Origin: a virus
Length of the DNA: 39,673 bases
Direction: 5' to 3' (one strand)
Virus record (IMG/VR): IMGVR_UViG_3300045988_108579
Span: 1 to 39,673 of that record
Shown: positions 1 through 39,673 of the stretch, in pieces
How the letters are laid out: every line of letters begins with the position of its first letter
How positions within the stretch are numbered: position 1 is the first letter of the stretch
The notes under the pieces: model-generated
Told to the model about the DNA's origin: nothing
The model's database searches: none
Seen by the model: the letters and a program-made list of their open reading frames with translations, nothing else
Program-made: the position numbers and the translations under genes

Positions 1-119
1 GAGCAGTTGCAGCACTTCATTCATTTTCTCCTTTGCGCTGCCGGTGGCGGCGGTATACACGGATGATAACGAGGACGACCATAAGCGCGGCGATCGCAAA
101 ACAGACCATCGAGAACACC
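1..119. repeat. Terminal direct repeat, left copy. Circular-assembly overlap or a short DTR.
   Basis: Read base by base, 1..119 is identical to 39555..39673. The repeat is bounded by the window ends, so the genome unit is 39,554 bp. Confidence 0.95.
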
Positions 120-535
120 GCGAGGAAGTTCCACTCGCCGCGGAAGAAACCGATATCCGCGCACCGAAGATCCAGCGTAACACACCAGATGACAACGACA
201 AAGAAGAACACGCCGAGCATCAGAATGACGGTGCGGAGATATTCGATATCCCGGACGGCGGATTCATACCGCGACTTCCAGTGGGAGGCGTCCTGCCGGG
301 CAAGCTCCGTTTCCGCGCGGCCGCTCGGGGCGAGAATGCCGAAGGTTTCATCGAGCGAGACGTGCAGCTCCCGGGAGATGCGCACGACCGTATCAATGCT
401 GGGGTTCGTAGATTTCGGGGAAAAGGCGTACTCCACGGTGCTCGGCGACAGATCGGCGGCTTCGGCAATGTCCGGGAAGGTGCGTGTGCCCTTGGCCTCC
501 CGCCAGCGGTTTTTCAGCACGTCCATTTCGTTCAT
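17..535 (-). CDS. Membrane-anchored XRE-family HTH regulator.
   Basis: 172-aa ORF. The N-terminus has an HTH (FPDIAEAADLSPSTVEYAF...IDTVVRISRELHVSLDETF). The C-terminal half has two hydrophobic segments (ILMLGVFFFVVVIWCV; FLAVFSMVCFAIAALMVVLVII). GGAG lies 5 nt upstream of the ATG at 535. The stop TGA overlaps the integrase ATG (ATGA) across the circle junction. Confidence 0.75.
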   Translation of the reverse strand: MNEMDVLKNRWREAKGTRTFPDIAEAADLSPSTVEYAFSPKSTNPSIDTVVRISRELHVSLDETFGILAPSGRAETELARQDASHWKSRYESAVRDIEYLRTVILMLGVFFFVVVIWCVTLDLRCADIGFFRGEWNFLAVFSMVCFAIAALMVVLVIIRVYRRHRQRKGENE

Positions 536-839
536 GTTCTCCGTCCTTTCGTTATTTTCGGGGTGAACCGGGATATATTCGTGTCGAAAAAGCTGAACTC
601 CGGCTCGCCCGCAAAGCGTTCGGTTTCGGATTTTGCGCCGGTCTGTTACGATGCAGTAACAGCAGGGCGAGCGGGACGCCCTGCGGCAGACGTCCGGGGC
701 GGGTCTGTGGCACGGCTACCCCGGGCGTTTGCCTACACTATAGCACTATCCGCGGCAGAACGGCACGGAAAATATATAAATTTGTAAGAATATACAAGAG
801 AATAACCAGAAATGCAACAAAATGACAAGGGGGAAAGAA

Positions 840-938
840 ATGGAAGAGACGAAGATCGAGGAGATCGTGCGGATGCTGCGGAGGATGGACATATGGCAGC
901 TGCGGAGAGTGTACTTCTTCGTGCTGGGGATGATGTAG
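840..938 (+). CDS. Mini-protein, 32 aa. Paralog 1 of the IEEIVRML family.
   Basis: MEETKIEEIVRMLRRMDIWQLRRVYFFVLGMM. An AAGGGGGAAAG RBS-like tract lies just upstream. A 32-nt block (849..880) is identical to 16151..16182. The ORF is below the size cutoff of the ORF track. Confidence 0.55.
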   Translation: MEETKIEEIVRMLRRMDIWQLRRVYFFVLGMM

Positions 939-1005
939 CGACGGGAGGAGCAGAGCCCCTCCCCTACAAGACCATCTTCGTGAGGTAACGAAAAAGGTAA
1001 AGAGA

Positions 1006-1032
1006 GAACCCGTCGGAAATTCCGACGGGTTC
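1006..1032. terminator. Hairpin between convergent mini-ORF 1 and yafQ. Possibly a bidirectional terminator.
   Basis: 12-bp perfect stem GAACCCGTCGGA/TCCGACGGGTTC with loop AAT. The minus-strand side is followed by a T-rich tract. The plus-strand T-run is weak. Confidence 0.5.
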
Positions 1033-1038
1033 CTTCTG

Positions 1039-1314
1039 TCAGTCAAACAAATCGCTGTGTGTGCCGGTACGGGTGAGACAGAGCGTCAGCTCGCCATGGG
1101 ATATCTCGTAGATCAGCAGCCAGTCCGGCGTGATGTGGCACTCGCGGCAGCCGATATAGTCGCCGGAGAGCGCGTGGTCGCGGTTCTTTTCCGGGAGCGG
1201 CTTTTCCTCGGCGAGAAGCTGCACAACGTTTTCCAACAGGCGCACGTCATAGCCGCGGCGGACGATGCGCTTATAGTCCCGGCGGAAGGCTGCCTGAAAC
1301 TTAATCGTCAGCAT
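1039..1314 (-). CDS. yafQ: Type II toxin, YafQ/RelE family mRNA interferase.
   Basis: 91 aa. DHALSGDYIGCRECHITPDWLLIYEI...TRTGTHSDLFD matches the YafQ pattern DHPLxGxxxGxRxxHxxPDWxLIY...RTGTHxxLF. It overlaps the upstream antitoxin gene by 14 nt. Confidence 0.85.
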   Translation of the reverse strand: MLTIKFQAAFRRDYKRIVRRGYDVRLLENVVQLLAEEKPLPEKNRDHALSGDYIGCRECHITPDWLLIYEISHGELTLCLTRTGTHSDLFD

Positions 1315-1573
1315 TGAGCGCCTCCATCAGATCCTCGACGGAATGGAACGGGCCGCTCAAGCCGATGCCGGCCTCGGCGTCCTCGATCGCCTTTCTCGTT
1401 TCGGCGTTCGGGATCTCCGCGCCGATCTCAAAGGGGATGCGGTATTCGCGGACGGCCTTTTTCGCAAAGACGGTGACGGCGGCGGTGACGGAAAGCCCCA
1501 TATCGGCACAGAACGCCTCGAACTGCTTCTTGAGCTCGCTGTCCATACGGATATTCATGACCGTGGTTGCCAT
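1301..1573 (-). CDS. dinJ: Type II antitoxin, DinJ/RelB family (ribbon-helix-helix).
   Basis: Starts at internal ATG 1573 with GGAG 8 nt upstream. MATTVMNIRMDSELKKQFEAFCADMGLSVTAAVTVFAKKAVREYRIPFEI is DinJ-like. It lies immediately upstream of yafQ. Confidence 0.8.
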   Translation of the reverse strand: MATTVMNIRMDSELKKQFEAFCADMGLSVTAAVTVFAKKAVREYRIPFEIGAEIPNAETRKAIEDAEAGIGLSGPFHSVEDLMEALNADD

Positions 1574-1604
1574 ACTATCAGCTCCTTTCAATATTTGTAT
1601 ATAC

Positions 1605-1633
1605 ATTGTATTACATAATATACACGTTGTCAA
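1605..1633 (-). promoter_or_regulatory. Sigma-A-type promoter of dinJ-yafQ.
   Basis: On the minus strand: TTGACA (1633..1628), 17-nt spacer, TACAAT (1610..1605). The spacer and flank contain the inverted repeat GTATAT...ATATAC, a candidate autoregulatory operator. Confidence 0.7.
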
Positions 1634-1636
1634 CAT

Positions 1637-1675
1637 AAAAAAGAGAACGGAGGTCAATCTCCGTTCTCTTTTTCT
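1637..1675 (-). terminator. Rho-independent terminator after the CI-like repressor. An A-run on the other side makes it potentially bidirectional.
   Basis: 11-bp stem AGAGAACGGAG/CTCCGTTCTCT with loop GTCAAT. T-runs follow on both strands. The repressor stop codon lies in the loop. Confidence 0.75.
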
Positions 1676-2058
1676 TTTTGCAGGGCGTTGTAGGATTCGT
1701 AGACATTGCAGACGAACTCAAGCGCGGCGCGGATGGCTGGTTCGGGTGTCTTGCGCAGGGCGTCGATGAACGCGAGCACCTCGGGCGAGGCGCTCTCTTT
1801 GGACAGGCCGCCGAAGAAGCGGGCGCGATCCTCATCCTCGGTGAGCTGCTCGAGCATCTCGCCGGTGCCATCGCGGAGCCAGGCTTCCCGCACATTGAAT
1901 TCGCGGCAGATCAGCGAGATCACCGCATCGGACGGGACGTTTCGACCGGATTCATAAGTGGCTACGGTGCTCTGCTTGGTTTTGGTGCGTTCGGCGAACT
2001 TCTGCTGCGTGAGGCCGTAAAAATCACGAACCTCCTTGATGCGGCTGCCAACGGACAT
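1654..2058 (-). CDS. CI-like XRE-family HTH repressor.
   Basis: The start is taken at ATG 2058, with AAGGAGG 8 nt upstream. MSVGSRIKEVRDFYGLTQQKFAERTKTKQSTVATYESGRNVPSDAVISLICREFNV is a classic XRE HTH. It is divergent from an operator-rich region. Confidence 0.85.
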   Translation of the reverse strand: MSVGSRIKEVRDFYGLTQQKFAERTKTKQSTVATYESGRNVPSDAVISLICREFNVREAWLRDGTGEMLEQLTEDEDRARFFGGLSKESASPEVLAFIDALRKTPEPAIRAALEFVCNVYESYNALQKEKENGD

Positions 2059-2081
2059 AGGCAGCACCTCCTTTCGAGGAC

Positions 2082-2110
2082 AATATATCAGCGAAAAATG
2101 AAAAAGTCAA
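2082..2110 (-). promoter_or_regulatory. Repressor-maintenance (PRM-like) promoter.
   Basis: On the minus strand: TTGACT (2110..2105), 17 nt, TATATT (2087..2082), upstream of the repressor RBS. Confidence 0.6.
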
Positions 2111-2116
2111 TATAAA

Positions 2117-2132
2117 ATATCGCAAACCGATA
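2117..2132. promoter_or_regulatory. Operator O1.
   Basis: ATATCGCAAACCGATA is internally palindromic (TATCG-N5-CGATA). Its exact reverse complement recurs at 2150..2165. It sits just upstream of the -35 of the repressor promoter. Confidence 0.65.
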
Positions 2133-2141
2133 AAATGGGGC

Positions 2142-2170
2142 TTGACAAATATCGGTTTGCGATATATATT
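2142..2170 (+). promoter_or_regulatory. PR-like rightward promoter with operator O2 in its spacer.
   Basis: TTGACA (2142..2147), 17 nt, TATATT (2165..2170). The spacer is essentially operator O2, TATCGGTTTGCGATAT (2150..2165), the exact inverted copy of O1. Confidence 0.65.
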
Positions 2171-2192
2171 TAACGCAGACCGATAGACAGAG

Positions 2193-2213
2193 ATCGCAAA
2201 GCGATGCAATCGC
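2193..2213. promoter_or_regulatory. Two overlapping operator-like palindromes downstream of the PR-like promoter.
   Basis: ATCGC-AAA-GCGAT (2193..2205) and GCGAT-GCA-ATCGC (2201..2213) share the ATCGC/GCGAT half-site with O1 and O2. Confidence 0.4.
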
Positions 2214-2653
2214 TACTCTTCGGGATGAAATGTTTCGGCCCACCACCAATGCCAAATTGTCCAGGCGAGCGAAGCAGTGCAGAGAACAGCGAAGAGAACC
2301 CAATGCAAAGGCGTGACATCGCCTTTGGTAACGAACAGAGAGGCCCCGGCTATGCTGTATGCGAAATACAGTACACGGTAGACGCGAGCGACCGGGAGAC
2401 GGATGAAGTGCTTGCCGTTGAGAATTTCAAAGAGGCACAGCACAGGAAGAAACCAAGCAATTTCAACGAGAAGGTTCACCAGATATTCATTGTTCAACGG
2501 GCCGTCGAAGAAAGAACGTGGGAGAACGTCGTCGATGAGCCAGTATGCGATTTCATTCGTACGGACTATGAGACCGAAAAACCACATGGCGAGCGGGACA
2601 AGGCCGATGAGGAAGAAGAGCGTGAAGTGATCGTTTTTCTCTGGTTTGTTCAT
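2213..2653 (-). CDS. Integral membrane protein (about 4 TM), function unknown. Moron or superinfection-exclusion candidate.
   Basis: 146 aa with several hydrophobic helices (FTLFFLIGLVPLAMWFFGLIV; LVEIAWFLPVLCLF; VLYFAYSIAGASLFV; WVLFAVLCTASLAWTIW). AAGGA RBS. GC is visibly lower than in the flanks. Confidence 0.7.
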   Translation of the reverse strand: MNKPEKNDHFTLFFLIGLVPLAMWFFGLIVRTNEIAYWLIDDVLPRSFFDGPLNNEYLVNLLVEIAWFLPVLCLFEILNGKHFIRLPVARVYRVLYFAYSIAGASLFVTKGDVTPLHWVLFAVLCTASLAWTIWHWWWAETFHPEE

Positions 2654-2686
2654 GATATCAAATCCTTATGTTGGGAGGTGAGCGGG

Positions 2687-2836
2687 GTGGAACCGTTTGA
2701 GCAGAGCGAAATATGGAAAGAGCTGCTTGCACATGAGAGCGAGATCTGCCGGCTGAAACGGTCGGAGCGGGTGCTGTACACGATCCTCGGTGCCATCGCG
2801 GGGGCGGTCATTGTGCTGGTGATACGGACGGCTTAG
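2687..2836 (+). CDS. Possible 49-aa tail-anchored small protein.
   Basis: GTG start 7 nt after GGAGG. VEPFEQSEIWKELLAHESEICRLKRSERVLYTILGAIAGAVIVLVIRTA has a C-terminal TM segment. It lies between two minus-strand genes, so support is weak. Confidence 0.3.
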   Translation: MEPFEQSEIWKELLAHESEICRLKRSERVLYTILGAIAGAVIVLVIRTA

Positions 2837-3147
2837 AAAAAATGCGAGATGAGCGCTTGCAGAAGCACGGTTACAGCGGAGGCGACAGCGGCAGAGACAA
2901 CGCTTGTACAGATCTGCTCCTGCCGGGTGCGTTTCCGAGCTTCTTCTTTCCGGATGAAAAAGACAATGCCGTCATCCGTGGGGTTCACCCACCAGCTGCC
3001 GTCTGAGCGGTCGTGCTTTTCGACGAGGCCGAGAGAAACGAGCTGAAAAAGCTCTTTTTCGGTGATCTGCGTATCATCAAACGGGACGGGGAGACCGTCC
3101 GGGGAGAGCTCGAGAAGCCCTTGCAGGTGCTTTTCGATCGGGGACAT
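2833..3147 (-). CDS. Small protein with a C-terminal TM anchor, function unknown.
   Basis: Start at ATG 3147 with an AAGGAGG RBS. 104 aa: MSPIEKHLQGLLEL...SVVSAAVASAVTVLLQALISHFF. The longer 128-aa form in the ORF track has no RBS. Confidence 0.65.
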   Translation of the reverse strand: MSPIEKHLQGLLELSPDGLPVPFDDTQITEKELFQLVSLGLVEKHDRSDGSWWVNPTDDGIVFFIRKEEARKRTRQEQICTSVVSAAVASAVTVLLQALISHFF

Positions 3148-3175
3148 AAAACATACCTCCTTTTCTGAATATTTC

Positions 3176-3205
3176 ACTATATCAGAAACGGCGGGGAAAA
3201 AACAA
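3176..3205 (-). promoter_or_regulatory. Candidate promoter for the 3147->2213 membrane-protein cassette.
   Basis: On the minus strand: TTGTTT (3205..3200), 18 nt, TATAGT (3181..3176), followed by the RBS of the 3147 gene. Confidence 0.4.
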
Positions 3206-3224
3206 GAGGTAGGAGGCAATGCGA

Positions 3225-3476
3225 ATGAAGGTACCGAACGGCGTTACATATGACAAGATCGCCGACGGCTGCGACGGCATGGCGGGCAAGCTGACGGATA
3301 CCGAGCGGGGAATGCCGCTGTGGATGCTTATGAACCCGGAGATAGAGGAGCTGAAGCGGCGCACGGACGCGCTGGAGAAGCGCGCGGCGGCGCTGGAGAA
3401 GGAGATCGTCCTTCTCGTCTGGGCAATAGCGGCAGCGGCCGCGGCGGGGGCGGCGGTGCTGCTGGTGTGCATGTAA
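3225..3476 (+). CDS. Small coiled-coil protein with a C-terminal TM segment. First rightward early gene.
   Basis: ATG 3225 lies 8 nt after GGAGG. The sequence has EIEELKRRTDALEKRAAALEKEI followed by VLLVWAIAAAAAAGAAVLLVCM. Confidence 0.6.
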   Translation: MKVPNGVTYDKIADGCDGMAGKLTDTERGMPLWMLMNPEIEELKRRTDALEKRAAALEKEIVLLVWAIAAAAAAGAAVLLVCM

Positions 3477-3488
3477 GGAGGTGAGGAC

Positions 3489-3635
3489 ATGAGCGAGGAA
3501 ATCAAAGTGATGATCGAGGATGCCGTGCGGAAGCTGGAGACGCTGCCGCCGATGCAGCAGAGCCTGTGTGTCGGGTTCGTGCTCGGAGCGGGCGCGACCG
3601 AGAACACCAAGAAGGACGAGAAGGAGGCGGGGTAA
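3489..3635 (+). CDS. Mini-protein, 48 aa. Divergent fourth member of the IE[ED]xVRxL...FxLG family.
   Basis: AAGGAGGTGAGGAC precedes the ATG. MSEEIKVMIEDAVRKLETLPPMQQSLCVGFVLGAGATENTKKDEKEAG. The motif residues I9,E10,V13,R14,L16,F30,L32,G33 sit in the same register as in the 16133 mini-protein. 3513..3536 matches the 24-nt family core at 20/24 positions. The ORF is below the ORF-track cutoff. Confidence 0.55.
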   Translation: MSEEIKVMIEDAVRKLETLPPMQQSLCVGFVLGAGATENTKKDEKEAG

Positions 3636-3875
3636 ATGCCGAGAGTACGGCTTGCCGTTCCGGCGGAGCAGAGGAAGATCGAGGCGGATCTCACGGAGCA
3701 CTGCACGGGCGGCGCGCGATACGCCGACATGACGCAGATCGGGCGGTATCTCGGGATAGAGAACCGGAGGATCGTCGCGGAGTTTCTGGACGGGCTGCCG
3801 TGCTTCCAGCGCGGAACAAAGAAGAAGTGGCGCGTGGACGATCTGGCGGCGCGGATTTTAGAAGCGACGAAATAG
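3636..3875 (+). CDS. Small DNA-binding protein, excisionase/MerR-like HTH candidate.
   Basis: 79 aa. MTQIGRYLGIENRRIVAEFLDGLP...KKKWRVDDLAARIL resembles Xis-type HTH proteins. The start abuts the upstream TAA. Confidence 0.4.
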   Translation: MPRVRLAVPAEQRKIEADLTEHCTGGARYADMTQIGRYLGIENRRIVAEFLDGLPCFQRGTKKKWRVDDLAARILEATK

Positions 3876-3879
3876 GGGA

Positions 3880-3931
3880 GACAATCCCTCCGGCGGCGAC
3901 GCCGCCAGCTCCCTTTGCACAAGGGAGGCTT
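3880..3931 (+). repeat. Double-hairpin repeat module A1.
   Basis: GACAATCCCTCC, then hairpin 1 (GGCGGC-gac-GCCGCC), then AGCTCCCTT-TGCACA-AAGGGAGGCTT. Same architecture as 5089, 12908 and 19984. Confidence 0.85.
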
Positions 3932-3975
3932 AACCCCTCCGTCAGCTTCGCTGACACCTCCCCTGTTAGGGGAGG
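3932..3975 (+). repeat. Double-hairpin repeat module B1.
   Basis: AACCCCTCC, then hairpin 1 (GTCAGC-ttc-GCTGAC), then ACCTCCCC-TGTTA-GGGGAGG. Near-identical to 19106..19151 and related to 11988..12034. Confidence 0.85.
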
Positions 3976-4016
3976 CAAGGGAGCTTCGGGAGACATTTTT
4001 GAAAGGACTAAGAACG

Positions 4017-4376
4017 ATGAAAGGCATTTGTTTTCTGTGCGGGAACTACGAAACGCTTGAGGAGCACCACCTTTTCGGCGGGGCCCGGCGGCCTATTTCT
4101 ACGAAGTACGGCCTGACTGTCCATCTCTGCCCGTGGTGCCACCGGCTCGACGCGGACAGCGCGCACCGCTCCGGCAAGACCGCGGAGCTGCTGCACCAAT
4201 ACGGGCAGCACAAGGCGATGACCGAGCAGAAATGGAGCCGGGAGGAGTTCATCGCGCACTTTGGGAAGAACTATCTCGACGAGGCGCAGATCTGGGGGAT
4301 CGAACACCCGGACGACAGCTGGGACAACGAGAGCGCCTTTCAGCTCGTGGAGGAAGGGGCGGTGCTGCCGTTTTGA
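4017..4376 (+). CDS. HNH-like zinc-binding nuclease-fold protein.
   Basis: Start at ATG 4017, downstream of the repeat. MKGICFLCGN...EEHHLFGGARRPISTKYGLTVHLCPWCH gives a CxxC...HH...CxxCH pattern typical of HNH/His-Me finger proteins. Confidence 0.5.
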   Translation: MKGICFLCGNYETLEEHHLFGGARRPISTKYGLTVHLCPWCHRLDADSAHRSGKTAELLHQYGQHKAMTEQKWSREEFIAHFGKNYLDEAQIWGIEHPDDSWDNESAFQLVEEGAVLPF

Positions 4377-4903
4377 AGGACGAATACATCTGTTATCGGA
4401 CGCAGTGCAGGTATCATTCCGGCAATGTGAGCGGGTCTGACGGGAGCTGCAACTACTTCTTTATCACCGGCGAGACCAAGACGAGCCTGGGCGAGGCGGA
4501 CATCACGAGGAAATGCGGGCTTTATAAGCCGGGGACGGCGCTGCGGGTACGGGCGCAGCCGGTCGTGCTGCGGGGAAGCTCTCCGAGGAGGGAACCGAAG
4601 CAGCGAGCGGGGCGGCTTTACGACTGGGCGCAGTTCCGGGCACTCTGGGAAGAGGGAAAGAACGACCGGGAGATCGCGCGGACGATCGGATGCAACCCGG
4701 ACACGGTGCAAAAGTGGCGGCACGGCGCGGGACTCCCGCCGAGATACCGGCAGGAGATCGACCGAGCAAGGCTGAAGGAGCTGTGGGAGGCCGGGATGGA
4801 CGATCCGCACATTGCGAAGGAGCTCGGCGTTTCGACGATGTCCGCATGGCGGGCGCGAAACGGGATGGGACTCCCGACGCAGAAAGAGAGGGCGAAGGAA
4901 TGA
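4373..4903 (+). CDS. DNA-binding protein with a Cys-rich N-terminus and two tandem HTH repeats.
   Basis: There is no ATG before the conserved part. A TTG at 4373 overlaps the upstream stop (TTGA). The repeats are WEEGKNDREIARTIGCNPDTVQKWRHGAGLPP and LWEAGMDDPHIAKELGVSTMSAWRARNGMGLP. The start is uncertain. Confidence 0.5.
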   Translation: MKDEYICYRTQCRYHSGNVSGSDGSCNYFFITGETKTSLGEADITRKCGLYKPGTALRVRAQPVVLRGSSPRREPKQRAGRLYDWAQFRALWEEGKNDREIARTIGCNPDTVQKWRHGAGLPPRYRQEIDRARLKELWEAGMDDPHIAKELGVSTMSAWRARNGMGLPTQKERAKE

Positions 4904-5169
4904 AAACGTGCAGGGGATGTCCGCACATCGCGCTGGACCAATGGCCGCAGGGGAAGCAGGCGGTGCGCTGCCTGTACACCGGGAACGGCGACAGGTTCGG
5001 GCGAGTGCTGCACGTTGTGCGGGACGGGAATCCGCATCCGGACAGCGTGAGGACGCCGGAGTGGTGCAAAAAGGAGCGGGACGGGGACGACAATCCCTCA
5101 GTCTCGCCTACGGAGAGCCAGCTCCCTTTACACAAGGGAGCCTTAGAAAGAAAGGGGAACATTGAATGA
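4900..5169 (+). CDS. Small Cys-containing protein. Its C-terminal roughly 25 aa are encoded by repeat module A2.
   Basis: ATGA overlap with the upstream gene. MKTCRGCPHIALDQWP...TPEWCKKER is followed by DNPSVSPTESQLPLHKGALERKGNIE, which is read through 5089..5144. Confidence 0.55.
   Translation: MKTCRGCPHIALDQWPQGKQAVRCLYTGNGDRFGRVLHVVRDGNPHPDSVRTPEWCKKERDGDDNPSVSPTESQLPLHKGALERKGNIE
5089..5144 (+). repeat. Double-hairpin repeat module A2, inside the 3' end of CDS 4900..5169.
   Basis: GACAATCCCTCA, then a degenerate hairpin 1 (TCTCG..CGGAGA), then AGCTCCCTT-TACACA-AAGGGAGCCTT. Confidence 0.8.
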
Positions 5170-5429
5170 TTCCGAAGGAGACGAAGTGCAAGTACTGCGG
5201 GCGGCCGGTTTTGTTCGTGCCGGGGCCGCGGGGGCTTTTGTGCGTGGAGGCGTCGCTGACGCCGTACCGCTTCCGCCGGGCGGAGGAGAGCAGCCACGAC
5301 ATGGTGACGCTCTACACCAACAGCGGCACGCCGCTGCCGGTGATCGAGTGCGAGGAGGACGAAATGTGCGGGGCGGCACACAAATTCCATTTCTGCCCGA
5401 ACAAGAAGAGAGAGAGGAAAACGAAATGA
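5166..5429 (+). CDS. Hypothetical Cys-rich (zinc-ribbon-like) protein.
   Basis: 87 aa. ATGA overlap upstream. CKYCG...C...CEEDEMCG...HFC. Confidence 0.55.
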   Translation: MIPKETKCKYCGRPVLFVPGPRGLLCVEASLTPYRFRRAEESSHDMVTLYTNSGTPLPVIECEEDEMCGAAHKFHFCPNKKRERKTK

Positions 5430-5635
5430 GCAGGAGCAAAGCAATGTTTATCACAACGATGGTGATGGCGCTTCTGGCGGCGGTGATCTACTTCATATGG
5501 CGCTACGGGCGCGGGTTCGGCATCATCGAGGCGCTGTTCGCGCTATACGGCTACGCCTCCTTCGCCGCCGACATCTGCCGGTGGATGCGCCTGCCGGACG
5601 CGGCGATCCTCCAGAGAGGCGGGCGGCACGGATGA
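5426..5635 (+). CDS. Small membrane protein.
   Basis: ATG 5426 overlaps the upstream stop (ATGA). MSRSKAMFITTMVMALLAAVIYFIW...IIEALFALYGYASFAADI has two hydrophobic segments. Confidence 0.55.
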   Translation: MSRSKAMFITTMVMALLAAVIYFIWRYGRGFGIIEALFALYGYASFAADICRWMRLPDAAILQRGGRHG

Positions 5636-5853
5636 AGGCTTGCCCGTTCTGCGGCGCGGAGGCGCGGCGCTCCATAGCCCCGGCGAAGGGGCATCCGATG
5701 GGGACCTACATTGCGACGATCCGCTGCGGGAACCCGCACTGCGGCGCGGAGATGCACACGCTGTATCCGGCGCCGCCGTGGACGAAGGACCCCGTGCGGC
5801 AGGCAAGGCTTGAAATCGAAAGACGGTGGAACAGGAGGTGCGGCGGTGGCTGA
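5632..5853 (+). CDS. Lar-family restriction-alleviation-like protein.
   Basis: ATGA overlap. MKACPFCGAEA...IRCGNPHCGAEM...ARLEIERRWNRR matches the Lar pattern (CPFCG ... C..CG ... WNRR). Confidence 0.55.
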   Translation: MKACPFCGAEARRSIAPAKGHPMGTYIATIRCGNPHCGAEMHTLYPAPPWTKDPVRQARLEIERRWNRRCGGG

Positions 5854-6304
5854 ATACATAGAACGCAAAGCGGCGATCAAAGCAATCTATGAAAGCGATC
5901 CTAACGGCATTCGCCGAACACTCGGGTTTAATGTGGGACAAATCGAAGAAGCGCTACGGGCTATCCCGGCCGCCGACGTTGCGCCTGTACAACATGGGCA
6001 GTGGATTGCCGAAGGGGAAGAACAAAACGATAGAAGGAAATCAATGGGCCGACTGATTTCTGCTGACGCATTGATAAAGAACCATTTTTCGGACGAACAC
6101 AACATTGCTTTGTCTTATGCCAACAAGATATGGATGCGGCAAATCATAAATGCTGAGCCGACCGTTGACGCCGTTCCGCGAGAACTTTTTGACAAGCTGC
6201 TGAAAGACATGTGCGAAATGTGCTTCATGTGGGGTGATGGGCTGTGTCCATTTTGCAAGTGGAAGGAGTACCGGACAGATGCAAATGAACCGGATGGAGC
6301 ATGA
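5846..6304 (+). CDS. Hypothetical protein with an internal duplication and a C-terminal Cys cluster.
   Basis: GTG 5846 lies 7 nt after GGAGG. Two similar segments end in ...IPAADVAPV and ...AEPTVDAVP. The C-terminus is CEMCFMWGDGLCPFCKW. The region is lower in GC. Confidence 0.5.
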   Translation: MAEYIERKAAIKAIYESDPNGIRRTLGFNVGQIEEALRAIPAADVAPVQHGQWIAEGEEQNDRRKSMGRLISADALIKNHFSDEHNIALSYANKIWMRQIINAEPTVDAVPRELFDKLLKDMCEMCFMWGDGLCPFCKWKEYRTDANEPDGA

Positions 6305-6425
6305 CCTCTGGGTGCGGGCGGTGGACGAGCTTTGCCGGGCGTGTCCGTTTACGGCCTGCCCCGGACAGGAGAAGTGCATGAGGATTGCGGAGCGGATTGT
6401 GGAGATGAAGGAGGAGCTGAGATGA
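6279..6425 (+). CDS. Small hypothetical Cys-containing protein, 48 aa.
   Basis: ATG 6279 follows GGAAGGAG. MQMNRMEHDLWVRAVDELCRACPFTACPGQEKCMRIAERIVEMKEELR. Confidence 0.4.
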   Translation: MQMNRMEHDLWVRAVDELCRACPFTACPGQEKCMRIAERIVEMKEELR

Positions 6426-6745
6426 AAAAACTGGCCATGATATCGCAGCCGATGGCGGGGAGATCAACATGGGAAATTGACGATACACGAAATCGAGCTA
6501 TCGCCGAGCTGGAACAGCGCGGGTATTACGTTGTGAACACGTTTTTTACAGGCGCATGGCACGGCAAGGAGAAATTGGAGGGTCAGGGCGTTGTCCAAAT
6601 CTCTCTTCACTTCCTTGCAAAGTCATTGGAAAAGATGAGCTTTTGCCACGCTGTCTACTTCTGCCGAGGGTGGCAGGATGCACGGGGCTGCCGCATTGAG
6701 CATGACGTGGCGGTAGCCTACGGGCTTGAGGTGATCGAGGAATGA
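6422..6745 (+). CDS. DUF4406 / nucleoside 2-deoxyribosyltransferase-like protein.
   Basis: ATGA overlap. MKKLAMISQPMAGRS...GYYVVN...CHAVYFCRGWQDARGCRIEHDVAVAYGLEVI resembles the ISGPMTG...GW..S.G...E motif set of that superfamily. Confidence 0.5.
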   Translation: MKKLAMISQPMAGRSTWEIDDTRNRAIAELEQRGYYVVNTFFTGAWHGKEKLEGQGVVQISLHFLAKSLEKMSFCHAVYFCRGWQDARGCRIEHDVAVAYGLEVIEE

Positions 6746-6822
6746 AGGAGCGGGTTTTGTGGGCTTGCGGGGCGTGCGCCGCTGCGGCGGCGCTGCTCGC
6801 GGTGCTGGGGCATATCTTTTAG
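6742..6822 (+). CDS. Possible 26-aa hydrophobic micro-peptide.
   Basis: ATGA-coupled to the upstream stop. MKERVLWACGACAAAAALLAVLGHIF. The translational coupling is the only support. Confidence 0.2.
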   Translation: MKERVLWACGACAAAAALLAVLGHIF

Positions 6823-6896
6823 CCGAAACGGGCGGAAGGCCCGTCGTATGGGGATGGCCGCCCATGCCTGATGATGGCAGGCCGAAGAAAGGACGG

Positions 6897-7253
6897 ATGT
6901 GTATGTCAGCTGTGGAAAAGATCGAGCGGCAGCAGGCGAAGGAAAAGGGGCGCACCGCCGCGTGGATGGTGGGAGAGCAGCTCAAGGACATGGCCCGGCG
7001 GGAGCCGGAGAGCGCGGAGCTGCTCGACAAGGATCTTGATATCCCGGAAATGAGCATCCAGCAGGCCGAGAAGAAGATCAAGGCCTACGCGGACGCGCAC
7101 AAGACCGGGAGCTTTGCGTGTGTGACGCCGGTGGAGGCCGAGAGGATCTTGCGGGAGTTTTACGGATTGACGGCGCGGGAGGAGCAGAGCAGCGCCCCTA
7201 CGGGCGATAATGGGGGCGACGCCGGGATCATCGATCTGGGGGCGTTTTTATGA
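6897..7253 (+). CDS. PcfK-like protein (tentative).
   Basis: Start at ATG 6897 or 6903, after GAAAGGA. ...MSIQQAEKKIKAYADAHKTGSFACVTPVEAERILREFYGL resembles PcfK-like proteins. It lies directly upstream of a PcfJ-like gene, as in pCF10-type elements. The N-terminal 46 codons of the track ORF were rejected. Confidence 0.45.
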   Translation: MCMSAVEKIERQQAKEKGRTAAWMVGEQLKDMARREPESAELLDKDLDIPEMSIQQAEKKIKAYADAHKTGSFACVTPVEAERILREFYGLTAREEQSSAPTGDNGGDAGIIDLGAFL

Positions 7254-8860
7254 CGCTATCGGAAACGCCGCCGGAGGGGCTTCTGGACTGGATCAAGGCG
7301 CAGAAGCTCGACTGGCGGGACTATTTCATCTACCGCGCCGGCTGGCAGACGGATCCGCTGACGGGCCTGCGGCACAAGTGCGTGGACGCCGTATGCTCGG
7401 CGTGCGGGGAGACGGTGAAGCTATCGTATGTGCCGGGCGGAGGATGCGGACATGCGGGATACAGCACGCCGTTCGGATTTCTGCATCCGGTGAGCGGGGA
7501 CGCGCTCATAAGCGGCAACAAGCTCGCCTGCCCGATGTGCGGCGAGGCGGTGGAGGCAAAGCATGTGTCAAACGCGCAGCGGCTTGCGCGCTATGTCTGG
7601 CCGATGACGGCGGAGGCGCAGGGCGGGAAGCTGCTGCTCTATCTCTGGCGGGTGTGCCGGGACGTGGAGAAGAGCGGGCGCGTCACATGGCGTGTTGACC
7701 CGTGGGAGGTATACGCCTTCGGCGGGACGAGCGCCGCGCGCTGGCGGCACTGGCAGAAATTCATGTCCTCGACTTACATTCTCCCCGGCTGGGAGGAGCG
7801 GAAGCGGTTTGCCGACACGATGTTCGACGTGGATCTCGTGTACTGCCCGGAGGGGCTGGCGAACATCTACGCGCAGACGGAGTGCGCCAACTGCAAGCTC
7901 GAGACCTATATGGGAGTGGAGACGGAATACCGCTTCCCGGTCGCATGGATGAAGATATGGCAGCGGCACAGGAACGCCGAGGCGCTGACGGCGCCGAACG
8001 CCAAAAAGCTCGCGGCGGCTCTCATCGCCGAGGGGAAGCGCTCTCCGGTGTATAACAAAAACTGGTCGGAGAAGACCGACGTGCTGCACGGCGTGGACTG
8101 GAAAAGGAAAAAGCCGCACGAGCTGCTGCGGATGACGAAGGAGGAGCTCAACTACTTCAACGGCGCGAAGAACGCGCCGAAGCGCTTGAAGGCGCTGCTG
8201 CTCGCTCGGAAATACGGTGTGGCCTGCCGTCTCGGCGAGGAGGTCACAAAGGTGGCGGAGTGGCAGCAGGAGGACTTTCTGAAGCGCGGGGTGCTGCCGG
8301 GCAAGGCCGAGAGGTATCTTGACAGGCAGGCGGCGCGGTATAAAAACCGGCTATGGCCGGGGTATCTGCTGGACTACTGGACGATGGCCGAAAGGCTCGG
8401 CGAGGATCTCACCGAGCGGGACGTGATGTGGCCGCAGAATCTCAAGCGGGCGCACGATCAGATGCAGGAGCGGCAGAAGGCAGAGGCCGCCGAGAAACGG
8501 CGGGAGGCTTTTCAACAGCGCTATGAGCGCATGAAAAAGTACGCCTTTGAGGACGGGGACATTCTCATTCGACCGTGCGGAACGGAGGAGGAACTCATCG
8601 CCGAGGGCAAGGCGCTGCACCACTGCGTCGCCTCCTACGCCGAGCGGCACGCGCGGGGAGAGCTCACGATCTTCTTTATCCGGCGGAAGGACAAACCGGA
8701 TGAGCCGTGGTATACGCTCAACTTCAACGAGAAGAAGCTCTCGGTGACGGAGAACCGGGGCAAGTGCAACTGTGCGCGCACCGACGAGGTACGAAACTTT
8801 GAAAATACATGGCTGGAGTGGGTGCGCTCCGGCCGGAAACGGAGGACAAGCGCAGCGTGA
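7250..8860 (+). CDS. PcfJ-like protein.
   Basis: 536 aa. The C-terminus LIAEGKALHHCVASYAERHARGELTIFFIRRKDKPDEPWYTLNFNEKKLSVTENRGKCN matches the PcfJ signature (EG..L.HCV..Y......G...I..IR ... T.E ... RG..N). The N-terminus has CxxC pairs. Confidence 0.65.
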   Translation: MTLSETPPEGLLDWIKAQKLDWRDYFIYRAGWQTDPLTGLRHKCVDAVCSACGETVKLSYVPGGGCGHAGYSTPFGFLHPVSGDALISGNKLACPMCGEAVEAKHVSNAQRLARYVWPMTAEAQGGKLLLYLWRVCRDVEKSGRVTWRVDPWEVYAFGGTSAARWRHWQKFMSSTYILPGWEERKRFADTMFDVDLVYCPEGLANIYAQTECANCKLETYMGVETEYRFPVAWMKIWQRHRNAEALTAPNAKKLAAALIAEGKRSPVYNKNWSEKTDVLHGVDWKRKKPHELLRMTKEELNYFNGAKNAPKRLKALLLARKYGVACRLGEEVTKVAEWQQEDFLKRGVLPGKAERYLDRQAARYKNRLWPGYLLDYWTMAERLGEDLTERDVMWPQNLKRAHDQMQERQKAEAAEKRREAFQQRYERMKKYAFEDGDILIRPCGTEEELIAEGKALHHCVASYAERHARGELTIFFIRRKDKPDEPWYTLNFNEKKLSVTENRGKCNCARTDEVRNFENTWLEWVRSGRKRRTSAA

Positions 8861-9837
8861 ATGATCTTATCAAAACGGAGGACATGACGCCGGAGCAGCT
8901 CGGCGGCGAGATCCGGCTGCTGACGCGTCAGGCGCGGCAGATGGTGCTCGAGTACGGCATCCAGATCGGGTACCGGCTCCAGCTTGCGAAGGACAAGGTA
9001 GGCGAGGACTTCGCCGGATGGGTGGAGCGCGAAACGGAGATCAGCAAGTCGAGCGCTTACCGCTTCATCAAGCTCTACAACGAGTACGGATCTGCGCAGG
9101 GGTCGCTTCTGGGCGTGGAGAACATTTTCCCAACGTTGGGAAAAATCAGTGTTTCCAATGCTTTGCGGCTTCTTGCCGTGCCGGAGGAGGAGCGGGAGGA
9201 CTTCGCCCGCGAGGTGGACGCCGAGCACATTTCGGCCCGCGATCTGGAGGAGGCGATCCGCGAGCGGGACGAAGCGCGAAAGCATCTCGAGACGGCGGAC
9301 AGGGAGCTCGGAGAGGCGCAAAAGGCGCTCCGGGACACTGAGGCCGAGCTTGCCGAGACGAAGGACGCGCTGGAGGACCAGCGCGTGAAGCGCGAGGACG
9401 CCGAGGACGCGGCGCAGAAGATGGAGGCGATGCTGCGCGAGGCGGAGAGCCGCCCGGTGGAGGTAGCCATTGACGAGACGGCAGTGCAGAGGGCCGTGGA
9501 GGAGGCGAAGGCCGCCGCCGCGGAGGAAAAGAAAAAGGCCGTGGCGGAGCTTGAAAAGAAGCTGAAGGACGCGGAGAGCGCCGCGAGGGACGCCGGAAAG
9601 AGCGCGGGCGCGGCGGCGGAAAAGGCCAGGGCCGAGGCAGAGGAGCTGCGGAAGCGGCTGGCGGCCGCGCAGAGCGGGGCAAACGAGGTGATTTTGCTTG
9701 TGAAGCTCGCGCAGGAAAACTTCAATCTGGCTGTGGAAAAGCTGCATGTGATGAAGAGCACGGACGGCGAGACGGCGGACAAGCTGCTCGCGGGGACGAG
9801 GAAGATCTTGGAAACGCTGATCGGGAGGTGCGGATAA
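8857..9837 (+). CDS. DUF3102-like protein with a long acidic coiled coil.
   Basis: A GTG at 8857 (GTGA overlap) is the likely start. ATG 8884 is an alternative. The N-terminus EIRLLTRQARQMVLEYGIQIGYRLQLAKDKVGEDFAGWVERETEISKSSAYRFIKLY fits the DUF3102 pattern. The remainder is Ala/Glu/Lys coiled coil. Confidence 0.55.
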   Translation: MNDLIKTEDMTPEQLGGEIRLLTRQARQMVLEYGIQIGYRLQLAKDKVGEDFAGWVERETEISKSSAYRFIKLYNEYGSAQGSLLGVENIFPTLGKISVSNALRLLAVPEEEREDFAREVDAEHISARDLEEAIRERDEARKHLETADRELGEAQKALRDTEAELAETKDALEDQRVKREDAEDAAQKMEAMLREAESRPVEVAIDETAVQRAVEEAKAAAAEEKKKAVAELEKKLKDAESAARDAGKSAGAAAEKARAEAEELRKRLAAAQSGANEVILLVKLAQENFNLAVEKLHVMKSTDGETADKLLAGTRKILETLIGRCG

Positions 9838-10421
9838 TGGCGTTTAATGATGCGGCGCTGGAGCGGGCGCTCAGGGCGGAGACGAAGGGCGGGCTGACGC
9901 TCTGCGGCGGTGTGAGCGAGCTGACGGTGATCGGCTGCGGATGGATGGCGGTCATCCCGGAAATTGAGCTGCGAGACCGTCTGCGCGGGACGCTCGGAGC
10001 ACTGGTGGAGATGCTGGGGTATATCCCGGGCATGGAGACGGTGCAGATCATGCGGAGCAAGGGAGCATTTGTCGTTAATACCGTGCTGCCGGAGGTCGTG
10101 GGCGAGGAGATCGCCGGGTACATAGTAGAAGAAGACGAGGAGGAGATCCGCCCGACTGGACTGCGGCTGGGGCTGGACTTCCTGATGCAGAAGAAAACCG
10201 GAGAGATCGTCGGAGTGACACAGCGGGGCGCAAGTCTGGGCGTGCGCCGGTACTCAATTACGCCGAACGGGATCGTCCGGCAGGAGGACGGCGACACCGG
10301 CGAGCGGCTGTACCGCCGCGGCTATCGCCCGCGCGAGGACACGGACAGCGAGGCGACGCTCCGAAAGTGGCGGCATCTGGAGGCAATGAGCTGGTGCGAT
10401 TGGGACGCGCCGGAGGAATAA
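9837..10421 (+). CDS. Hypothetical protein.
   Basis: ATG 9837 lies 6 nt after GGGAGGTG and overlaps the upstream TAA. 194 aa with no motif I recognise. Confidence 0.6.
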   Translation: MAFNDAALERALRAETKGGLTLCGGVSELTVIGCGWMAVIPEIELRDRLRGTLGALVEMLGYIPGMETVQIMRSKGAFVVNTVLPEVVGEEIAGYIVEEDEEEIRPTGLRLGLDFLMQKKTGEIVGVTQRGASLGVRRYSITPNGIVRQEDGDTGERLYRRGYRPREDTDSEATLRKWRHLEAMSWCDWDAPEE

Positions 10422-10440
10422 AAACAAGGAGGATAAAAAC

Positions 10441-10938
10441 ATGGATTTCAAAAATGCACTCGAGGCAATGAAACACGGGGAGGCGGTGAAGCTGCCGTCG
10501 TGGGGCGGCTTCTGGCGATGGGATGCCGAGAAGCGGACCATCATCATGCACACCAAAGAAGGAAAGGAAATGGACATCCGCGAGACGCAGGTCGTGGAAT
10601 ACACGCTGCTGAACGTCCTGTCGGACGAGTGGGTGATTGCCGGGCTTGAAAACTGCCCGGCGCTCGGCGGCATAGCGCGCTTCTCCTTCAGCGAGGCGAT
10701 AAAGTATGTCAAACGCGGGATGAAAGTGCGCCGGGCCGGGTGGAACGGGCGAAATCAGCACATCGAATTGGCGGTAGACATCTGTTACTACAGCGCCACG
10801 GACGCGCAGCCGCGCAATGCGTACCATGAGGACATAGGCAGCAAGGCCATCGTGTTCTGCGGGACGCGGGGAGAGCAGATCGGCTGGCTGGCGAGTCAGG
10901 CGGACATGCTGGCGGAAGACTGGATGTTCTGCGAATGA
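10441..10938 (+). CDS. Tandem DUF2829-domain protein (Tad2-like anti-Thoeris sponge family).
   Basis: Strong RBS AAGGAGG. The C-terminal half FSEAIKYVKRGMKVRRAGWNGRNQHIEL...IGWLASQADMLAEDWMF closely matches the DUF2829 consensus (F.eAl..lk.GkkV.R.gWng...i.l ... W.asq.DlLAeDW). The N-terminal half MDFKNALEAMKHGEAVKLPSWGGFW...LLNVLSDEWVI is a second, more divergent copy. Confidence 0.75.
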   Translation: MDFKNALEAMKHGEAVKLPSWGGFWRWDAEKRTIIMHTKEGKEMDIRETQVVEYTLLNVLSDEWVIAGLENCPALGGIARFSFSEAIKYVKRGMKVRRAGWNGRNQHIELAVDICYYSATDAQPRNAYHEDIGSKAIVFCGTRGEQIGWLASQADMLAEDWMFCE

Positions 10939-11309
10939 GGTGCGAAGAGTGCGTGCATTGGCCGCCGAGCGCAATGGGTAACAAGCCCTGCTGTTTCTGC
11001 TATCCGGACACGCCGATGAACTATTTTCAAAGGAAGGAGGAACAGAAGAACATGGGAAACACGGAATTTACGGAGAAGGCAAAGAAACTCGTGCGGGAGT
11101 ACACCACGGATCACATGGACAAAGCGGACGAAACGCCGGCCTTTGAGGTGTTTGTGGTATGGAACGCTTTCATTCTCGGAAACATGAAGGCGCTTCTCTC
11201 GACGACGCTGCCGGATGGTATGTATTACGAGATCACATACAACAAGGCGAAGAACGAGATCTATCTGGACGCCTACAAGAAGTTCGAGAATATCTGCTTC
11301 GCCGTCTGA
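10935..11309 (+). CDS. Hypothetical protein. Possibly two fused units.
   Basis: ATGA-coupled start at 10935 gives a Cys-rich N-terminus (MRCEECVHW...CCFCYP). An in-frame ATG at 11052 has a very strong RBS (AAGGAAGGAGG) and would give an 85-aa protein (MGNTEFTEKAKKLV...). Confidence 0.55.
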   Translation: MRCEECVHWPPSAMGNKPCCFCYPDTPMNYFQRKEEQKNMGNTEFTEKAKKLVREYTTDHMDKADETPAFEVFVVWNAFILGNMKALLSTTLPDGMYYEITYNKAKNEIYLDAYKKFENICFAV

Positions 11310-11314
11310 AATGC

Positions 11315-11343
11315 GAAAAAAGCCCGCCGGGAGACCGGCGGGC
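11315..11343 (-). terminator. Rho-independent terminator of the reverse-oriented two-gene operon.
   Basis: 9-bp GC stem GCCCGCCGG-gaga-CCGGCGGGC. An A7 tract precedes it on the plus strand, which is a T-run on the minus strand. Confidence 0.75.
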
Positions 11344-11373
11344 GGAAGCACATTCGGCATTTCTCGCGGCGTA

Positions 11374-11556
11374 TTAACCGCATTGTGCATCATCCTTGTG
11401 TGAGAGAAAAAAAGCGATCAGCCGCACAAGGTATTCCGGCGGCTTGGAGACCTCGCTCTCCCAGTTTTCGATGCTACGTTTCGGGATTCCGAGCAGCTCG
11501 GCGAAAGCGCGCTGCGTAAGTCCGGTAGACTCACGCAGCGCCTTGATCTCACTCAT
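11374..11556 (-). CDS. Small XRE-family HTH regulator (Aca-like or antitoxin-like).
   Basis: Start at internal ATG 11556. MSEIKALRESTGLTQRAFAELLGIPKRSIENWESEVSKPPEYLVRLIAFFL. It overlaps the upstream gene by 8 nt. Confidence 0.75.
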   Translation of the reverse strand: MSEIKALRESTGLTQRAFAELLGIPKRSIENWESEVSKPPEYLVRLIAFFLSHKDDAQCG

Positions 11557-11824
11557 TGGCGGCTTCCACCTTGTTCCAGTACACCGGGCGCGGAACGTCC
11601 TTTCCCCAGTCAAAAAGAACGGAATAGAGCTCGCCGTCGTCACCGCGGCAGATCGGCGAATAACCGTCGAAAAGATCGTCGCTCAGGCTGTCGGCGTAAT
11701 TCTCGCCGCGGGTGCGGCGGATGTCGTCAAGGACGGTTTTGTCGTACTGCAACGGTGCGTCGCTCCATTTGTACCCCTTGCCTTTCAGATCAAGCTCGCG
11801 GTTGTCGATGATTTCAAATTTCAT
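11549..11824 (-). CDS. Acidic 91-aa protein of unknown function. Anti-defence or toxin candidate.
   Basis: MKFEIIDNRELDLKGKGYKWSDAPLQYDKTVLDDIRR...DDGELYSVLFDWGKDVPRPVYW. By my count it has 20 D/E against 13 K/R. It is the first gene of a promoter-operator-gene-HTH-terminator unit. Confidence 0.65.
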   Translation of the reverse strand: MKFEIIDNRELDLKGKGYKWSDAPLQYDKTVLDDIRRTRGENYADSLSDDLFDGYSPICRGDDGELYSVLFDWGKDVPRPVYWNKVEAANE

Positions 11825-11880
11825 TTTTTGTTCCTTTCCGGGGCGATGCCCCTCTGTATTTTCTGTTCCTTACGATTATT

Positions 11881-11909
11881 ATGATACCACCGAATTGGTG
11901 GTACGTCAA
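11881..11909 (-). promoter_or_regulatory. Promoter with a palindromic operator for the 11824->11374 operon.
   Basis: On the minus strand: TTGACG (11909..11904), 17 nt, TATCAT (11886..11881). The spacer holds a perfect inverted repeat TACCACC-N5-GGTGGTA (11885..11903). Confidence 0.65.
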
Positions 11910-11987
11910 GAGGAAAATCAAAATTTTTCTGTGTTTTTTGCTTTGATTTCTGCTGCCGGGGCGCGGCGGCGGAAATGAGGGCGGAAA

Positions 11988-12034
11988 GACTCCCTCCGTC
12001 AGCCTTTGGCTGACACCTCCCTCGGGGAGGGAGG
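11988..12034 (+). repeat. Double-hairpin repeat module B3.
   Basis: GACTCCCTCC, then GTCAGCC-ttt-GGCTGAC, then ACCTCCCTC-ggg-GAGGGAGG. Confidence 0.8.
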
Positions 12035-12062
12035 CAGGAGAAAAGAACGGCGATACCTATAT

Positions 12063-12086
12063 AATTCGCGTGCGCGTGCGCGAATT
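12063..12086. promoter_or_regulatory. AT-clamped alternating Py-Pu palindrome. Candidate Rep origin or nick-site hairpin.
   Basis: AATTCGCGTGCGCGTGCGCGAATT has 8-bp perfect arms (AATTCGCG/CGCGAATT) around a 16-nt uninterrupted CG/TG alternating tract. It overlaps a TATAAT hexamer (12060..12065) and lies 60 nt upstream of the HUH gene. Confidence 0.35.
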
Positions 12087-12145
12087 TTTGCGGACCTGTT
12101 AAAAGGCTATCTTTAGGACGGAGGATAAAAGGAGTGACGGCTTAC

Positions 12146-12979
12146 ATGGAGTACAAGATCATTTCGGGACCGGTGACGGAGATCCGCCGCGGCTGGATGC
12201 CGACAAAGAGAGGCGGCCAGCGCGTTCGGCGGGGAACAAAGGCGAAAAAGTCGAGTATTGAAAAAATCAAACGCAACGAGACGGACGCCATAAAGAAACT
12301 CACCCGAGTGCTCAACTGCAATTTCCGGATGGGGGATCTGTGGCTCACCCTTACTTTTCCGGGGAAGGAAGAAATAAACTGGGAGACCGCTCAAACGGCG
12401 TTCGACCGGTTCCTCCGAAAGCTCCGCGAGTCGTATCGGAAGGAACAAAGGGCGAACATCAAGTTCGTTTACTCCCAAGGCCGGAAAGATGAGGACGGAA
12501 ACGATGCCCGGCCACATTTTCATCTCGTCATGCCGGCGGCGGACTATGAGCTCGTCTGCGCTCTCTGGCCACAGGAGGCGGTGACGTACCGCCGTCTTGA
12601 CGGACGGAAGGATCATGTCAAGATTGCAGAGTATATGATACGAAACGCCAAGGGCGTACCGGGGAAAAAGAAATACCACACGAGCCGCGGGTTAGAAAAG
12701 CCTGTCTATACGGAACCGGTGCCAGTGTACATCAACAGCAAGATCGAACTCCCGAAAGACGCGATCATCTGTGAGCAGCATAAAACACGGGATTACGAAA
12801 GCGGGTTTACCTCGGAGTATGTCCGCTATATTCGACCGGAGAAGGAAAGAAAAGGCAACGGCGCGCGCGTCTCTGCGCGTTCTGTTAAAACAAATGTCAA
12901 CCGGGGCGACAATCCCTCCGGCGGCGATGCCGCCACCTCCCTTTGCACAAGGGAGGCTAAAAAGGAGGCGGGGAATTGA
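12146..12979 (+). CDS. HUH-superfamily rolling-circle Rep-like endonuclease.
   Basis: Motif I DLWLTLTF. Motif II (HUH) RPHFHLVM, with HFH at 12515..12523. Motif III Tyr region IAEYMIRNAKG. The start is ATG 12146, or GTG 12134. The last roughly 20 codons are encoded by repeat module A4. Confidence 0.65.
   Translation: MEYKIISGPVTEIRRGWMPTKRGGQRVRRGTKAKKSSIEKIKRNETDAIKKLTRVLNCNFRMGDLWLTLTFPGKEEINWETAQTAFDRFLRKLRESYRKEQRANIKFVYSQGRKDEDGNDARPHFHLVMPAADYELVCALWPQEAVTYRRLDGRKDHVKIAEYMIRNAKGVPGKKKYHTSRGLEKPVYTEPVPVYINSKIELPKDAIICEQHKTRDYESGFTSEYVRYIRPEKERKGNGARVSARSVKTNVNRGDNPSGGDAATSLCTREAKKEAGN
12908..12958 (+). repeat. Double-hairpin repeat module A4, inside the 3' end of the HUH gene.
   Basis: GACAATCCCTCC, then GGCGGC-gat-GCCGCC, then ACCTCCCTT-TGCACA-AAGGGAGGCT. 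Nearly identical to A1. Confidence 0.85.
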
Positions 12980-13251
12980 AGTTCCGGCCGATGAAGGGCT
13001 GCGGGGCGGTCTGGCAGCAGCGAATTGTTCACGCCTTTTTGGAGGCGTACCGGAATCTGCCGCCGCCGGCGCAGGACGAGATCCGGAAAACGATAGAGAG
13101 TACAGCGACAGGGCAGGCCGAGGGGCGTGCCCTCATCGCCGTGCTGTTGAAAAACAAATCGCCGGAGACGGCGAGCCGCGAGACGAGCGTGCCGGTGGGC
13201 CGAATCTACGAATTGAGACGGAATTTCTACGCGGCGTACTGGCCGATGTGA
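12976..13251 (+). CDS. Small HTH protein upstream of terS. Candidate late or packaging regulator.
   Basis: TTG start 7 nt after AGGAGG (TTGA overlap). ATG 12991 is an alternative. The C-terminus ETASRETSVPVGRIYELRRNFY looks like a sigma region-4-type HTH. Confidence 0.35.
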   Translation: MKFRPMKGCGAVWQQRIVHAFLEAYRNLPPPAQDEIRKTIESTATGQAEGRALIAVLLKNKSPETASRETSVPVGRIYELRRNFYAAYWPM

Positions 13252-13263
13252 GGAGGGAGAAGC

Positions 13264-13707
13264 ATGGCAAGAGACATCACACCGCGGCAGAAGAAGTTCG
13301 TGCAGGAGTATTTGCGCTCCGGCGACGCCACGGACGCCGCCATCGCCGCGGGGTACAGCGCGAAGAGCGCGGCCTCGACGGCCTCGAAGACGCTCAAAAT
13401 GCCGGGCGTCATTGAATACCGGCGGGAGCTGGAGAAGAAGCTCTTTGACGAGATGGGCATATCGAAGGCGTGGATCGGGCGGCGGCTGGTGGAGATCGTG
13501 GAGCGGTGCACACAGAAGACGCCGGTGCTGGAGTGGAACCCGGAGACGCGGCAGAAGGAGCCGAACGGATTCTGGGAATTTGACGCGAACGGCGCGATCC
13601 GCGCGCTGCATGAACTTGCCGAGCACATGGACTTTGCCGAGGGTGAGCAGAGCGCCGCCGAGAGCATTGAGGACTGGCTCGCAAGGCAGGAGGGATCGAA
13701 GTTGTGA
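13264..13707 (+). CDS. terS: Terminase small subunit.
   Basis: MARDITPRQKKFVQEYLRSGDATDAAIAAGYSAKSAASTASKTLKMPGVIEYRRE is the classic Terminase_2-type N-terminal HTH. It lies directly upstream of terL. Confidence 0.85.
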   Translation: MARDITPRQKKFVQEYLRSGDATDAAIAAGYSAKSAASTASKTLKMPGVIEYRRELEKKLFDEMGISKAWIGRRLVEIVERCTQKTPVLEWNPETRQKEPNGFWEFDANGAIRALHELAEHMDFAEGEQSAAESIEDWLARQEGSKL

Positions 13708-15332
13708 ATCCGTGCGTAGCAATGGACTACATCGAGAGCTGCCTCAAGATCAAGACGAAGAGCGGGACGGTCGTGCCGTTCCGGATGAACGACGCGCAGC
13801 GAAAGCTCTACGCCGTGGCGAAGCGGCAGCAGGACGACGGAAAGCCCGTCCGGCTCATCATTCTCAAGGCCCGGCAGCTCGGCTTTTCCACGCTGACGGA
13901 GGGCCTTATCTTCCACGCCTGCGCGACGCGACGGAACACGAACGCCCTCATTGTTGCGCACCGCGAGGACGCGACGGCAAACCTTTTCCGGATGAGCAAG
14001 CTGTTCTATGACGAGCTGCCAGCGCCGGTGAAGCCGATGCTGCGCGCCTCGAACGCGCAGGAGCTGGTATTCGAGAACCCGTCCAAGCTCCGCAGCGAGC
14101 GGGAGGCAAGGCCGGGGCTGCGCTCGCGGATCCGCTGCGCCACGGCGGGAGGGCGCGGCATCGGACGAAGCGACACGCTGCAATGCGTGCATCTCTCGGA
14201 GTACGCCTTCTGGCCGGACGGCGCGGACGGGAAAGCCTCCACGCTCGCCGGTATCTTACAGGCCGTGCCGAGTCTGCCGGGGACGATGGTCGTCATCGAG
14301 AGCACGGCGAACGGCTTTGAGGACTTCAAGGAGCGCTGGGACGCCGCCGTTGCCGGGGAGAACGACTTTGAGCCGGTGTTCTTCGCGTGGTTTGAAAATC
14401 CGGACTACTCGATGCCGGTCGTGCCCGGAACGGAATGGACGCCGGAGGAGCGGGATCTCAAGGCAGCGTATCAGCTGACGGACGGGCAGCTCCAATGGCG
14501 GCGCTGGTGCATTGCGAACAACTGCGGCGGGAGCCTGGACATGTTCCGGCAGGAGTATCCCGCCTCTCCCGGCGAGGCGTTTCTCCACAGCGGCACGGGC
14601 GTATTCGACAACGAGCAGATCGTGCTCCGGCTGGAGCGGCTGCCCGGACCCGCCGGGCGCGGGGAGTTTACAAACGGCGAGTGGACGGAGAGCGAGACCG
14701 GCGCGATCACGCTCTACGAGCTGCCGGAGGAGGGCGTTCCGTATGTGCTCGGCGGCGACACGGCGGGCGAGGGCTCGGACTACTTCACGGCCATCGTCAT
14801 CGACAACGTGACGGGGAGGATCGCTGCCAAGCTCCGGCAGAAATACAGCGAGCCGGAATACGTCCGGCAGATCTATGCACTCGGGAGGTTCTACAACGAT
14901 GCGCTTGTCGCCATAGAGACGAACTTCTCCACCTACCCGGTGATGAAGCTGCAGGAGATGGAGTATCCGAATCAGTACAGCCGCGAGCGGGAGGACACCT
15001 ACACGCGGCAGATGAGGAAGAGCTACGGCTTCCGCACCGACCGGCAGAGCCGCCCGCGGGCCATTGCGAATCTGGTGGAGGTGTTCTCCTCGCATCCGGA
15101 GTGGTTCACCGACCGGGAGCTGCTCGAAGAAATGCTGACGTTCTGCTACAACGAGGATCACCGGCCGGAGGCGCTCGCCGGGAAGCACGACGACCTTGTG
15201 ATGGGCGCGGCGATTACCTACGCGGTGCGGCATCAGCAGCGGATGACGGTGCTCACGGAGCCGGAAAAGCCGCGGGAGAAGCTCATCGACCAGATGAAGC
15301 GGCAGAAGAGAACCAGGAGAGTATGGGGATAA
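13704..15332 (+). CDS. terL: Terminase large subunit.
   Basis: 542 aa. It has an ATPase-like segment (RLIILKARQLGFSTL), DE-type motifs and a C-terminal nuclease-like part (HDDLVMGAAITY). GTGA overlap with terS. ATG 13722 is an alternative start. Confidence 0.85.
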   Translation: MNPCVAMDYIESCLKIKTKSGTVVPFRMNDAQRKLYAVAKRQQDDGKPVRLIILKARQLGFSTLTEGLIFHACATRRNTNALIVAHREDATANLFRMSKLFYDELPAPVKPMLRASNAQELVFENPSKLRSEREARPGLRSRIRCATAGGRGIGRSDTLQCVHLSEYAFWPDGADGKASTLAGILQAVPSLPGTMVVIESTANGFEDFKERWDAAVAGENDFEPVFFAWFENPDYSMPVVPGTEWTPEERDLKAAYQLTDGQLQWRRWCIANNCGGSLDMFRQEYPASPGEAFLHSGTGVFDNEQIVLRLERLPGPAGRGEFTNGEWTESETGAITLYELPEEGVPYVLGGDTAGEGSDYFTAIVIDNVTGRIAAKLRQKYSEPEYVRQIYALGRFYNDALVAIETNFSTYPVMKLQEMEYPNQYSREREDTYTRQMRKSYGFRTDRQSRPRAIANLVEVFSSHPEWFTDRELLEEMLTFCYNEDHRPEALAGKHDDLVMGAAITYAVRHQQRMTVLTEPEKPREKLIDQMKRQKRTRRVWG

Positions 15333-15335
15333 ACG

Positions 15336-15369
15336 AAAACAGGACAGGGGGAAAGCCTGTCCTGTTTTT
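15336..15369 (+). terminator. Rho-independent terminator after terL.
   Basis: 13-bp stem AAAACAGGACAGG/CCTGTCCTGTTTT, followed by TTTTTG. Confidence 0.8.
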
Positions 15370-15380
15370 GCGTTTGGGTA

Positions 15381-15424
15381 TTGACAATGTACCCCACATT
15401 TGATATATTAAACGTGGGGTACAT
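15381..15424 (+). promoter_or_regulatory. Consensus promoter embraced by an 11-bp perfect inverted repeat.
   Basis: TTGACA (15381..15386), 17 nt, TATATT (15404..15409). The inverted repeat is ATGTACCCCAC (15387..15397) and GTGGGGTACAT (15414..15424). Confidence 0.7.
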
Positions 15425-15440
15425 AAATAGGAGGTGACAC

Positions 15441-15629
15441 ATGGGAAACCCTAACGCGAAAGGCCGCCCGACCCCTCTGAATCCGAAAGATAAGTTCTTC
15501 AAAATGCGTACCGACGAGAAAATGCTTTTGCTTTTGGAGGAAAATAGCCGCATGACCGGCAACACAAAAGCCGACGAGGTGCGAATCGCTATTGAAGAGC
15601 GGAACAAGCGGCTGAAAGAAGCAAAATAA
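15441..15629 (+). CDS. Small ribbon-helix-helix-like (CopG/MobC-type) protein.
   Basis: RBS GGAGGTG. KGRPTPLNPKDKFFKMRTDEKMLLLLEENSRMTGNTKADEVRIAIEE follows the beta-strand then two-helix RHH pattern. The region is lower in GC. Confidence 0.5.
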   Translation: MGNPNAKGRPTPLNPKDKFFKMRTDEKMLLLLEENSRMTGNTKADEVRIAIEERNKRLKEAK

Positions 15630-15760
15630 AAATTCCCTGCGCTGCTCAGTTTGGCGACAGACAGCACAGGGAACCCGTTACCGACCTTTTGCAAGGAGGG
15701 TGTAAATATATTACTATGCCCTCTTTCAAAGGTCAAGGACAATTTGAAGGAGGTTTTTCT

Positions 15761-16015
15761 ATGCCCAAAAGCACAAACCCGGTAAAAGTCATCCGCGAGA
15801 AATGCCTTGACTGCTGCTGCGGCAGCACGAAGCAGGTTGAGCTTTGCCCCTGCGAGAGCAACTGCCCGCTGTGGCCGTTCCGTTTCGGGAAGAATCCCTT
15901 TAGGAAAAAGCCCAAACGGACGGAAGAGCAGATGGCGCGGCTCACGGCTGCAACAAGAAAGAAACGCGGCGCTATAAACGAGACGGAGACGAACGAAACG
16001 GACGGGGTAAGGTAA
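15761..16015 (+). CDS. Cys-rich small protein (zinc-binding?).
   Basis: ATG 15761 follows GAAGGAGG. MPKSTNPVKVIREKCLDCCCGSTKQVELCPCESNCPLWPFRFGKNPF, then a basic tail. Confidence 0.55.
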   Translation: MPKSTNPVKVIREKCLDCCCGSTKQVELCPCESNCPLWPFRFGKNPFRKKPKRTEEQMARLTAATRKKRGAINETETNETDGVR

Positions 16016-16132
16016 GTATACTCCCCAACAACGCGAAATCAAAAAATCCTCGCTGCGATAGAGAAAAAATACGAAAAACGCGAAACGGGAGGCGGTGATG
16101 CGTTCCGTTTCGCGGAAGAAAGGAACAAGGGC

Positions 16133-16240
16133 ATGAATAACGATAGAGAAACGAAGATCGAGGAGATCGTGCGGATGCTGCGAAACATGGATATACGGGC
16201 GCTGCGGCGGGGGTATTTCTTCCTGCTGGGGGTGATCTGA
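16133..16240 (+). CDS. Mini-protein, 35 aa. Paralog 2 of the IEEIVRML family.
   Basis: MNNDRETKIEEIVRMLRNMDIRALRRGYFFLLGVI. AAAGGAA RBS. It shares a 32-nt identical block with paralog 1. Confidence 0.55.
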   Translation: MNNDRETKIEEIVRMLRNMDIRALRRGYFFLLGVI

Positions 16241-16258
16241 CGGAAAGGAGACAGGGAC

Positions 16259-16411
16259 ATGAAAAGCAATACGGCAAACGCCGAGCGGGAAAAGACCATC
16301 GAGGAGATCGTGCGGATGCTGGCCAACACGGACGAGGAGGCTCTGCGGTTTATCCGGAGCTTTCTGCGGGCAGCACGGGAGCAGCACAAACGTGATAATA
16401 AATGCGGGTAA
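16259..16411 (+). CDS. Mini-protein, 50 aa. Paralog 3 of the IEEIVRML family.
   Basis: AAAGGAG RBS. MKSNTANAEREKTIEEIVRMLANTDEEALRFIRSFLRAAREQHKRDNKCG. The 24-nt core 16298..16321 is identical to 855..878 and 16157..16180. Confidence 0.55.
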   Translation: MKSNTANAEREKTIEEIVRMLANTDEEALRFIRSFLRAAREQHKRDNKCG

Positions 16412-16431
16412 TATTTCACAGAAATTTTTTG

Positions 16432-16466
16432 ACCGGAGCGGGAAACCGCTCCGGTTTTGCTTTTTT
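16432..16466 (+). terminator. Rho-independent terminator closing the moron unit.
   Basis: 10-bp stem ACCGGAGCGG-gaaa-CCGCTCCGGT, followed by TTTGCTTTTTT. Confidence 0.8.
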
Positions 16467-16620
16467 CAAAGCTGAAACCGCCTGTCGTATCAACGGGTTT
16501 GACGATTCGTGAAAAGTTCACAAAAAAGTCGCCGAGCACGGACAGATATTTCGGGTTAGCCTTTAATCAGCAAGAAAAATACATCGCGGCGACGGCAGCA
16601 CAGTCGCAGAAAGGACCCAC

Positions 16621-17412
16621 ATGGACGAGAACATGGAAGCCGTAACTCCGGAGGAGGGCTCGGAGGGCGGCGTCGTAACCGCAGAGACCGGCGCTGAAGC
16701 GGAAGAGACCGCAGGCGAAAAGAAGCAGGAGGCCGCCGAACCTGCCAGACAGAGCCGGGAAGAGAACGCCAGATACCAGGCGGCGCGCAAGGCCGGAGAA
16801 TCCGCCGGATTTCGACGGGCCGAGGAGCGCTACCAGAGCGCGCTTGCCAAGCTTGGCTTAAGCGATCCGGACGGCGGCGGGGCGATCGACTCGCTGGACG
16901 TGCTGGAGAGCTACGCCGACAAGGCGCGCGCGGCGCGGCTCAAGAAGGCCGCGGCGGAGAGCGGGCGCACCGTGCAGGATCTGGAGGAGGAAGAGGACGC
17001 AAAAGAGGTCGTCCGCAAACAGAAGCGCGAGCGGGCCGAGCGGGAGAAAGCAGACGCCGAGGCAGAGCGGCAGAAGGACTGGATCGCCCAGGACGCCGCG
17101 GCATTCGTCCGGGAGCACCCGGACGTGGATATTTCCAAGCTCGACGGAAACGCGAAGTTCCGCAGGTTCTGCGGCAGCCGGTACGGGAAGGAGCCGCTGA
17201 GCGAGCTCTATGCCGACTGGCAGGAGCTTGTGGGAGAGGAAGCCGCCGCGAAGGCGGTGGAGAAGGCCGCAAAGAAAGCCGAACGCTCCACGGGAGCGGG
17301 CGGAGGCGGCGTATCTGCCGGGCTGACGGCCGCCCAGCAGAGGGAGCTTGACGAATGGAACCGCGAGTTCCCGCACCTGAAAATGACCGCCAAAGACTTT
17401 TTGGAACGCTGA
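16621..17412 (+). CDS. Capsid scaffolding protein.
   Basis: 263 aa, highly charged Ala/Glu/Lys-rich coiled coil. It lies immediately upstream of the head genes. The segment KFRRFCGSRYGKEPLSELYADW is typical of Firmicutes phage scaffolds. Confidence 0.7.
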   Translation: MDENMEAVTPEEGSEGGVVTAETGAEAEETAGEKKQEAAEPARQSREENARYQAARKAGESAGFRRAEERYQSALAKLGLSDPDGGGAIDSLDVLESYADKARAARLKKAAAESGRTVQDLEEEEDAKEVVRKQKRERAEREKADAEAERQKDWIAQDAAAFVREHPDVDISKLDGNAKFRRFCGSRYGKEPLSELYADWQELVGEEAAAKAVEKAAKKAERSTGAGGGGVSAGLTAAQQRELDEWNREFPHLKMTAKDFLER

Positions 17413-17425
17413 AAGGAGAAGAATC

Positions 17426-18097
17426 ATGCATCCTGTACAGAATGCGGACGGCGGCAGCGTACTGCAGACCGCCCGCAACTATCCCATCGACGCGGCGACC
17501 GTGATCGACGCGGGCGCCGTGGTGAAGCTCTCCGGCGGCAAGGTCGTTCTGGCCGCCGCTGCGGAGACTGGAGGTATCCTCGGCATTGCCGCGGAGTTTC
17601 ACTCCGGCACGGAGGACGCGCTCAATCTGCGCGCGAACGGCAAGTGGATCCTCGTATGCGACAACCCGACGCTCATCTTTGAGTGCGCCGCGCCGACGAT
17701 CAAGGCCGCCTCCGGAAGCGCCACGACCATCGTGCCGGAGACCGGCGACGTGGACGCGGCCGCCGCGGACGACGCTTTCAACAACGCGGTCCTTGTGCTC
17801 AAAAGCAAGGCTGCGTCCAGCACGAACACCGACGCTGTCGGCACGCAGATCGTCGTTACCGATTATGCCAAGACCGGCACGGTGATGACCAAGGCCAGCG
17901 GCGGCGCGCCGAGCGCGGGCGACGTGTACGAGGTCTATCCCGTGATCGGCGCTGCCATCGGCGGCGTTGCGAGTCTCGGCGACAAGCGCCTCGGCATCAC
18001 GCTCAAGACCGTGGGCGCGACGAAGCTGCGCTGCATCGGCCACGACTACGAGCGCGGCACCATTAAGCTCATGGCGATCGGCCATGCGCTGACCTGA
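17426..18097 (+). CDS. Head-associated beta-rich protein. Decoration or cement-like (DUF2190-like) candidate.
   Basis: Strong RBS. 223 aa, rich in Ala/Gly/Val/Thr. IDAGAVVKLSGGKVVLAAAAETGGILGIAAE resembles DUF2190 proteins. It lies between scaffold and major capsid. Confidence 0.4.
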   Translation: MHPVQNADGGSVLQTARNYPIDAATVIDAGAVVKLSGGKVVLAAAAETGGILGIAAEFHSGTEDALNLRANGKWILVCDNPTLIFECAAPTIKAASGSATTIVPETGDVDAAAADDAFNNAVLVLKSKAASSTNTDAVGTQIVVTDYAKTGTVMTKASGGAPSAGDVYEVYPVIGAAIGGVASLGDKRLGITLKTVGATKLRCIGHDYERGTIKLMAIGHALT

Positions 18098-18113
18098 GAA
18101 GGAGGAAAAGGAA

Positions 18114-19073
18114 ATGCCAGCTAATATTGGAAAATGGACGACCGACAACTACAAGTTTGTCGGCAAGGCGTTCGACTTTTCGTATGCCGACCGCCTCAAT
18201 AAGCTCTCGCCCGTCGTGGGCGAGGTGAACGCCAAGAGCATCGACTACGAGCTGACCGGCTCCGGCGGCTACGGCGAAGCGCCGCTTTACGACGGAAACA
18301 ACCTGAACACCGGCTCGCTGCGCCGCGGCTTCAAGACCATCATCACGCCGGAGGAATTCTCACTCTCCATCCCCGTCGGCTACAAGGAAGCGAAGATCGA
18401 CAAGATGGGCGAGACGAAGAAGGTCGGCTCGAAGCTCGGTGACAGCATGGCGCTCACGGTGTATCTGCATGTGCTGCGCATGTTCGCTAATGCCTGGAAC
18501 ACCGACGGCCGCCACAACGGCGGCGACGGCGTGAGCTGGGCCAACGCCGCGCACCCTGTCGCCTCCCGCGGCTCGAAGGGCCGCCGCTTTGAAGCGGACA
18601 GCGAGAGCGGGACCTACTCGAACATCACAACGGACGCGTTCTCCGTTGCGGCCATCACCGCGGCGCAGGCGCGCGCCAACCGCTTCGTGACGCCGGACGG
18701 TCTGCCGTTCCTGTGCGACTTCGACACCGTTCTCATCTCCCCCGAGCTGGAGGAGAAGGCGAAGAAGATGTTCGGCGAGAACTCCCGCCTGATGCCGATG
18801 CAGAATCCGGACGACGAAACAAACGCTGCGAACCCCATCTACGGCATGCGCTACATCGTCATGGGCGGCGGCGCGGACGGCTTCACGAGCAAGCAGTGGG
18901 CGGTGTGCGACCGCCGGCTGATGAAGGAGCTCGTGAACATCGTCTACAACACGCGCCCGACGGTGCTGCAGTCCCCGCAGGACAACCCGCTGATCGATCT
19001 TTACACCGCGTATGCCGACTTCGGCGTGGGCTGGGGCGACGCAAGACAGATCATCTTCGGCGATCCGGGCTAA
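18114..19073 (+). CDS. Major capsid protein (HK97-fold type).
   Basis: 319 aa with a strong RBS. Position after the scaffold and overall composition are typical of Mu gpT-like or HK97-like capsid proteins. Confidence 0.8.
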   Translation: MPANIGKWTTDNYKFVGKAFDFSYADRLNKLSPVVGEVNAKSIDYELTGSGGYGEAPLYDGNNLNTGSLRRGFKTIITPEEFSLSIPVGYKEAKIDKMGETKKVGSKLGDSMALTVYLHVLRMFANAWNTDGRHNGGDGVSWANAAHPVASRGSKGRRFEADSESGTYSNITTDAFSVAAITAAQARANRFVTPDGLPFLCDFDTVLISPELEEKAKKMFGENSRLMPMQNPDDETNAANPIYGMRYIVMGGGADGFTSKQWAVCDRRLMKELVNIVYNTRPTVLQSPQDNPLIDLYTAYADFGVGWGDARQIIFGDPG

Positions 19074-19105
19074 TGCCGTAAAGCAAACCCTCGACGGGCT
19101 TTGAA

Positions 19106-19151
19106 AACCCCTCCGTCAGCCTCCGGCTGACACCTCCCCTGTTAGGGGAGG
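19106..19151 (+). repeat. Double-hairpin repeat module B5.
   Basis: AACCCCTCC, then GTCAGCC-tcc-GGCTGAC, then ACCTCCCC-TGTTA-GGGGAGG. Near-identical to B1. Confidence 0.85.
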
Positions 19152-19193
19152 CGAGGGGGGAGCGGGAGCGTGTGAGGGAGAAAGGAAACGAAT

Positions 19194-19457
19194 ATGATGA
19201 AGATTGACCGCGTGCTCGCCGTTTCGGCGGGCACGAAAGAGACGAAGGTGGACTGCCACTGTCAGACCGTCGTTGTATCCAACAACAGCGCGAATGTAGC
19301 TTACATCGCGCCGTATGACCCGAACAAGGCGCTGACAGCCGCGGCGGGCTTCCCCATTCCGGCCAACACGGTGCTTCAGGTGCCGTTCGCCGCCGGAGAG
19401 CTGGCGGTCGTTGCGTCGGCGGCATCCACGGACGTGCGCTTCCTGCTGCTGGACTGA
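19194..19457 (+). CDS. Hypothetical small protein.
   Basis: 87 aa, GAAAGGAAA RBS, beta-rich composition. No motif recognised. Confidence 0.55.
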   Translation: MMKIDRVLAVSAGTKETKVDCHCQTVVVSNNSANVAYIAPYDPNKALTAAAGFPIPANTVLQVPFAAGELAVVASAASTDVRFLLLD

Positions 19458-19471
19458 AAGGAGAAAACGAT

Positions 19472-19930
19472 ATGGACAACTTCTGGAAGGCCATTGTGAC
19501 CGCGGCAGCCGCGGCGCTGATGGCGTACTTCAAGCAGCTTGTTGTTCCGGTGGCGGTGCTCATCGCGGTGATGATCTGCGATTACGTTACGGGGATGACG
19601 GCGGCGTGGATGAACAAGGAGCTTTCGAGCCGCAAGGGCATTCAGGGCGTGATCAAGAAGGTTTTCTACCTGATGATCGTTGCCGTGGGTATGGGGGTTG
19701 ACTACCTCATCACGATGCTCGGCGGCAAGCTCGGCGTCCAGCTCGATGTGAATTTCGTTGTGGGTCTGCTGGTGATCGTGTGGCTTATTATTAACGAACT
19801 CATCTCCATTCTGGAGAACAGCGGGAAGATCGGCGTACCTATGCCGGACTTCCTCATGAAGCTGCTGGACCGTCTGAAGCAGACCACCGAGAAAAAGGCG
19901 GAGGTCGAGGAAGCTCCGCCGGATAACTGA
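19472..19930 (+). CDS. Holin (Phage_holin_4_1 / TcdE-like family).
   Basis: About 4 TM segments. ICDYVTGMTAAWMNKELSSRKGIQGVIKKV...INELISILENSGKIGVPMPDFL matches the conserved E(S/L)xSIxENxxxxGxPxP signature of this holin family. Confidence 0.8.
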   Translation: MDNFWKAIVTAAAAALMAYFKQLVVPVAVLIAVMICDYVTGMTAAWMNKELSSRKGIQGVIKKVFYLMIVAVGMGVDYLITMLGGKLGVQLDVNFVVGLLVIVWLIINELISILENSGKIGVPMPDFLMKLLDRLKQTTEKKAEVEEAPPDN

Positions 19931-19941
19931 TTATGTGAGGG

Positions 19942-19970
19942 AAACAGGGCGGGGTGACTCGCCCTGTTTT
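19942..19970 (+). terminator. Rho-independent terminator after the holin.
   Basis: Stem AAACAGGGCG/CGCCCTGTTT with an 8-nt loop, then a T-run. Confidence 0.65.
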
Positions 19971-19983
19971 CGGTAAAAAAAAC

Positions 19984-20038
19984 GACAATCCCTCAGTCAG
20001 CCTTGCGGCTGACAGCTCCCTTTGCACAAGGGAGCCTT
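19984..20038 (+). repeat. Double-hairpin repeat module A6.
   Basis: GACAATCCCTCA, then GTCAGCC-ttgc-GGCTGAC, then AGCTCCCTT-TGCACA-AAGGGAGCCTT. Confidence 0.85.
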
Positions 20039-20060
20039 TGAGCGGAAAGGAGGAAACGAT

Positions 20061-20615
20061 ATGACGCTCGGAGAAGCGAAAAACAAGGTATACATGCTCC
20101 TCGACGAGCACAGCGCGGGCGGAGAGATCGAGCACGACGAGGACATCGAGAAGAAGATGACGGCGTTTTTCGACATGGCGCAGAAGACGCTTGCGCAGAT
20201 CCGGAAGATCCTCCGGGAGGAGGTCATTGTCCCAACGTTGGGAAAAACCGTATACGCCATGCCGGAGGATTTCTACTCGCTGTACCGGATATGGGCGGAC
20301 GGGAGGAATGCGACGCGGCGCTTCCGGTGGATGGGCGGGAAGCTCGTCATTCCGGAGGGGTACGCGGAGGTGACGGTCGAATATTTCGCCGTGCCGCGGA
20401 CGATCCCGCAGGACGCGCCGGACAGCTACGCATTTGAGATCGCGCCGGACGCGTGCGAGTGCATGCCGTACTATGTGGCGGCGCAGCAGCTCCTCCCCGA
20501 TCTCGTGATGGACTACGGGGCGATGCTGCAGATGTACAACTATCAGGTGTCGCTTCTCAGGACGACGCAGCCGGGCGAGAACCGGCGCATCGCGCAGAGC
20601 CTTTTCCGGGGGTAA
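20061..20615 (+). CDS. Virion structural protein, putative head-tail adaptor.
   Basis: ATG 20061 follows GAAAGGAGG. 184 aa. The call rests on position at the start of the tail gene block only. Confidence 0.4.
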   Translation: MTLGEAKNKVYMLLDEHSAGGEIEHDEDIEKKMTAFFDMAQKTLAQIRKILREEVIVPTLGKTVYAMPEDFYSLYRIWADGRNATRRFRWMGGKLVIPEGYAEVTVEYFAVPRTIPQDAPDSYAFEIAPDACECMPYYVAAQQLLPDLVMDYGAMLQMYNYQVSLLRTTQPGENRRIAQSLFRG

Positions 20616-20618
20616 GCC

Positions 20619-22478
20619 ATGGCGAAGAAAACAGGGGTGAGCATCCGGCAGAGCGTATATAAGACGTTCCGCGGCGCGGACTTTTCCACAGACCCCTCAC
20701 TCGTGGATTATTCCCGCAGCCCGCTTTGCACGAACATCGTGGCGGACGGCGGCGGTATGCCGCAGAAGCGGCTCGGCTGGCGGAGGCTCTGGCAGAAGGA
20801 CAAGCCGGTTTACGGCCTGTTCGCCGGAAGGTTCGACGGCGCGGAGAAGAAGCTCGCGCACATCGGGACGGCGCTCTACGTCTGGGACGACGAGACGGCG
20901 CCGACGGAGATACTCACGGGGCTGCCGGAGAGGCGCTCACGCGCCGCGTATCTGGCCGGGAAGCTCTGGATAGTAACAGGGGCGGGGTTCTATGTATACG
21001 ATGGCACAGCGGCGCACAGAGCCTCACAGAACGCCTATGTCCCGACGACCGTAATCACGCGCAGCCCAACGGGCGGCGGGCAGAGCTATGAGAACGTCAA
21101 TATGCTCACGCCATACCGGAAGAACGCTTTCCAGACGGACGGCGCAGCGACGGACTTTCAGCTTGACGGAGACATCGACGCGACAGGCACGGTGCGCGCA
21201 TGGGTGTTCGGCGAGGAGACGACGGCGTTCACGCTCGACCGCGAGAAGGGCATCATCCGGATGACAACGGCTCCGGCAAAGCCGACGGCCGGCTCGGAGG
21301 ACGGGCTGGTGGTGGAGTTCCCGCACACGGTGGCGGGCTATACCGACCGCATCGACAAGTGTACGATCATCACGACCTACGGCATCGGCACGAACGACCG
21401 CGCGGTGCTGAGCGGGAACGCGGAGCTCCCAAACGTGGACTGGACGAGCGGGATGAACGATCCGACGTACTTCCCCGATCTGCTCTACAACGAGGTCGGG
21501 AGCGAGGCCACGGCGATACTCGGGTACTGCCGTCTCGGAAGGTCGCTCGGCATCGTGAAGGAGGATAACGGGCAGGACAGCACGATCTATCTGCGCACCG
21601 CAGAGCTGCAGGACAGCGAGATCGCGCAGCCGCAGCAGCAGGCCGTGGCGGGCGTCGGCTCCATCGCGCCGGGGAGCTTCGCTTCTCTTCTGGACGATCC
21701 GCTGTTCCTATCCCGCAACGGGGTAATGGCCGTAGCGACGAACAGTTACACGAGCGAGAAGATCACGCAGGGCCGCAGCTTCTATGTGAACAACAGGCTC
21801 AACGACGAACCGGAGCGGGAAAAGGCCGAGGCGGTGATATGGAACGGCATGTATATGCTTGCTCTCCCGAACGGCCACGTCTACGCGCTGGACGGGCGGC
21901 AGAACAAGACCTACCGGAGCGCGGCGCTCGGCGACTATGTATACGAGGGCTACTATTTCGAGAACATCCCCGCCTCCTGCTGGCTCAACCGGAGAGCGGG
22001 CGCGGAGGAATCGCTGTACTTCGGCACGGCGGACGGGCGGATCTGCAAGCTCAACACGGACATCGAGGACATGAGCCGCTACAGCGACGACGGCGCGGCC
22101 ATCTCCGCGGTGTGGGCGACGAAGTACGACGACGACGGCACGCCCGCCGTGCTCAAGACGCTTTTAAAGCGCGGCTGCTGCGTGACCATCAAGCCGTATG
22201 CGCGCTCGAGCGCCGAGGTGTATATCCGCGCCGACCGCACCGGCGGGCACGAGAAGAAGGTAGCCGGAAAGCCGATGGACATTCTGGACTTTTCCGACAT
22301 CGACTTTGAGCGCATCACGTTCAACACGGACGAGAGCCCGCAGGAGATCTTCCTCAACCGCAAGGTGAAGAATTATAAGAGATTGCAGATCATCGTCCGG
22401 AACCAGGAGCCGAACGAGGGCTTCGGCATATTCCAGATCACAAAGCATTATGTGACGGGCAATTACGCGAAGAGGTGA
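20619..22478 (+). CDS. Large virion structural protein, putative tail or nozzle protein.
   Basis: 619 aa. Recurring beta-propeller-like segments (LYVWDD, FYVYDG, HVYALDG, LYFGTADGRICKL). Its position fits a podovirus tail protein. Confidence 0.4.
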   Translation: MAKKTGVSIRQSVYKTFRGADFSTDPSLVDYSRSPLCTNIVADGGGMPQKRLGWRRLWQKDKPVYGLFAGRFDGAEKKLAHIGTALYVWDDETAPTEILTGLPERRSRAAYLAGKLWIVTGAGFYVYDGTAAHRASQNAYVPTTVITRSPTGGGQSYENVNMLTPYRKNAFQTDGAATDFQLDGDIDATGTVRAWVFGEETTAFTLDREKGIIRMTTAPAKPTAGSEDGLVVEFPHTVAGYTDRIDKCTIITTYGIGTNDRAVLSGNAELPNVDWTSGMNDPTYFPDLLYNEVGSEATAILGYCRLGRSLGIVKEDNGQDSTIYLRTAELQDSEIAQPQQQAVAGVGSIAPGSFASLLDDPLFLSRNGVMAVATNSYTSEKITQGRSFYVNNRLNDEPEREKAEAVIWNGMYMLALPNGHVYALDGRQNKTYRSAALGDYVYEGYYFENIPASCWLNRRAGAEESLYFGTADGRICKLNTDIEDMSRYSDDGAAISAVWATKYDDDGTPAVLKTLLKRGCCVTIKPYARSSAEVYIRADRTGGHEKKVAGKPMDILDFSDIDFERITFNTDESPQEIFLNRKVKNYKRLQIIVRNQEPNEGFGIFQITKHYVTGNYAKR

Positions 22479-22482
22479 AGAC

Positions 22483-23262
22483 ATGAGCATACAGGAACAG
22501 AAGATCACGGACGCCGCCATCGCCGCGAACGGCGTGCAGAGCCGGCCCGACAAGCTGACCGGCACGGCGGCGCAGAACAAGAAGGTATTCGACGCGCTCG
22601 TGACGGCGGTGGTGAAAGAGCGCTTCAACGCCCTGCTCGACGAGCTGACCGGAACGACTGCCGCGGCGCAGCTCGGCATCACGACGATCCCCGGTTTTTC
22701 GGCGGGGAACGTACAGACGGCGCTTGAGCAGATCGTACAGGCGATGCAGGACGTGACGCAGGGCAGCGTTGCGGACGGGAGCATCACACTATTAAAGCTC
22801 GCCGCGGAGGTGACGGCCGTCGCTCTCGGCGGCGCGGCGGCGAGCCATACGCACGGCGCGGAAGATATAAATTCCGGCGTTCTGGACGCGGCGAGGATAC
22901 CGGTGCTGGACGGCACGAAGCTCGGCGCGGGGAGCGTCGGCACGGCGCAGCTCGGCGCGGCGGCGGTGACGACGGAGAAGCTCGCGGCGCTCTCGGTGCT
23001 CGCAACGCACATCGCGCAGGGCGCGGTCACGGCGCAGAAGATCGCGCCGGGCGCGGTCACGGCGGAGAAGATCGCCGCGGGTGCTATCATCACGGCGCTG
23101 CTCGCGCCGAACGCCGTGACCGCCGAGAAGCTCGCGAACGACATTCCGTATACGAAGTTCGGGCTTGTAGCCGATCAGGTGCGGCACGTTTACGCCGGAA
23201 CGACGGAGCCGGACGCCGGTCTCGGCAGCGACGGGGATATCTATCTCAAGTATGCAGAGTGA
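22483..23262 (+). CDS. Tail fibre protein with decapeptide repeats.
   Basis: Repeats of G(A/S)V(T/G)T(A/E)(K/Q)(L/I)A, for example GAVTAQKIAPGAVTAEKIAAGAIITALLAPNAVTAEKLA, are typical of phage fibre proteins. Confidence 0.6.
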   Translation: MSIQEQKITDAAIAANGVQSRPDKLTGTAAQNKKVFDALVTAVVKERFNALLDELTGTTAAAQLGITTIPGFSAGNVQTALEQIVQAMQDVTQGSVADGSITLLKLAAEVTAVALGGAAASHTHGAEDINSGVLDAARIPVLDGTKLGAGSVGTAQLGAAAVTTEKLAALSVLATHIAQGAVTAQKIAPGAVTAEKIAAGAIITALLAPNAVTAEKLANDIPYTKFGLVADQVRHVYAGTTEPDAGLGSDGDIYLKYAE

Positions 23263-23272
23263 GGTGGTATAG

Positions 23273-23782
23273 ATGGGCTGGAGCTTGACCGCCCCGACAC
23301 TTCCCGGCGGAAGTGAGTGGGTGCAGAAGGGTACAATATCCATTCTCAACAACCAGGTGGACGTTACGGGCACGGTCTTTTGCGCTCGTTTGGCCGATCA
23401 GGGCTTCGCTCTGAAAATCGTTGAGACACGCACATTTCATCTGACGAATCCCAACTTCACGGATTTTTACAAAGCATATCATCGCTGCGATGTTGCAGGT
23501 GTTACGGGCGAAGCCTACACAGAATCGCGCTTCGGCAGCAGCGGGAGCACAAAGACGTATTATTTCACCGGTATTGCGGCAGCCGGAGCGGCCATCAAAG
23601 TTGTTGTTGGCGTAAAAGCGGACAGCGTCACAAAGGAAATTTCTTTTACGGCCCCGGAGCTTCTTGGCGATGTGCTGTACTTCAAGACCGGCGGAACGTG
23701 GAAGCAGGCGACGCTGTACCGTAAGGGCGGCGCATGGAAAAATGCGCTGGCAAAATTCAAAGCAGGAGGTATATGGAAATGA
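23273..23782 (+). CDS. Putative distal fibre or receptor-binding protein.
   Basis: 169 aa. The C-terminus has GG(T/A/I)WK repeats (GGTWKQATLYRKGGAWKNALAKFKAGGIWK). The 5' part is lower in GC. It follows the fibre gene. Confidence 0.35.
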   Translation: MGWSLTAPTLPGGSEWVQKGTISILNNQVDVTGTVFCARLADQGFALKIVETRTFHLTNPNFTDFYKAYHRCDVAGVTGEAYTESRFGSSGSTKTYYFTGIAAAGAAIKVVVGVKADSVTKEISFTAPELLGDVLYFKTGGTWKQATLYRKGGAWKNALAKFKAGGIWK

Positions 23783-24528
23783 ACGGTATCGACATTTCCC
23801 AGTGGCAGGGCGACATGGACCTGACGCCCTATAAAGACGGCTTCGTCATCATCCGCGGCGGGTTCTGGACGAGCGCGGACCCTTGGGCGGAGCGGAACAT
23901 CGAAAAGTGCGGGAAGCTCGGCATTCCTTGGGGACTTTACTGGTATTCCTACGCGCTCAGCGAGGCGCATGCACGGCAGGAGGCGGAGGCCTGTCTTCGA
24001 TTCCTGAACGGCAGAAAACCCCGTCTCGGCGTGTGGTTCGATATGGAGGACGCGGACGGGTACAAGGCAAAGAACGGCTTCCCGGAGAATGAGACGGTCA
24101 ACGCCATGTGCAAGGTGTTCTGCGCGGCTATGGACGACGCGGGGAACAAAACCGGCGTGTACGCCAGCTTGAGCTGGTTTGATACGCACATCGGCGAGAC
24201 GGGGTACGACCGCTGGATCGCCGCGTGGGGCGCAAACGACGGCGCGCATTATCCCGACCTCTCCGGGAAATGCGTCATGCAGCAGTACCGGGGCAGCCCG
24301 CTGGATCTGGACATTTTGTATGTGCCGCTTTCGTATTTTGACGATGGCGCGGCGGGCGGAGCAGAGCCACGCCCCTACGAAAAGGACGGGAAATGCGTAA
24401 GTGTCTCGGCGATGGCGCAGGAGGTGCTCGACGGGAAGTGGGGCAACGGCGAGGAGCGAAAGCAGAAGCTCGGCGCGTGGTTTTACGATCTCGTGCAGGG
24501 CGAAGTGAACCGTATCTTGGGGGTATAA
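23779..24528 (+). CDS. Endolysin: GH25 muramidase with a C-terminal CW_7-like wall-binding motif.
   Basis: MNGIDISQWQGDMDL...GLYWYSYA...VWFDMED...MQQY is the GH25 pattern. The C-terminal VLDGKWGNGEERKQKLGAWFYDLVQGEVNRIL resembles the Cpl-7 repeat. The start is taken at ATG 23779, 9 nt after AGGAGG. Confidence 0.85.
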   Translation: MNGIDISQWQGDMDLTPYKDGFVIIRGGFWTSADPWAERNIEKCGKLGIPWGLYWYSYALSEAHARQEAEACLRFLNGRKPRLGVWFDMEDADGYKAKNGFPENETVNAMCKVFCAAMDDAGNKTGVYASLSWFDTHIGETGYDRWIAAWGANDGAHYPDLSGKCVMQQYRGSPLDLDILYVPLSYFDDGAAGGAEPRPYEKDGKCVSVSAMAQEVLDGKWGNGEERKQKLGAWFYDLVQGEVNRILGV

Positions 24529-24529
24529 C

Positions 24530-26374
24530 ATGCGAAAGAAGAAACAGAGCAATGAGCGGGTGATCGTCGGGTATGACTACTCCACCCGCGAGCTGCGCGA
24601 GGAGACGGCGGACGCGCTGTTCCGCCGGGCGAAGAACGCCCGCACCGCCGTGGAGATCGAGTGGGAGAAGTGCAACGACTACTACAACGGCATCCACGAC
24701 GCGACGAAGGAGATGGTCGAGTACTGCCGCGCGAACGATGTTCCGTGGATCCCGGCGAACATGCCGGATCCGTACATTCTTGTGGAGACGCAGATCAACC
24801 CGAACGTGCCGGAGCCGGAGTTTCGCGGGCGAGACGACGATCTCGACAGCGCCAAGGCGAAGCAGCGCGAGTTTGCCGTGCGCTACATCATCGAGAACAA
24901 CCGCCTTTCCGACATGAATACGCGCAACGAGCGCCGGCTTCTGAAGCTCGGCGACGCGTTCTGGAAGGCGTACTGGGACCGGGACATGCGCTGCGGCGTG
25001 AACGAGGGCGACATCCGCATCCGGGACATACCGACGGAGGCAATATTCCCCGACCCGGCCATCCGCGACGGCGGATTGCAGGACGGGCAGTATGTGGACT
25101 ATGTGTACACGATGCACAAGGTGAAGTTCTGCCAGGTGTTCCGCCGCGAGCTGGAGGAGCTGGGACTGACGGCGGACGACATTCTCACGGAGGACTACGT
25201 TTCCCGCACCGGCGTATTCGATCTCACGACGGCCATCAACGATCTGGACGACACGGTGCAGGTGCTCGAGCACTGGTTCCGGCAGCCGTGCGACACGGAG
25301 GAGGACGGCGAGAGAGTGCCCGCCGGAGCGGTGGCATGCTCGATCCTCGCGGGAGGGCGCGAGCTGCGGTACATCCCGAACTACTGGAAGCGCACATGCA
25401 AGCAGAACAGTCTCTTCCCGTTCGTGCATTACTGGCGTATTCAGGACGAGAACCGCTTCTGGAACAAAAGCGAGCTCACGCCGATCATCGAGCTTGTGGA
25501 CGCCGCCGACCGGAAGCTCGCTATGAGCATTCTGAACGACACGTTCCTTGCAAACGATATCATCCTCGTGGAGGACAGCGCGCTTGCCGACGGCGAGGAG
25601 TTCACCAACGAGCCGGGCGCGGTGATCCATCTCAAGCAGAACCGCATGGGCGGCGTGCAGCGGCTCGGCGGACTGCAGAGCATAGCGAACGGCGCGATGG
25701 GCGTGGAGTTCTTCAAGAACCAGATCGAGCGCGCCAGCCGAAACTACGACATCAATCAAGGCAGGGAAACGACCAAGGTCACGACGGCGACCGGCCTTGC
25801 CATGATGCGGCAGGACGCGCAGAGCCAGGCGGACATCAAGGGCGCGGACCGCGACGCCGGGTTCGAGCGGCTGTATGAGCTGCTCGACTGGCTGGCGCTC
25901 GAGTTCTTCGACGACGATAGGATGCTGTTCATCGGCGCGGACGAGATGAAGGACCGCGCGCCGCAGGCAATGCCGTTCAATGCCGACAGCTTCACGGCGG
26001 TCATGCCGAAGGTGCTGGACGGGGCCGGAAACGTTGTGCGCGAGGAGTGGCAGTACTTCCCGCGCGTGGACGTGACGATCACGGCGGGCGACAGCATCGC
26101 CCACGGCAAGGCGCAGACGCTGCAGGCGCTGCAGGCGCTCACGCAGAGCCAGATCACGGCGGAGAACTGGAAGCTGTTTGCCGCGCAGCTTGAGCTCATC
26201 GATCTGCCGGGCAAGCAGGAGATCATCAACGAATGGCAACAGAGGTTCGCCGTACCGGCTATGCCGGAATCCGCCGGAGGCGGCGGAGCGGGAGCGCTCG
26301 GCGAGGCGGCCGCCGGCGGAGCGATACCGGGGGCGCAGACGCTGCCGCTGCTGGGAGGTGCGCCGACGGCATGA
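24530..26374 (+). CDS. Portal protein.
   Basis: 614 aa. Size, acidic composition and layout are typical of portal proteins. It is followed by internal-protein genes. Confidence 0.7.
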   Translation: MRKKKQSNERVIVGYDYSTRELREETADALFRRAKNARTAVEIEWEKCNDYYNGIHDATKEMVEYCRANDVPWIPANMPDPYILVETQINPNVPEPEFRGRDDDLDSAKAKQREFAVRYIIENNRLSDMNTRNERRLLKLGDAFWKAYWDRDMRCGVNEGDIRIRDIPTEAIFPDPAIRDGGLQDGQYVDYVYTMHKVKFCQVFRRELEELGLTADDILTEDYVSRTGVFDLTTAINDLDDTVQVLEHWFRQPCDTEEDGERVPAGAVACSILAGGRELRYIPNYWKRTCKQNSLFPFVHYWRIQDENRFWNKSELTPIIELVDAADRKLAMSILNDTFLANDIILVEDSALADGEEFTNEPGAVIHLKQNRMGGVQRLGGLQSIANGAMGVEFFKNQIERASRNYDINQGRETTKVTTATGLAMMRQDAQSQADIKGADRDAGFERLYELLDWLALEFFDDDRMLFIGADEMKDRAPQAMPFNADSFTAVMPKVLDGAGNVVREEWQYFPRVDVTITAGDSIAHGKAQTLQALQALTQSQITAENWKLFAAQLELIDLPGKQEIINEWQQRFAVPAMPESAGGGGAGALGEAAAGGAIPGAQTLPLLGGAPTA

Positions 26375-26481
26375 AGTGTCCGAAATGCGGCATTGAGATG
26401 ACGAAAAAGAACGCGGCGGAATGGGAGTGCCGCAACCCGAAGTGCGTTCGGTATCAGGGAGGAAAGAAGAAGGATGGCTAA
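26371..26481 (+). CDS. Zinc-ribbon mini-protein, 36 aa.
   Basis: ATGA overlap with the portal stop. GGGAGGTG lies 9 nt upstream. MKCPKCGIEMTKKNAAEWECRNPKCVRYQGGKKKDG has two CxxC pairs. Confidence 0.5.
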   Translation: MKCPKCGIEMTKKNAAEWECRNPKCVRYQGGKKKDG

Positions 26482-27877
26482 CTTTTGGGATTGGGTGAAC
26501 AAGCAGGCCAACAAGCAGGCCGCGACCGGGGACGAGCTGCTGTACGCCGATGCGCTGAAAAACCAGGAGGCGAGAAACGCTGCGAATAACCAGTACGCCG
26601 CGGCAGCCGCGGCGGCGAAAAGTGGGAGCGCGAACAGCTCGTCTCTGCAGGGGACCATCGATCCCGACCGGACGGGCGCGGCGGCGCCGCCGCGAAAAGG
26701 GCTCTATGACCAGACGGGCATGAACGCGACGGCGGCGAACGCGGCAAGCGGAGCGATGACCGGCGCTCTGGCCGGAGCGGGCGTACTGCCGAACCAGAAC
26801 GGAGCGCAGCAGCCGACCACGACACCGACGCAGCCGGGCACGTCCGGCGGCGGCAAGGTGACGTACATCGACCCCAACGGCGACGCGCAGAAGGGCACGA
26901 CGGAAGGAACGGCGGAGGAAACGCCGGGCGAGCCGCAGCGGACGTATCTGGACGAGCTGCGTGACCAGTACCAGAAGATGTACGACGATGCGGTGAAGGC
27001 CAACAACGACGCGGCAAAGGCCGCCGCCGAGCGGGCGATCGCGCAGGCGGAGAAGGGCGTCGGCGAGCTCGGAGACCAGTACGGAAGTCTCAACAAGCAG
27101 CTCTACCGCGACTACATGGAATCCCTGCGCGTGCTGCCGCAGGAGATGGCCGCGAGAGGCTACAGCGGCGGCATGAGCGAATCGGCCCGGCTGGGGCTGG
27201 ATACGGCCTACGGCGAGCGGCTGAACGAGAACGAGGCCGCGCGCATTGCCGCCATCATGCAGCTGCGGCAGCAGGGCGCGGACGCCGAGTATCAGGCGAA
27301 CGCCGCGCGGGATCAGGCAAACGCGCAGGCGCAGCAGAATCTCTACGCGAACATGATGAATCTCATTCTTCAGCAGCAGCAGGACGCCGCGACGAAGGCG
27401 CAGAACATGGCGCAGTACGGCGATTTCTCCGGCTATCTCGGGCTCGGCTACACGCGCAGCGAGATCGACCAGATGCAGAAGGCGTGGATCGCGGCGAATC
27501 CGGAGCTTGCGAAGGCGCTGGGGTATGTCAAGACGCCGGAGCCTGTGTACAGCTCTTACAGCGGCGGAGGCGGGAAAAACAACACGCCGAGCGCTGAGCA
27601 GCAGGCGAACGGAAGAGATCTTCTGAGCGAAGCGATACAGCTGAAAAACGGCGGGACACCGTACAGCCAGATCGCCAAGGCACTCGACGAGGAAGCTGCC
27701 GCGGGAACGATCACGACGGCACAGGCGGAGGCGGCAAAGCGAGCGGCAATAAGCAGCGGGCTGGATAACGCCTATGCGTCGATGAAGAAAAACACAACGC
27801 AAAAAGGCCCCGTCTCCGGAGGGAGACTGATCACTGAGGGCGACTTTTACAGCCAAATTCTCGGAGGTAGAAAATGA
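26474..27877 (+). CDS. Putative internal virion or ejection protein.
   Basis: 467 aa. Low-complexity Ala/Gln/Gly-rich sequence with coiled-coil stretches. It lies between the portal and the giant protein and is translationally coupled on both sides. Confidence 0.45.
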   Translation: MANFWDWVNKQANKQAATGDELLYADALKNQEARNAANNQYAAAAAAAKSGSANSSSLQGTIDPDRTGAAAPPRKGLYDQTGMNATAANAASGAMTGALAGAGVLPNQNGAQQPTTTPTQPGTSGGGKVTYIDPNGDAQKGTTEGTAEETPGEPQRTYLDELRDQYQKMYDDAVKANNDAAKAAAERAIAQAEKGVGELGDQYGSLNKQLYRDYMESLRVLPQEMAARGYSGGMSESARLGLDTAYGERLNENEAARIAAIMQLRQQGADAEYQANAARDQANAQAQQNLYANMMNLILQQQQDAATKAQNMAQYGDFSGYLGLGYTRSEIDQMQKAWIAANPELAKALGYVKTPEPVYSSYSGGGGKNNTPSAEQQANGRDLLSEAIQLKNGGTPYSQIAKALDEEAAAGTITTAQAEAAKRAAISSGLDNAYASMKKNTTQKGPVSGGRLITEGDFYSQILGGRK

Positions 27878-30800
27878 GCCTTACGGAAAGAATCTACGGA
27901 AAAGAGACAGCCGGAAAACCGGCTGTCTCTTCGGACACTCAGAAGAACCTGTATACTATGGCGGCGAACAAAAAGCCGTCGCTCGCAAACCGCATTGCGC
28001 AGAACGGCGGGCAGCCGACGCTCTACGCTGACGCCGCAGCAAAGCAGAAGCCGTCGCTTGCAAGCCGCATTGAGGCCAACGGCGGGACGCCATACGCCGA
28101 CGCGGCGGCGCAGATGAAGAGCGGGAATGCGGCGAAGGGCACGAGCGTCGTTTTCAACAGCGTGTACGGCAAGGCGGACGACCGGGCGAGCTCGGCCGGA
28201 TCCGGAAAGTATGCCGATATTCTCAAAGCGAGCGACTATACCGAGCTTTCCAAAAGCGGCGAGAGCAAGAGAAAGCTCTTCGGCGACGCCCGGTATGATT
28301 ACATCAACAACATCGGGAACTTCCGTGCGCAGTCCGACGTGCAGCAGGCGCAGGGGCGCGGGCAGGACTACGGGAAATACGCCTTCATGACCGATGATGA
28401 GATCGGCGTATACAACTACCTCTACGCCAAGCAGGGCAAGAAGGCGGCGAACGCCTATCTGAGCGATCTTGAGCCGGAGCTGGACAAGCAGTGGTACACC
28501 GGAACGAACCGGGCAACGACGGAGGCGCTCGGAAAGAACGCGGCGACGCGGACGCTGGCAAGCGCCATGACCGTTGCGGCGCAGCCTACCCGGACGATCA
28601 CGAGCATGATCGCCATGGCGGACGATGCGGTGCGCACGGCGAAGGGGCAGGAGATCAACCCCTATTCCAAGTGGCGGCAGGCGAGCAACATCACGCAGGA
28701 TCTCCGTGCCGACACCTCGCAGCACATCGAGGAAACGAATCCGGGGATGGGCGGCAAGGTCGGGAGCTTCGTATACAACACCGCGATGAGCGCCGCGGAC
28801 AGCGCGATGAACGCGCTTGTCGCCAAGGGCATCGGCGAGGCGGTGGGGCTTACCGGCGACACGCTGATGAAGGCGACGAACATTCTCGGCTCGGCGCTGA
28901 TGAGCTCGGAGGTGGCTTCTCTGTCCATCGCCGAGAGCAAGGAAAAGGGATACTCCAACGCCGGAGCGCTGGTGCTCGGTCTGACGCGCGGCGCGATCGA
29001 GTACGCTTCGGAGGCGGTCGGCGGCGAATGGGTCATCCGAAAGATCAAGGCAAACCCGCTGAGCTTCGTGAAGAGCATGGCGCTCACGATGATCCCCGAG
29101 GGCATGGAGGAGGTCATGTCGGACGCGGCGAACGGCGTGGTAAACCTTGCGATCGACGCGGCGTTCGGCACGGAAGAGAGCGGGATCCCGAAGATGCTCG
29201 AATACTACCGGACCAGCGGCACGGATTGGCAGAAGAAGCACGCGGAGCTTGCGACCGTGCTTGCCGTTCTCGGACAAGAGGGGCTTTCGTTCCTTGGCGG
29301 CGCGCTGGCAACACTGGGGTCGAGCAGCGTGCAGTACAGCACGAACCGCGCGAACATCAACCAGACAGCCGAGCGGCTGGACACTACACCGAAGAACGTT
29401 GTGCAGATGATGCAGGACGCGCAGACGGAAAACCCCGGCGTTATATACGCGCTGGCCGAGCTGACCGACGCGGAGAACGCCGACGATCTCCGGCAGAAGA
29501 TCGGCACGAAGGAAGATATGAAGCGCGCGGCGGAGTATCTGACGCAGCAGATGGGGGCAGGCGGACGCTCCGGCGCGCAGGAAGGTAATTATACTTCCGG
29601 GGCGCAAAACGCGCCTGTGAGTGCGCAGAGGGCGCAGAACGAAGGAATCAGCACGACGCCTACAGCGGCGATCAACATTCAGGAGGGAATGAACAATGGA
29701 CAGAGTACTTATCAGGGACGAGAAAACGGGTCTTATGATCTCCGTGCCGGCGGACAAGCTGCCGCAGAAGGAGGAGCGCAAGCTCTCGCCGGAGGCCGAG
29801 CGGAAATTCCGGGAGGCGTGGGAGCGGACGCGCAGGCGGATCTACGGAAAGTAACTCCGGCGCAGCTCGGCATCCGAAACGGCGGCACGGAGGCCGTGAC
29901 CGTAGTGGACGCGCGGAAGATCGGCGGGGACGCGGCGAGAGCGTATAATCTTCTCGCGGCGAACAATATAGAGCCGGTCGCGGTGCGCGGAGCCATTCAG
30001 GTGAACAACGGCTACGCGAACGCCTATACCGAGAGCGGGAGGGTGTTCTTCCGCGTGGACGCCGTGGACAGCCGCGGCAACGCCATCAGCCCGGAGGCGC
30101 TGGTGCGGCACGAGCTGTTCCACAACTACATCTCCGAGGAGGTTTTGCAGGCGTCGGACGAGGTGATCCGCGAGAGCATGACCGCCGAGGAATACGACGC
30201 GATGTATGAGAGCTACCGCGACGCCTACGCGAGCATCTACGATTTTGACAACATGAGCGTGGACGAGATCGAGCGGCTGGTCACCGAGGAGATCGCGGCG
30301 GACGCTTACGCGGGGCTGAACTGGTTCTCCGGCGACGCGCCGGTGCAGGAGGCCGTGCGCGCCGAGACAGAAAGAAACGCCCCGGCCCGGAGGGAAGAGG
30401 CGCAGCAGGAGACGACGGGACCGCCGGAAGGACAGGGCGCTGTATACATTGAAAAGTCAAAGTCGGCGTTGGAATCAAATCCAAACAGCAACGCCTATGT
30501 TCTGGCGAGCAGCATACCGCTTCTGCAAAATTCGGAAGTCGTAAAGCACCTTACGGGGGAAGAATTGAATGATGCGTCGAAACCGTTGGATCAACAGATT
30601 TCTGATTTGTTCGCGTCTGTGGGGAACGTCGCGCACCGCGAAGGATTCGGCAAAGTGGAGCTGAACCGCTACGGAGTTGACGGAATTATAAACCACAAAC
30701 CGAACCGGTCAAAGGTGCTGGGCGTTGCAGCGATAAAGGAAGTAATCGAAAAAGGCTACATCATCAAGACGAATCTGAATTGGAAAGGACGAGGGTACGA

Positions 30801-33800
30801 CAGCTACATGATTGCTGCTCCGGTAGGATTGGGAGACGCAACCGTTTATGTAGCCGCTGTAGTAAACCGAGATCAGGGAACAAACAAGTTCTATCTGGAC
30901 GAAGTTGTTGATCAGGACGGAAACTACATAAACATAAAGAACGAAGCCCCCGGCAACACAAAAACTGGGGTTACCGTTCAAGACGGGGTCACCAGAGGGC
31001 CGAAGGCTTCGTCTGATGCTATTGTACACTCTGATACCGGGAATAGTCAAGAAAAATCTTCCGGCAAAGCGAGTGTAGAGGTATCCGGGATCAACAACCG
31101 CACAGCCGCGGAGCTCCGGCGCGAGTATGAGCGACGGATGCAAGAGTACCAGAAGGCGACGCAGCGGGACGACCCGAACTTCCCGTATATCGACGAGATG
31201 AAGTGGATGCAGGCGGCGGAGAGACGGCTCGCGGAGCTGGGCGACGGGAAGCACAGGCGCAGGACGGTAGGAAGCACGAAGCGCGACATTATGCAGCTGT
31301 TCAGCACGGACCGGGCGAACCGCACGGACGTGGAGCGGGTACTCAACCGGAACATCGGAGAGATGATGGCGCAGGGCGAGATCCGAGGCGACGCGCTGGA
31401 CACGCTTGTAAACGAGCTGCTGCAGGCCGGAAGTGTTGTGTCCTCCTCGAAAAACAGCCCGTGGATCGATGAGACCTACGAGAGCATCCGGAGCGATCTG
31501 AAGGGCGGCAAGCTCTATGTATCGAAGGATATGTGGCGCGATTTCAGCAAAGACGAGGCGCGGGAGCTGCGAGAGCGGGCAAGGGCGGCAGGGATCACGC
31601 TTTCCGATAACCGGAGATACACGCCGCCGGATGTGCGGAATATAGAGCTTGCCGAGAAATACGGCGAGGCGCTTTTCCCGACGGATATTTCCGCGCCGGA
31701 TATGCTGCGAAATATCATCTACTGCGCCGAGCAGGGAGCGAACGAGAAGCAGACGCTCGCGGATCGGCTGTGGGACGAGGCGCAGCAGGAGGGGCTCGGC
31801 GAGGCAAGAGAACACGCCTACGAGAGAATGGTGAACGATCTGCGGGATAAAACGGAGGTCATACTGCGCGAATTTGCCGAGGACAATCATCTGAAGCTGA
31901 AGGAGCAGACAAAGACCGAAGCAAAGCCTGTATCCTACTTCGACCTGAAGAAAGCGCCGGCCAAGGAGTTTGACCGCAAAAAAGGCGACTACAACATCAT
32001 CGGCGAGATCGGCTCCTACACAAAGGAGATCGCGGAGCTGGAAAACGCGCTCGAAACGGAAAACCGGTATGTGATCTCCGAAGGCGAGGCGAGATATGAG
32101 GCACGCATCGAAGAGAAAAACGGCGTGCTGTATGCCTCTGTCTGGAAGAACGGCGAGCGCCTCGCCGGCGCGTCAAGCCGGAAGCGGAAAAACCTCCCGA
32201 ACTGGGCGGCGATGGAGATCCGAAAGGACGTAGGCGCACGGATCATGTTCCATCCGGGCCTTGAAAACCGGGGCGAGAGCTACAACGCCGATCTCAAGGC
32301 CGCCGAGGAAGCCGGGTATCCGGTGTTCGAGAAGAAGAACGGCGAGAAGGTCCAGACCGTGCCGTTCTGGACGTGGCTGAAAAGCAAGGAGTATGGAAAC
32401 TACGGACTGGTCATCGACAAGACCAATGCGCAGGACGCGGACGGGAATCCCATTGTATTCGCGTACTACTTCAACAAGAAAAAAGGCACCGGAAAGGTCG
32501 TGATGGAGAGCAGGGAAACGGCTTACGTCGTGGACGGCAAATATTCAGACCCGGATGCTGCGGAAAAAAGAGCCGCCCGGATGAAGGACGAAGAGTCTGA
32601 GGCGATGCGCGCCGAGGAGCGCGAGGCGCTGTGGAGAGAGACGCAGAAGGGCTCGCCGTTTGAAGCGCAGCCGAACGCCACGACGGACACCAGAGAGCGG
32701 GTCACGAAAGCGACGTCGGCGGGCGTGCAGCGGCTCTTCCAGCAACTCATCTCCAAGGGAAAAACCGAGGTATCCACACAGGGAGAGAGCGGGATCCGGA
32801 CGTACACCGCGAAGATGAACACGAACGGCGTGGAGTACTGGGTCGATATCTCCGACGGCCGGCAGGACGTGCAGCGGTTCCGGGAATTTGAAAAGGAAAA
32901 GGCCGCGCAGCTCGCCGCGGAGTGGATGGACAAGGAGGCCAACCGCGCGTACACCGCCGCGAACGAGAAGCGAGCCGAGGCGAGACGGGCGGAGCTGAGC
33001 GCGGAGGAGAACGCGAAGATCGCCGAGTTGTTCGGAAATACCGAAGAACTCAAGACGGCGGAAACGCCGGAGGACGCGCCGAGCCCCGGCGAAACGGCGG
33101 AGAGCCGCGTCACGGACGAGATCGTAAAGGCGGAAAAGGGCTTCCGCGAAAGTCTTGCAGACGTCACGCACGGAGCTATGCGTATGTTTGTAAACGCTGG
33201 GGAGACGGTGCGCCGGATCTCCAAGCAGACGAAGAACAAGAGCCTGGAGGGGTACTACTTCAACGCCGGGGCGTACTCCCAGCGGGCGGGAAACTGGATC
33301 GCCAAGGGCGGCGCGCGCACCGACATCAGCGGGCACAAGACCGGCGAAAGCCTTATGGACATTCTCGGGGATATCATGAAAACCCCGGAAAAGTACAAGG
33401 ACTTTCAGCTGATGCTCCTGCACCGGAACAACGTGGACCGCATGCGGTACGACAGCACGGAAGAGGTCCAGAATCTCACGAAGTGCGTGACGACGATCGA
33501 AGATCTCTACCCGAAGCTGCGCGGGCTGGACAACGACTATCTCTACCAAACCGCCGTTCCGGGAGACAAGCGGGATATGCTTTCGAGAGAATGGAAAGAG
33601 ACGGTGCTCGATGAGCTTCTCAACGGCGAGATGCCGGAGATCGCGGATATATCCGAGGCGGCGCAGATGCTCATCTTCACGCGGCAGAAAATCAGCGAGG
33701 CGAAAAAGAACGGGCTGAAACCGGTGTTCGGATACGAGGTCACGGCCTACGATAGCCAGCTGGAGGCCGAACGGCTGCTGAAAGCCAACCCGGAGTTTGA

Positions 33801-36564
33801 CGCTCTCGCAAAGAGGGTGTATGCCTATTTCGACGATCTTCTGCAGTACCGCATCGACGCCGGACTCGACACACAGAAGCATGTGGACGCGATGAAGAAA
33901 CGGTACCCGAACTATGTGCCGACGATGCGCGTGGAGGGCACCGAGGGAAAGACGGCGCGGCGGGCGCGGAGAAACGGCGGCATCGTTGTATCGAACGCCA
34001 TCGGACGCGCCGTGGGCGGTGACGCCGTCATCATGCCGCTGCACACGGCGATGAGCCGAAAGACGGTGGCGGTGATGAAAAACGCCGGTCTCAACCAATT
34101 CGGCGAGCAGCTTGTGCAGTCTTGGAACCAGGACAAAAGCATTCCGGGCGTGAACAAGGTGGAGCTGCTGGACTATTCCTCGACCGATCAGTATGTGGAC
34201 AGCGAAGAGCTGTATGTGCCTGTCACAAACAATGTTTTTTCCGTTCTGCGCGGGAATGACCGGTACAACATCACGATGGACGAGGGGCTGGCACAGGCGC
34301 TGAATGCATTTCAGCCGGACAAATACGCCAATTCCGACATTGCGAAGCTGCTGAAGAAGGGCAACGACCTCTTCAAGGCGCTATGCACCGGGTACAACCC
34401 GTTCTTCATGATCCGCAACGGCGTGCGAGACTGGCAGGACGCCGGATTCTACTCCACGGACTGGAAGACGTGGGAAAAGATGTACTGGAGCGCATGGAAC
34501 CAAATCCGAAAAAACGGCGAGATCTGGCAGCAGTACAAGGCGCTGGGCGGCTCCTACGCCTCCATGCTGGACTACACGACCGGCATGGTGAAGGAGCCGA
34601 AGAACGCGCTGGGTAAAGCTGCGGCACGGTATGAGAGCTTTGGACAGGCCATCGAAGCGGCGCCCCGTCTTGCGGAGTTTATGACCATCCTTGCCAACAA
34701 GGGCGGGAGCAAGACGGTGGACGGAGTGAAAACCGGGAAGTTCACGCAGAGCGATCTCATGGAGGCGATGCTCGGCGCGGCGGACATCACGACGAACTTT
34801 GCCCGCGGCGGCAGCGTCACCAAGGCACTCAACCGGTATCTCGTGCCGTTCCTCAACCCGTCCGTGCAGGGCTTTGATAAGTTTATCCGGAACGCTACGG
34901 AGACGCGCAGCGTGAAGGCGGCGGCGTCACTCATTCTGAAAGCAGCGCTCATCAATCTGCCGCCGCTGCTGCTGAACGGCCTTATGCACGGAGACGATGA
35001 CGACTGGGACGATATTCCGGCCAACACGAAGGCAAACTATTATCTTATCAACGCCGGAAAATTGTTCGGCAATGGGTACTGGATCAAGATACCAAAGGGG
35101 CGCGCTATCGCCGTACTGAGCACTGCCGCTGTGTACACGCAGGAAAAGCAGAAGGGCGAGGACGTGAAGTTCTCCGACGTGTTCGAGGTCATCAAGAGCA
35201 ACATTGCTCCCACGGACATTTTCAACCAGAATATTGCTACCGCGTGGACGCAGGCAAAGCTCACGAACCCGGACAACCCCGGCACGACGTGGTACGGCGG
35301 GAACATCGAGAGCGACCGTCTGCAAAACTACCGACCGGAGGACCGGTACGACGAGAAAACGGACGAGCTCTCCAAGGCTATCGGAAAGCTGTTCAAGGTG
35401 TCGCCGAAAAAGGTCAACTATCTGCTCGATCAGTATTCCGGCGTGATCGGCGACATTCTGCTCCCACTGATTACTCCGGCAACGAAGTCGAGCCACTGGC
35501 TGCTCGCGGCGCCGCAGGCAGCGTTCACCATCGACACCACGAGCACCAACAAGACCACCGGCGAGTACTACGATCTTCTGGACGATCTCAAGTACGACGC
35601 GAACGACGGCGACATCGGAGCGGGCATCACGCGGAAATACGTTTCTCATGCCGGCGACGAGGTGAACGACTACTACCAGCAGATCCGCGCGATCCAGAAC
35701 GACAAGAGCCTTTCGGACGGCGAGAAGAACCGGATTGTCCGGGCACTGAAAACGCAGCTCATCGAGCGGCAGAAGGAGATCATCGCGCAGGCCGAGCCGT
35801 ACCGCGAGGCGGTGAACGACTATCTAAAGGCACACCCGGAGCTCTCGACAGACAACGACGCGGCCATCGCCGAGTACGCCGAGCAGTATGAGATCACCGA
35901 GGACCAGGCGGAGAGCCGCATGGACGCCATCGTATACCGCGAAGCAAACCGCGAGGTATTCGGCGCGGAGTATGCGCTGCGCACCTACAACGCGGACGTC
36001 TATGACAAGGCCCGCGCCGCGTATACCAAGGGCGTTTCCTACGACACCTACTACGACTACTACTTTGCCACAAAGGAGATGCACGCCGACAAGGACGAGA
36101 ACGGCAAGAGCATTTCCGGATCGAAGAAGGCAAAGGTTGTTGAGTACATCAACAGCCTGGACATTCCGCCGGAGCAGAAGGACGCTCTTTACGTTGCGGC
36201 CGGGTACACCGCGAAGAGCGCGAGGAATCAGAAGTGGAACGGAGGTTCGGGCGGCTCCGGAGGCCGGCGCGGGAGAGAAAAGAGGACGGCGCTCAAGGCC
36301 CCGACGCCGAAAGTGCCGGAGATCATCATCCCGAGGCCCGGCACGGCATCCTCCGCGAAGGCGGGCGGAACGTCCAAAACGCCGAAGGTGAGCGGGAACG
36401 TGATCGCGGACTTCACGAAGACGGCGAGCGGGACGGACATTCAGAAAGCCGTGACGCAGGCAAAGAGGAAGGCGCTCAAGGCAGGGAACCGGACGGTGTA
36501 CGTTGAGGAGGGCAGCCCGATCGACTACTTCCTCAAGTACGGCAAGCTGCCGAGCTTGAAGTAA
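27874..36564 (+). CDS. Giant (2896 aa) multidomain polyvalent-type virion protein with an HExxH metallopeptidase-like motif.
   Basis: Uninterrupted ORF, ATGA-coupled to the upstream gene. HELFH lies at 30109..30123. There is an N-terminal tandem repeat (27970..28110), a low-GC domain cassette (about 30440..31090) and a long conserved-looking C-terminal region (NPFFMIRNGVRDWQDA...). Confidence 0.6.
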   Translation: MSLTERIYGKETAGKPAVSSDTQKNLYTMAANKKPSLANRIAQNGGQPTLYADAAAKQKPSLASRIEANGGTPYADAAAQMKSGNAAKGTSVVFNSVYGKADDRASSAGSGKYADILKASDYTELSKSGESKRKLFGDARYDYINNIGNFRAQSDVQQAQGRGQDYGKYAFMTDDEIGVYNYLYAKQGKKAANAYLSDLEPELDKQWYTGTNRATTEALGKNAATRTLASAMTVAAQPTRTITSMIAMADDAVRTAKGQEINPYSKWRQASNITQDLRADTSQHIEETNPGMGGKVGSFVYNTAMSAADSAMNALVAKGIGEAVGLTGDTLMKATNILGSALMSSEVASLSIAESKEKGYSNAGALVLGLTRGAIEYASEAVGGEWVIRKIKANPLSFVKSMALTMIPEGMEEVMSDAANGVVNLAIDAAFGTEESGIPKMLEYYRTSGTDWQKKHAELATVLAVLGQEGLSFLGGALATLGSSSVQYSTNRANINQTAERLDTTPKNVVQMMQDAQTENPGVIYALAELTDAENADDLRQKIGTKEDMKRAAEYLTQQMGAGGRSGAQEGNYTSGAQNAPVSAQRAQNEGISTTPTAAINIQEGMNNGQSTYQGRENGSYDLRAGGQAAAEGGAQALAGGRAEIPGGVGADAQADLRKVTPAQLGIRNGGTEAVTVVDARKIGGDAARAYNLLAANNIEPVAVRGAIQVNNGYANAYTESGRVFFRVDAVDSRGNAISPEALVRHELFHNYISEEVLQASDEVIRESMTAEEYDAMYESYRDAYASIYDFDNMSVDEIERLVTEEIAADAYAGLNWFSGDAPVQEAVRAETERNAPARREEAQQETTGPPEGQGAVYIEKSKSALESNPNSNAYVLASSIPLLQNSEVVKHLTGEELNDASKPLDQQISDLFASVGNVAHREGFGKVELNRYGVDGIINHKPNRSKVLGVAAIKEVIEKGYIIKTNLNWKGRGYDSYMIAAPVGLGDATVYVAAVVNRDQGTNKFYLDEVVDQDGNYINIKNEAPGNTKTGVTVQDGVTRGPKASSDAIVHSDTGNSQEKSSGKASVEVSGINNRTAAELRREYERRMQEYQKATQRDDPNFPYIDEMKWMQAAERRLAELGDGKHRRRTVGSTKRDIMQLFSTDRANRTDVERVLNRNIGEMMAQGEIRGDALDTLVNELLQAGSVVSSSKNSPWIDETYESIRSDLKGGKLYVSKDMWRDFSKDEARELRERARAAGITLSDNRRYTPPDVRNIELAEKYGEALFPTDISAPDMLRNIIYCAEQGANEKQTLADRLWDEAQQEGLGEAREHAYERMVNDLRDKTEVILREFAEDNHLKLKEQTKTEAKPVSYFDLKKAPAKEFDRKKGDYNIIGEIGSYTKEIAELENALETENRYVISEGEARYEARIEEKNGVLYASVWKNGERLAGASSRKRKNLPNWAAMEIRKDVGARIMFHPGLENRGESYNADLKAAEEAGYPVFEKKNGEKVQTVPFWTWLKSKEYGNYGLVIDKTNAQDADGNPIVFAYYFNKKKGTGKVVMESRETAYVVDGKYSDPDAAEKRAARMKDEESEAMRAEEREALWRETQKGSPFEAQPNATTDTRERVTKATSAGVQRLFQQLISKGKTEVSTQGESGIRTYTAKMNTNGVEYWVDISDGRQDVQRFREFEKEKAAQLAAEWMDKEANRAYTAANEKRAEARRAELSAEENAKIAELFGNTEELKTAETPEDAPSPGETAESRVTDEIVKAEKGFRESLADVTHGAMRMFVNAGETVRRISKQTKNKSLEGYYFNAGAYSQRAGNWIAKGGARTDISGHKTGESLMDILGDIMKTPEKYKDFQLMLLHRNNVDRMRYDSTEEVQNLTKCVTTIEDLYPKLRGLDNDYLYQTAVPGDKRDMLSREWKETVLDELLNGEMPEIADISEAAQMLIFTRQKISEAKKNGLKPVFGYEVTAYDSQLEAERLLKANPEFDALAKRVYAYFDDLLQYRIDAGLDTQKHVDAMKKRYPNYVPTMRVEGTEGKTARRARRNGGIVVSNAIGRAVGGDAVIMPLHTAMSRKTVAVMKNAGLNQFGEQLVQSWNQDKSIPGVNKVELLDYSSTDQYVDSEELYVPVTNNVFSVLRGNDRYNITMDEGLAQALNAFQPDKYANSDIAKLLKKGNDLFKALCTGYNPFFMIRNGVRDWQDAGFYSTDWKTWEKMYWSAWNQIRKNGEIWQQYKALGGSYASMLDYTTGMVKEPKNALGKAAARYESFGQAIEAAPRLAEFMTILANKGGSKTVDGVKTGKFTQSDLMEAMLGAADITTNFARGGSVTKALNRYLVPFLNPSVQGFDKFIRNATETRSVKAAASLILKAALINLPPLLLNGLMHGDDDDWDDIPANTKANYYLINAGKLFGNGYWIKIPKGRAIAVLSTAAVYTQEKQKGEDVKFSDVFEVIKSNIAPTDIFNQNIATAWTQAKLTNPDNPGTTWYGGNIESDRLQNYRPEDRYDEKTDELSKAIGKLFKVSPKKVNYLLDQYSGVIGDILLPLITPATKSSHWLLAAPQAAFTIDTTSTNKTTGEYYDLLDDLKYDANDGDIGAGITRKYVSHAGDEVNDYYQQIRAIQNDKSLSDGEKNRIVRALKTQLIERQKEIIAQAEPYREAVNDYLKAHPELSTDNDAAIAEYAEQYEITEDQAESRMDAIVYREANREVFGAEYALRTYNADVYDKARAAYTKGVSYDTYYDYYFATKEMHADKDENGKSISGSKKAKVVEYINSLDIPPEQKDALYVAAGYTAKSARNQKWNGGSGGSGGRRGREKRTALKAPTPKVPEIIIPRPGTASSAKAGGTSKTPKVSGNVIADFTKTASGTDIQKAVTQAKRKALKAGNRTVYVEEGSPIDYFLKYGKLPSLK

Positions 36565-36569
36565 AAAAA

Positions 36570-36589
36570 GGCTCCCCGAAAGGGGAGCC
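36570..36589 (+). terminator. Hairpin after the giant gene, resembling hairpin 2 of the repeat family. Terminator function is uncertain.
   Basis: GGCTCCCC-gaaa-GGGGAGCC, preceded by A7. No T-run follows on the plus strand. Confidence 0.35.
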
Positions 36590-36666
36590 GGACAAAGCGC
36601 AGAAAACGCGCCTTGTGACGCTTGCAGCGTGTGCCACCACGGGCGCTCCGAAAGAAAGGAGCGGCT

Positions 36667-36864
36667 ATGCAGTTAAGCGATCTTACGCGGCCGGAGGCGG
36701 AATATTTCCGGCAGGAATGCAATTTCACGCCGACAGAGCGCAGGGTCTTTGATCTCCGGGTATCGGACAAAAGCATCGTCGAGGTGTGCATGGCATTGAG
36801 CCTGTCCGAATCGGCGGTGAACCGGAAGATCCGGTGCATCAAGGCTAAAATGGCGAGAGTTTAG
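36667..36864 (+). CDS. Sigma-70 region-4 / LuxR-type small HTH protein.
   Basis: ATG 36667 follows GAAAGGAG. FTPTERRVFDLRVSDKSIVEVCMALSLSESAVNRKIRCIKAKM is a region-4-like HTH. Confidence 0.6.
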   Translation: MQLSDLTRPEAEYFRQECNFTPTERRVFDLRVSDKSIVEVCMALSLSESAVNRKIRCIKAKMARV

Positions 36865-36884
36865 CGACAGTTTCCCGCAGCGAA

Positions 36885-36920
36885 AGAGGGAGCTTCCCGA
36901 CAGGGCGGCTCTCTCTTTTT
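36885..36920 (+). terminator. Probable rho-independent terminator.
   Basis: 9-bp stem AGAGGGAGC/GCTCTCTCT with one G-U pair, followed by TTTTTA. Confidence 0.45.
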
Positions 36921-36980
36921 ATGCGATGATTTCTTTAGACACCGGAGCGCTACGGTGGAAATTTTTAAGGAGGAATCATC

Positions 36981-37520
36981 ATGGAATACGCATCGAAAGC
37001 CACGGGCGGGACCGCCCTCGGTCTCGGCATCGCCGGTACTGCCGGCTGGCTGCTCAACGGCGGTCTCGGCAATCTCTTCGGCGGTCTCGGCGGTAACGGC
37101 GTGGTAGCTCCCGCCGTCGCCGGTCTCGCCGCGGGCATGGCGAGCCAGAAGTGCGGCGACGACGCCAACGTCTCCCGCTATGAGCTCAACCAGACCCAGA
37201 CCATCGCGCAGAAGGACATGGAGATCGCCTACTGGCGAGGACAGGACGAGACAAACCGCAAGATCTCGGACGCCTACACCAAACTTGAGAACCGCATTCT
37301 CGGCCTTGCCGGCGAGGTGCGCGCGAACAAGGAAGAGCAGGCCGCTCTGAATCTCCAGCAGGCCGTCTACAACGGCACGAACACCGCCGCTGTCGGCTGC
37401 ATCCAGGGGCAGATCGCGCAGCTCCAGAGCCTCACGAAGCTCATTGTTCCGAACAGCTCCTGCTGCCCGGGCTGGGGCGAAGTGACCGTCAAACCGGCGA
37501 CCACGACCGCGGGCACCTGA
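36981..37520 (+). CDS. Glycine-zipper plus coiled-coil protein, function unknown.
   Basis: Strong RBS AAGGAGG. The N-terminus is GGTALGLGIAGTAGWLLNGGLGNLFGGLGGNGVVAPAVAGLAAGMA, followed by a coiled coil and a C-terminal CCPGWG. Confidence 0.6.
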   Translation: MEYASKATGGTALGLGIAGTAGWLLNGGLGNLFGGLGGNGVVAPAVAGLAAGMASQKCGDDANVSRYELNQTQTIAQKDMEIAYWRGQDETNRKISDAYTKLENRILGLAGEVRANKEEQAALNLQQAVYNGTNTAAVGCIQGQIAQLQSLTKLIVPNSSCCPGWGEVTVKPATTTAGT

Positions 37521-37582
37521 CACATCGCCGGGCGGGGGAGGTGACATTCCCTCCCCTGCCTGATCTATAAGGAGGATTCAAC

Positions 37583-37918
37583 ATGATTTCATATACAGAG
37601 CTTCAGACGCGCCTTGCGCGGTTTGTCGATGCGGAGATGCTGCCGCACATGACCGGCGGGAAGCGGATCCTGCTCGGCGGATACGCGGCGCTGGCCACAA
37701 AGAACGCCGCCGGTATGCTGCAGAGCGCGAAGGACAAGCCGCTCGTTGCCATGACCGGCGCGGTGTCCGAAGAAGGCGTCGATGTTGACGCGCTCTTTTC
37801 CGCCGTCAGTCCGTACATCAACGAACCGGTGACGCTATCGCTTCCCGTCGTCGGTGACTTCCGGCTGGACCGGAGCGACTTTGAGAAGCTGTACCGCTAT
37901 CTGAAAGGAGAATTGTGA
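37583..37918 (+). CDS. Hypothetical protein.
   Basis: Strong RBS AAGGAGG. 111 aa, no motif recognised. Confidence 0.6.
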   Translation: MISYTELQTRLARFVDAEMLPHMTGGKRILLGGYAALATKNAAGMLQSAKDKPLVAMTGAVSEEGVDVDALFSAVSPYINEPVTLSLPVVGDFRLDRSDFEKLYRYLKGEL

Positions 37919-37919
37919 G

Positions 37920-38222
37920 ATGAAGAAGATCCAGCGCCTTATCAAAGATATGTGCTACGAACTGGACGCAGCCGAGCACTACGCCAAGAACGCCCTGCGA
38001 AACAAGGACGAGGACAAGGAGCTCGGCGACGTTTACGAGCGCGTCGCTCGGCAGGAGCTCGAGCACTGCGAGATGTTCCACGCGCAGGCCGTCCGGCTCA
38101 TCCGCGACTATGCCAAAGAGCCGCCGGAGAGCATGCGTGCCATATGGGAATATGAGCATGACAGGATCATGGAGCGGGACGCGAAGATCCGCGTGATGCT
38201 CAACCTCTATGACGGGAGATAA
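37920..38222 (+). CDS. Small helical protein, ferritin/rubrerythrin-like E..H motifs (tentative).
   Basis: 100 aa. DAAEHY and RQELEHCEMFH are spaced as in four-helix-bundle di-iron proteins. This is weak evidence. Confidence 0.35.
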   Translation: MKKIQRLIKDMCYELDAAEHYAKNALRNKDEDKELGDVYERVARQELEHCEMFHAQAVRLIRDYAKEPPESMRAIWEYEHDRIMERDAKIRVMLNLYDGR

Positions 38223-38224
38223 AA

Positions 38225-38254
38225 AACAGAGCCGCAGTAGCGGCTCTGTTTTTG
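38225..38254. terminator. Bidirectional rho-independent terminator at the right end of the plus-strand genes.
   Basis: 11-bp stem AACAGAGCCGC-agta-GCGGCTCTGTT, flanked by A6 and T5. Confidence 0.8.
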
Positions 38255-38258
38255 TGAT

Positions 38259-38279
38259 TTTACTAACGCTTTTACTGAC
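38259..38279 (+). repeat. Arm-type integrase-binding-site candidates (pair 1).
   Basis: TTTACTAAC (38259..38267) and TTTACTGAC (38271..38279), in 12-nt phasing. Confidence 0.5.
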
Positions 38280-38313
38280 AAAAACGGAAAACGCTGTAAA
38301 ATCAAGGGGTTTG

Positions 38314-38344
38314 TGGTACGCCAGACGGGATTTGAACCCACGAT
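38314..38344 (-). other. tRNA 3' end fragment. Candidate attP core.
   Basis: The minus strand reads ATCGTGGGTTCAAATCCCGTCTGGCGTACCA. This has a T-loop TTCAAAT, a 5-nt T-stem strand, a 7-nt acceptor strand, discriminator A and CCA. No D-arm or anticodon arm follows, so it is not a complete tRNA. Confidence 0.65.
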
Positions 38345-38455
38345 TAGAAGTTTGGGAAAACTATTGAAGAAGCGAGAAAAACGAGCGTTTTCAATGGTTT
38401 TCTGGATTTTTGGAACAAAAAAATAAGAACGCTGTGGGAGCGCGGATGTGCGTTT

Positions 38456-39574
38456 TTAGGCGTTTTTTGACCCTTTTTTACTAACGGATTTACTAACGGA
38501 GGCGGAGTAGAACTTGCGCATCTTCTTGGCAGAGCGTGAAAGGTCTTTTTCTGAAAGACGGAGATAATGATCGTGAACGGTTTTCCAGTTGCTCCACCCG
38601 CCGACGCGCATGGTCTCCTCTTCCGGCCAACCGAGATGGTAGGCGAGGGAAGCGAAGCTGCTGCGGAGCCCTTGGAAGCCGACCTCTGGGAGATCGTGTG
38701 CGGCGCAGATGCGGTTGATCCGACGACGGGTGTTATCGTTGCATGGACACATACTTCCGGTATGATCTTGGAGCAGCTCCAGCAGGCGGGGAATCACGAT
38801 GGGGACAACGCGCTGCGAGAGGGCGGACTTGTTCTCCTCGCGGTGGATCCATGAGCCATCGTCGGCGTAGACCGTGGAGCCGGAAACGCGGATCGTCTCG
38901 GACTTGCGGTCTATGTCCTCCATGCGCAAGGCGAAGATCTCCGAGCGGCGAAGGGAATGGAGAGCGAGCAGAGCGGGAAGTTCGACAGGGGTGCCGCGGA
39001 TGAGATCGACAAAGACGAGGATCTGGTCATAATCGAGCCACGGAGTAACCGTTTTCGGTATCGCGCCGATGTCCACCGGATCAAAGGGAATCTTGAATTC
39101 TTTGAACGCTGCGGCAACGAGGCTTATCTCATTGTGCAGCGTCTTTTTTGCTACGCGCTTTGATTCGGCATCGATAGCCTGCGGCCAGTTGATGGAGCGG
39201 ATATCTTTGTCCATATAAGCTGGGAACGCATTTCGGCGGATACCATAGTAGCCGCGAAGCGTGGAGGGAGAGCGGACGAGCCGACGCTCGATGTATTTGT
39301 CTAACAGCTCACCCAACGTCTGGCGGGGGAGCTTGCTCTCCTGCTCAATGAACCCGGCGCGGATGGCGAGGGCTTTGGTGCGGCATGCTTCCTCCGTGGG
39401 CTCGGTGACGTTTACGCCCTCGCGGCGGAGCTGCACTGTCCAGCTGCCGGAGGGGAGCTGCCGGGGAGCGGGGATCTTGAGCTTCTTTTCCTTTTCACGG
39501 AGCTGCTTCTTTCCGCACCAGTTGCAGTACAGCGAGTTTTCCGGGATATCGCGCGAGCAGTTGCAGCACTTCAT
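38456..39574 (-). CDS. int: Tyrosine integrase with an N-terminal zinc ribbon.
   Basis: 372 aa. N-terminus MKCCNCSRDIPENSLYCNWCGKKQ. The catalytic region has LHSLRRSEIFAL (Arg), LRSSFASL and VHDHYLRL (His/Tyr). It is adjacent to the attP-like region. The start codon lies inside the terminal repeat. Confidence 0.9.
   Translation of the reverse strand: MKCCNCSRDIPENSLYCNWCGKKQLREKEKKLKIPAPRQLPSGSWTVQLRREGVNVTEPTEEACRTKALAIRAGFIEQESKLPRQTLGELLDKYIERRLVRSPSTLRGYYGIRRNAFPAYMDKDIRSINWPQAIDAESKRVAKKTLHNEISLVAAAFKEFKIPFDPVDIGAIPKTVTPWLDYDQILVFVDLIRGTPVELPALLALHSLRRSEIFALRMEDIDRKSETIRVSGSTVYADDGSWIHREENKSALSQRVVPIVIPRLLELLQDHTGSMCPCNDNTRRRINRICAAHDLPEVGFQGLRSSFASLAYHLGWPEEETMRVGGWSNWKTVHDHYLRLSEKDLSRSAKKMRKFYSASVSKSVSKKGSKNA
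38477..38497 (+). repeat. Arm-type integrase-binding-site candidates (pair 2).
   Basis: TTTACTAAC at 38477..38485 and 38489..38497, with the same 12-nt phasing. They lie inside the last codons of the integrase gene. Confidence 0.5.
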
Positions 39575-39673
39575 TCATTTTCTCCTTTGCGCTGCCGGTG
39601 GCGGCGGTATACACGGATGATAACGAGGACGACCATAAGCGCGGCGATCGCAAAACAGACCATCGAGAACACC
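39555..39673. repeat. Terminal direct repeat, right copy of 1..119.
   Basis: Exact 119-nt identity with the window start. It contains the integrase start codon and the 3' end of the HTH-TM gene. Confidence 0.95.

What the first reader, a model, noticed from the sequence alone, without database searches (positions are those of the whole stretch)
3880..3975. Seven double-hairpin repeat modules in two variants that alternate strictly as ABABABA
**Architecture.** Seven modules of about 45-55 nt share one design. Each has a CCCTC(C/A) leader. Hairpin 1 follows, usually GTCAGCC-loop-GGCTGAC or GGCGGC-loop-GCCGCC. Hairpin 2 begins A(C/G)CTCCC.

**Variants.**
- Variant A starts GACAATCCCTC and ends CTCCCTT-T(G/A)CACA-AAGGGAG. 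Copies: A1 3880..3931, A2 5089..5144, A4 12908..12958, A6 19984..20038.
- Variant B starts (A/G)AC(C/T)CCCTCC and ends CCTCCC(C/T)-loop-GGGGAGG. Copies: B1 3932..3975, B3 11988..12034, B5 19106..19151.

**Regularities.**
- All seven lie on the plus strand, co-oriented with the flanking genes.
- Their order along the genome is perfectly alternating. This is 1 of 35 possible orders of 4 A and 3 B.
- A2, A4 and A6 end 17-22 nt before the next start codon.
- B1 and B5 end 41-42 nt before the next start codon.

**Interpretation.** This regularity points to a function at the RNA level or as cassette borders. RNA-level options include processing or stabiliser sites analogous to the T7 RNase III sites, or translational punctuation.

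From memory, and unverified, their reverse translations (PLCKGSW..TEGL and GEVSAKLTEGL) look like peptides commonly mis-annotated in Clostridia genomes. The element may therefore be shared with the host chromosome.
Basis: seen in the sequence. Interest (0 to 1): 0.8.

Follow-up and report, generated by a model that had tools for sequence, protein, structure and literature searches.

The report
Host nuclease-cassette hairpin repeats invading a phage
The seven double-hairpin modules are real, but they are not phage-specific punctuation: they are stray copies of the two ends of a small DUF559 nuclease gene cassette whose ends are scattered, REP/MITE-like, through Oscillospiraceae and other bacterial chromosomes and their phages, which gives a testable role to a large protein family of unknown function.

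Summary
There are exactly seven ~50-65 nt double-hairpin modules, all on the + strand, at the stated coordinates. Four are A, two are B and one (B3) is a third variant. The ABABABA order holds here but not in close relatives, so it is probably chance.

The modules belong to a very large dispersed repeat family. It occurs in Oscillospiraceae and other Clostridia chromosomes (B-type also in Armatimonadota and Deinococcota) and in many viral contigs. No Rfam family matches, and the searched literature does not describe it.

The key result concerns their origin in bacteria. The two module subtypes are the inverted termini of a 116-122 aa DUF559 gene (Vsr/EDxHD-like nuclease fold). The reverse leader GGAGGGATTGT supplies its ribosome-binding site. 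The forward leader encodes its C-terminus. Hairpin 2 plus a T-run is its terminator. 59 of 76 such genes carry both ends. Head-to-head gene-less pairs and solo copies are far more numerous.

Near-identical phages differ in module presence and type at the same sites. Stems are almost purely Watson-Crick with GNA/GNRA loops on the complementary strand, which points to DNA.

The likely mechanism is a REP/RAYT-like non-autonomous element. Phage copies, unlike bacterial ones, are strongly co-oriented with genes, and this is unexplained.

The parts
3879..3933 (+). Module A1. Leader GACAATCCCTCC, hairpin 1 GGCGGC-GAC-GCCGCC, hairpin 2 CTCCCTT-TGCAC-AAGGGAG. Mixed subtype with a G.G mismatch at the base of hairpin 2. 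Intergenic, starting 4 nt after the stop of ORF 3636..3875.
   Evidence: model hit of 69.4 bits.
3932..3994 (+). Module B1, directly abutting A1 as an A->B tandem. Leader AACCCCTCC, hairpin 1 GTCAGC-TTC-GCTGAC, hairpin 2 CCTCCCC-TGTTA-GGGGAGG. It is followed by a purine-rich tail GGCAAGGGAGCTTCGGGAGAC. The start codon of gene 4017..4376 lies 41 nt after hairpin 2.
   Evidence: model hit 3935-3980 at 35.3 bits. The extent of the tail is inferred from the 65-nt B insertion seen in relatives.
5088..5146 (+). Module A2 (AG subtype, imperfect hairpin 1). It lies inside the 3' end of gene 4900..5169 and encodes ...DNPSVSPTESQLPLHKGAL... The site is empty in relative L172 and holds an A+B tandem in L148, L155, L159 and L186.
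   Evidence: 62.3 bits; frame GC3 of 0.86.
11985..12039 (+). Module B3 (third variant). Leader GACTCCCTCC, hairpin 1 GTCAGCC-TTT-GGCTGAC, hairpin 2 CCTCCCTC-GGG-GAGGGAGG. It sits after the stop at 11978 and about 100 nt upstream of rep, before a TATAAT box and the palindrome at 12067-12090.
   Evidence: (33.8 bits).
12907..12961 (+). Module A4 (CC subtype). It lies inside the 3' end of the rolling-circle-type rep gene 12134..12979 and encodes the tail ...DNPSGGDAATSLCTREAKKEAGN*, beyond the conserved domain (aa 2-245). In relatives this site holds B only (L221) or B plus a leaderless A (L146, L236).
   Evidence: (72.8 bits).
19102..19176 (+). Module B5 with its purine-rich tail, between ORF 18114..19073 and ORF 19194..19457. 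In relatives L132, L162 and L224 this site holds an A+B tandem.
   Evidence: 34.7 bits for 19102-19156.
19980..20045 (+). Module A6 (AG subtype; hairpin 1 loop TTGC, which reads GCAA on the complement). It is a 66-nt unit cleanly absent from relatives L162, L199, L221 and L233, bounded only by AAA/AAA. It lies between the holin-gene terminator and the RBS of gene 20061..20615.
   Evidence: 69.6 bits.
19942..19975 (+). Context: a classic hairpin plus T-run (ACAGGGCG...CGCCCTGTTTT) after the holin gene 19472..19930 and immediately upstream of A6. It is not part of the repeat family.
   Evidence: Read directly from the sequence; holin assignment PF05105.
12134..12979 (+). Context: replication initiator gene (phrog_3584; PF23343 REP_ORF2-G2P), bracketed by B3 and A4.

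Best explanation
The seven modules are non-autonomous copies of the terminal repeats of a bacterial DUF559 gene cassette. They form a REP/BIME- or MITE-like dispersed element that entered the phage from its Oscillospiraceae-type host.

Shown: In bacteria the full unit is as follows. A reverse module comes first, and its leader complement GGAGGGATTGT is the Shine-Dalgarno sequence plus spacer. An ATG and a 116-122 aa DUF559 nuclease gene (Vsr/EDxHD-like fold) follow. A forward module comes last. Its leader ACAATCCCTCAGTC encodes the C-terminus, its hairpin 1 holds the stop codon, and its hairpin 2 plus a T-run looks like the terminator. A and B modules are the ends of two different DUF559 lineages. 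Gene-less head-to-head pairs and solo ends vastly outnumber the complete cassettes. The phage has no DUF559 gene. Its modules come and go between near-identical relatives. They sit only where they are tolerated: in intergenic spacers or as short C-terminal tails.

Inferred: The modules act at the DNA level as hairpin or cruciform recognition structures. They are copied or converted in trans with the help of the host-encoded DUF559 nuclease, through break- or nick-induced repair copying, which is homing-like rather than cut-and-paste.

Inferred: In phages, selection on long polycistronic transcripts retains mainly the orientation in which the mRNA carries the cassette's '3'-end' form. That form has a pyrimidine leader, two hairpins and no T-run. 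The opposite orientation would put the '5'-end' form, with an exposed strong ribosome-binding site, on the mRNA.

On this reading the ABABABA order is a coincidence, helped by a recurrent A->B tandem.
For: Family and host sharing:
They occur in 118+ and 38 viral stretches respectively.
- Element boundaries are sharp, (G)AC|AATCCCTC ... AAGGGAGSCTTT, with nothing conserved outside them.

Cassette:
- A DUF559 protein (PF04480, 104.5 bits; PDB 3hrl 5e-16; I-Bth0305I 3r3p at E 0.054) lies exactly between a reverse and a forward module.
- Among 83 related genes from different species-level genomes, 68/81 have the reverse module abutting the ATG, 68/78 have the forward module over the stop, and 59/76 have both.
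- At least 588 bacterial stretches encode such a protein, against only 3 viral stretches.
- B-type modules frame a second DUF559 lineage.
- There is no DUF559 gene in the window.

REP/BIME-like organisation:
- 24 of 31 close pairs are head-to-head. 21 of 22 short-spacer pairs combine the two subtypes.
- The subtypes occur about 1:1 in genomes (77:71).

Turnover:
- The same site holds A, B, A+B, B+A' or nothing in phages with 90-99% identical flanks. This includes a clean 66-nt indel at A6.

DNA rather than sense RNA:
- Of 1147 hairpin-1 pairs, 98% are Watson-Crick and only 1 is G.T.
- Triloops are T-N-C in 78 cases against G-N-A in 4 on the 'sense' strand. GNRA tetraloops number 21 on the complement and 0 on the sense strand.
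- This loop polarity is mirror-symmetric at the two cassette ends.
- Bacterial copies show no orientation preference relative to genes.

Structure under constraint:
- All 6 hairpin-1 pairs covary, and 97% of cells are paired against 40-53% in the slid controls.

Orientation in phages:
- 38 vs 5 clusters, 30 vs 9 clusters, and all ~12 sites on the + strand in relatives.
- Phage copies are enriched for the 3'-terminal subtype.
Against: - No mobilising activity is shown for DUF559. The link is architectural and by co-occurrence only.
- The protein is a bare catalytic domain with no obvious DNA-recognition domain.
- No consistent target-site duplication or target motif was found, and several alleles are replacements rather than insertions. 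Recombination between repeats could therefore explain the turnover without any dedicated enzyme.
- The strong orientation bias in phages could equally reflect a positive RNA-level function or a strand-specific insertion mechanism.
- Both coding-strand proxies are imperfect.
- Copies were ascertained with exact sequence patterns, so conservation of the leader and hairpin 2 is partly by construction.
- The dominance of TTC loops may partly reflect descent from master copies in which CTT-CGC-TGA is coding.
- Some cross-phylum hits come from MAG bins that may be contaminated.
Confidence: 0.55

Rival explanations
1. RNA-level cis-elements recruited by the phage. Transcribed in the sense orientation, the double hairpins would act as mRNA 3'-end stabilisers, processing sites or insulators. 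Alternatively they would modulate translation of the next gene through CCUCC/GGGAGG (anti-SD/SD-like) pairing.
For: - Phage copies are strongly co-oriented with genes.
- A2, A4 and A6 end 17-22 nt before the next start, next to its RBS.
- In the bacterial cassette the modules are transcribed parts of the DUF559 mRNA: the RBS lies in one and the stop and terminator in the other.
- Hairpin 2's 3' arm, AAGGGAGG, is SD-like, while the leader and 5' arm are anti-SD-like.
- Phage copies are enriched for the cassette's 3'-terminal subtype.
- The phage does use RNA processing elsewhere, in the form of a hammerhead ribozyme.
Against: - Modules are present or absent, or swapped, at the same site among near-identical phages, and extra sites exist in relatives. 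None of them is therefore required.
- G.U pairs are virtually absent, and the favoured GNA/GNRA loops are on the antisense strand.
- Bacterial copies ignore gene orientation.
- Stems of 6-8 bp are too short for RNase III, on established knowledge of its dsRNA substrates.
- No T-run follows the phage copies.
- No Rfam family matches.
Confidence: 0.2
2. Passive repeats with no dedicated enzyme. The modules would be decayed remnants of DUF559 cassettes, or simply recombinogenic palindromes. They would spread and be lost by homologous or illegitimate recombination, replication slippage and gene conversion between copies in host and phage DNA. DUF559 would be an ordinary gene that happens to carry them as its expression signals.
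For: - No consistent target-site duplication. Indels are bounded by microhomology (AAA, GGGAGCC) or are replacements.
- Orthologous copies differ mainly by whole-hairpin swaps, as expected from conversion.
- Pair spacers of 18-64 nt look like internal deletions of the cassette.
Against: - A clean 66-nt solo insertion sits between a terminator and an RBS with no cassette remnant.
- Direct A->B tandems occur that are not found in cassettes.
- Very high copy numbers and near-identical conserved parts across phyla argue for active spread.
- Hairpin 1 is kept perfectly paired in dispersed copies, which neutral decay would not do.
Confidence: 0.18
3. Single-strand DNA signals for the phage's own rolling-circle replication. 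The modules would be recognised on one strand by the HUH-type Rep encoded between B3 and A4, or would serve as lagging-strand priming sites (sso-like). This would explain the uniform strand.
For: - The phage encodes a REP_ORF2-G2P / phrog_3584 initiator flanked by B3 and A4.
- All modules are on one strand.
- The stable GNA/GNRA DNA loops are strand-specific.
Against: - The same modules are abundant in bacterial chromosomes on both strands, and in at least 60 unrelated viral contexts.
- Modules are dispensable at every site examined.
- Their demonstrated genetic partner is DUF559, not an HUH protein.
Confidence: 0.05

Closest known systems
REP / BIME elements and REPIN-RAYT systems (Enterobacteria, Pseudomonas)
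   Same: - Short GC-rich palindromic units dispersed in many copies, mostly extragenic and favouring gene 3' ends.
- Two unit subtypes that pair in inverted orientation, like the Y/Z units of BIMEs and like REPIN doublets.
- A low-copy nuclease-type gene flanked by inverted copies of the repeat.
- Structure kept by compensatory change.
   Different: - The flanked gene is a DUF559 Vsr/EDxHD-like PD-(D/E)xK-fold protein, not an HUH Y1 (IS200/IS605-type) RAYT.
- Each unit is a double hairpin with a conserved 10-nt leader instead of a GTAG-headed single palindrome.
- The repeats supply the gene's RBS, C-terminal codons and terminator.
- Copies are common in phages and are orientation-biased there.
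MITEs such as Correia elements (Neisseria) and RUP/BOX (Streptococcus)
   Same: - Non-autonomous short elements related to the ends of a gene-bearing unit.
- Inserted between genes or into gene ends, adding short peptide tails.
- Co-transcribed with neighbouring genes.
- Variable presence among close strains.
   Different: - No IS-type transposase is involved.
- No consistent target-site duplication.
- Solo ends and direct A->B tandems are common.
- The central hairpin is hypervariable rather than copy-identical.
Free-standing and intron-borne homing endonuclease genes of the EDxHD family (I-Bth0305I) and Vsr endonuclease
   Same: - Same nuclease fold clade (PMC3424549, PMC3384342).
- Conserved D...E-x-D-G...H...D residues.
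- A small selfish-looking gene in varied genomic contexts.
   Different: - The DUF559 protein here is the catalytic domain alone.
- It is framed by structured inverted repeats that also exist independently in far larger numbers.
- No intron or intein is involved.
- Activity is untested.
Integron attC sites
   Same: - Conserved short flanks around a sequence-variable, structure-conserved hairpin.
- Strand-specific folding.
- Co-oriented copies between genes.
   Different: - No IntI integrase or attI site.
- No R/L boxes (GTTRRRY).
- The modules do not delimit mobile ORF cassettes in the phage.
T7-type RNase III processing sites and intrinsic terminators
   Same: Hairpins between co-oriented phage genes. 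In the bacterial cassette, hairpin 2 plus a T-run looks like an intrinsic terminator.
   Different: - Stems are only 6-8 bp.
- Phage copies have no T-run.
- Copies are dispensable and polymorphic.

Membership tests
REP/REPIN-RAYT | Short palindromic repeat, many copies per genome, mostly extragenic | tested here: met
Element boundaries are sharp, and convergent contexts outnumber divergent ones. Exact per-genome counts could not be obtained.
REP/REPIN-RAYT | Inverted doublets of the repeat (REPIN / BIME organisation) | tested here: met
   24 of 31 close A-type pairs are head-to-head. 21 of 22 short-spacer pairs are hetero-typic. B-type pairs are tail-to-tail in Armatimonadota.
REP/REPIN-RAYT | Associated gene flanked by the repeats is a RAYT (HUH Y1 transposase) | tested here: not met
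   The gene framed by the repeats is DUF559 (PF04480), not Y1_Tnp. No HUH family recurred among neighbouring ORFs.
REP/REPIN-RAYT | Conserved GTAG-type tetranucleotide at the foot of the palindrome | tested here: not met
   The conserved 5' part is ACAATCCCTC or AACCCCTC.
MITE | Terminal inverted repeats derived from an autonomous element | tested here: met
   Gene-less head-to-head pairs have the same two ends as the DUF559 cassette.
MITE | Target-site duplication of fixed length | tested here: not met
   Filled and empty alleles show AAA microhomology, a 7-nt GGGAGCC repeat, or replacements. There is no fixed duplication. The sample is small.
Rfam RNA families | Match to a curated covariance model | tested here: not met
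   No gathering-score hit on any module. Only chance-level hits appear at E<=10.
Structured cis-regulatory RNA (generic) | Compensatory base changes including G.U intermediates, on the transcribed strand, with orientation tied to transcription | tested here: inconclusive
   Covariation is strong. However, G.U is about 0-1%, the stable loops are on the antisense strand, and orientation is tied to genes only in phages.
Intrinsic terminator | GC-rich hairpin immediately followed by a T-run | tested here: not met
   None of the seven phage modules is called terminator-like on the + strand. Chromosomal cassette copies do carry GGGAGCCTTTTTT.
RNase III processing site (T7-like) | Extended (about 20 bp) imperfect dsRNA stem; cleavage in vivo | not testable with these tools
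   Stems are 6-8 bp by direct reading and folding, which speaks against this. Cleavage itself needs experiment.
Integron attC | R''/L''-L'/R' boxes with GTTRRRY, an IntI integrase, and cassette ORFs | tested here: not met
   No such boxes are present in the aligned modules. The only recombinase in the window is an ordinary Phage_integrase-family protein in the lysogeny block.
DUF559 / Vsr-EDxHD nuclease clade (for the partner protein) | Pfam PF04480 match and conserved catalytic D, E-x-D, H, D residues | tested here: met
   PF04480 at 104.5 bits. D51, E62, D64, H68 and D77 are invariant. 3hrl scores 5e-16 and 3r3p scores 0.054. Nuclease activity was not tested.

The most novel reading that the evidence does not exclude
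DUF559 proteins (bare Vsr/EDxHD-fold nucleases) and their double-hairpin terminal repeats form a previously unrecognised REPIN-RAYT-like system. In it, a PD-(D/E)xK-type nuclease rather than an HUH transposase propagates and maintains a population of hairpin repeats. The system spans several bacterial phyla and spills into their phages. A further possibility is that the Vsr-like mismatch-nicking activity polices the hairpin stems. That would explain why the stems are hypervariable yet almost perfectly Watson-Crick, GC-rich and devoid of G.T.
Probability: 0.3. Interest if true: 0.85.

Novelty: new variant of a known kind. Interest (0 to 1): 0.6.

Why it matters
- DUF559 is a very large protein family with no assigned function. 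Finding that one branch is built into, and framed by, a dispersed hairpin repeat gives a concrete and testable hypothesis for what it does.
- It would add a second, mechanistically different nuclease class to the REP/RAYT paradigm of long-lived intragenomic replicators.
- It explains a source of spurious small ORFs and odd protein tails in gut Clostridia and phage annotations.
- It shows that phages of dominant gut Oscillospiraceae are being colonised by host repeats under an orientation filter. The repeats could serve as a host-linkage marker for uncultured gut phages and as recombination hot spots between phage and host.

Tried and rejected
- Rfam at gathering and permissive thresholds gave no family for the modules.
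- A megablast of 25 kb against deposited phages gave no match. The tandem module found only three unannotated fecal phage records.
- Promoter idea (leader ACAAT as a -10 box): rejected, because nothing is conserved upstream, with no -35 box and no extended -10.
- Terminator idea for the phage copies: rejected, because there are no T-runs.
- Replication-strand targeting in bacteria: solo copies show no link to local GC skew (46 vs 60).
- My first greedy ORF model was too noisy, because ORFs read through the modules. I replaced it with a purine-skew proxy and then with GC3-based calls on masked elements. The purine proxy fails on the window's small minus-strand block.
- RAYT/HUH partner: none was found among recurrent neighbouring genes.
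- Classic target-site duplication: not found.
- Literature searches (repetitive extragenic + Oscillospiraceae; intergenic repeat + hairpin + Faecalibacterium; DUF559; EDxHD; REPIN/RAYT + Clostridia; the repeat sequence itself; MITE + taxa) found no description of the repeat or the cassette.
- I did not run the expensive protein-database searches to test the 'mis-annotated peptide' recollection, because DNA-level evidence already settled host sharing.
Full report
**1. The observation**

The window is a 60% GC genome with a 119-nt terminal direct repeat, so it is a circular or terminally redundant assembly.

It is a temperate phage. A small leftward lysogeny block holds an integrase, a YafQ/RelB toxin-antitoxin pair and an HTH repressor. 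A long rightward block holds everything else.

A sequence-blind scan for adjacent perfect hairpins recovers six of the seven modules, plus one unrelated pair at 643-684. A covariance model built only from bacterial and viral copies elsewhere (alignment A3, model R1) was run over the window with filters off. It gives exactly seven full-length hits, all on the + strand. The four A copies score 62-73 bits and the three B-like copies 34-35 bits. Nothing else scores above 11 bits.

Six modules fold markedly better than shuffles; A2 does not (z = -1.4). The stated distances to the next start codons are correct.

Three corrections are needed:
- B3 is a third variant.
- B modules have a ~20-nt purine-rich tail, which accounts for the 41-42 nt spacing.
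- A2 and A4 are translated. Gene 4900..5169 has frame GC3 of 0.86 and an ATG with an RBS, and it reads through A2. The rep gene 12134..12979 reads through A4, beyond its conserved domain.

**2. The alternation**

ABABABA is 1 of 35 possible orders and was noticed after the fact. I mapped modules of 24 related contigs onto window coordinates. The orders include:
- B-b3-B-A-B (L221)
- A-B-A-B-B (L155)
- b3-A-A-B (L162)

Relatives also carry extra sites near 5172, 7208, 10451, 15360-15400 and 19109. The alternation is therefore not a conserved property. Two things do recur: an A->B direct tandem, and the orientation. Every module at about 12 sites is on the + strand.

**3. Not phage-specific**

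The hits are in Oscillospiraceae, Acutalibacteraceae, Faecousia and other Clostridia. It also hits 118+ viral stretches.

The B pattern also reaches the limit in bacteria. Its hits include repeated matches in complete Capsulimonadaceae (Armatimonadota) chromosomes and in Trueperaceae. It occurs in 38 viral stretches.

Relatives of this phage are ~39.4-39.5 kb contigs binned with Oscillibacter. Rfam has no matching family. Seven literature searches, including one with the repeat sequence itself, found no description.

**4. Anatomy of the family**

Boundaries are sharp: (G)AC|AATCCCTC ... AAGGGAG(S)CTTT. Nothing is conserved outside them.

Hairpin 1 is hypervariable in sequence but almost always a perfect stem. 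In a gapless set of 38 copies:
- all six pairs change on both sides;
- 97% of cells pair, against 40-53% when partners are slid;
- 55 double-change cells are seen, against 15 in shuffles.

The only pair of hairpin 2 not fixed by my search pattern swaps G-C and C-G (29:8). This swap is linked to the base after CCCTC. It defines an 'AG' and a 'CC' subtype.

Across 187 unique copies, 1147 hairpin-1 pairs include only one G.T. Loops are strongly polar:
- 21 tetraloops read GNRA on the complement, and none does on the sense strand.

On the complementary strand these are C(GNA)G and C(GNRA)G. From my own knowledge, not checked here, d(cGNAg) is the classic ultra-stable DNA mini-hairpin.

**5. Organisation in bacteria**

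Close pairs are overwhelmingly head-to-head (24 of 31). Their AT-rich spacers of 18-64 nt have modes at 26-27 and 48. In 21 of 22 short-spacer pairs, one arm is AG and the other CC. The two subtypes occur about 1:1 in genomes.

Solo copies show no preference relative to:
- flanking coding strands (29 vs 24 and 26 vs 26 by purine skew; 23 vs 23 clusters by GC3 gene calls);
- local GC skew.

Convergent contexts outnumber divergent ones (11 vs 2; 19 vs 13).

**6. The partner gene**

Clustering all ORFs near the repeats found mostly housekeeping genes, with one exception: a small protein lying exactly between a reverse and a forward module.

It is a DUF559 protein:
- PF04480 at 104.5 bits;
- PDB 3hrl at 5e-16;
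- second-best profile hit, at E 0.054, to the catalytic domain of the homing endonuclease I-Bth0305I.

D51, E62, D64, H68 and D77 are invariant. This fits the Vsr/EDxHD clade described in PMC3424549 and PMC3384342.

The architecture is precise. The reverse CC-type module ends ...GACGGAGGGATTGT, 0-2 nt before the ATG, so its leader complement is the Shine-Dalgarno sequence. The forward AG-type module begins inside the last codons (GAA-CAA-TCC-CTC-AGT-CAG = ...EQSLSQ). The stop codon lies in hairpin 1, and hairpin 2 is followed by a T-run.

Among 83 related genes from different species-level genomes:
- 68/81 have the 5' module;
- 68/78 have the 3' module;
- 59/76 have both.

At least 588 bacterial stretches encode such a protein, against three viral ones. 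B-type modules frame a second DUF559 lineage, 49-62% identical. There the stop precedes the module and the subtypes are swapped. Leader and hairpin 2 co-vary between lineages.

The phage window has no DUF559 gene. Only about 5 of 157 A-type copies in the unbiased sample adjoin the gene. The rest are pairs or solos.

**7. Behaviour in phages**

Among contigs whose flanks are 90-99% identical to the window:
- The A2 site is empty in L172, where the upstream gene ends differently. It holds A in the window. It holds A+B in four relatives, the extra 65 nt being bounded by a GGGAGCC repeat.
- The A4 site holds A, B, or B plus a leaderless A.
- The B5 site holds B or A+B.
- The A6 module is a clean 66-nt indel, absent from four relatives and bounded only by AAA.

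Orthologous copies differ mainly in hairpin 1. A wider survey found no consistent target-site duplication. No phage module is terminator-like.

Unlike bacterial copies, phage copies are co-oriented with genes:
- 38 vs 5 independent flank clusters by purine skew;
- 30 vs 9 by GC3 gene calls;
- B-type, 6 vs 1.

They are also enriched for the subtype that forms the 3' end of the respective cassette (A: AG 76 vs CC 43; B: CC 24 vs AG 3). These last counts are not corrected for relatedness.

**8. Interpretation**

Shown:
- The modules are members of a large host-shared repeat family.
- The family's two subtypes are the termini of DUF559 cassettes.
- Copies turn over quickly in phages.
- The stems are under structural constraint, and their features (pure Watson-Crick pairing, polar GNA/GNRA loops mirrored at both cassette ends) fit DNA better than a sense RNA.

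Inferred:
- DUF559 is the trans-acting enzyme, by analogy with RAYTs and homing endonucleases.
- Spread is by nick- or break-induced copying rather than cut-and-paste.
- The phage orientation bias is a filter imposed by transcription through the element. The antisense form would expose a strong RBS, while the sense form mimics a gene's 3' end. The evidence does not exclude a positive RNA function in phages, or a strand-specific insertion mechanism.

The idea that the Rep protein uses the modules is unlikely, given their chromosomal abundance and dispensability.

**9. Verdict**

The guess of RNA punctuation is not supported, though not excluded. The hunch about host sharing is right.

The finding leads to an apparently undescribed REP/RAYT-like pairing between a hairpin repeat and a DUF559 nuclease. 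I rate it a new variant of a known kind, with interest 0.6.

Noticed in passing
window 6821-6886 (+): Full-length type II hammerhead ribozyme (RF02276, 50.1 bits against a gathering score of 37, E 1.6e-7). It lies in the rightward gene block upstream of the PcfJ-like gene 7250..8860. It is the only Rfam gathering-score hit in the window.
   Followed up: no
window 1-119 and 39555-39673: Identical 119-nt direct repeat at both ends of the window. This indicates a circular or terminally redundant assembly with a unit length of about 39,554 bp.
   Followed up: no
window 1039-2067 (-) and 38456-39574 (-): Leftward lysogeny block: YafQ-family toxin (1039-1314), RelB antitoxin (1301-1657), HTH repressor (1654-2067) and a Phage_integrase-family protein (38456-39574). 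These real minus-strand genes do not show the negative purine skew expected of coding strands.
   Followed up: partly
window 12134-12979 (+) and 12058-12090: A ~39.5 kb temperate phage encodes a rolling-circle-type initiator (phrog_3584, PF23343 REP_ORF2-G2P). It is preceded by a TATAAT box and the palindrome AATTCGCG-N8-CGCGAATT, which could be an operator or origin.
   Followed up: partly
window 22917-23136 (+): Six or more tandem 30-nt (10-codon) imperfect repeats inside ORF 22483..23262. This is a periodic protein repeat in the structural region.
   Followed up: no
window 27874-36564 (+): A single 2896-aa ORF, more than a fifth of the genome. It was not annotated here.
   Followed up: no
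window 839-934, 16141-16236, 16282-16348 (+): Three paralogous ~90-nt stretches (75-84% identical). They encode ~30-aa mini-ORFs (…ETKIEEIVRMLR.MD...LRR.YFF.LG.M*) in two distant parts of the genome.
   Followed up: no
window 15381-15409 (+): The best sigma-70-like promoter match in the scanned region: TTGACA-17-TATATT with an upstream TG (11 of 12). Several relatives carry an extra A-type module at about this position (w~15360-15405).
   Followed up: partly
L322, L328, L338, L345, L355, L360, L367, L378, L380 (Capsulimonadaceae chromosomes OZ251980, OZ252240, OZ241338, OZ255823); L361, L379, L392 (Trueperaceae): The exact B-type pattern (25 specified bases) recurs many times in complete Armatimonadota chromosomes and in a Deinococcota MAG. 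This is far from the Clostridia and implies horizontal spread or very strong conservation. There, close pairs are tail-to-tail (+-) with 29-77 nt spacers, unlike the head-to-head A-type pairs.
   Followed up: partly
L016:1830-2455: A dense cluster of five A-type modules plus a DUF559 gene fragment within ~600 nt of one Clostridia MAG contig, with AG and CC types alternating around AT-rich spacers. It resembles a BIME-like array.
   Followed up: partly
window 643-684 (+): An unrelated pair of adjacent perfect hairpins (CTGTTAC-GATGCA-GTAACAG, then CAGGGCG-AGCGGGA-CGCCCTG), close to the lysogeny block.
   Followed up: no

Follow-up and report, generated by a model that had tools for sequence, protein, structure and literature searches.

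A conserved HTH–operator pair with exchangeable cargo in a temperate phage of gut Oscillospiraceae: a candidate counter-defence cassette

A 60-aa HTH protein and a palindromic operator set within a strong promoter form a regulatory pair that is conserved while its cargo changes: the two co-occur, and the genes lying between them differ from locus to locus. In the window considered here (the whole stretch of 39,673 nucleotides of viral DNA, IMG/VR record IMGVR_UViG_3300045988_108579) the pair encloses a gene for a 91-aa acidic protein. We read this unit as an Aca-type, negatively autoregulated accessory cassette with a counter-defence cargo, carried by a temperate phage of gut Oscillospiraceae, and put the probability of that reading at roughly 0.6. 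We can only infer the counter-defence role of the cargo, since none of the cargos has been validated as an inhibitor and the HTH could be assigned to no named Aca family. Anti-CRISPR activity specifically is unsupported, as nothing points to CRISPR-Cas over other targets.

The original prediction described an acr–aca-like unit on the minus strand, interrupting a run of plus-strand genes, and most of that description holds. The promoter, palindrome, two ORFs and terminator all lie on the minus strand where it had placed them, and the DUF6275 and Rep-like genes on either side are both on the plus strand. Its sole inaccuracy concerns the neighbourhood: the unit was said to lie directly after a Tad2-like gene, and a DUF6275 gene intervenes. 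The features to which we refer below are as follows.

11909–11904, minus strand: −35 hexamer TTGACG; a TTGACA/T/G equivalent lies directly 5′ of the palindrome in 54/119 viral loci
11885–11903, strandless: operator palindrome TACCACCAATTCGGTGGTA, a perfect 7-5-7 repeat; sole match in the window, its slot kept in relatives
11886–11881, minus strand: −10 hexamer TATCAT with TG just 5′
11852–11840, minus strand: 5′-UTR hairpin GGGGC-AUC-GCCCC (−9.3 kcal/mol, z = −1.6)
11832–11839, minus strand: ribosome-binding site GGAAAGGA, read from the sequence, with the ATG 7 nt on; conserved as GGAAAGG in L005, L012 and L135
11824–11549, minus strand: cargo gene for the 91-aa acidic protein (pI 4.5), a new family
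11556–11374, minus strand: 60-aa XRE-type HTH gene, a bare HTH_3 domain of HigA2/MqsA-like subtype
11313–11343, minus strand: intrinsic terminator, with a 9-bp all-GC stem (11343–11322), a 4-nt loop and T6
10441–10938, plus strand: Tad2-like gene (PF11195, 7.7e-23)
10935–11309, plus strand: DUF6275 gene, between the Tad2-like gene and the unit
12134–12979, plus strand: Rep-like gene on the other flank
1654–2067, minus strand: CI-like repressor
1039–1657, minus strand: RelB/YafQ-type pair

The cargo and HTH genes share one strand, one promoter and one terminator and thus make up a single transcription unit, as is expected of an acr–aca operon; the cargo stop codon and the HTH ATG share ATGAGTGA, the ORFs overlapping by 8 nt. 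The promoter, TTGACG-17 nt-TATCAT, agrees with the consensus at 10 of 12 positions. A promoter-like match taken alone is not significant, one being seen in 1 kb where 0.7 would be expected by chance. The window contains no other copy of the palindrome, even at two mismatches (0.03 expected). We judge promoter and palindrome to be real because the arrangement is conserved in more than 100 other loci, where TACCACC-N5-GGTGGTA or its variants occupy the same slot. The palindrome fills the spacer between the −35 and −10 boxes and overlaps the extended −10 TG together with the first two positions of the −10 hexamer.

The same promoter slot holds the operator in L005 and L012. In the latter, a Ruminococcus MAG, a distant relative of the 91-aa protein with 35% identity stands behind TTGACA-TACCACCTATTTGGTGGTA-TAATAT, and on account of this palindrome-bearing promoter the palindrome was searched for on its own. 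It is present in 119 viral contigs, and in 54 of these it is immediately preceded by a TTGACA-type box and immediately followed by a −10-like box; chance would put the palindrome directly behind such a TTGACA-type box in fewer than one of the 119. An HTH homologous to that of the window follows downstream in 46 of 51 promoter instances (phmmer E 9e-5 to 5e-39), the 51 being those followed by 1 kb of sequence or more, with the window and the loci retrieved before this search counted in. The reverse test gave a matching picture. In 80 viral loci picked solely by HTH homology from the 520 relatives found, the palindrome (≤2 mismatches) lies directly after a −35-like hexamer in 61, the hexamer being TTGACA-type in 54, and in those 61 loci the operator is 294–1152 bp upstream of the HTH. 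A TATCAC(C/T)...(A/G)GTGATA variant occupies the slot in 13 further loci, so that the family consensus, TAYCACY-N5-RGTGRTA, is found in the promoter slot of 74 of the 80 loci in total. A comparison of the HTH recognition helix with the operator variants revealed no obvious co-variation. Thus an inverted repeat within a strong core promoter is conserved across relatives, as in acr–aca operons. At some loci (L047, L083) a second operator copy lies upstream of the −35 box, and at L012, L076 and L078 the operator is present without an intact XRE gene downstream.

The HTH gene overlapping the cargo was correctly predicted to be of XRE type. Its product matches PF01381 (HTH_3) with 36.1 bits against a gathering cutoff of 23 (E 6.6e-9); the alignment covers residues 4–48 and the match to HigA-2 reaches residue 54, with no extra domain. 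Family members carry an IPxR(T/S)(I/L/V)ENW motif, followed in most by ESG, and take the form either of a 55–60-aa protein or of the C-terminal domain of a 112–283-aa protein. The best PDB match is the antitoxin HigA-2, through its C-terminal HTH, and the best NCBIfam match is the MqsA family, below the model cutoff. Matches to Aca proteins (profile against Aca10, PDB 7XI5, E 0.0035; single sequence against Aca3, 0.06, and Aca1, 0.5) are no better than those to generic XRE proteins and are weaker than those to HigA-2, Atu1735 and the C protein of phage P2. When plasmids were searched by tblastn, none from Klebsiella, the source of Aca9, was matched at E ≤ 1e-3. We therefore call the protein Aca-like in function and architecture, of a HigA2-like XRE subtype, and do not assign it to a named Aca family. 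It is widespread: IMG/VR holds at least 520 loci with relatives, and the exact HTH of the window is indexed in 2454 assembly-collection blocks, including contigs of 200–265 kb, which must therefore be integrated prophages. Solo copies on chromosomes or plasmids also exist, for example on Ruminococcus albus 7 pRUMAL01.

Among the closest known systems are the Aca6, Aca9 and Aca10 operons. They too consist of one or more small cargo genes followed by a 60–70-aa HTH_3 protein nearest to the solved C-terminal domain of HigA2; their promoters, too, are near consensus and contain an inverted repeat, to which a second copy close by is sometimes added; and in them too the regulator is conserved and the upstream genes vary. 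Aca promoters always contain one inverted repeat in the core promoter and in some cases a second (PMC9410906, PMC9410881), and the second operator copy found upstream of the −35 box is comparable to their IR2 (PMC9410906). The Aca9 half-site core CACC (PMC9410906) resembles the CCACC core seen here, a comparison made by the reported core alone, whereas the Aca10 operator, AATACGCTCATTGAGCGTATT (PMC9410881), differs from that of the window. Further differences are that no significant sequence match assigns the window HTH to these three families, that their hosts are Proteobacteria whereas those of the window cassette are gut Clostridia, and that, unlike theirs, none of the cargos here is a validated Acr. 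In the literature, the string TACCACC led to nothing informative, a 2026 survey of Aca proteins makes no mention of Clostridia, Firmicutes or the operator motif, and those passages of the AcrIIA22 paper, on clostridial hypervariable islands, that match our search terms make no link to the cassette.

The genes between operator and HTH are where the cassettes differ. Once spurious alternative-frame ORFs had been dropped, 86 unique cassettes were seen to hold about two dozen unrelated cargo families, so that, as in acr–aca loci, a constant regulator is preceded by diverse and exchangeable genes. The HTH thus appears to be a regulator independent of whichever cargo accompanies it. Most cargos are small with a pI of 4–5. 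One large class is basic (pI ~9.3), the common part being only the N-terminal MKKYNLS.IMKRAWELVKK...LKKAWEEAK; another cargo, of 49 aa, is a membrane peptide. The cargos of the other cassettes gave no informative match in Pfam, PADLOC or PDB, and their PHROG matches were to families of unknown function only. A PADLOC scan of ten of them together with the 91-aa protein returned no defence-family match beyond the HTH regions, save a marginal Cas11a. Rapid turnover of cargo under a cargo-independent regulator points to an inhibitor, most plausibly of immunity. Of the acr–aca reading put forward originally, then, the architecture is strongly supported by comparison, with HTH and operator conserved and the cargo swapped; the anti-CRISPR label is unsupported, and matches to validated anti-defence proteins were found for none of the cargos.

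The 91-aa protein has the acidic composition claimed for it (D+E = 20, K+R = 13) and, as also claimed, lacks a recognisable motif: searches of Pfam, PHROGs, NCBIfam and PADLOC gave no match, to toxin families or otherwise. The AlphaFold model is confident (mean pLDDT 86), with the elements predicted in the order beta-beta-alpha-alpha-beta-beta-beta. Structure prediction had been suggested as a means of finding a known Acr fold; a Foldseek search with this model gave no PDB match at E ≤ 0.001 and, against BFVD, its own family as the sole match, and the family profile found nothing significant among PDB sequences (best E 0.85). A word-indexed search found 57 close relatives, all metagenomic, and a profile search run exhaustively over 1.84 billion cluster representatives yielded just 74 members; the family is thus real but rare. 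Conserved in it are a G-Y pair near residue 17, D49, (Y/F)-D-G at 52–54 and a C-x-G-(E/D)-D-G-x-L-Y-x-V-x-F hairpin, followed by P80 and W83. The protein is small and acidic and shows no membrane or enzymatic features, which points to an inhibitor of a host factor acting in trans.

The gene occurs in at least four settings. The first is the phage type of the window, with the HTH present. L005 is another prophage, in which the gene is flanked by a tRNA-like end and by a group of small genes that includes a holin; a 58-aa HTH accompanies it. In phi29-like podoviruses of ~12.5 kb (L007 and L008) the gene comes first, ~270 nt from the contig end; the HTH is absent and the homologue is fused to another small domain. 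L224 likewise lacks the HTH, and there the gene belongs to an array of small acidic genes. That the cargo can stand alone as the first gene of lytic podoviruses also points to a trans-acting inhibitor. The 153–160-aa homologues were considered as read-through products of cargo and HTH, a possibility we rejected as their C-terminal domain is a different, non-HTH, podoviral one (AlphaFold pLDDT 61). One protein, P0093, has no relatives among viral contigs. Genuine fusions to HTH_3 were found in 5 of 55 diverse family members, the HTH being of the window's subtype in 4 of 4 inspected; it is C-terminal in P0072, P0102 and P0113 and N-terminal in P0074. Self-repressing anti-CRISPRs are known that are built as Acr–Aca fusions (PMC9410906, PMC10901769). 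Some relatives of the 91-aa protein thus resemble AcrIIA1, AcrIIA13–15 and AcrIF24 in having an HTH at one or other end of the same polypeptide, and by analogy this may point to an inhibitor. In the window, by contrast, the genes are separate and overlapping, and no similarity in sequence or fold to these proteins was found.

The phage that carries the cassette is temperate and of ~39 kb; near-identical contigs of 38.8–39.1 kb exist, and matches in genome collections are to MAGs of uncultured Oscillospiraceae. The cassette lies in a variable accessory region with the Tad2-like gene, where relatives have Dam and Dcm methylases, and this setting points to counter-defence. When sibling phages with Rep genes 91–99% identical are compared, the identical slot in L216 holds a different cargo with an HTH and the operator variant AATCACCCAACGGGTGATA, that of L218–L220 a DUF4160 and DUF2442-HTH_59 pair, and that of L222 HicA/HicB, the last two being genuine or putative toxin–antitoxin pairs. 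Since the siblings hold other two-gene units there, the slot is a general accessory hotspot. The cassette is oriented with the CI-like repressor and the RelB/YafQ pair and opposite to the lytic genes. Morons expressed from prophages, which are often defence or fitness genes, share the orientation of lysogeny genes. The unit is like a phage moron in having its own promoter and terminator, in running opposite to its neighbours and in using a slot that houses other two-gene units in siblings, but differs in its dedicated, conserved autorepressor and operator, which travel with changing cargo.

Some of these observations point away from counter-defence, namely the nearness of the HTH to HigA-2 and MqsA-type proteins, the hotspot slot, the lysogeny-gene orientation, the basic and membrane cargos and the operators that lack an intact XRE gene. 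It is possible, though we think it unlikely, that the same autoregulated cassette carries a cargo with another accessory function, such as host takeover, modulation of lysogeny as an antirepressor or otherwise, or prophage fitness or exclusion through expression from the lysogen. Orientation with the lysogeny genes, a slot that hosts accessory pairs generally and the basic proteins and membrane peptide among the cargos would all suit such a function. In lytic podoviruses the early gene that comes first often encodes a host-takeover factor, and the 91-aa homologue occupies just that position in L007 and L008. Against this, the 91-aa protein has neither membrane nor enzymatic features, the cargos scanned with PADLOC match no defence family outside their HTH regions apart from the one marginal Cas11a, and the cassette as a whole bears a known search signature: small, acidic, fast-turnover ORFans under a cargo-independent HTH have been used to find anti-defence genes (PMC9410906, PMC13551039).

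The fusions of HTH_3 to either end of the 91-aa domain in 5 of 55 relatives suggest a different arrangement, in which HTH and 91-aa protein together make a split transcription factor, the latter serving as partner or sensor domain, and the unit is purely regulatory. We consider this improbable, given that the HTH pairs with many other upstream genes, that the 91-aa domain also occurs alone, and that the window contains a single operator, so that there is no other target to regulate.

The original prediction named a toxin–antitoxin system or another accessory pair as its alternative, and the first of these fares worst of all. A type II system of the HigBA kind with the toxin first, in which the 91-aa protein is a toxin and the HTH both antitoxin and autorepressor, would fit the gene order, the overlap, the palindromic operator, the best matches of the HTH to HigA-2 and MqsA and the presence of HicAB in the same slot of a sibling phage, but is very improbable: the same HTH and operator are paired with about two dozen unrelated proteins, unlike cognate neutralisation, the bare 60-aa HTH leaves no room for a toxin-binding extension, the acidic 91-aa protein has no match among toxin families, its homologues in podoviruses and L224 lack the HTH, and the phage already has a RelB/YafQ pair. 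The cassette does share with HigA-2 and MqsA antitoxins the IPxR(T/S)(I/L/V)ENW subtype of HTH, its place as second gene and the autorepression expected through a palindrome, whereas those antitoxins have an extra toxin-binding domain and a single cognate toxin family. Likeness to HigA2 does not in fact discriminate between the two kinds of system, because HigA2 is also the closest relative of Aca6, Aca9 and Aca10 (PMC9410906).

Returning to the Aca-type cassette, a mechanism can be outlined. Host RNA polymerase would fire the near-consensus promoter to give a two-gene mRNA, from which the 91-aa cargo and the 60-aa HTH would be translated together, probably coupled through the ATGAGTGA overlap. 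Dimers of the HTH would then bind TACCACC-N5-GGTGGTA and shut the promoter; bound there they should exclude polymerase, because the operator overlaps its contacts in the spacer, the TG and the start of the −10 box. That the HTH represses its own promoter we infer from the co-conservation of HTH and operator. As it comes from the same mRNA, and probably by coupled translation, the control would be negative autoregulation, with a burst of output followed by a low steady level. Autoregulation has been demonstrated for Aca1, Aca2, Aca3 and Aca10 and is inferred for all Aca families (PMC9410906, PMC9410881). The strong terminator, which had also been predicted, would keep antisense transcription out of the DUF6275 and Tad2-like genes that converge on the unit. 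The 91-aa protein would be a trans-acting effector, most likely one that binds some host component and inhibits it, with an immune protein as the most plausible target.

Because gut Bacillota that are strict anaerobes are hard to culture, only a small number of counter-defence proteins are known from their phages. What is new here is the regulator and operator family together with the cargo family; the architecture, that of the Aca design, was already known. Tentatively, and with somewhat less than even odds, we suggest more broadly that HTH and operator define a new and very widespread Aca-like family in gut Clostridia phages, that the two dozen or so cargos are immune inhibitors, and that solo copies of the HTH may repress incoming cassettes. 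A TTGACA-TAYCACY-N5-RGTGRTA promoter followed by an IPxR(T/S)xENW-type HTH would provide a handle with which to search gut viromes for candidate inhibitors. The window offers a clean and highly prevalent example, with a cargo whose fold is predicted with confidence and lacks any detectable relative. Should immune inhibition turn out not to be what the cargos do, gut phages would still possess in the cassette a well-defined and portable unit of autoregulated expression.

One further element lies in the leader. The leader and the intergenic region gave no Rfam match, and the stem of the leader hairpin is kept in L001, L005, L071 and L135, where the loop varies or a G-U pair appears. At the same position the leader of L216 has a GGCC-UCC-GGCC hairpin.

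The interval between the DUF6275 and Rep genes, equivalent to positions 11310-12133 of the window, is a swap hotspot for accessory units. In sibling phages it holds three alternative units, all of them on the same opposite strand:

L222, about -250 to -1000 upstream of Rep, opposite strand: HicA/HicB unit
L218-L220, about -250 to -1000 upstream of Rep, opposite strand: DUF4160 gene paired with DUF2442-HTH_59
L216, DUF6275-Rep slot, opposite strand: different cargo with a related HTH, and the operator variant AATCACCCAACGGGTGATA

Among the genes carried as cargo between operator and HTH, the biggest class consists of basic proteins of 106-148 aa, present as the first gene after the operator in seven loci (L013, L028, L042, L092, L163, L204 and L206). 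These proteins have in common a 36-aa N-terminus, MKKYNLS.IMKRAWELVKKSA.TISSGLKKAWEEAK, beyond which their C-terminal parts are completely different, a pattern suggestive of a shared adaptor or targeting segment joined to variable heads. The class has no Pfam match, and its PHROG matches are to families of unknown function.

The operator can also be found apart from the XRE HTH. At positions 1005-1210 of locus L012, the place of the XRE HTH is taken by an excisionase-like (HTH_17-type) frame broken by an in-frame TAA, which lies 3′ of a distant 95-aa family member of the cargo; despite this replacement the TACCACC-N5-GGTGGTA operator is intact. Two further loci, L076 and L078, have the operator but no XRE gene, and regulation in trans of operators that lack their own XRE gene is therefore possible. 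In L047 and L083 a second operator copy, full or partial, precedes the -35 box by approximately 10-30 nt, in the manner of the IR2 sites described for several promoters of Aca proteins, the anti-CRISPR-associated HTH autorepressors. An HTH gene without cargo is seen in plasmid pRUMAL01 of Ruminococcus albus 7, a cultured strain:

L223, about 2880-3175 (NC_014824.1, 137121-137324): solo HTH of pRUMAL01

This 67-aa protein is 53% identical to the window HTH, and its gene lies directly 3′ of its own promoter, TTGATG-CGTCACCAAGATGGTGGTA-TAATGT, with an additional GGTGGTA half-site upstream. It is reminiscent of solo aca genes, which have been proposed as repressors of incoming acr operons. Operator variants such as TATCACCCAATGAGTGATA are found in L153-L211. 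Their half-sites TATCACC and GGTGATA appear similar to those of the phage lambda operators (TATCACCGC), although the variant operator spans 19 bp against 17 bp for lambda, and the similarity is not taken as homology.

A small GC hairpin is present in the 5′ UTR of the cassette (window 11840-11852) and at the equivalent leader position in L005, L135 and L216. The stem is kept whilst the loop varies (GGGGC/GCCCC, a G-U variant and GGCC/GGCC, the last where the cassette has a different cargo); the fold energy by itself does not reach significance (z = -1.6). Structured leader RNAs are reportedly bound by Aca1 and Aca2 (PMC13551039).

In L005, small opposite-strand genes, among them one for a holin, form a cluster beyond which the cassette lies. 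At the contig start (positions 1-50) is a putative tRNA 3′ end, with T-arm, acceptor stem and CCA; the cassette would then sit at the end of a prophage, adjoining a tRNA attachment site.

The 91-aa domain is also encoded by the first gene beside the contig end in phi29-like podoviruses of approximately 12.5 kb, which have a type B DNA polymerase, Phi29 SSB and gp16 ATPase:

L007, 267-734: 91-aa domain fusion gene
L008, 278-760: 91-aa domain fusion gene

The partner domain in these fusions is conserved, about 65 aa long, and has the order beta-beta-beta-beta-alpha; confidence in the AlphaFold model of the fusion is low.

Elsewhere in the window, every gene of a lysogeny-side module at 1039-2067 is co-oriented with the cassette:

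1654-2067, minus strand: CI-like HTH repressor, 137 aa
1039-1657, minus strand: RelB/DinJ-like antitoxin and YafQ/RelE-like toxin

Intergenic GC-rich nested inverted repeats lie at 11990-12034 and 12063-12086, upstream of a Rep-like gene:

12134-12979: Rep-like gene (PF23343/phrog_3584)
5′ of this gene, nested arms: CTCCCTCC/GGAGGGAG, GTCAGCC/GGCTGAC, CCTCCCTC/GAGGGAGG
5′ of this gene, further pair: AATTCGCG/CGCGAATT

These repeats could be an origin or a Rep control region.

Follow-up and report, generated by a model that had tools for sequence, protein, structure and literature searches.

A putatively self-regulated accessory cassette (moron) downstream of terL in a temperate phage of Oscillospiraceae

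The viral DNA analysed in this work (39,673 nucleotides, IMG/VR record IMGVR_UViG_3300045988_108579, referred to as the window) belongs to a temperate phage of Oscillospiraceae with a P22-type portal, and comparison with its relatives identifies the segment at about 15333-16411 as a horizontally acquired accessory cassette, or moron, of about 1.1 kb. The cassette occupies a slot of high turnover that separates terL from the genes for head assembly. Phage add-ons of this kind are well documented, and the main cargo of the cassette comes from a very large uncharacterised zinc-type protein family that has no Pfam entry. The interpretation considered reasonably probable is that of an autonomous, self-regulated moron combining autorepression by an RHH protein, an antisense RNA and a Cys-rich payload placed in an antirepressor slot. 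Morons and secondary immunity regions of the immI type are textbook features of enterobacterial phages. To our knowledge, such regions have hardly been documented in phages of uncultured gut Clostridia, and the cassette displays the sequence-level hallmarks of a moron in one of these phages, together with natural empty-site controls.

Twenty-four close relatives with a terL gene at least 92% identical, and a distant set with terL about 50% identical, were used for comparison. The site is empty in 13 of the 24 close relatives, in which terL is followed after about 315 bp by the next head gene, p263 (16621-17412 in the window). The remaining ones harbor either this cassette, in its type A or type B form, or a different cargo, of which there are four; DUF4160/DUF2442/HTH was found in one relative and a TacA-like RHH in another, and at least five cargos have been seen to be exchanged in this slot. 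Relative to the empty sites, the cassette adds about 1.1 kb at the terL|p263 boundary, with the right-hand insertion junction at about 16405-16412. Because 13 sites are empty and the others carry this cassette or other cargo, the segment falls under the definition of a moron in the sense of Hendrix and Juhala (summarised in PMC3594210): it sits between genes that are adjacent in close relatives, its nucleotide composition deviates from the surroundings and, at the sequence level, it has a promoter (P1) and a terminator (T1) of its own, the second terminator (T2) being ancestral. Lambdoid morons such as gene 15 of HK97 (PMC3594210) likewise consist of extra DNA between adjacent genes, bring their own promoter and their own terminator and deviate in GC content. 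Unlike these, the cassette is composed of several genes, has its own predicted repressor-operator pair and a probable RNA regulator, and borrows its downstream terminator from the recipient genome.

These comparisons show directly that the cassette is dispensable and that its composition is foreign. Its GC content is 0.51 versus 0.60 for the window, with values of 0.49-0.55 over 15250-16750 and 0.62-0.69 in the flanks, and the GC3 of its four genes is 0.60-0.75 compared with 0.80-0.88 in neighbouring genes. The GC dip that the earlier note had placed up to about 16130 is therefore real, but it continues to about 16620 and takes in both the mini-ORFs and the conserved intergenic region. A nucleotide search of the terL-to-capsid region (13200-19100) against GenBank phages gave no match, and nothing significant was obtained in an Rfam search of 15300-16700.

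The terS and terL genes are located upstream of the cassette, and the P22-type portal gene is found at 24530-26374, 9.2 kb past the end of terL. The phage also has a gene for an XRE-type repressor at 11374-11643, on the minus strand. In the distant relatives the portal gene starts 12-152 bp after terL, so its displacement by about 9 kb, as described previously, is correct. The portal is also located 8.2-8.6 kb downstream in the empty-site relatives, and this displacement therefore goes back to an earlier rearrangement in the lineage and is not an effect of the cassette.

The features of the cassette are listed in Table 1. Terminator T1 begins 3 nt past the terL stop codon and has a folding energy of -23.8 kcal/mol (z = -6.5). 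It is flanked by T/A runs on both sides and could therefore act bidirectionally; in the related locus L011 it additionally terminates an Arc-like gene on the minus strand. T1 is present in all cassette-bearing loci and missing from the empty sites, and by this distribution it came in with the cassette. A terminator at this position had been described as that of terL: the terminator exists, but the label does not hold. T2, which had been described as another strong terminator at the far end of the unit, has a near-identical copy directly after terL in the empty-site relatives. On this comparison it is the original terminator of terL, which the cassette, to which it is not specific, uses as its own 3' end. 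The proposed consensus promoter was confirmed at the sequence level. A promoter scan of the region yielded 3 promoter-like sites versus 0.7 expected, allelic forms of P1 reach 12 of the 12 consensus positions (TTGACA-17-TATAAT), and the P1 architecture is kept in the homologous modules L170 and L173.

Table 1. Predicted features of the accessory cassette (positions in the window)
Feature	Position	Strand	Description
T1, intrinsic terminator	15336..15373	+	13-bp perfect stem (15336-15348/15356-15368) followed by a T-run
P1, sigma-A/sigma-70-type promoter	15381..15409	+	TTGACA-17-TATATT, TG-extended -10, 11/12 consensus positions
Putative operator	15387..15424		38-bp near-palindrome centred on the -10 hexamer
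Predicted RHH (Arc/CopG-like) repressor, allele type A	15441..15629	+	62 aa; PHROG 876 'transcriptional repressor', E = 6e-6
Candidate antisense small RNA	15622..15701	-	About 80 nt; 5' end near 15701, hairpin from 15673 to 15633, U-run, end at the RHH stop codon
Candidate antisense-RNA promoter	15708..15736	-	TTGACC-17-TAATAT, detected in promoter scans
Payload 1, Cys-rich protein	15761..16015	+	84 aa; C15-x2-C18-x10-C29-x5-C35, then PFRFGKNP and a basic helical tail
Conserved stem-loop	16079..16114	+	Between payload and mini-ORFs; -26.3 kcal/mol, z = -6.1
Mini-protein 1	16133..16240	+	35 aa; IEEIVRML motif; own ribosome-binding site
Mini-protein 2	16259..16411	+	50 aa (39 aa in some alleles); 17 homologues
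T2, terminator	16431..16466	+	-23.0 kcal/mol, z = -5.7

An inverted repeat had also been reported at the promoter, and it was found as ATGTACCCCACAT at 15387-15399 with its complement at 15412-15424, with 1 mismatch in 13. The arm has only two matches with one mismatch or less in the 39.7-kb window. Its core arms are GTACCCCAC (15389-15397), in the spacer between -35 and -10, and GTGGGGTAC (15414-15422), just downstream of the -10. The arms are separated by 25 bp, centre to centre, a spacing wider than that of the classical Arc operator, and they flank the -10 hexamer, unlike the compact 21-bp site of the Arc/Mnt/CopG type.

The RHH protein of the window (RHH-A) is 38% identical to allele B (E = 3e-8). 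Allele B passes the Pfam RHH_1 threshold (25.3 bits versus 20.5), whereas RHH-A is below the Pfam threshold (PSK_trans_fac, 17.2 bits versus 28.3), and the weak matches of its family profile were only to families of the RHH clan. The N-terminal segment KFFKMRTDE is invariant across 29 RHH-A homologues. The AlphaFold (AF2) monomer presents helices at residues 26-39 and 42-61 and also a helix at residues 15-24, where a strand was expected, and a Foldseek search with this model gave no match. As with the Arc, Mnt and CopG autorepressors, the protein is short and would consist of an N-terminal strand segment plus two helices, its gene comes first in the operon, its putative palindromic operator overlaps the promoter core and specificity alleles exist, although, unlike them, the type-A protein lies under the family thresholds.

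The comparison of alleles revealed an exchanged segment delimited by the -35 hexamer and the RHH stop codon, with near-identical flanks, a pattern by which the RHH gene and the inverted repeat are swapped as one allelic unit. There are three types of RHH protein, each with its own palindrome at the same position relative to the -35 and -10 hexamers; the pairing of type and palindrome was correct in 14 of 14 modules, and no stray operators were detected elsewhere in the loci compared. Since both elements co-vary in this way, autorepression by the RHH protein is very probable, and RHH-A can be described, with strong support from the comparison, as very probably an Arc-like repressor that binds the palindrome and shuts off P1. 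The proposal that the RHH protein binds the inverted repeat thus gains comparative support, and the wider claim of an independently regulated accessory unit agrees with the presence or absence of the cassette among near-identical phages, its foreign composition and the repressor-operator co-variation. These three natural repressor-operator alleles with identical architecture would constitute ready-made orthogonal small regulators.

A spacer of 131 nt separates the RHH gene from the payload gene. It contains a hairpin that has AATTTTTATTTT on the minus strand and no T-run on the plus strand, and its minus strand folds better than the plus strand (-33.5 kcal/mol, z = -4.0, versus -24.8, z = -2.8). 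The same was observed in the spacer of L021 (-31.6, z = -3.7, versus -18.8, z = -0.6) and, in total, in 6 of 7 spacers, with both strands about equal in L173b. Five unrelated terminator-stem sequences occur among the spacers, all in the same orientation and with U-runs only on the minus strand, and compensatory changes are present in the hairpins. The candidate minus-strand promoter sits in a 52-bp palindrome (15683-15734) within a leader conserved at 97%, which is identical at 83 of 86 positions between alleles whose synonymous sites differ by about 30%, and it is kept in 7 of 7 spacers, including those of L170, L172 and L173b. We infer from these data, with moderate support, that a minus-strand RNA of about 80 nt is transcribed from the spacer; it would be antisense to the polycistronic mRNA and comparable to the sar RNA of P22. 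This RNA is probably a fifth gene of the cassette; the four small genes that P1 had been proposed to drive were found as ORFs, each preceded by a GGAGG-type ribosome-binding site, but they are probably not the complete set. The sar RNA pairs with the ant mRNA and blocks ant translation (PMC13397905). The predicted antisense RNA, unlike sar, leaves the ribosome-binding site of the effector gene (15746-15752) uncovered, and therefore its mode of action would differ.

Two other candidates in this leader were considered. A second plus-strand promoter for the payload (TTGCAA-17-TACTAT, 15689-15717) occurs only in leaders of the window type, those of L170, L172 and L173b lacking it, and it was therefore judged less likely than the minus-strand promoter. 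An SD-decoy/anti-SD switch had no support beyond the palindrome itself.

Payload 1 is probably a zinc-binding (Cys4) protein. It has 335 homologues, the Cys positions are invariant, the pN/pS ratio of the core is 0.03, and the family comprises 10,151 clusters at 50% identity (E <= 1e-3). Searches against Pfam, NCBIfam, PADLOC and PHROGs gave no match for this protein, and a PDB profile search with the family gave only chance-level matches to Cys-rich inhibitors (E >= 0.2). The remote homology search and structure prediction advised in the earlier note have been carried out: the AF2 model (pLDDT 74) had no fold match in the PDB and matched only uncharacterised viral relatives, and nothing informative was obtained when the long members of the family (200-279 aa) were searched for fused domains. 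A tblastn search against cultured phages retrieved only genes annotated as 'hypothetical protein' near helicase or replication genes. The family is found only in phages, usually in early or replication operons; its members are small, very diverse and often tandemly duplicated, and they occur in early-gene arrays of Pseudomonas phages and, without any RHH gene, in those of large phages, including a 156-kb contig. As a separate observation, the early-array occurrences without RHH suit a general early function of the family better than that of a dedicated antirepressor.

This genomic context bears on two alternative functions. The Cys protein could be a counter-defence or host-takeover early gene product that inhibits a host immune or nucleic-acid-processing protein, its autonomous promoter giving early expression despite the location in the late region. 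The occurrence in early-gene arrays of many phages is consistent with this possibility, as are the small size, diversity and tandem duplication, which are shared with many anti-defence proteins, and the same phage encodes a protein with a Tad2-like anti-Thoeris domain. However, these observations are all contextual, the Cys protein has neither similarity to described anti-defence families nor fused domains, and the Ant and Rha genes found in the equivalent slot (see below) would be left unexplained, so that this possibility is regarded as rather doubtful. In the second alternative the protein would be a zinc-finger transcription factor, similar to Ogr of P2, that acts on the neighbouring head operon, and the cassette would be a late-gene regulator and not an accessory unit. 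A small Cys4 protein with a basic tail would be appropriate for this role, and its gene is directly upstream of the conserved intergenic region that precedes the head genes and has no obvious -10. Nevertheless, the 13 close relatives without the Cys gene keep the same head operon and upstream region, no match to Pfam Ogr_Delta was found, and elsewhere the family sits among replication genes, which makes this function highly improbable.

The search for homologous modules placed the cassette in relation to antirepressor genes. RHH-A homologues (71% and 90% identity) were located about 130 nt upstream of genes encoding Bro-N+ANT and Phage_pRha proteins, and in the modules L170-L173 the repressor, operator and spacer are homologous to those of the window and drive antirepressor-type proteins (Bro-N+ANT or Rha). 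In L011 and L038 the identical slot carries an Arc-like RHH, Rha and the same mini-ORFs, and the recombination junction of this cargo falls inside the 3' tail of the Cys gene. Because the same repressor, operator and spacer drive antirepressor-type genes elsewhere, the Cys protein occupies an 'antirepressor slot', and this kinship of the RHH module would narrow the function of the payload, even though the Cys-rich protein resembles neither Ant nor Rha. The presence of a nameless member of a zinc-type dark-matter family in the antirepressor position leads to the hypothesis of a tightly dosed early effector.

The cassette is a variant of the P22 immI or 'ant moron' design (mnt, arc, sar RNA and ant), which has been described in P22 and P22-like Salmonella phages, with ten content types in sixteen genomes (PMC2629481). 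In both cases a highly variable insertion, independently expressed (as predicted here from sequence), is found in the late or morphogenetic block of a phage with a P22-type portal; the operon begins with a gene for a small RHH repressor, putative in the cassette, whose operator lies inside the promoter; a small antisense RNA, predicted in the cassette, is located in the spacer between repressor and effector; and Ant- or Rha-type proteins are driven by the homologous modules L170-L173 and L011. Among the differences, the host is a member of the Clostridia and thus of the Gram-positive type, the cassette shows no sequence similarity to P22 genes, the insertion is at terL|scaffold instead of upstream of the tailspike, two additional mini-proteins are encoded, and the effector of the window is a Cys4 zinc-type protein that does not belong to the antirepressor families (ANT/KilAC, Bro-N, Rha). 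The window cassette also differs from immI in lacking a divergent second repressor similar to Mnt; a divergent Arc-like gene was found in the L011-type cargo. It was also observed that the window has no Mnt-like second repressor to hold P1 fully off in a lysogen.

A type II toxin-antitoxin system, in which the RHH protein would be the antitoxin and either the Cys-rich protein or a mini-protein the toxin, would share with the cassette a putatively autoregulated RHH gene in first position, and weak matches to antitoxin-type RHH families were obtained (PSK_trans_fac, and RelB-like for allele B). This interpretation was rejected as very unlikely because the genes, instead of overlapping or abutting, are separated by the 131-nt structured spacer, no cassette protein matches a toxin family, and in thousands of cases members of the payload family have no RHH gene next to them. 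In addition, the RHH protein, with its 62 aa, lacks a C-terminal extension for toxin binding and its homologues are paired with Ant or Rha genes.

According to the self-regulated moron proposed above, P1 would fire in a cell without repressor, producing a burst of payload, and it would be closed as the repressor builds up, with the antisense RNA dampening the leftover payload expression. In the lysogen the cassette would idle at a low, autoregulated level, independently of the late operon. The payload might interfere with a DNA-bound regulator, either in an antirepressor-like manner or as an early effector directed to the host or to a competitor. A more specific version, put forward only tentatively, is that the Cys4 family consists of small antirepressor-equivalent effectors with an anti-immunity or anti-defence action on DNA-bound regulators, the cassette being a self-limiting pulse generator with an Arc-like repressor and a sar-like RNA, and the mini-proteins partner modulators. 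If this were true, no circuit of this kind would have been known before from outside the enterobacterial P22 group.

An alternative role in the prophage has also been considered, namely a lysogenic-conversion or defence moron in which the Cys protein and/or the mini-proteins, expressed from the prophage, block superinfecting phages by exclusion or abortive infection and the RHH protein only sets the expression level. The classical moron architecture, insulated from the late operon, and the toxin-antitoxin-like or defence-like cargos that relatives carry in the slot (DUF4160/DUF2442/HTH and TacA-like RHH) fit this role, and exclusion or defence genes are frequent among morons (PMC3594210). It is nevertheless held to be unlikely, considering that PADLOC had no match for any of the four proteins, that the typical setting of the Cys family is an early lytic operon next to replication genes and not a prophage-expressed locus, and that the same RHH module drives antirepressor-type genes elsewhere.

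The two mini-proteins that had been assigned to one IEEIVRML family are indeed paralogues, with identity at 16 of 24 residues and, at the DNA level, a 67-nt direct repeat of 75% identity, and both are helical. Searches against Pfam, NCBIfam, PADLOC and PHROGs gave only chance-level results for them (E 0.04-0.1), and outside this phage clade a single marginal match was found, in the Anaerotignum locus L069 (E = 0.02, small database). The 17 homologues of mini-protein 2 are all at least 74% identical and all within the clade. The pN/pS ratio is 0.25 for mini-protein 1 (in comparison with L021) and 0.30 for mini-protein 2, in which the segment EALRFIRSF shows synonymous changes only; together with the value for the Cys core, these ratios support that the ORFs are coding. 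Mini-protein 1 is also kept in the Rha-type cargo of L011, L038 and L105. The stem-loop that precedes the mini-ORFs is not followed by a U-run, an A-rich run before it corresponds to a T-run on the minus strand, and it is invariant in all cassette types, the Rha type included.

Slot contents downstream of terL were surveyed by tblastn of the window's proteins against 78 related loci (designated by L numbers) and counted where the result was informative and terL identity reached 92% or more, which left 24 loci. The slot was empty in 13 of them (L005, L007-L010, L012-L015, L017, L018, L051 and L052), with about 315 bp between terL and a 263-aa head gene. The window's cassette was found with the same ribbon-helix-helix (RHH) type, A, in two loci (L001 and L016) and with an RHH protein just 38% identical, type B, in four (L006, L021, L034 and L065). 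Other cargoes were a minus-strand Arc-like RHH gene with a 64-aa ORF, a Phage_pRha protein and the same two mini-ORFs (L011 and L038), DUF4160, DUF2442 and HTH_3 (L019), or a TacA-like RHH gene with two unknown genes (L020 and L042). Phages can do without the cassette, whose slot is a hotspot.

The right-hand insertion junction was located by alignment at about 16405-16412 and the left-hand one within the final 20 nt or so of terL. The downstream terminator lies directly after terL in empty sites and is therefore ancestral; the upstream terminator (T1) is restricted to cargo-bearing genomes. The elements described in the earlier note were all recovered. T1 is a 13-bp perfect stem with a T-run, 3 bases past the terL stop (-23.8 kcal/mol, z = -6.5), and the promoter (TTGACA-17-TATATT, TG-extended -10) matches 11 of 12 consensus positions. 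The two arms of the inverted repeat reported there are the only matches with one mismatch or fewer in the window, and the entire segment is a near-palindrome centred on the -10 hexamer. All four ORFs are present, each preceded by a GGAGG-type ribosome-binding site, and the lower GC content held (0.49-0.55 over 15250-16750 versus 0.62-0.69 outside), with GC3 of 0.60-0.75 in the four cassette genes against 0.80-0.88 in neighbouring genes. The moron is genuine and clearly delimited; the cassette is insulated and dispensable, has a consensus promoter and is foreign in origin. Rha-type cargo meets the window-type cassette within the 3' tail of the Cys-rich gene, at about 15970, and the cassette is therefore itself mosaic.

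Coordinates of the features (window positions unless a locus is named)
Feature	Positions	Strand	Remark
Tad2-like gene	10441-10938		PF11195, E = 8e-23
XRE-type regulator	11374-11643	minus	
91-aa gene	11549-11824	minus	
terS	13264-13707		Pfam and PHROG matches
terL	13704-15332		Pfam and PHROG matches
T1	15336-15373		
Promoter	15381-15409		
Near-palindrome	15387-15424		38 bp
RHH gene	15441-15629		
Candidate RNA	15701 to 15622	minus	about 80 nt
Spacer hairpin	15633-15673		after RHH stop
Leader	15676-15760		
Spacer palindrome	15683-15734		52 bp
Payload gene	15761-16015		84 aa, Cys-rich
Stem-loop	16079-16114		
Mini-ORFs	16133-16240, 16259-16411		
Direct repeat	16157-16180, 16298-16321		24 nt
Downstream terminator	16431-16466		
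AT-rich intergenic region	16467-16620		
Portal gene	24530-26374		Pfam P22_portal
Giant ORF	27874-36564		2896 aa
Integrase	38456-39574	minus	
L011 promoter region	2617-2703		equivalent region in L038
L020 cargo gene	7958-8464	minus	168 aa
L069 mini-protein relative	2495-2596		
L173 tandem RHH modules	3560-5094		

The portal gene had been described as displaced about 9 kb downstream. The distance stood, but the cassette did not cause the displacement: in the window's lineage the portal gene lies 4-9 kb downstream of terL, empty-site genomes included (8.15-8.6 kb in L092, L093, L100 and L104), and the cassette therefore sits at an old rearrangement junction. In distant relatives with terL about 48-52% identical (L146, L147, L149-L151, L163, L165 and L169), 12-152 bp separate terL from the start of the portal gene, and a scaffold-like gene and a capsid gene come next. 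Judged from these comparisons, the portal gene of the window's phage lineage has moved to a new position. Gene order in the window's clade runs from terL to the scaffold-like and capsid genes, and holin, tail fibre and endolysin genes precede the portal gene. The AT-rich intergenic region 5' of the head genes, which is kept in all relatives including empty sites, holds TTGACG and, after it, a small palindrome (GTGAAAAGTTCAC); a clear -10 element is absent. The region is a possible late promoter under regulation.

When seven cassette copies are aligned, the difference between types A and B is confined to a single block, which begins immediately past the -35 hexamer and ends at the RHH stop codon; its flanks are near-identical (a clear example being L006 versus L016). 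The promoter-operator reads TTGACA-a-TGTACCCCACAT..TATATT..ACGTGGGGTACA in type A (window), TTGACA-tat-GTATCCACAT..TATAAT..ATGTGGATAC in type B (L006 and L021) and TTGACT-t-TTGAGCGTGC..TATAAT..GTGTGCTCAA in type C, a 57-aa gene in L173. Type A homologues with 71% and 90% identity, located in unrelated phage contexts (L170-L172 and L173), retain the GTACCC(C/A)AC...GTGGGGTAC operator. Across all fetched loci and the window, each of the 14 RHH genes is preceded by its own palindrome at a distance of 16-52 nt, and no operator palindrome was found away from RHH genes. Comparison across loci strongly supports the proposed autorepression through the promoter palindrome. Allele B exceeds the Pfam RHH_1 threshold; allele A, 38% identical to it, matches PHROG 876 'transcriptional repressor', and its family gives weak RHH-clan matches only. 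The segment KFFKMRTDE, presumed to read DNA, is invariant across 29 homologues. A predicted structure for the monomer gave no clear fold assignment. The divergent promoter region of the Arc-like/Rha cargo (L011 and L038) contains two direct copies of ACATGTACCCATGTA, resembling the window operator half-site ATGTACCCCACAT.

The spacer hairpin lacks a T-run on the plus strand and is followed by AATTTTTATTTT on the minus strand. Minus-strand folding was -33.5 kcal/mol (z = -4.0) versus -24.8 (z = -2.8) for the plus strand in the window, and -31.6 (z = -3.7) versus -18.8 (z = -0.6) in L021. As read from the alignment of these two hairpins, two stem pairs are altered on both sides and three further pairs become G-U, valid on the minus strand only. 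Five independent spacers (window/L091, L021, L170/L172, L173a and L173b) have unrelated stem sequences in the same orientation, and all carry a candidate minus-strand promoter (TTGACC, 16-17 nt, then TAATAT, GATAAT, TAGAAT or TAAAAT), which in the window is located within the spacer palindrome; a plus-strand alternative occurs in the window-type leader only. The leader is 83/86 identical between alleles with about 30% synonymous-site difference. The simplest reading is a probable minus-strand RNA, for which Rfam gave no match. This candidate would be analogous to P22 sar, which represses Ant translation (PMC13397905). Because the payload's ribosome-binding site lies outside the candidate, its mechanism would differ from that of sar. 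Another stem-loop, between the Cys-rich gene and the mini-ORFs (-26.3 kcal/mol, z = -6.1), is invariant across all cargo types, with a T-run on the minus strand and no U-run on the plus strand.

The payload has 335 word-indexed homologues, and a profile search retrieved 10,151 clusters at 50% identity (E <= 1e-3), many with two tandem domain copies. C15, C18, C29 and C35 are invariant within the consensus TNPVKAIREKCLDCCCGS..EVKLC...CPL.PFRFGKNPYR, which is followed by a basic helix, and purifying selection on the core is strong (9 synonymous versus 1 non-synonymous changes). Naming by family, solved structure or fused domain gave no match. In other phages, payload homologues have no accompanying RHH gene and are embedded in arrays of early, replication or recombination genes. 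The two mini-proteins are paralogues confined to the window's phage clade and are under purifying selection (pN/pS 0.25 and 0.30). The direct repeat common to both mini-ORFs (ATCGAGGAGATCGTGCGGATGCTG) is perfect in the window but imperfect in other alleles; recent gene conversion is therefore a more probable explanation than a DNA site. A marginal relative (GREKMIQDIVREI...EELRRMRAF) lies 3.5 kb upstream of terL in an Anaerotignum lactatifermentans prophage (L069) and could point to a broader peptide family of this kind.

About 130 nt 3' of the RHH gene, L170-L172 carry a Bro-N+ANT antirepressor-type gene and L173, after its type-A-like RHH gene, a Phage_pRha gene; the window's own slot has Arc-like RHH plus Rha as alternative cargo. 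An RHH module driving an antirepressor-type gene is organised on the same principle as the P22 immI region, also called the 'ant moron' (PMC2629481). The tandem modules of L173, type C then type A upstream of the Rha-family gene, both have an operator palindrome of their own, are followed by a hairpin-plus-leader copy apiece and together resemble a two-repressor immI layout. The regulatory design is a variation on this immI/ant-moron architecture, known in principle, in gut Clostridia phages and with unusual cargo. The Arc-like repressor very probably shuts its own promoter and, with moderate confidence, the polycistronic message would be the target of the candidate convergent small RNA. As a guess, the effector, sensitive to dose, would be made in an early burst that is then shut off, with a low idle level in the lysogen, and its target might be a DNA-bound regulator or a host factor. 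Two features merit testing: the proposed link of a very large nameless protein family to the antirepressor slot, and the three natural repressor-operator alleles.

The window represents a temperate phage, about 40 kb long, whose relatives occur in genomes and metagenome-assembled genomes of Oscillospiraceae and Oscillibacter; no GenBank phage with DNA-level similarity was found. The L020 slot cargo gene is a paralogue of the window's 91-aa gene, which adjoins the XRE-type regulator, and both products have the motif DIRRTRGENYA...LYSVLFD. The early region encodes a Thoeris anti-defence 2-like (Tad2-like) domain protein adjoining PcfJ-like and DUF3102 genes, and the giant ORF carries Pfam LPD38 and LPD3, 'large polyvalent protein' domains typical of mobile-element-delivered proteins.

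Follow-up and report, generated by a model that had tools for sequence, protein, structure and literature searches.

The closest described counterparts of the locus reported here are the AimX/AimC pairs of the 'extended' arbitrium Bacillus phages. AimC is an HTH repressor of 80-140 aa without a cleavage domain, while AimX is a helical protein of 29-80 aa whose gene is convergent on, or overlaps, that of AimC, and which binds the AimC C-terminal oligomerisation domain; some phages have a LexA site just upstream of aimX, and many have none (Kabel et al., bioRxiv 10.1101/2025.11.23.689978). In the TF-smORF modules of Vibrio and Aeromonas plasmid-like phages, the smORF product inactivates cI non-proteolytically and is strictly repressor-specific; the modules contribute to competition among prophages and may lie outside the immunity region, e.g. 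beside late genes (Silpe et al. 2023, PMC10432266). A third group, comprising Tum of coliphage 186, AntC of N15, GfoA/GfhA of Gifsy and Sar of SPbeta/phi3T, inactivates a non-cleavable repressor with a phage protein. LexA represses the promoters of Tum, GfoA/GfhA (Lemire et al. 2011, PMC3121763), AntC and Sar (bioRxiv 10.1101/2025.11.27.690993). Gifsy anti-repressors work in trans on other prophages (PMC3121763), and Sar mimics DNA in binding an integrase-fold repressor (bioRxiv 10.1101/2025.11.27.690993). In SinI/SinR of Bacillus subtilis, a small helical protein blocks the oligomerisation of an XRE-type repressor via a C-terminal helical domain. Many prophages of gut Clostridia are induced poorly or erratically by standard agents, and how they switch between lysis and lysogeny is largely uncharacterised.

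The DNA analysed here, referred to as the window, is a viral sequence of 39,673 nt (IMG/VR record IMGVR_UViG_3300045988_108579). It carries four mini-ORFs, copies A to D, whose products are fairly probably non-proteolytic anti-repressors, helix-loop-helix proteins of about 30 residues directed against the phage CI-like repressor. The four copies and their shared core are as follows.

840..938, plus strand: copy A, 32 aa, the lysogeny-module copy; HMM E=1.5e-21; pN/pS 0.12
855..878, plus strand: the 24-nt core, encoding IEEIVRML of helix 1; twins at 16157-16180 and 16298-16321
3489..3635, plus strand: copy D, 48 aa, in the early operon; motif LPPxxQ...GFVLG; pN/pS 0.11
16133..16240, plus strand: copy B, 35 aa, MNNDRETKIEEIVRMLRNMDIRALRRGYFFLLGVI; HMM E=2e-19; pN/pS 0.20 (eight ortholog alleles)
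16259..16411, plus strand: copy C, 50 aa; recovered at E=2e-13 by an HMM from which C- and D-type sequences were left out; pN/pS 0.44

A sequence-only reading had proposed these as a four-member mini-protein family with ribosome-binding sites and a conserved 24-nt core. All four ORFs translate as it claimed, each with a purine-rich ribosome-binding site 6-9 nt upstream (read from the sequence), and the core ATCGAGGAGATCGTGCGGATGCTG is indeed identical, on the plus strand, in A, B and C, with a 20/24 match in D that is also in frame. A six-frame HMM scan of the window returned these four copies and no further ones. Exact repeats of the 24-mer are not expected by chance (0 in 100 shuffles), and the likeness extends beyond the core to 67-90 nt (A and B are 84% identical over 90 nt). 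B resembles A in both helices. C starts 18 nt past the stop codon of B and in the same frame, and one relative, P0107, carries a natural read-through fusion of the two; the second helix of C, DEEALRFIRSFL, is the type that occupies the A position in sibling phages L059-L064. D was missed by the HMM built without C- or D-type sequences (E~2) and aligns in register with the family in a profile-profile comparison (hhalign 90.5%, E=1.3e-6). Since D is tied in only by this alignment and by 20 of 24 nucleotides, calling it a full fourth member slightly overstates the case: A, B and C are clear members and D is a distant relative. D is also found alongside the mini-gene and repressor pair in L065, L066 and L068.

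The repeated mini-ORFs are real protein-coding genes, and a role of the 24-mer as a nucleic-acid site is not supported. All four resemble the long genes of the window in their GC1/GC2/GC3 pattern (GC3 0.71-0.88, GC2 0.28-0.39). Comparison of synonymous with non-synonymous divergence, which the sequence-only reading had put forward for the four copies to separate peptide-level from nucleotide-level selection, gives pN/pS of 0.11-0.44 among orthologs, in which the reading frames stay open, and so points to constraint on the peptide. The alternative, also raised at the outset, is that the 24-mer or the surrounding repeat is an operator, recombination site or RNA motif and that the ORFs are incidental. 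It draws on the exact identity of three copies, which is beyond codon bias alone (P~1e-4), and on the homology between the window and L062, which ends just past the 24-mer, at about 885; from that break, the 24-mer may serve in passing as a patch of recombination homology. As a general account it is nevertheless highly improbable. The core of C reads ATCAAGGAGATCGTTGGGATGCTG or ATCGAGGAGATCATCGGACTGTTG in relatives, its orthologs differing from the 24-mer at at least 3 positions, some of them amino-acid-changing. Distant family members retain the peptide motif yet match only 15-21 of 24 nt (2-7 of 8 third positions). The 24-mer lacks palindromic character, always falls in the same codon register of an ORF with a ribosome-binding site, and Rfam searches at each of the four copies returned nothing. 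The 24-mer is helix 1 coding sequence, its identity stemming from shared ancestry or paralogy, peptide constraint and gene conversion.

The AF2 model of A is a two-helix hairpin (residues 2-14 and 18-31, pLDDT 93), and family members, at 31-50 aa, are predominantly helical. As expected for 32 aa, a Foldseek search of the hairpin against the PDB gave no significant match. Pfam, PHROGs and NCBIfam scans of the mini-peptides returned nothing at curated cut-off, and blastn with the B/C region as query drew no match among deposited phages. About 100 relatives were recovered from metagenomes, all of them unnamed or labelled 'hypothetical protein', and the distant ones share the pattern hI.EIVR.L...D...LR.hY.FhLG at 35-50% identity. 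A separate set of 17 genome-contig matches to a back-translated, degenerate DNA pattern was discarded, all being chance matches by the family HMM. The peptides are highly charged, with no segment able to span a membrane. The suggestion that they are peptide signals is disfavoured, as they have no signal sequence or hydrophobic export segment and no linked receptor gene.

The setting of copy A in the lysogeny module is defined by the following features.

17..535, minus strand: orf172, an XRE-type HTH with two predicted transmembrane helices, divergent from copy A
536..839, no strand assigned: intergenic control region of A, with AATATACAA-like direct repeats at 771-779 and 789-797 and no LexA box
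1039..1657, minus strand: YafQ/RelB toxin-antitoxin cargo, between copy A and the repressor gene
1654..2067, minus strand: CI-like repressor, 137 aa, with an XRE HTH, motif ICREFNVREAWLRDGTGEM and a helical 'A type' C-terminal domain (CTD); no S24 peptidase domain

The mini-gene and the gene for a short, non-cleavable XRE CI-like repressor meet tail to tail, near an integrase, in 8 of 11 sampled lineages (P0096, P0097, P0101, P0102, P0106/P0115, L065, L066/L068 and the window group). The mini-gene lies on the plus strand and the repressor gene on the minus strand, with 15-70 nt from stop to stop and an integrase or recombinase adjoining. The partner repressors form one family, alignable end to end, of 123-141 aa, with HTH domains only and no S24 domain. 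The three other lineages place the mini-gene at an element edge near terminase (P0100), in an early operon (P0125) and beside a serine recombinase on a truncated contig (P0093). The window keeps the family order, A and then the repressor, with the toxin-antitoxin cargo in between; this cargo is absent from L007, where A converges directly on the repressor with no insert, and is replaced by Abi_2 in L059-L061. By position, copy A corresponds to the site most often occupied in the family, convergent on the repressor. A is predicted to target the repressor at 1654..2067, as B probably does too.

This synteny invites two other readings. In staphylococcal phages xis adjoins int in the opposite orientation, and in most lineages the mini-gene likewise adjoins the gene for an integrase or recombinase and lies on the opposite strand, as an excisionase or recombination directionality factor might. 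Such a role is very unlikely, given that both tyrosine integrases and serine recombinases accompany mini-genes, that the mini-protein follows the repressor CTD and not the integrase, that paralogs are located in the early operon and a late-region cassette, and that a two-helix hairpin of 31-35 aa has no winged-helix or HTH DNA-binding fold. Alternatively, the convergent transcript alone could matter, by way of antisense effects or transcriptional interference on the repressor gene, the peptide being irrelevant. In its favour, the 3' ends are 15-70 nt apart in most lineages, and the mechanism was once proposed for aimX, but the antisense model has been experimentally excluded there. The peptide is under purifying selection, in the window A and the repressor gene are kept apart by 0.7 kb of toxin-antitoxin cargo and a hairpin terminator, and no antisense partner exists for B, C or D, all of which makes this reading extremely improbable.

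The proposed binding of the mini-protein to the repressor CTD draws on co-variation. Mantel comparison of mini-protein and repressor CTD gives r=0.91 (p=5e-5; partial r=0.91), a value inflated by physical linkage, the mini-gene lying beside the end of the repressor gene that encodes the CTD, as against r=0.21 for the repressor N-terminal domain (NTD). The C-type repressor of L060 and the A-type repressor of L007 are 91% identical in the NTD and 38% in the CTD, whereas those of the window and L007, both A-type, are 68% and 88% identical, respectively. L029 and L030 illustrate a natural domain swap, with an identical mini-protein, CTDs 87% identical in alignment and HTH halves 40% identical. The only evidence against pure linkage comes from the mosaic of the window and L062, together with the cargo swaps noted above: in that mosaic the toxin-antitoxin cargo is 92-93% identical and its flanks 79-81%, while helix 2 of the mini-protein falls to 42% and the repressor CTD to 49%. 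On these comparisons, mini-protein type tracks the repressor CTD, not the HTH, even across a 92-93% identical insert. A decoy of the SinI kind, homologous to its target, was considered and rejected; hhalign between the mini-protein and repressor families gives 0.2%, and with no similarity between mini-protein and repressor CTD, such a decoy is unsupported.

A LexA box occurs in the mini-gene promoter in 6 of the 11 lineages (P~2e-5, with a second probability of ~2e-6). In three lineages it is an exact GAAC-N4-GTTC in the -35/-10 spacer, abutting the -10, and three more have boxes with one mismatch; across 64 kb of these loci, those three are the only exact GAAC-N4-GTTC boxes. None is present at the window's four copies or their closest relatives, and the window as a whole holds 14 LexA matches with at most one mismatch against 15.5 expected, i.e. 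no enrichment. Two further candidates were dropped: a LexA-like match at 595-606 of the window, not conserved in L007, and an exact box in the L062-L064 spacer, which has no ORF downstream and is within chance expectation.

LexA control, in conjunction with the very small size of the proteins, their independent transcription units and the additional copies in a moron-like cassette, would also suit an SOS-induced effector directed at the host, such as a division or replication inhibitor or a toxin-like peptide carried at an integrase-repressor moron hot-spot; SidA, YneA, Kil, TisB and DinQ are analogues. We regard this as distinctly unlikely, for it accounts neither for how closely the mini-protein co-varies with the repressor CTD across a conserved insert nor for its confinement to a single repressor family; the peptides are also highly charged and have no membrane-spanning segment. 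The same synteny and co-variation fit equally a mini-protein that binds the repressor as a co-repressor, stabiliser or specificity modulator, like MOR of TP901-1 or gp7 of GIL01, and copy A, having no LexA box, could be expressed in the lysogen. This too is unlikely, given that, in other lineages, repression of the promoter by LexA implies that expression coincides with induction and that AimX, the closest characterised analogue, is an anti-repressor. That the effect should be anti-repression and not co-repression we infer from these two things only, the SOS-promoter logic and the analogy to AimX. The earlier suggestion of small regulators, namely anti-repressors or partners of sigma or HTH proteins, thus divides: an anti-repressor or HTH partner is favoured by synteny, LexA boxes and CTD co-variation, while the sigma option falls, no sigma factor having been identified and 17..535 encoding a membrane-anchored XRE-type HTH protein.

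In the anti-repressor reading, the target would be a short repressor with an XRE HTH and a helical CTD but no autocleavage domain. The mini-protein would bind that CTD, with helix 1 (IEEIVRML) constant and helix 2 setting specificity, and binding would disable repression, most plausibly by blocking oligomerisation, so that lytic growth is triggered or locked in. In many lineages host LexA would silence the mini-gene until DNA damage. Within the window, A, which matches the type of the phage's own repressor, would be the cognate lysogeny-module copy, perhaps controlled by the divergent, membrane-anchored orf172, and D, as an early-operon relative, could give feed-forward commitment. B belongs to the phage's own specificity type and C to the one used by sibling phages, so C probably acts in trans on other prophages. 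No C-type repressor CTD was found among the window proteins.

From its position, orf172 may be the regulator of A, and L066 shows the same divergent design. L007 has three copies of the AATATACAA-like repeat. These repeats were rejected as operators common to the switch region, which has a different 16-nt inverted repeat. Copies B and C have control signals of their own.

15381-15409, plus strand: cassette promoter, TTGACA-17-TATATT
15387-15397 (ATGTACCCCAC) and 15414-15424 (GTGGGGTACAT), plus strand: 11-nt inverted repeat around the cassette promoter, a likely operator
15441..16015, plus strand: first two cassette genes, for a 62-aa small DNA-binding protein and a Cys-rich ORF (15689..16015)
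16431..16466, plus strand: intrinsic terminator at the end of the B/C cassette; 11-bp stem, 8 of its pairs GC, followed by a T-run

The 62-aa protein (15441..15629) is repressor-like by its match to phrog_876 and RHH-like in our own reading, and siblings carry Rha and RepB_reg in place of the first two cassette genes. Judged by these predicted signals, B and C are a self-contained cassette with its own promoter, putative operator and terminator. A further proposal, tentative and somewhat unlikely, is that B and C constitute a portable, two-specificity anti-repressor weapon and, separately, that A answers to the membrane HTH sensor orf172 and not to SOS. B would disable repressors of the phage's own CTD type and C the alternative type of sibling Oscillibacter prophages. 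If so, a single promoter would allow the phage to override heteroimmune relatives or to co-induce resident siblings, and orf172 would provide gut Clostridia prophages with an induction input tied to the cell envelope or environment instead of to DNA damage.

Set against the described systems, the family appears, by analogy, to match the logic of AimX/AimC without arbitrium and without detectable homology. Both have a tiny helical protein whose gene is convergent on that of a short, non-cleavable, cI/cro-style HTH repressor, and both display co-evolution of anti-repressor and repressor in the C-terminal oligomerisation domain (here a Mantel r of 0.91 with the CTD and 0.21 with the NTD). A LexA site precedes the small ORF in a subset of AimX systems; here it does so in 6 of 11 lineages and at none of the four window copies. 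Unlike those systems, ours has no aimR/aimP, its hosts are gut Clostridia (Oscillibacter and others) instead of Bacillus, the window genome has four paralogs, including a two-specificity late-region cassette, and function is inferred. No AimR-like gene appears in the gene-context tables of the loci examined. Searches by tblastn with A and the P0097 protein against 50,697 phage genomes gave no match or E=0.4, AimX proteins themselves being highly divergent. The layout of transcription factor plus smORF in the TF-smORF modules recurs in orf172/A and in the cassette regulator with B and C. Those smORFs, however, are ~50-60 aa and unrelated in sequence, the cI there is autoproteolytic and also SOS-responsive, and the regulators there are activators by experiment, whereas the regulator-target links here are positional only. 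The LexA-controlled anti-repressors share the inactivation of a non-cleavable repressor by a phage protein but have other sizes and folds (Tum is ~146 aa), and the window copies have no LexA box. SinI, unlike the mini-proteins, is homologous to the C-terminal domain of SinR, and SinI/SinR are chromosomal and not under SOS control.

Several parts of the proposal are open to experiment: an unannotated mini-protein family whose likely target is one family of short, non-cleavable repressors, a likely specificity determinant in helix 2 paired with the repressor CTD, and two alternative modes of control, by LexA box or by dedicated regulator. If borne out, it would extend the very recent 'tiny anti-repressor' paradigm of AimX and TF-smORF from Bacillus and Vibrio to abundant phages of human-gut Oscillospiraceae and Lachnospiraceae type. 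It would also suggest several anti-repressor specificities per phage, which bears on prophage competition and on engineered inducible gut phages. ORFs of fewer than 50 aa in immunity regions are systematically overlooked by annotation. Four copies in one phage, wired to different controls, are unusual.

A 24-nt stretch, ATCGAGGAGATCGTGCGGATGCTG, occurs three times without mismatch in the window, always on the plus strand (855, 16157 and 16298), where none is expected by chance. It codes for IEEIVRML in helix 1 of three mini-proteins, A (32 aa), B (35 aa) and C (50 aa), and forms part of a repeat 67-90 nt long; between A and B, identity is 84% over 90 nt. A fourth mini-protein, D (48 aa), carries an in-frame core matching at 20/24 positions. 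The window makes up one complete, temperate phage-like genome (~39.55 kb) whose ends overlap by 119 nt, and Oscillibacter MAGs and IMG/VR hold near-identical contigs of 39.4-39.8 kb. The exact duplication at its ends (1-119 and 39555-39673) points to a complete genome that is either circularly closed or terminally redundant.

Gene map of the window
17..535 (-): orf172, XRE HTH with two predicted TM helices
840..938 (+): copy A
1039..1657 (-): YafQ/RelB toxin-antitoxin
1654..2067 (-): CI-like HTH repressor
2068..2203: switch region with a 16-nt inverted repeat
3489..3635 (+): copy D, within the early operon
12134..15332 (+): replication initiator, TerS, TerL
15381-15409: cassette promoter TTGACA-17-TATATT, bracketed by an 11-nt palindrome
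15441..16015 (+): cassette genes one and two, a 62-aa small regulator and a Cys-rich ORF
16133..16240 (+) and 16259..16411 (+): copies B and C
16431-16456: strong terminator ending the cassette
16621 onward: structural genes
38456..39574 (-): integrase

The sequence-only reading had proposed a four-member mini-protein family, and the repeated genes are real. Our four translations are exactly those it gave, a purine-rich ribosome-binding site precedes each ORF, and in base composition all four resemble the long coding genes of the window, with low GC2 and high GC3. Scanning all six frames with an HMM turns up exactly these four copies, and none of the window's larger proteins carries the domain. 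Membership holds well for A, B and C; D is only a distant member. An HMM lacking C- and D-type sequences recovers C (E=2e-13) and misses D (E~2), while profile-profile comparison places the D subfamily in register with the family (90.5%, E=1.3e-6). An exhaustive profile search returned 43 cluster representatives, nearly all of 31-60 aa and 35-50% identity, which have the pattern hI.EIVR.L...D...LR.hY.FhLG in common. The family is new and unannotated. An AF2 model with the family alignment as input is a confident hairpin (helices 2-14 and 18-31, pLDDT 93) with no significant Foldseek match in the PDB, and no membrane-spanning segment was found in the mini-proteins.

It had also been suggested that the 24-mer might itself be a DNA or RNA site. 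Codon bias alone cannot account for its exact identity: with the peptide held constant, identical cores have a probability of ~0.005 (two copies) or ~1e-4 (three). The remaining evidence clearly favours a protein family over a nucleic-acid site. Distant members keep the peptide while the DNA drifts at third positions (15-21/24 nt of the core matched), and an Rfam scan at all copies found no RNA family. Sibling-phage orthologs with an open reading frame exist for each paralog, pN/pS is 0.12 (A), 0.20 (B), 0.44 (C) and 0.11 (D), and variation among B and D orthologs falls mostly at third codon positions. The C cores of siblings read ATCAAGGAGATCGTTGGGATGCTG (IKEIVGML) or ATCGAGGAGATCATCGGACTGTTG (IEEIIGLL), with further alleles mixing E/K, V/I and G/R; the perfect match of the window's C is therefore derived, and short-patch gene conversion from in-frame B, 141 nt away, is its simplest explanation. 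Homology between the window and sibling locus L062 ends directly after the core, so recombination may also use the conserved stretch coding for helix 1 as a junction, a by-product that does not point to a binding site.

The genomic contexts of distant members were sampled in 11 lineages. In eight of these, with tyrosine integrases and serine recombinases both represented, the mini-gene (+) lies between integrase-side genes (-) and an XRE repressor (-), and converges on the repressor 3' end at a stop-to-stop distance of 15-70 nt. Copy A has the same layout, directly abutting the repressor's terminator in the related locus L007; in the window and some siblings YafQ/RelB is inserted between the two. 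This pair is swappable cargo: L007 lacks it, and L059-L061 have an Abi_2 abortive-infection gene in its place. The partner repressors form a single family that aligns end to end (123-141 aa), with an HTH half (NTD), the motif ICREF.V.E.WLR.G.GEM and a helical C-terminal half (CTD); they lack an S24 peptidase domain.

The mini-protein type follows the CTD. In siblings L059-L064 a C-type peptide occupies the A position, and the repressor CTD is of another type than the window's (34-38% identity, against 63-91% in the HTH half). The window and L007, both with A, share 68% of the NTD and 88% of the CTD; L060 and L007, with C and A respectively, share 91% and 38%. In a comparison of 11 pairs, similarity among mini-proteins follows that among CTDs (Mantel r=0.91, p=5e-5; partial r=0.91) and not that among NTDs (r=0.21). 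Between the window and L062, identity is 92-93% in the toxin-antitoxin cargo between the two genes and 79-81% in the outer flanks, yet 42% in the mini-protein loop and helix 2 and 49% in the CTD, so the co-variation exceeds what linkage alone explains. Independent A-like mini-proteins in L065, L066 and L068 each accompany an A-type CTD. Homology between mini-proteins and CTD is not detectable.

In three lineages a perfect Firmicute LexA box lies in the -35/-10 spacer of the mini-gene promoter, touching the -10 (for instance TTGACT-atatcGAACagttGTTC-TATATT), and three more have one-mismatch boxes (AAAC-N4-GTTC or GAAC-N4-GTTT), located either in the spacer or after the -10 and ahead of the ribosome-binding site. 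Across those loci, 64 kb in total, these three exact boxes are the only ones (binomial probability ~2e-6, and ~2e-5 for boxes with at most one mismatch). The window's copies lack such a box, as do their close relatives.

The earlier suggestion of small regulators can thus be narrowed: judged from synteny, LexA boxes and CTD co-variation, the mini-proteins are rather likely to be small anti-repressors of a non-cleavable CI-like repressor, the best-supported of the putative functions. Layout and logic match those of AimX/AimC. AimX, a helical anti-repressor of 29-80 aa in extended arbitrium phages, is encoded directly after a LexA site in some phages, by a gene that converges on or overlaps that of a short non-cleavable HTH repressor, and it binds and co-evolves with the repressor's C-terminal oligomerisation domain (bioRxiv 10.1101/2025.11.23.689978). 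Unlike that system, the mini-protein loci lack aimR/aimP, their hosts are Clostridia and several paralogs share the window genome; homology to AimX is not detectable. The system is a novel form of a recently recognised type, multi-copy, multi-specificity and, in the window's group, without SOS boxes. The orf172/A pair and the regulator/B-C cassette also resemble TF-smORF modules (Silpe et al. 2023, PMC10432266), and LexA-controlled anti-repressors acting in trans are known from Gifsy phages (PMC3121763).

A matches the phage's own CTD type, B is A-like and C matches the sibling type. No window protein has a CTD of that type, and C most plausibly acts in trans, as a putative role. B and C occur together in 15/15 sibling loci regardless of upstream cargo. 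D is a conserved early gene found alongside the mini-gene/repressor pair in other lineages; it may serve a putative feed-forward commitment, the least secure of our proposals. Natural fusions occur in two metagenomic relatives, one a read-through of B into in-frame C (P0107), the other a Rha N-terminus with a C-type tail (P0076). The membrane-anchored orf172 adjoins the integrase and diverges from A, and L066, of an unrelated lineage, encodes the same design (341..913, -). The first cassette gene resembles those of small ribbon-helix-helix repressors (phrog_876, with a weak match to PSK_trans_fac); the Cys-rich second (CLDCCCGS...CPCESNC) has no family match.

Elsewhere in the window there are four copies of a double-hairpin repeat of ~59 nt, GACAATCCCTCCGGCGGCGAYGCCGCC.. 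CTCCCTTTGCACAAGGGAG (3875-3933, 5088-5146, 12903-12961 and 19983-20050), apparently intergenic and close upstream of plus-strand genes. It has no Rfam match and could be a terminator/anti-terminator or processing element; in L062, a 400-nt spacer is taken up by hairpins of a similar kind (CCACCTCCCTC/GAGGGAGG). ORF 22483..23262, without a Pfam match, contains six tandem 30-nt (10-aa) repeats (22917..23136, +). ORF 6759..7253 of the early region contains, internally or at its start, a full-length match to the type II hammerhead ribozyme (6821..6886, +; Rfam RF02276, E=1.6e-7), which scores 50.1 bits where the gathering score is 37. A 165-aa protein (10441..10938, +) has a domain like that of Tad2, Thoeris anti-defence 2 (Pfam PF11195, E=8e-23). 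A single ORF of 2896 aa spans 27874..36564 (+), and its L062 homologue carries LPD23/LPD38 'large polyvalent protein' domains.
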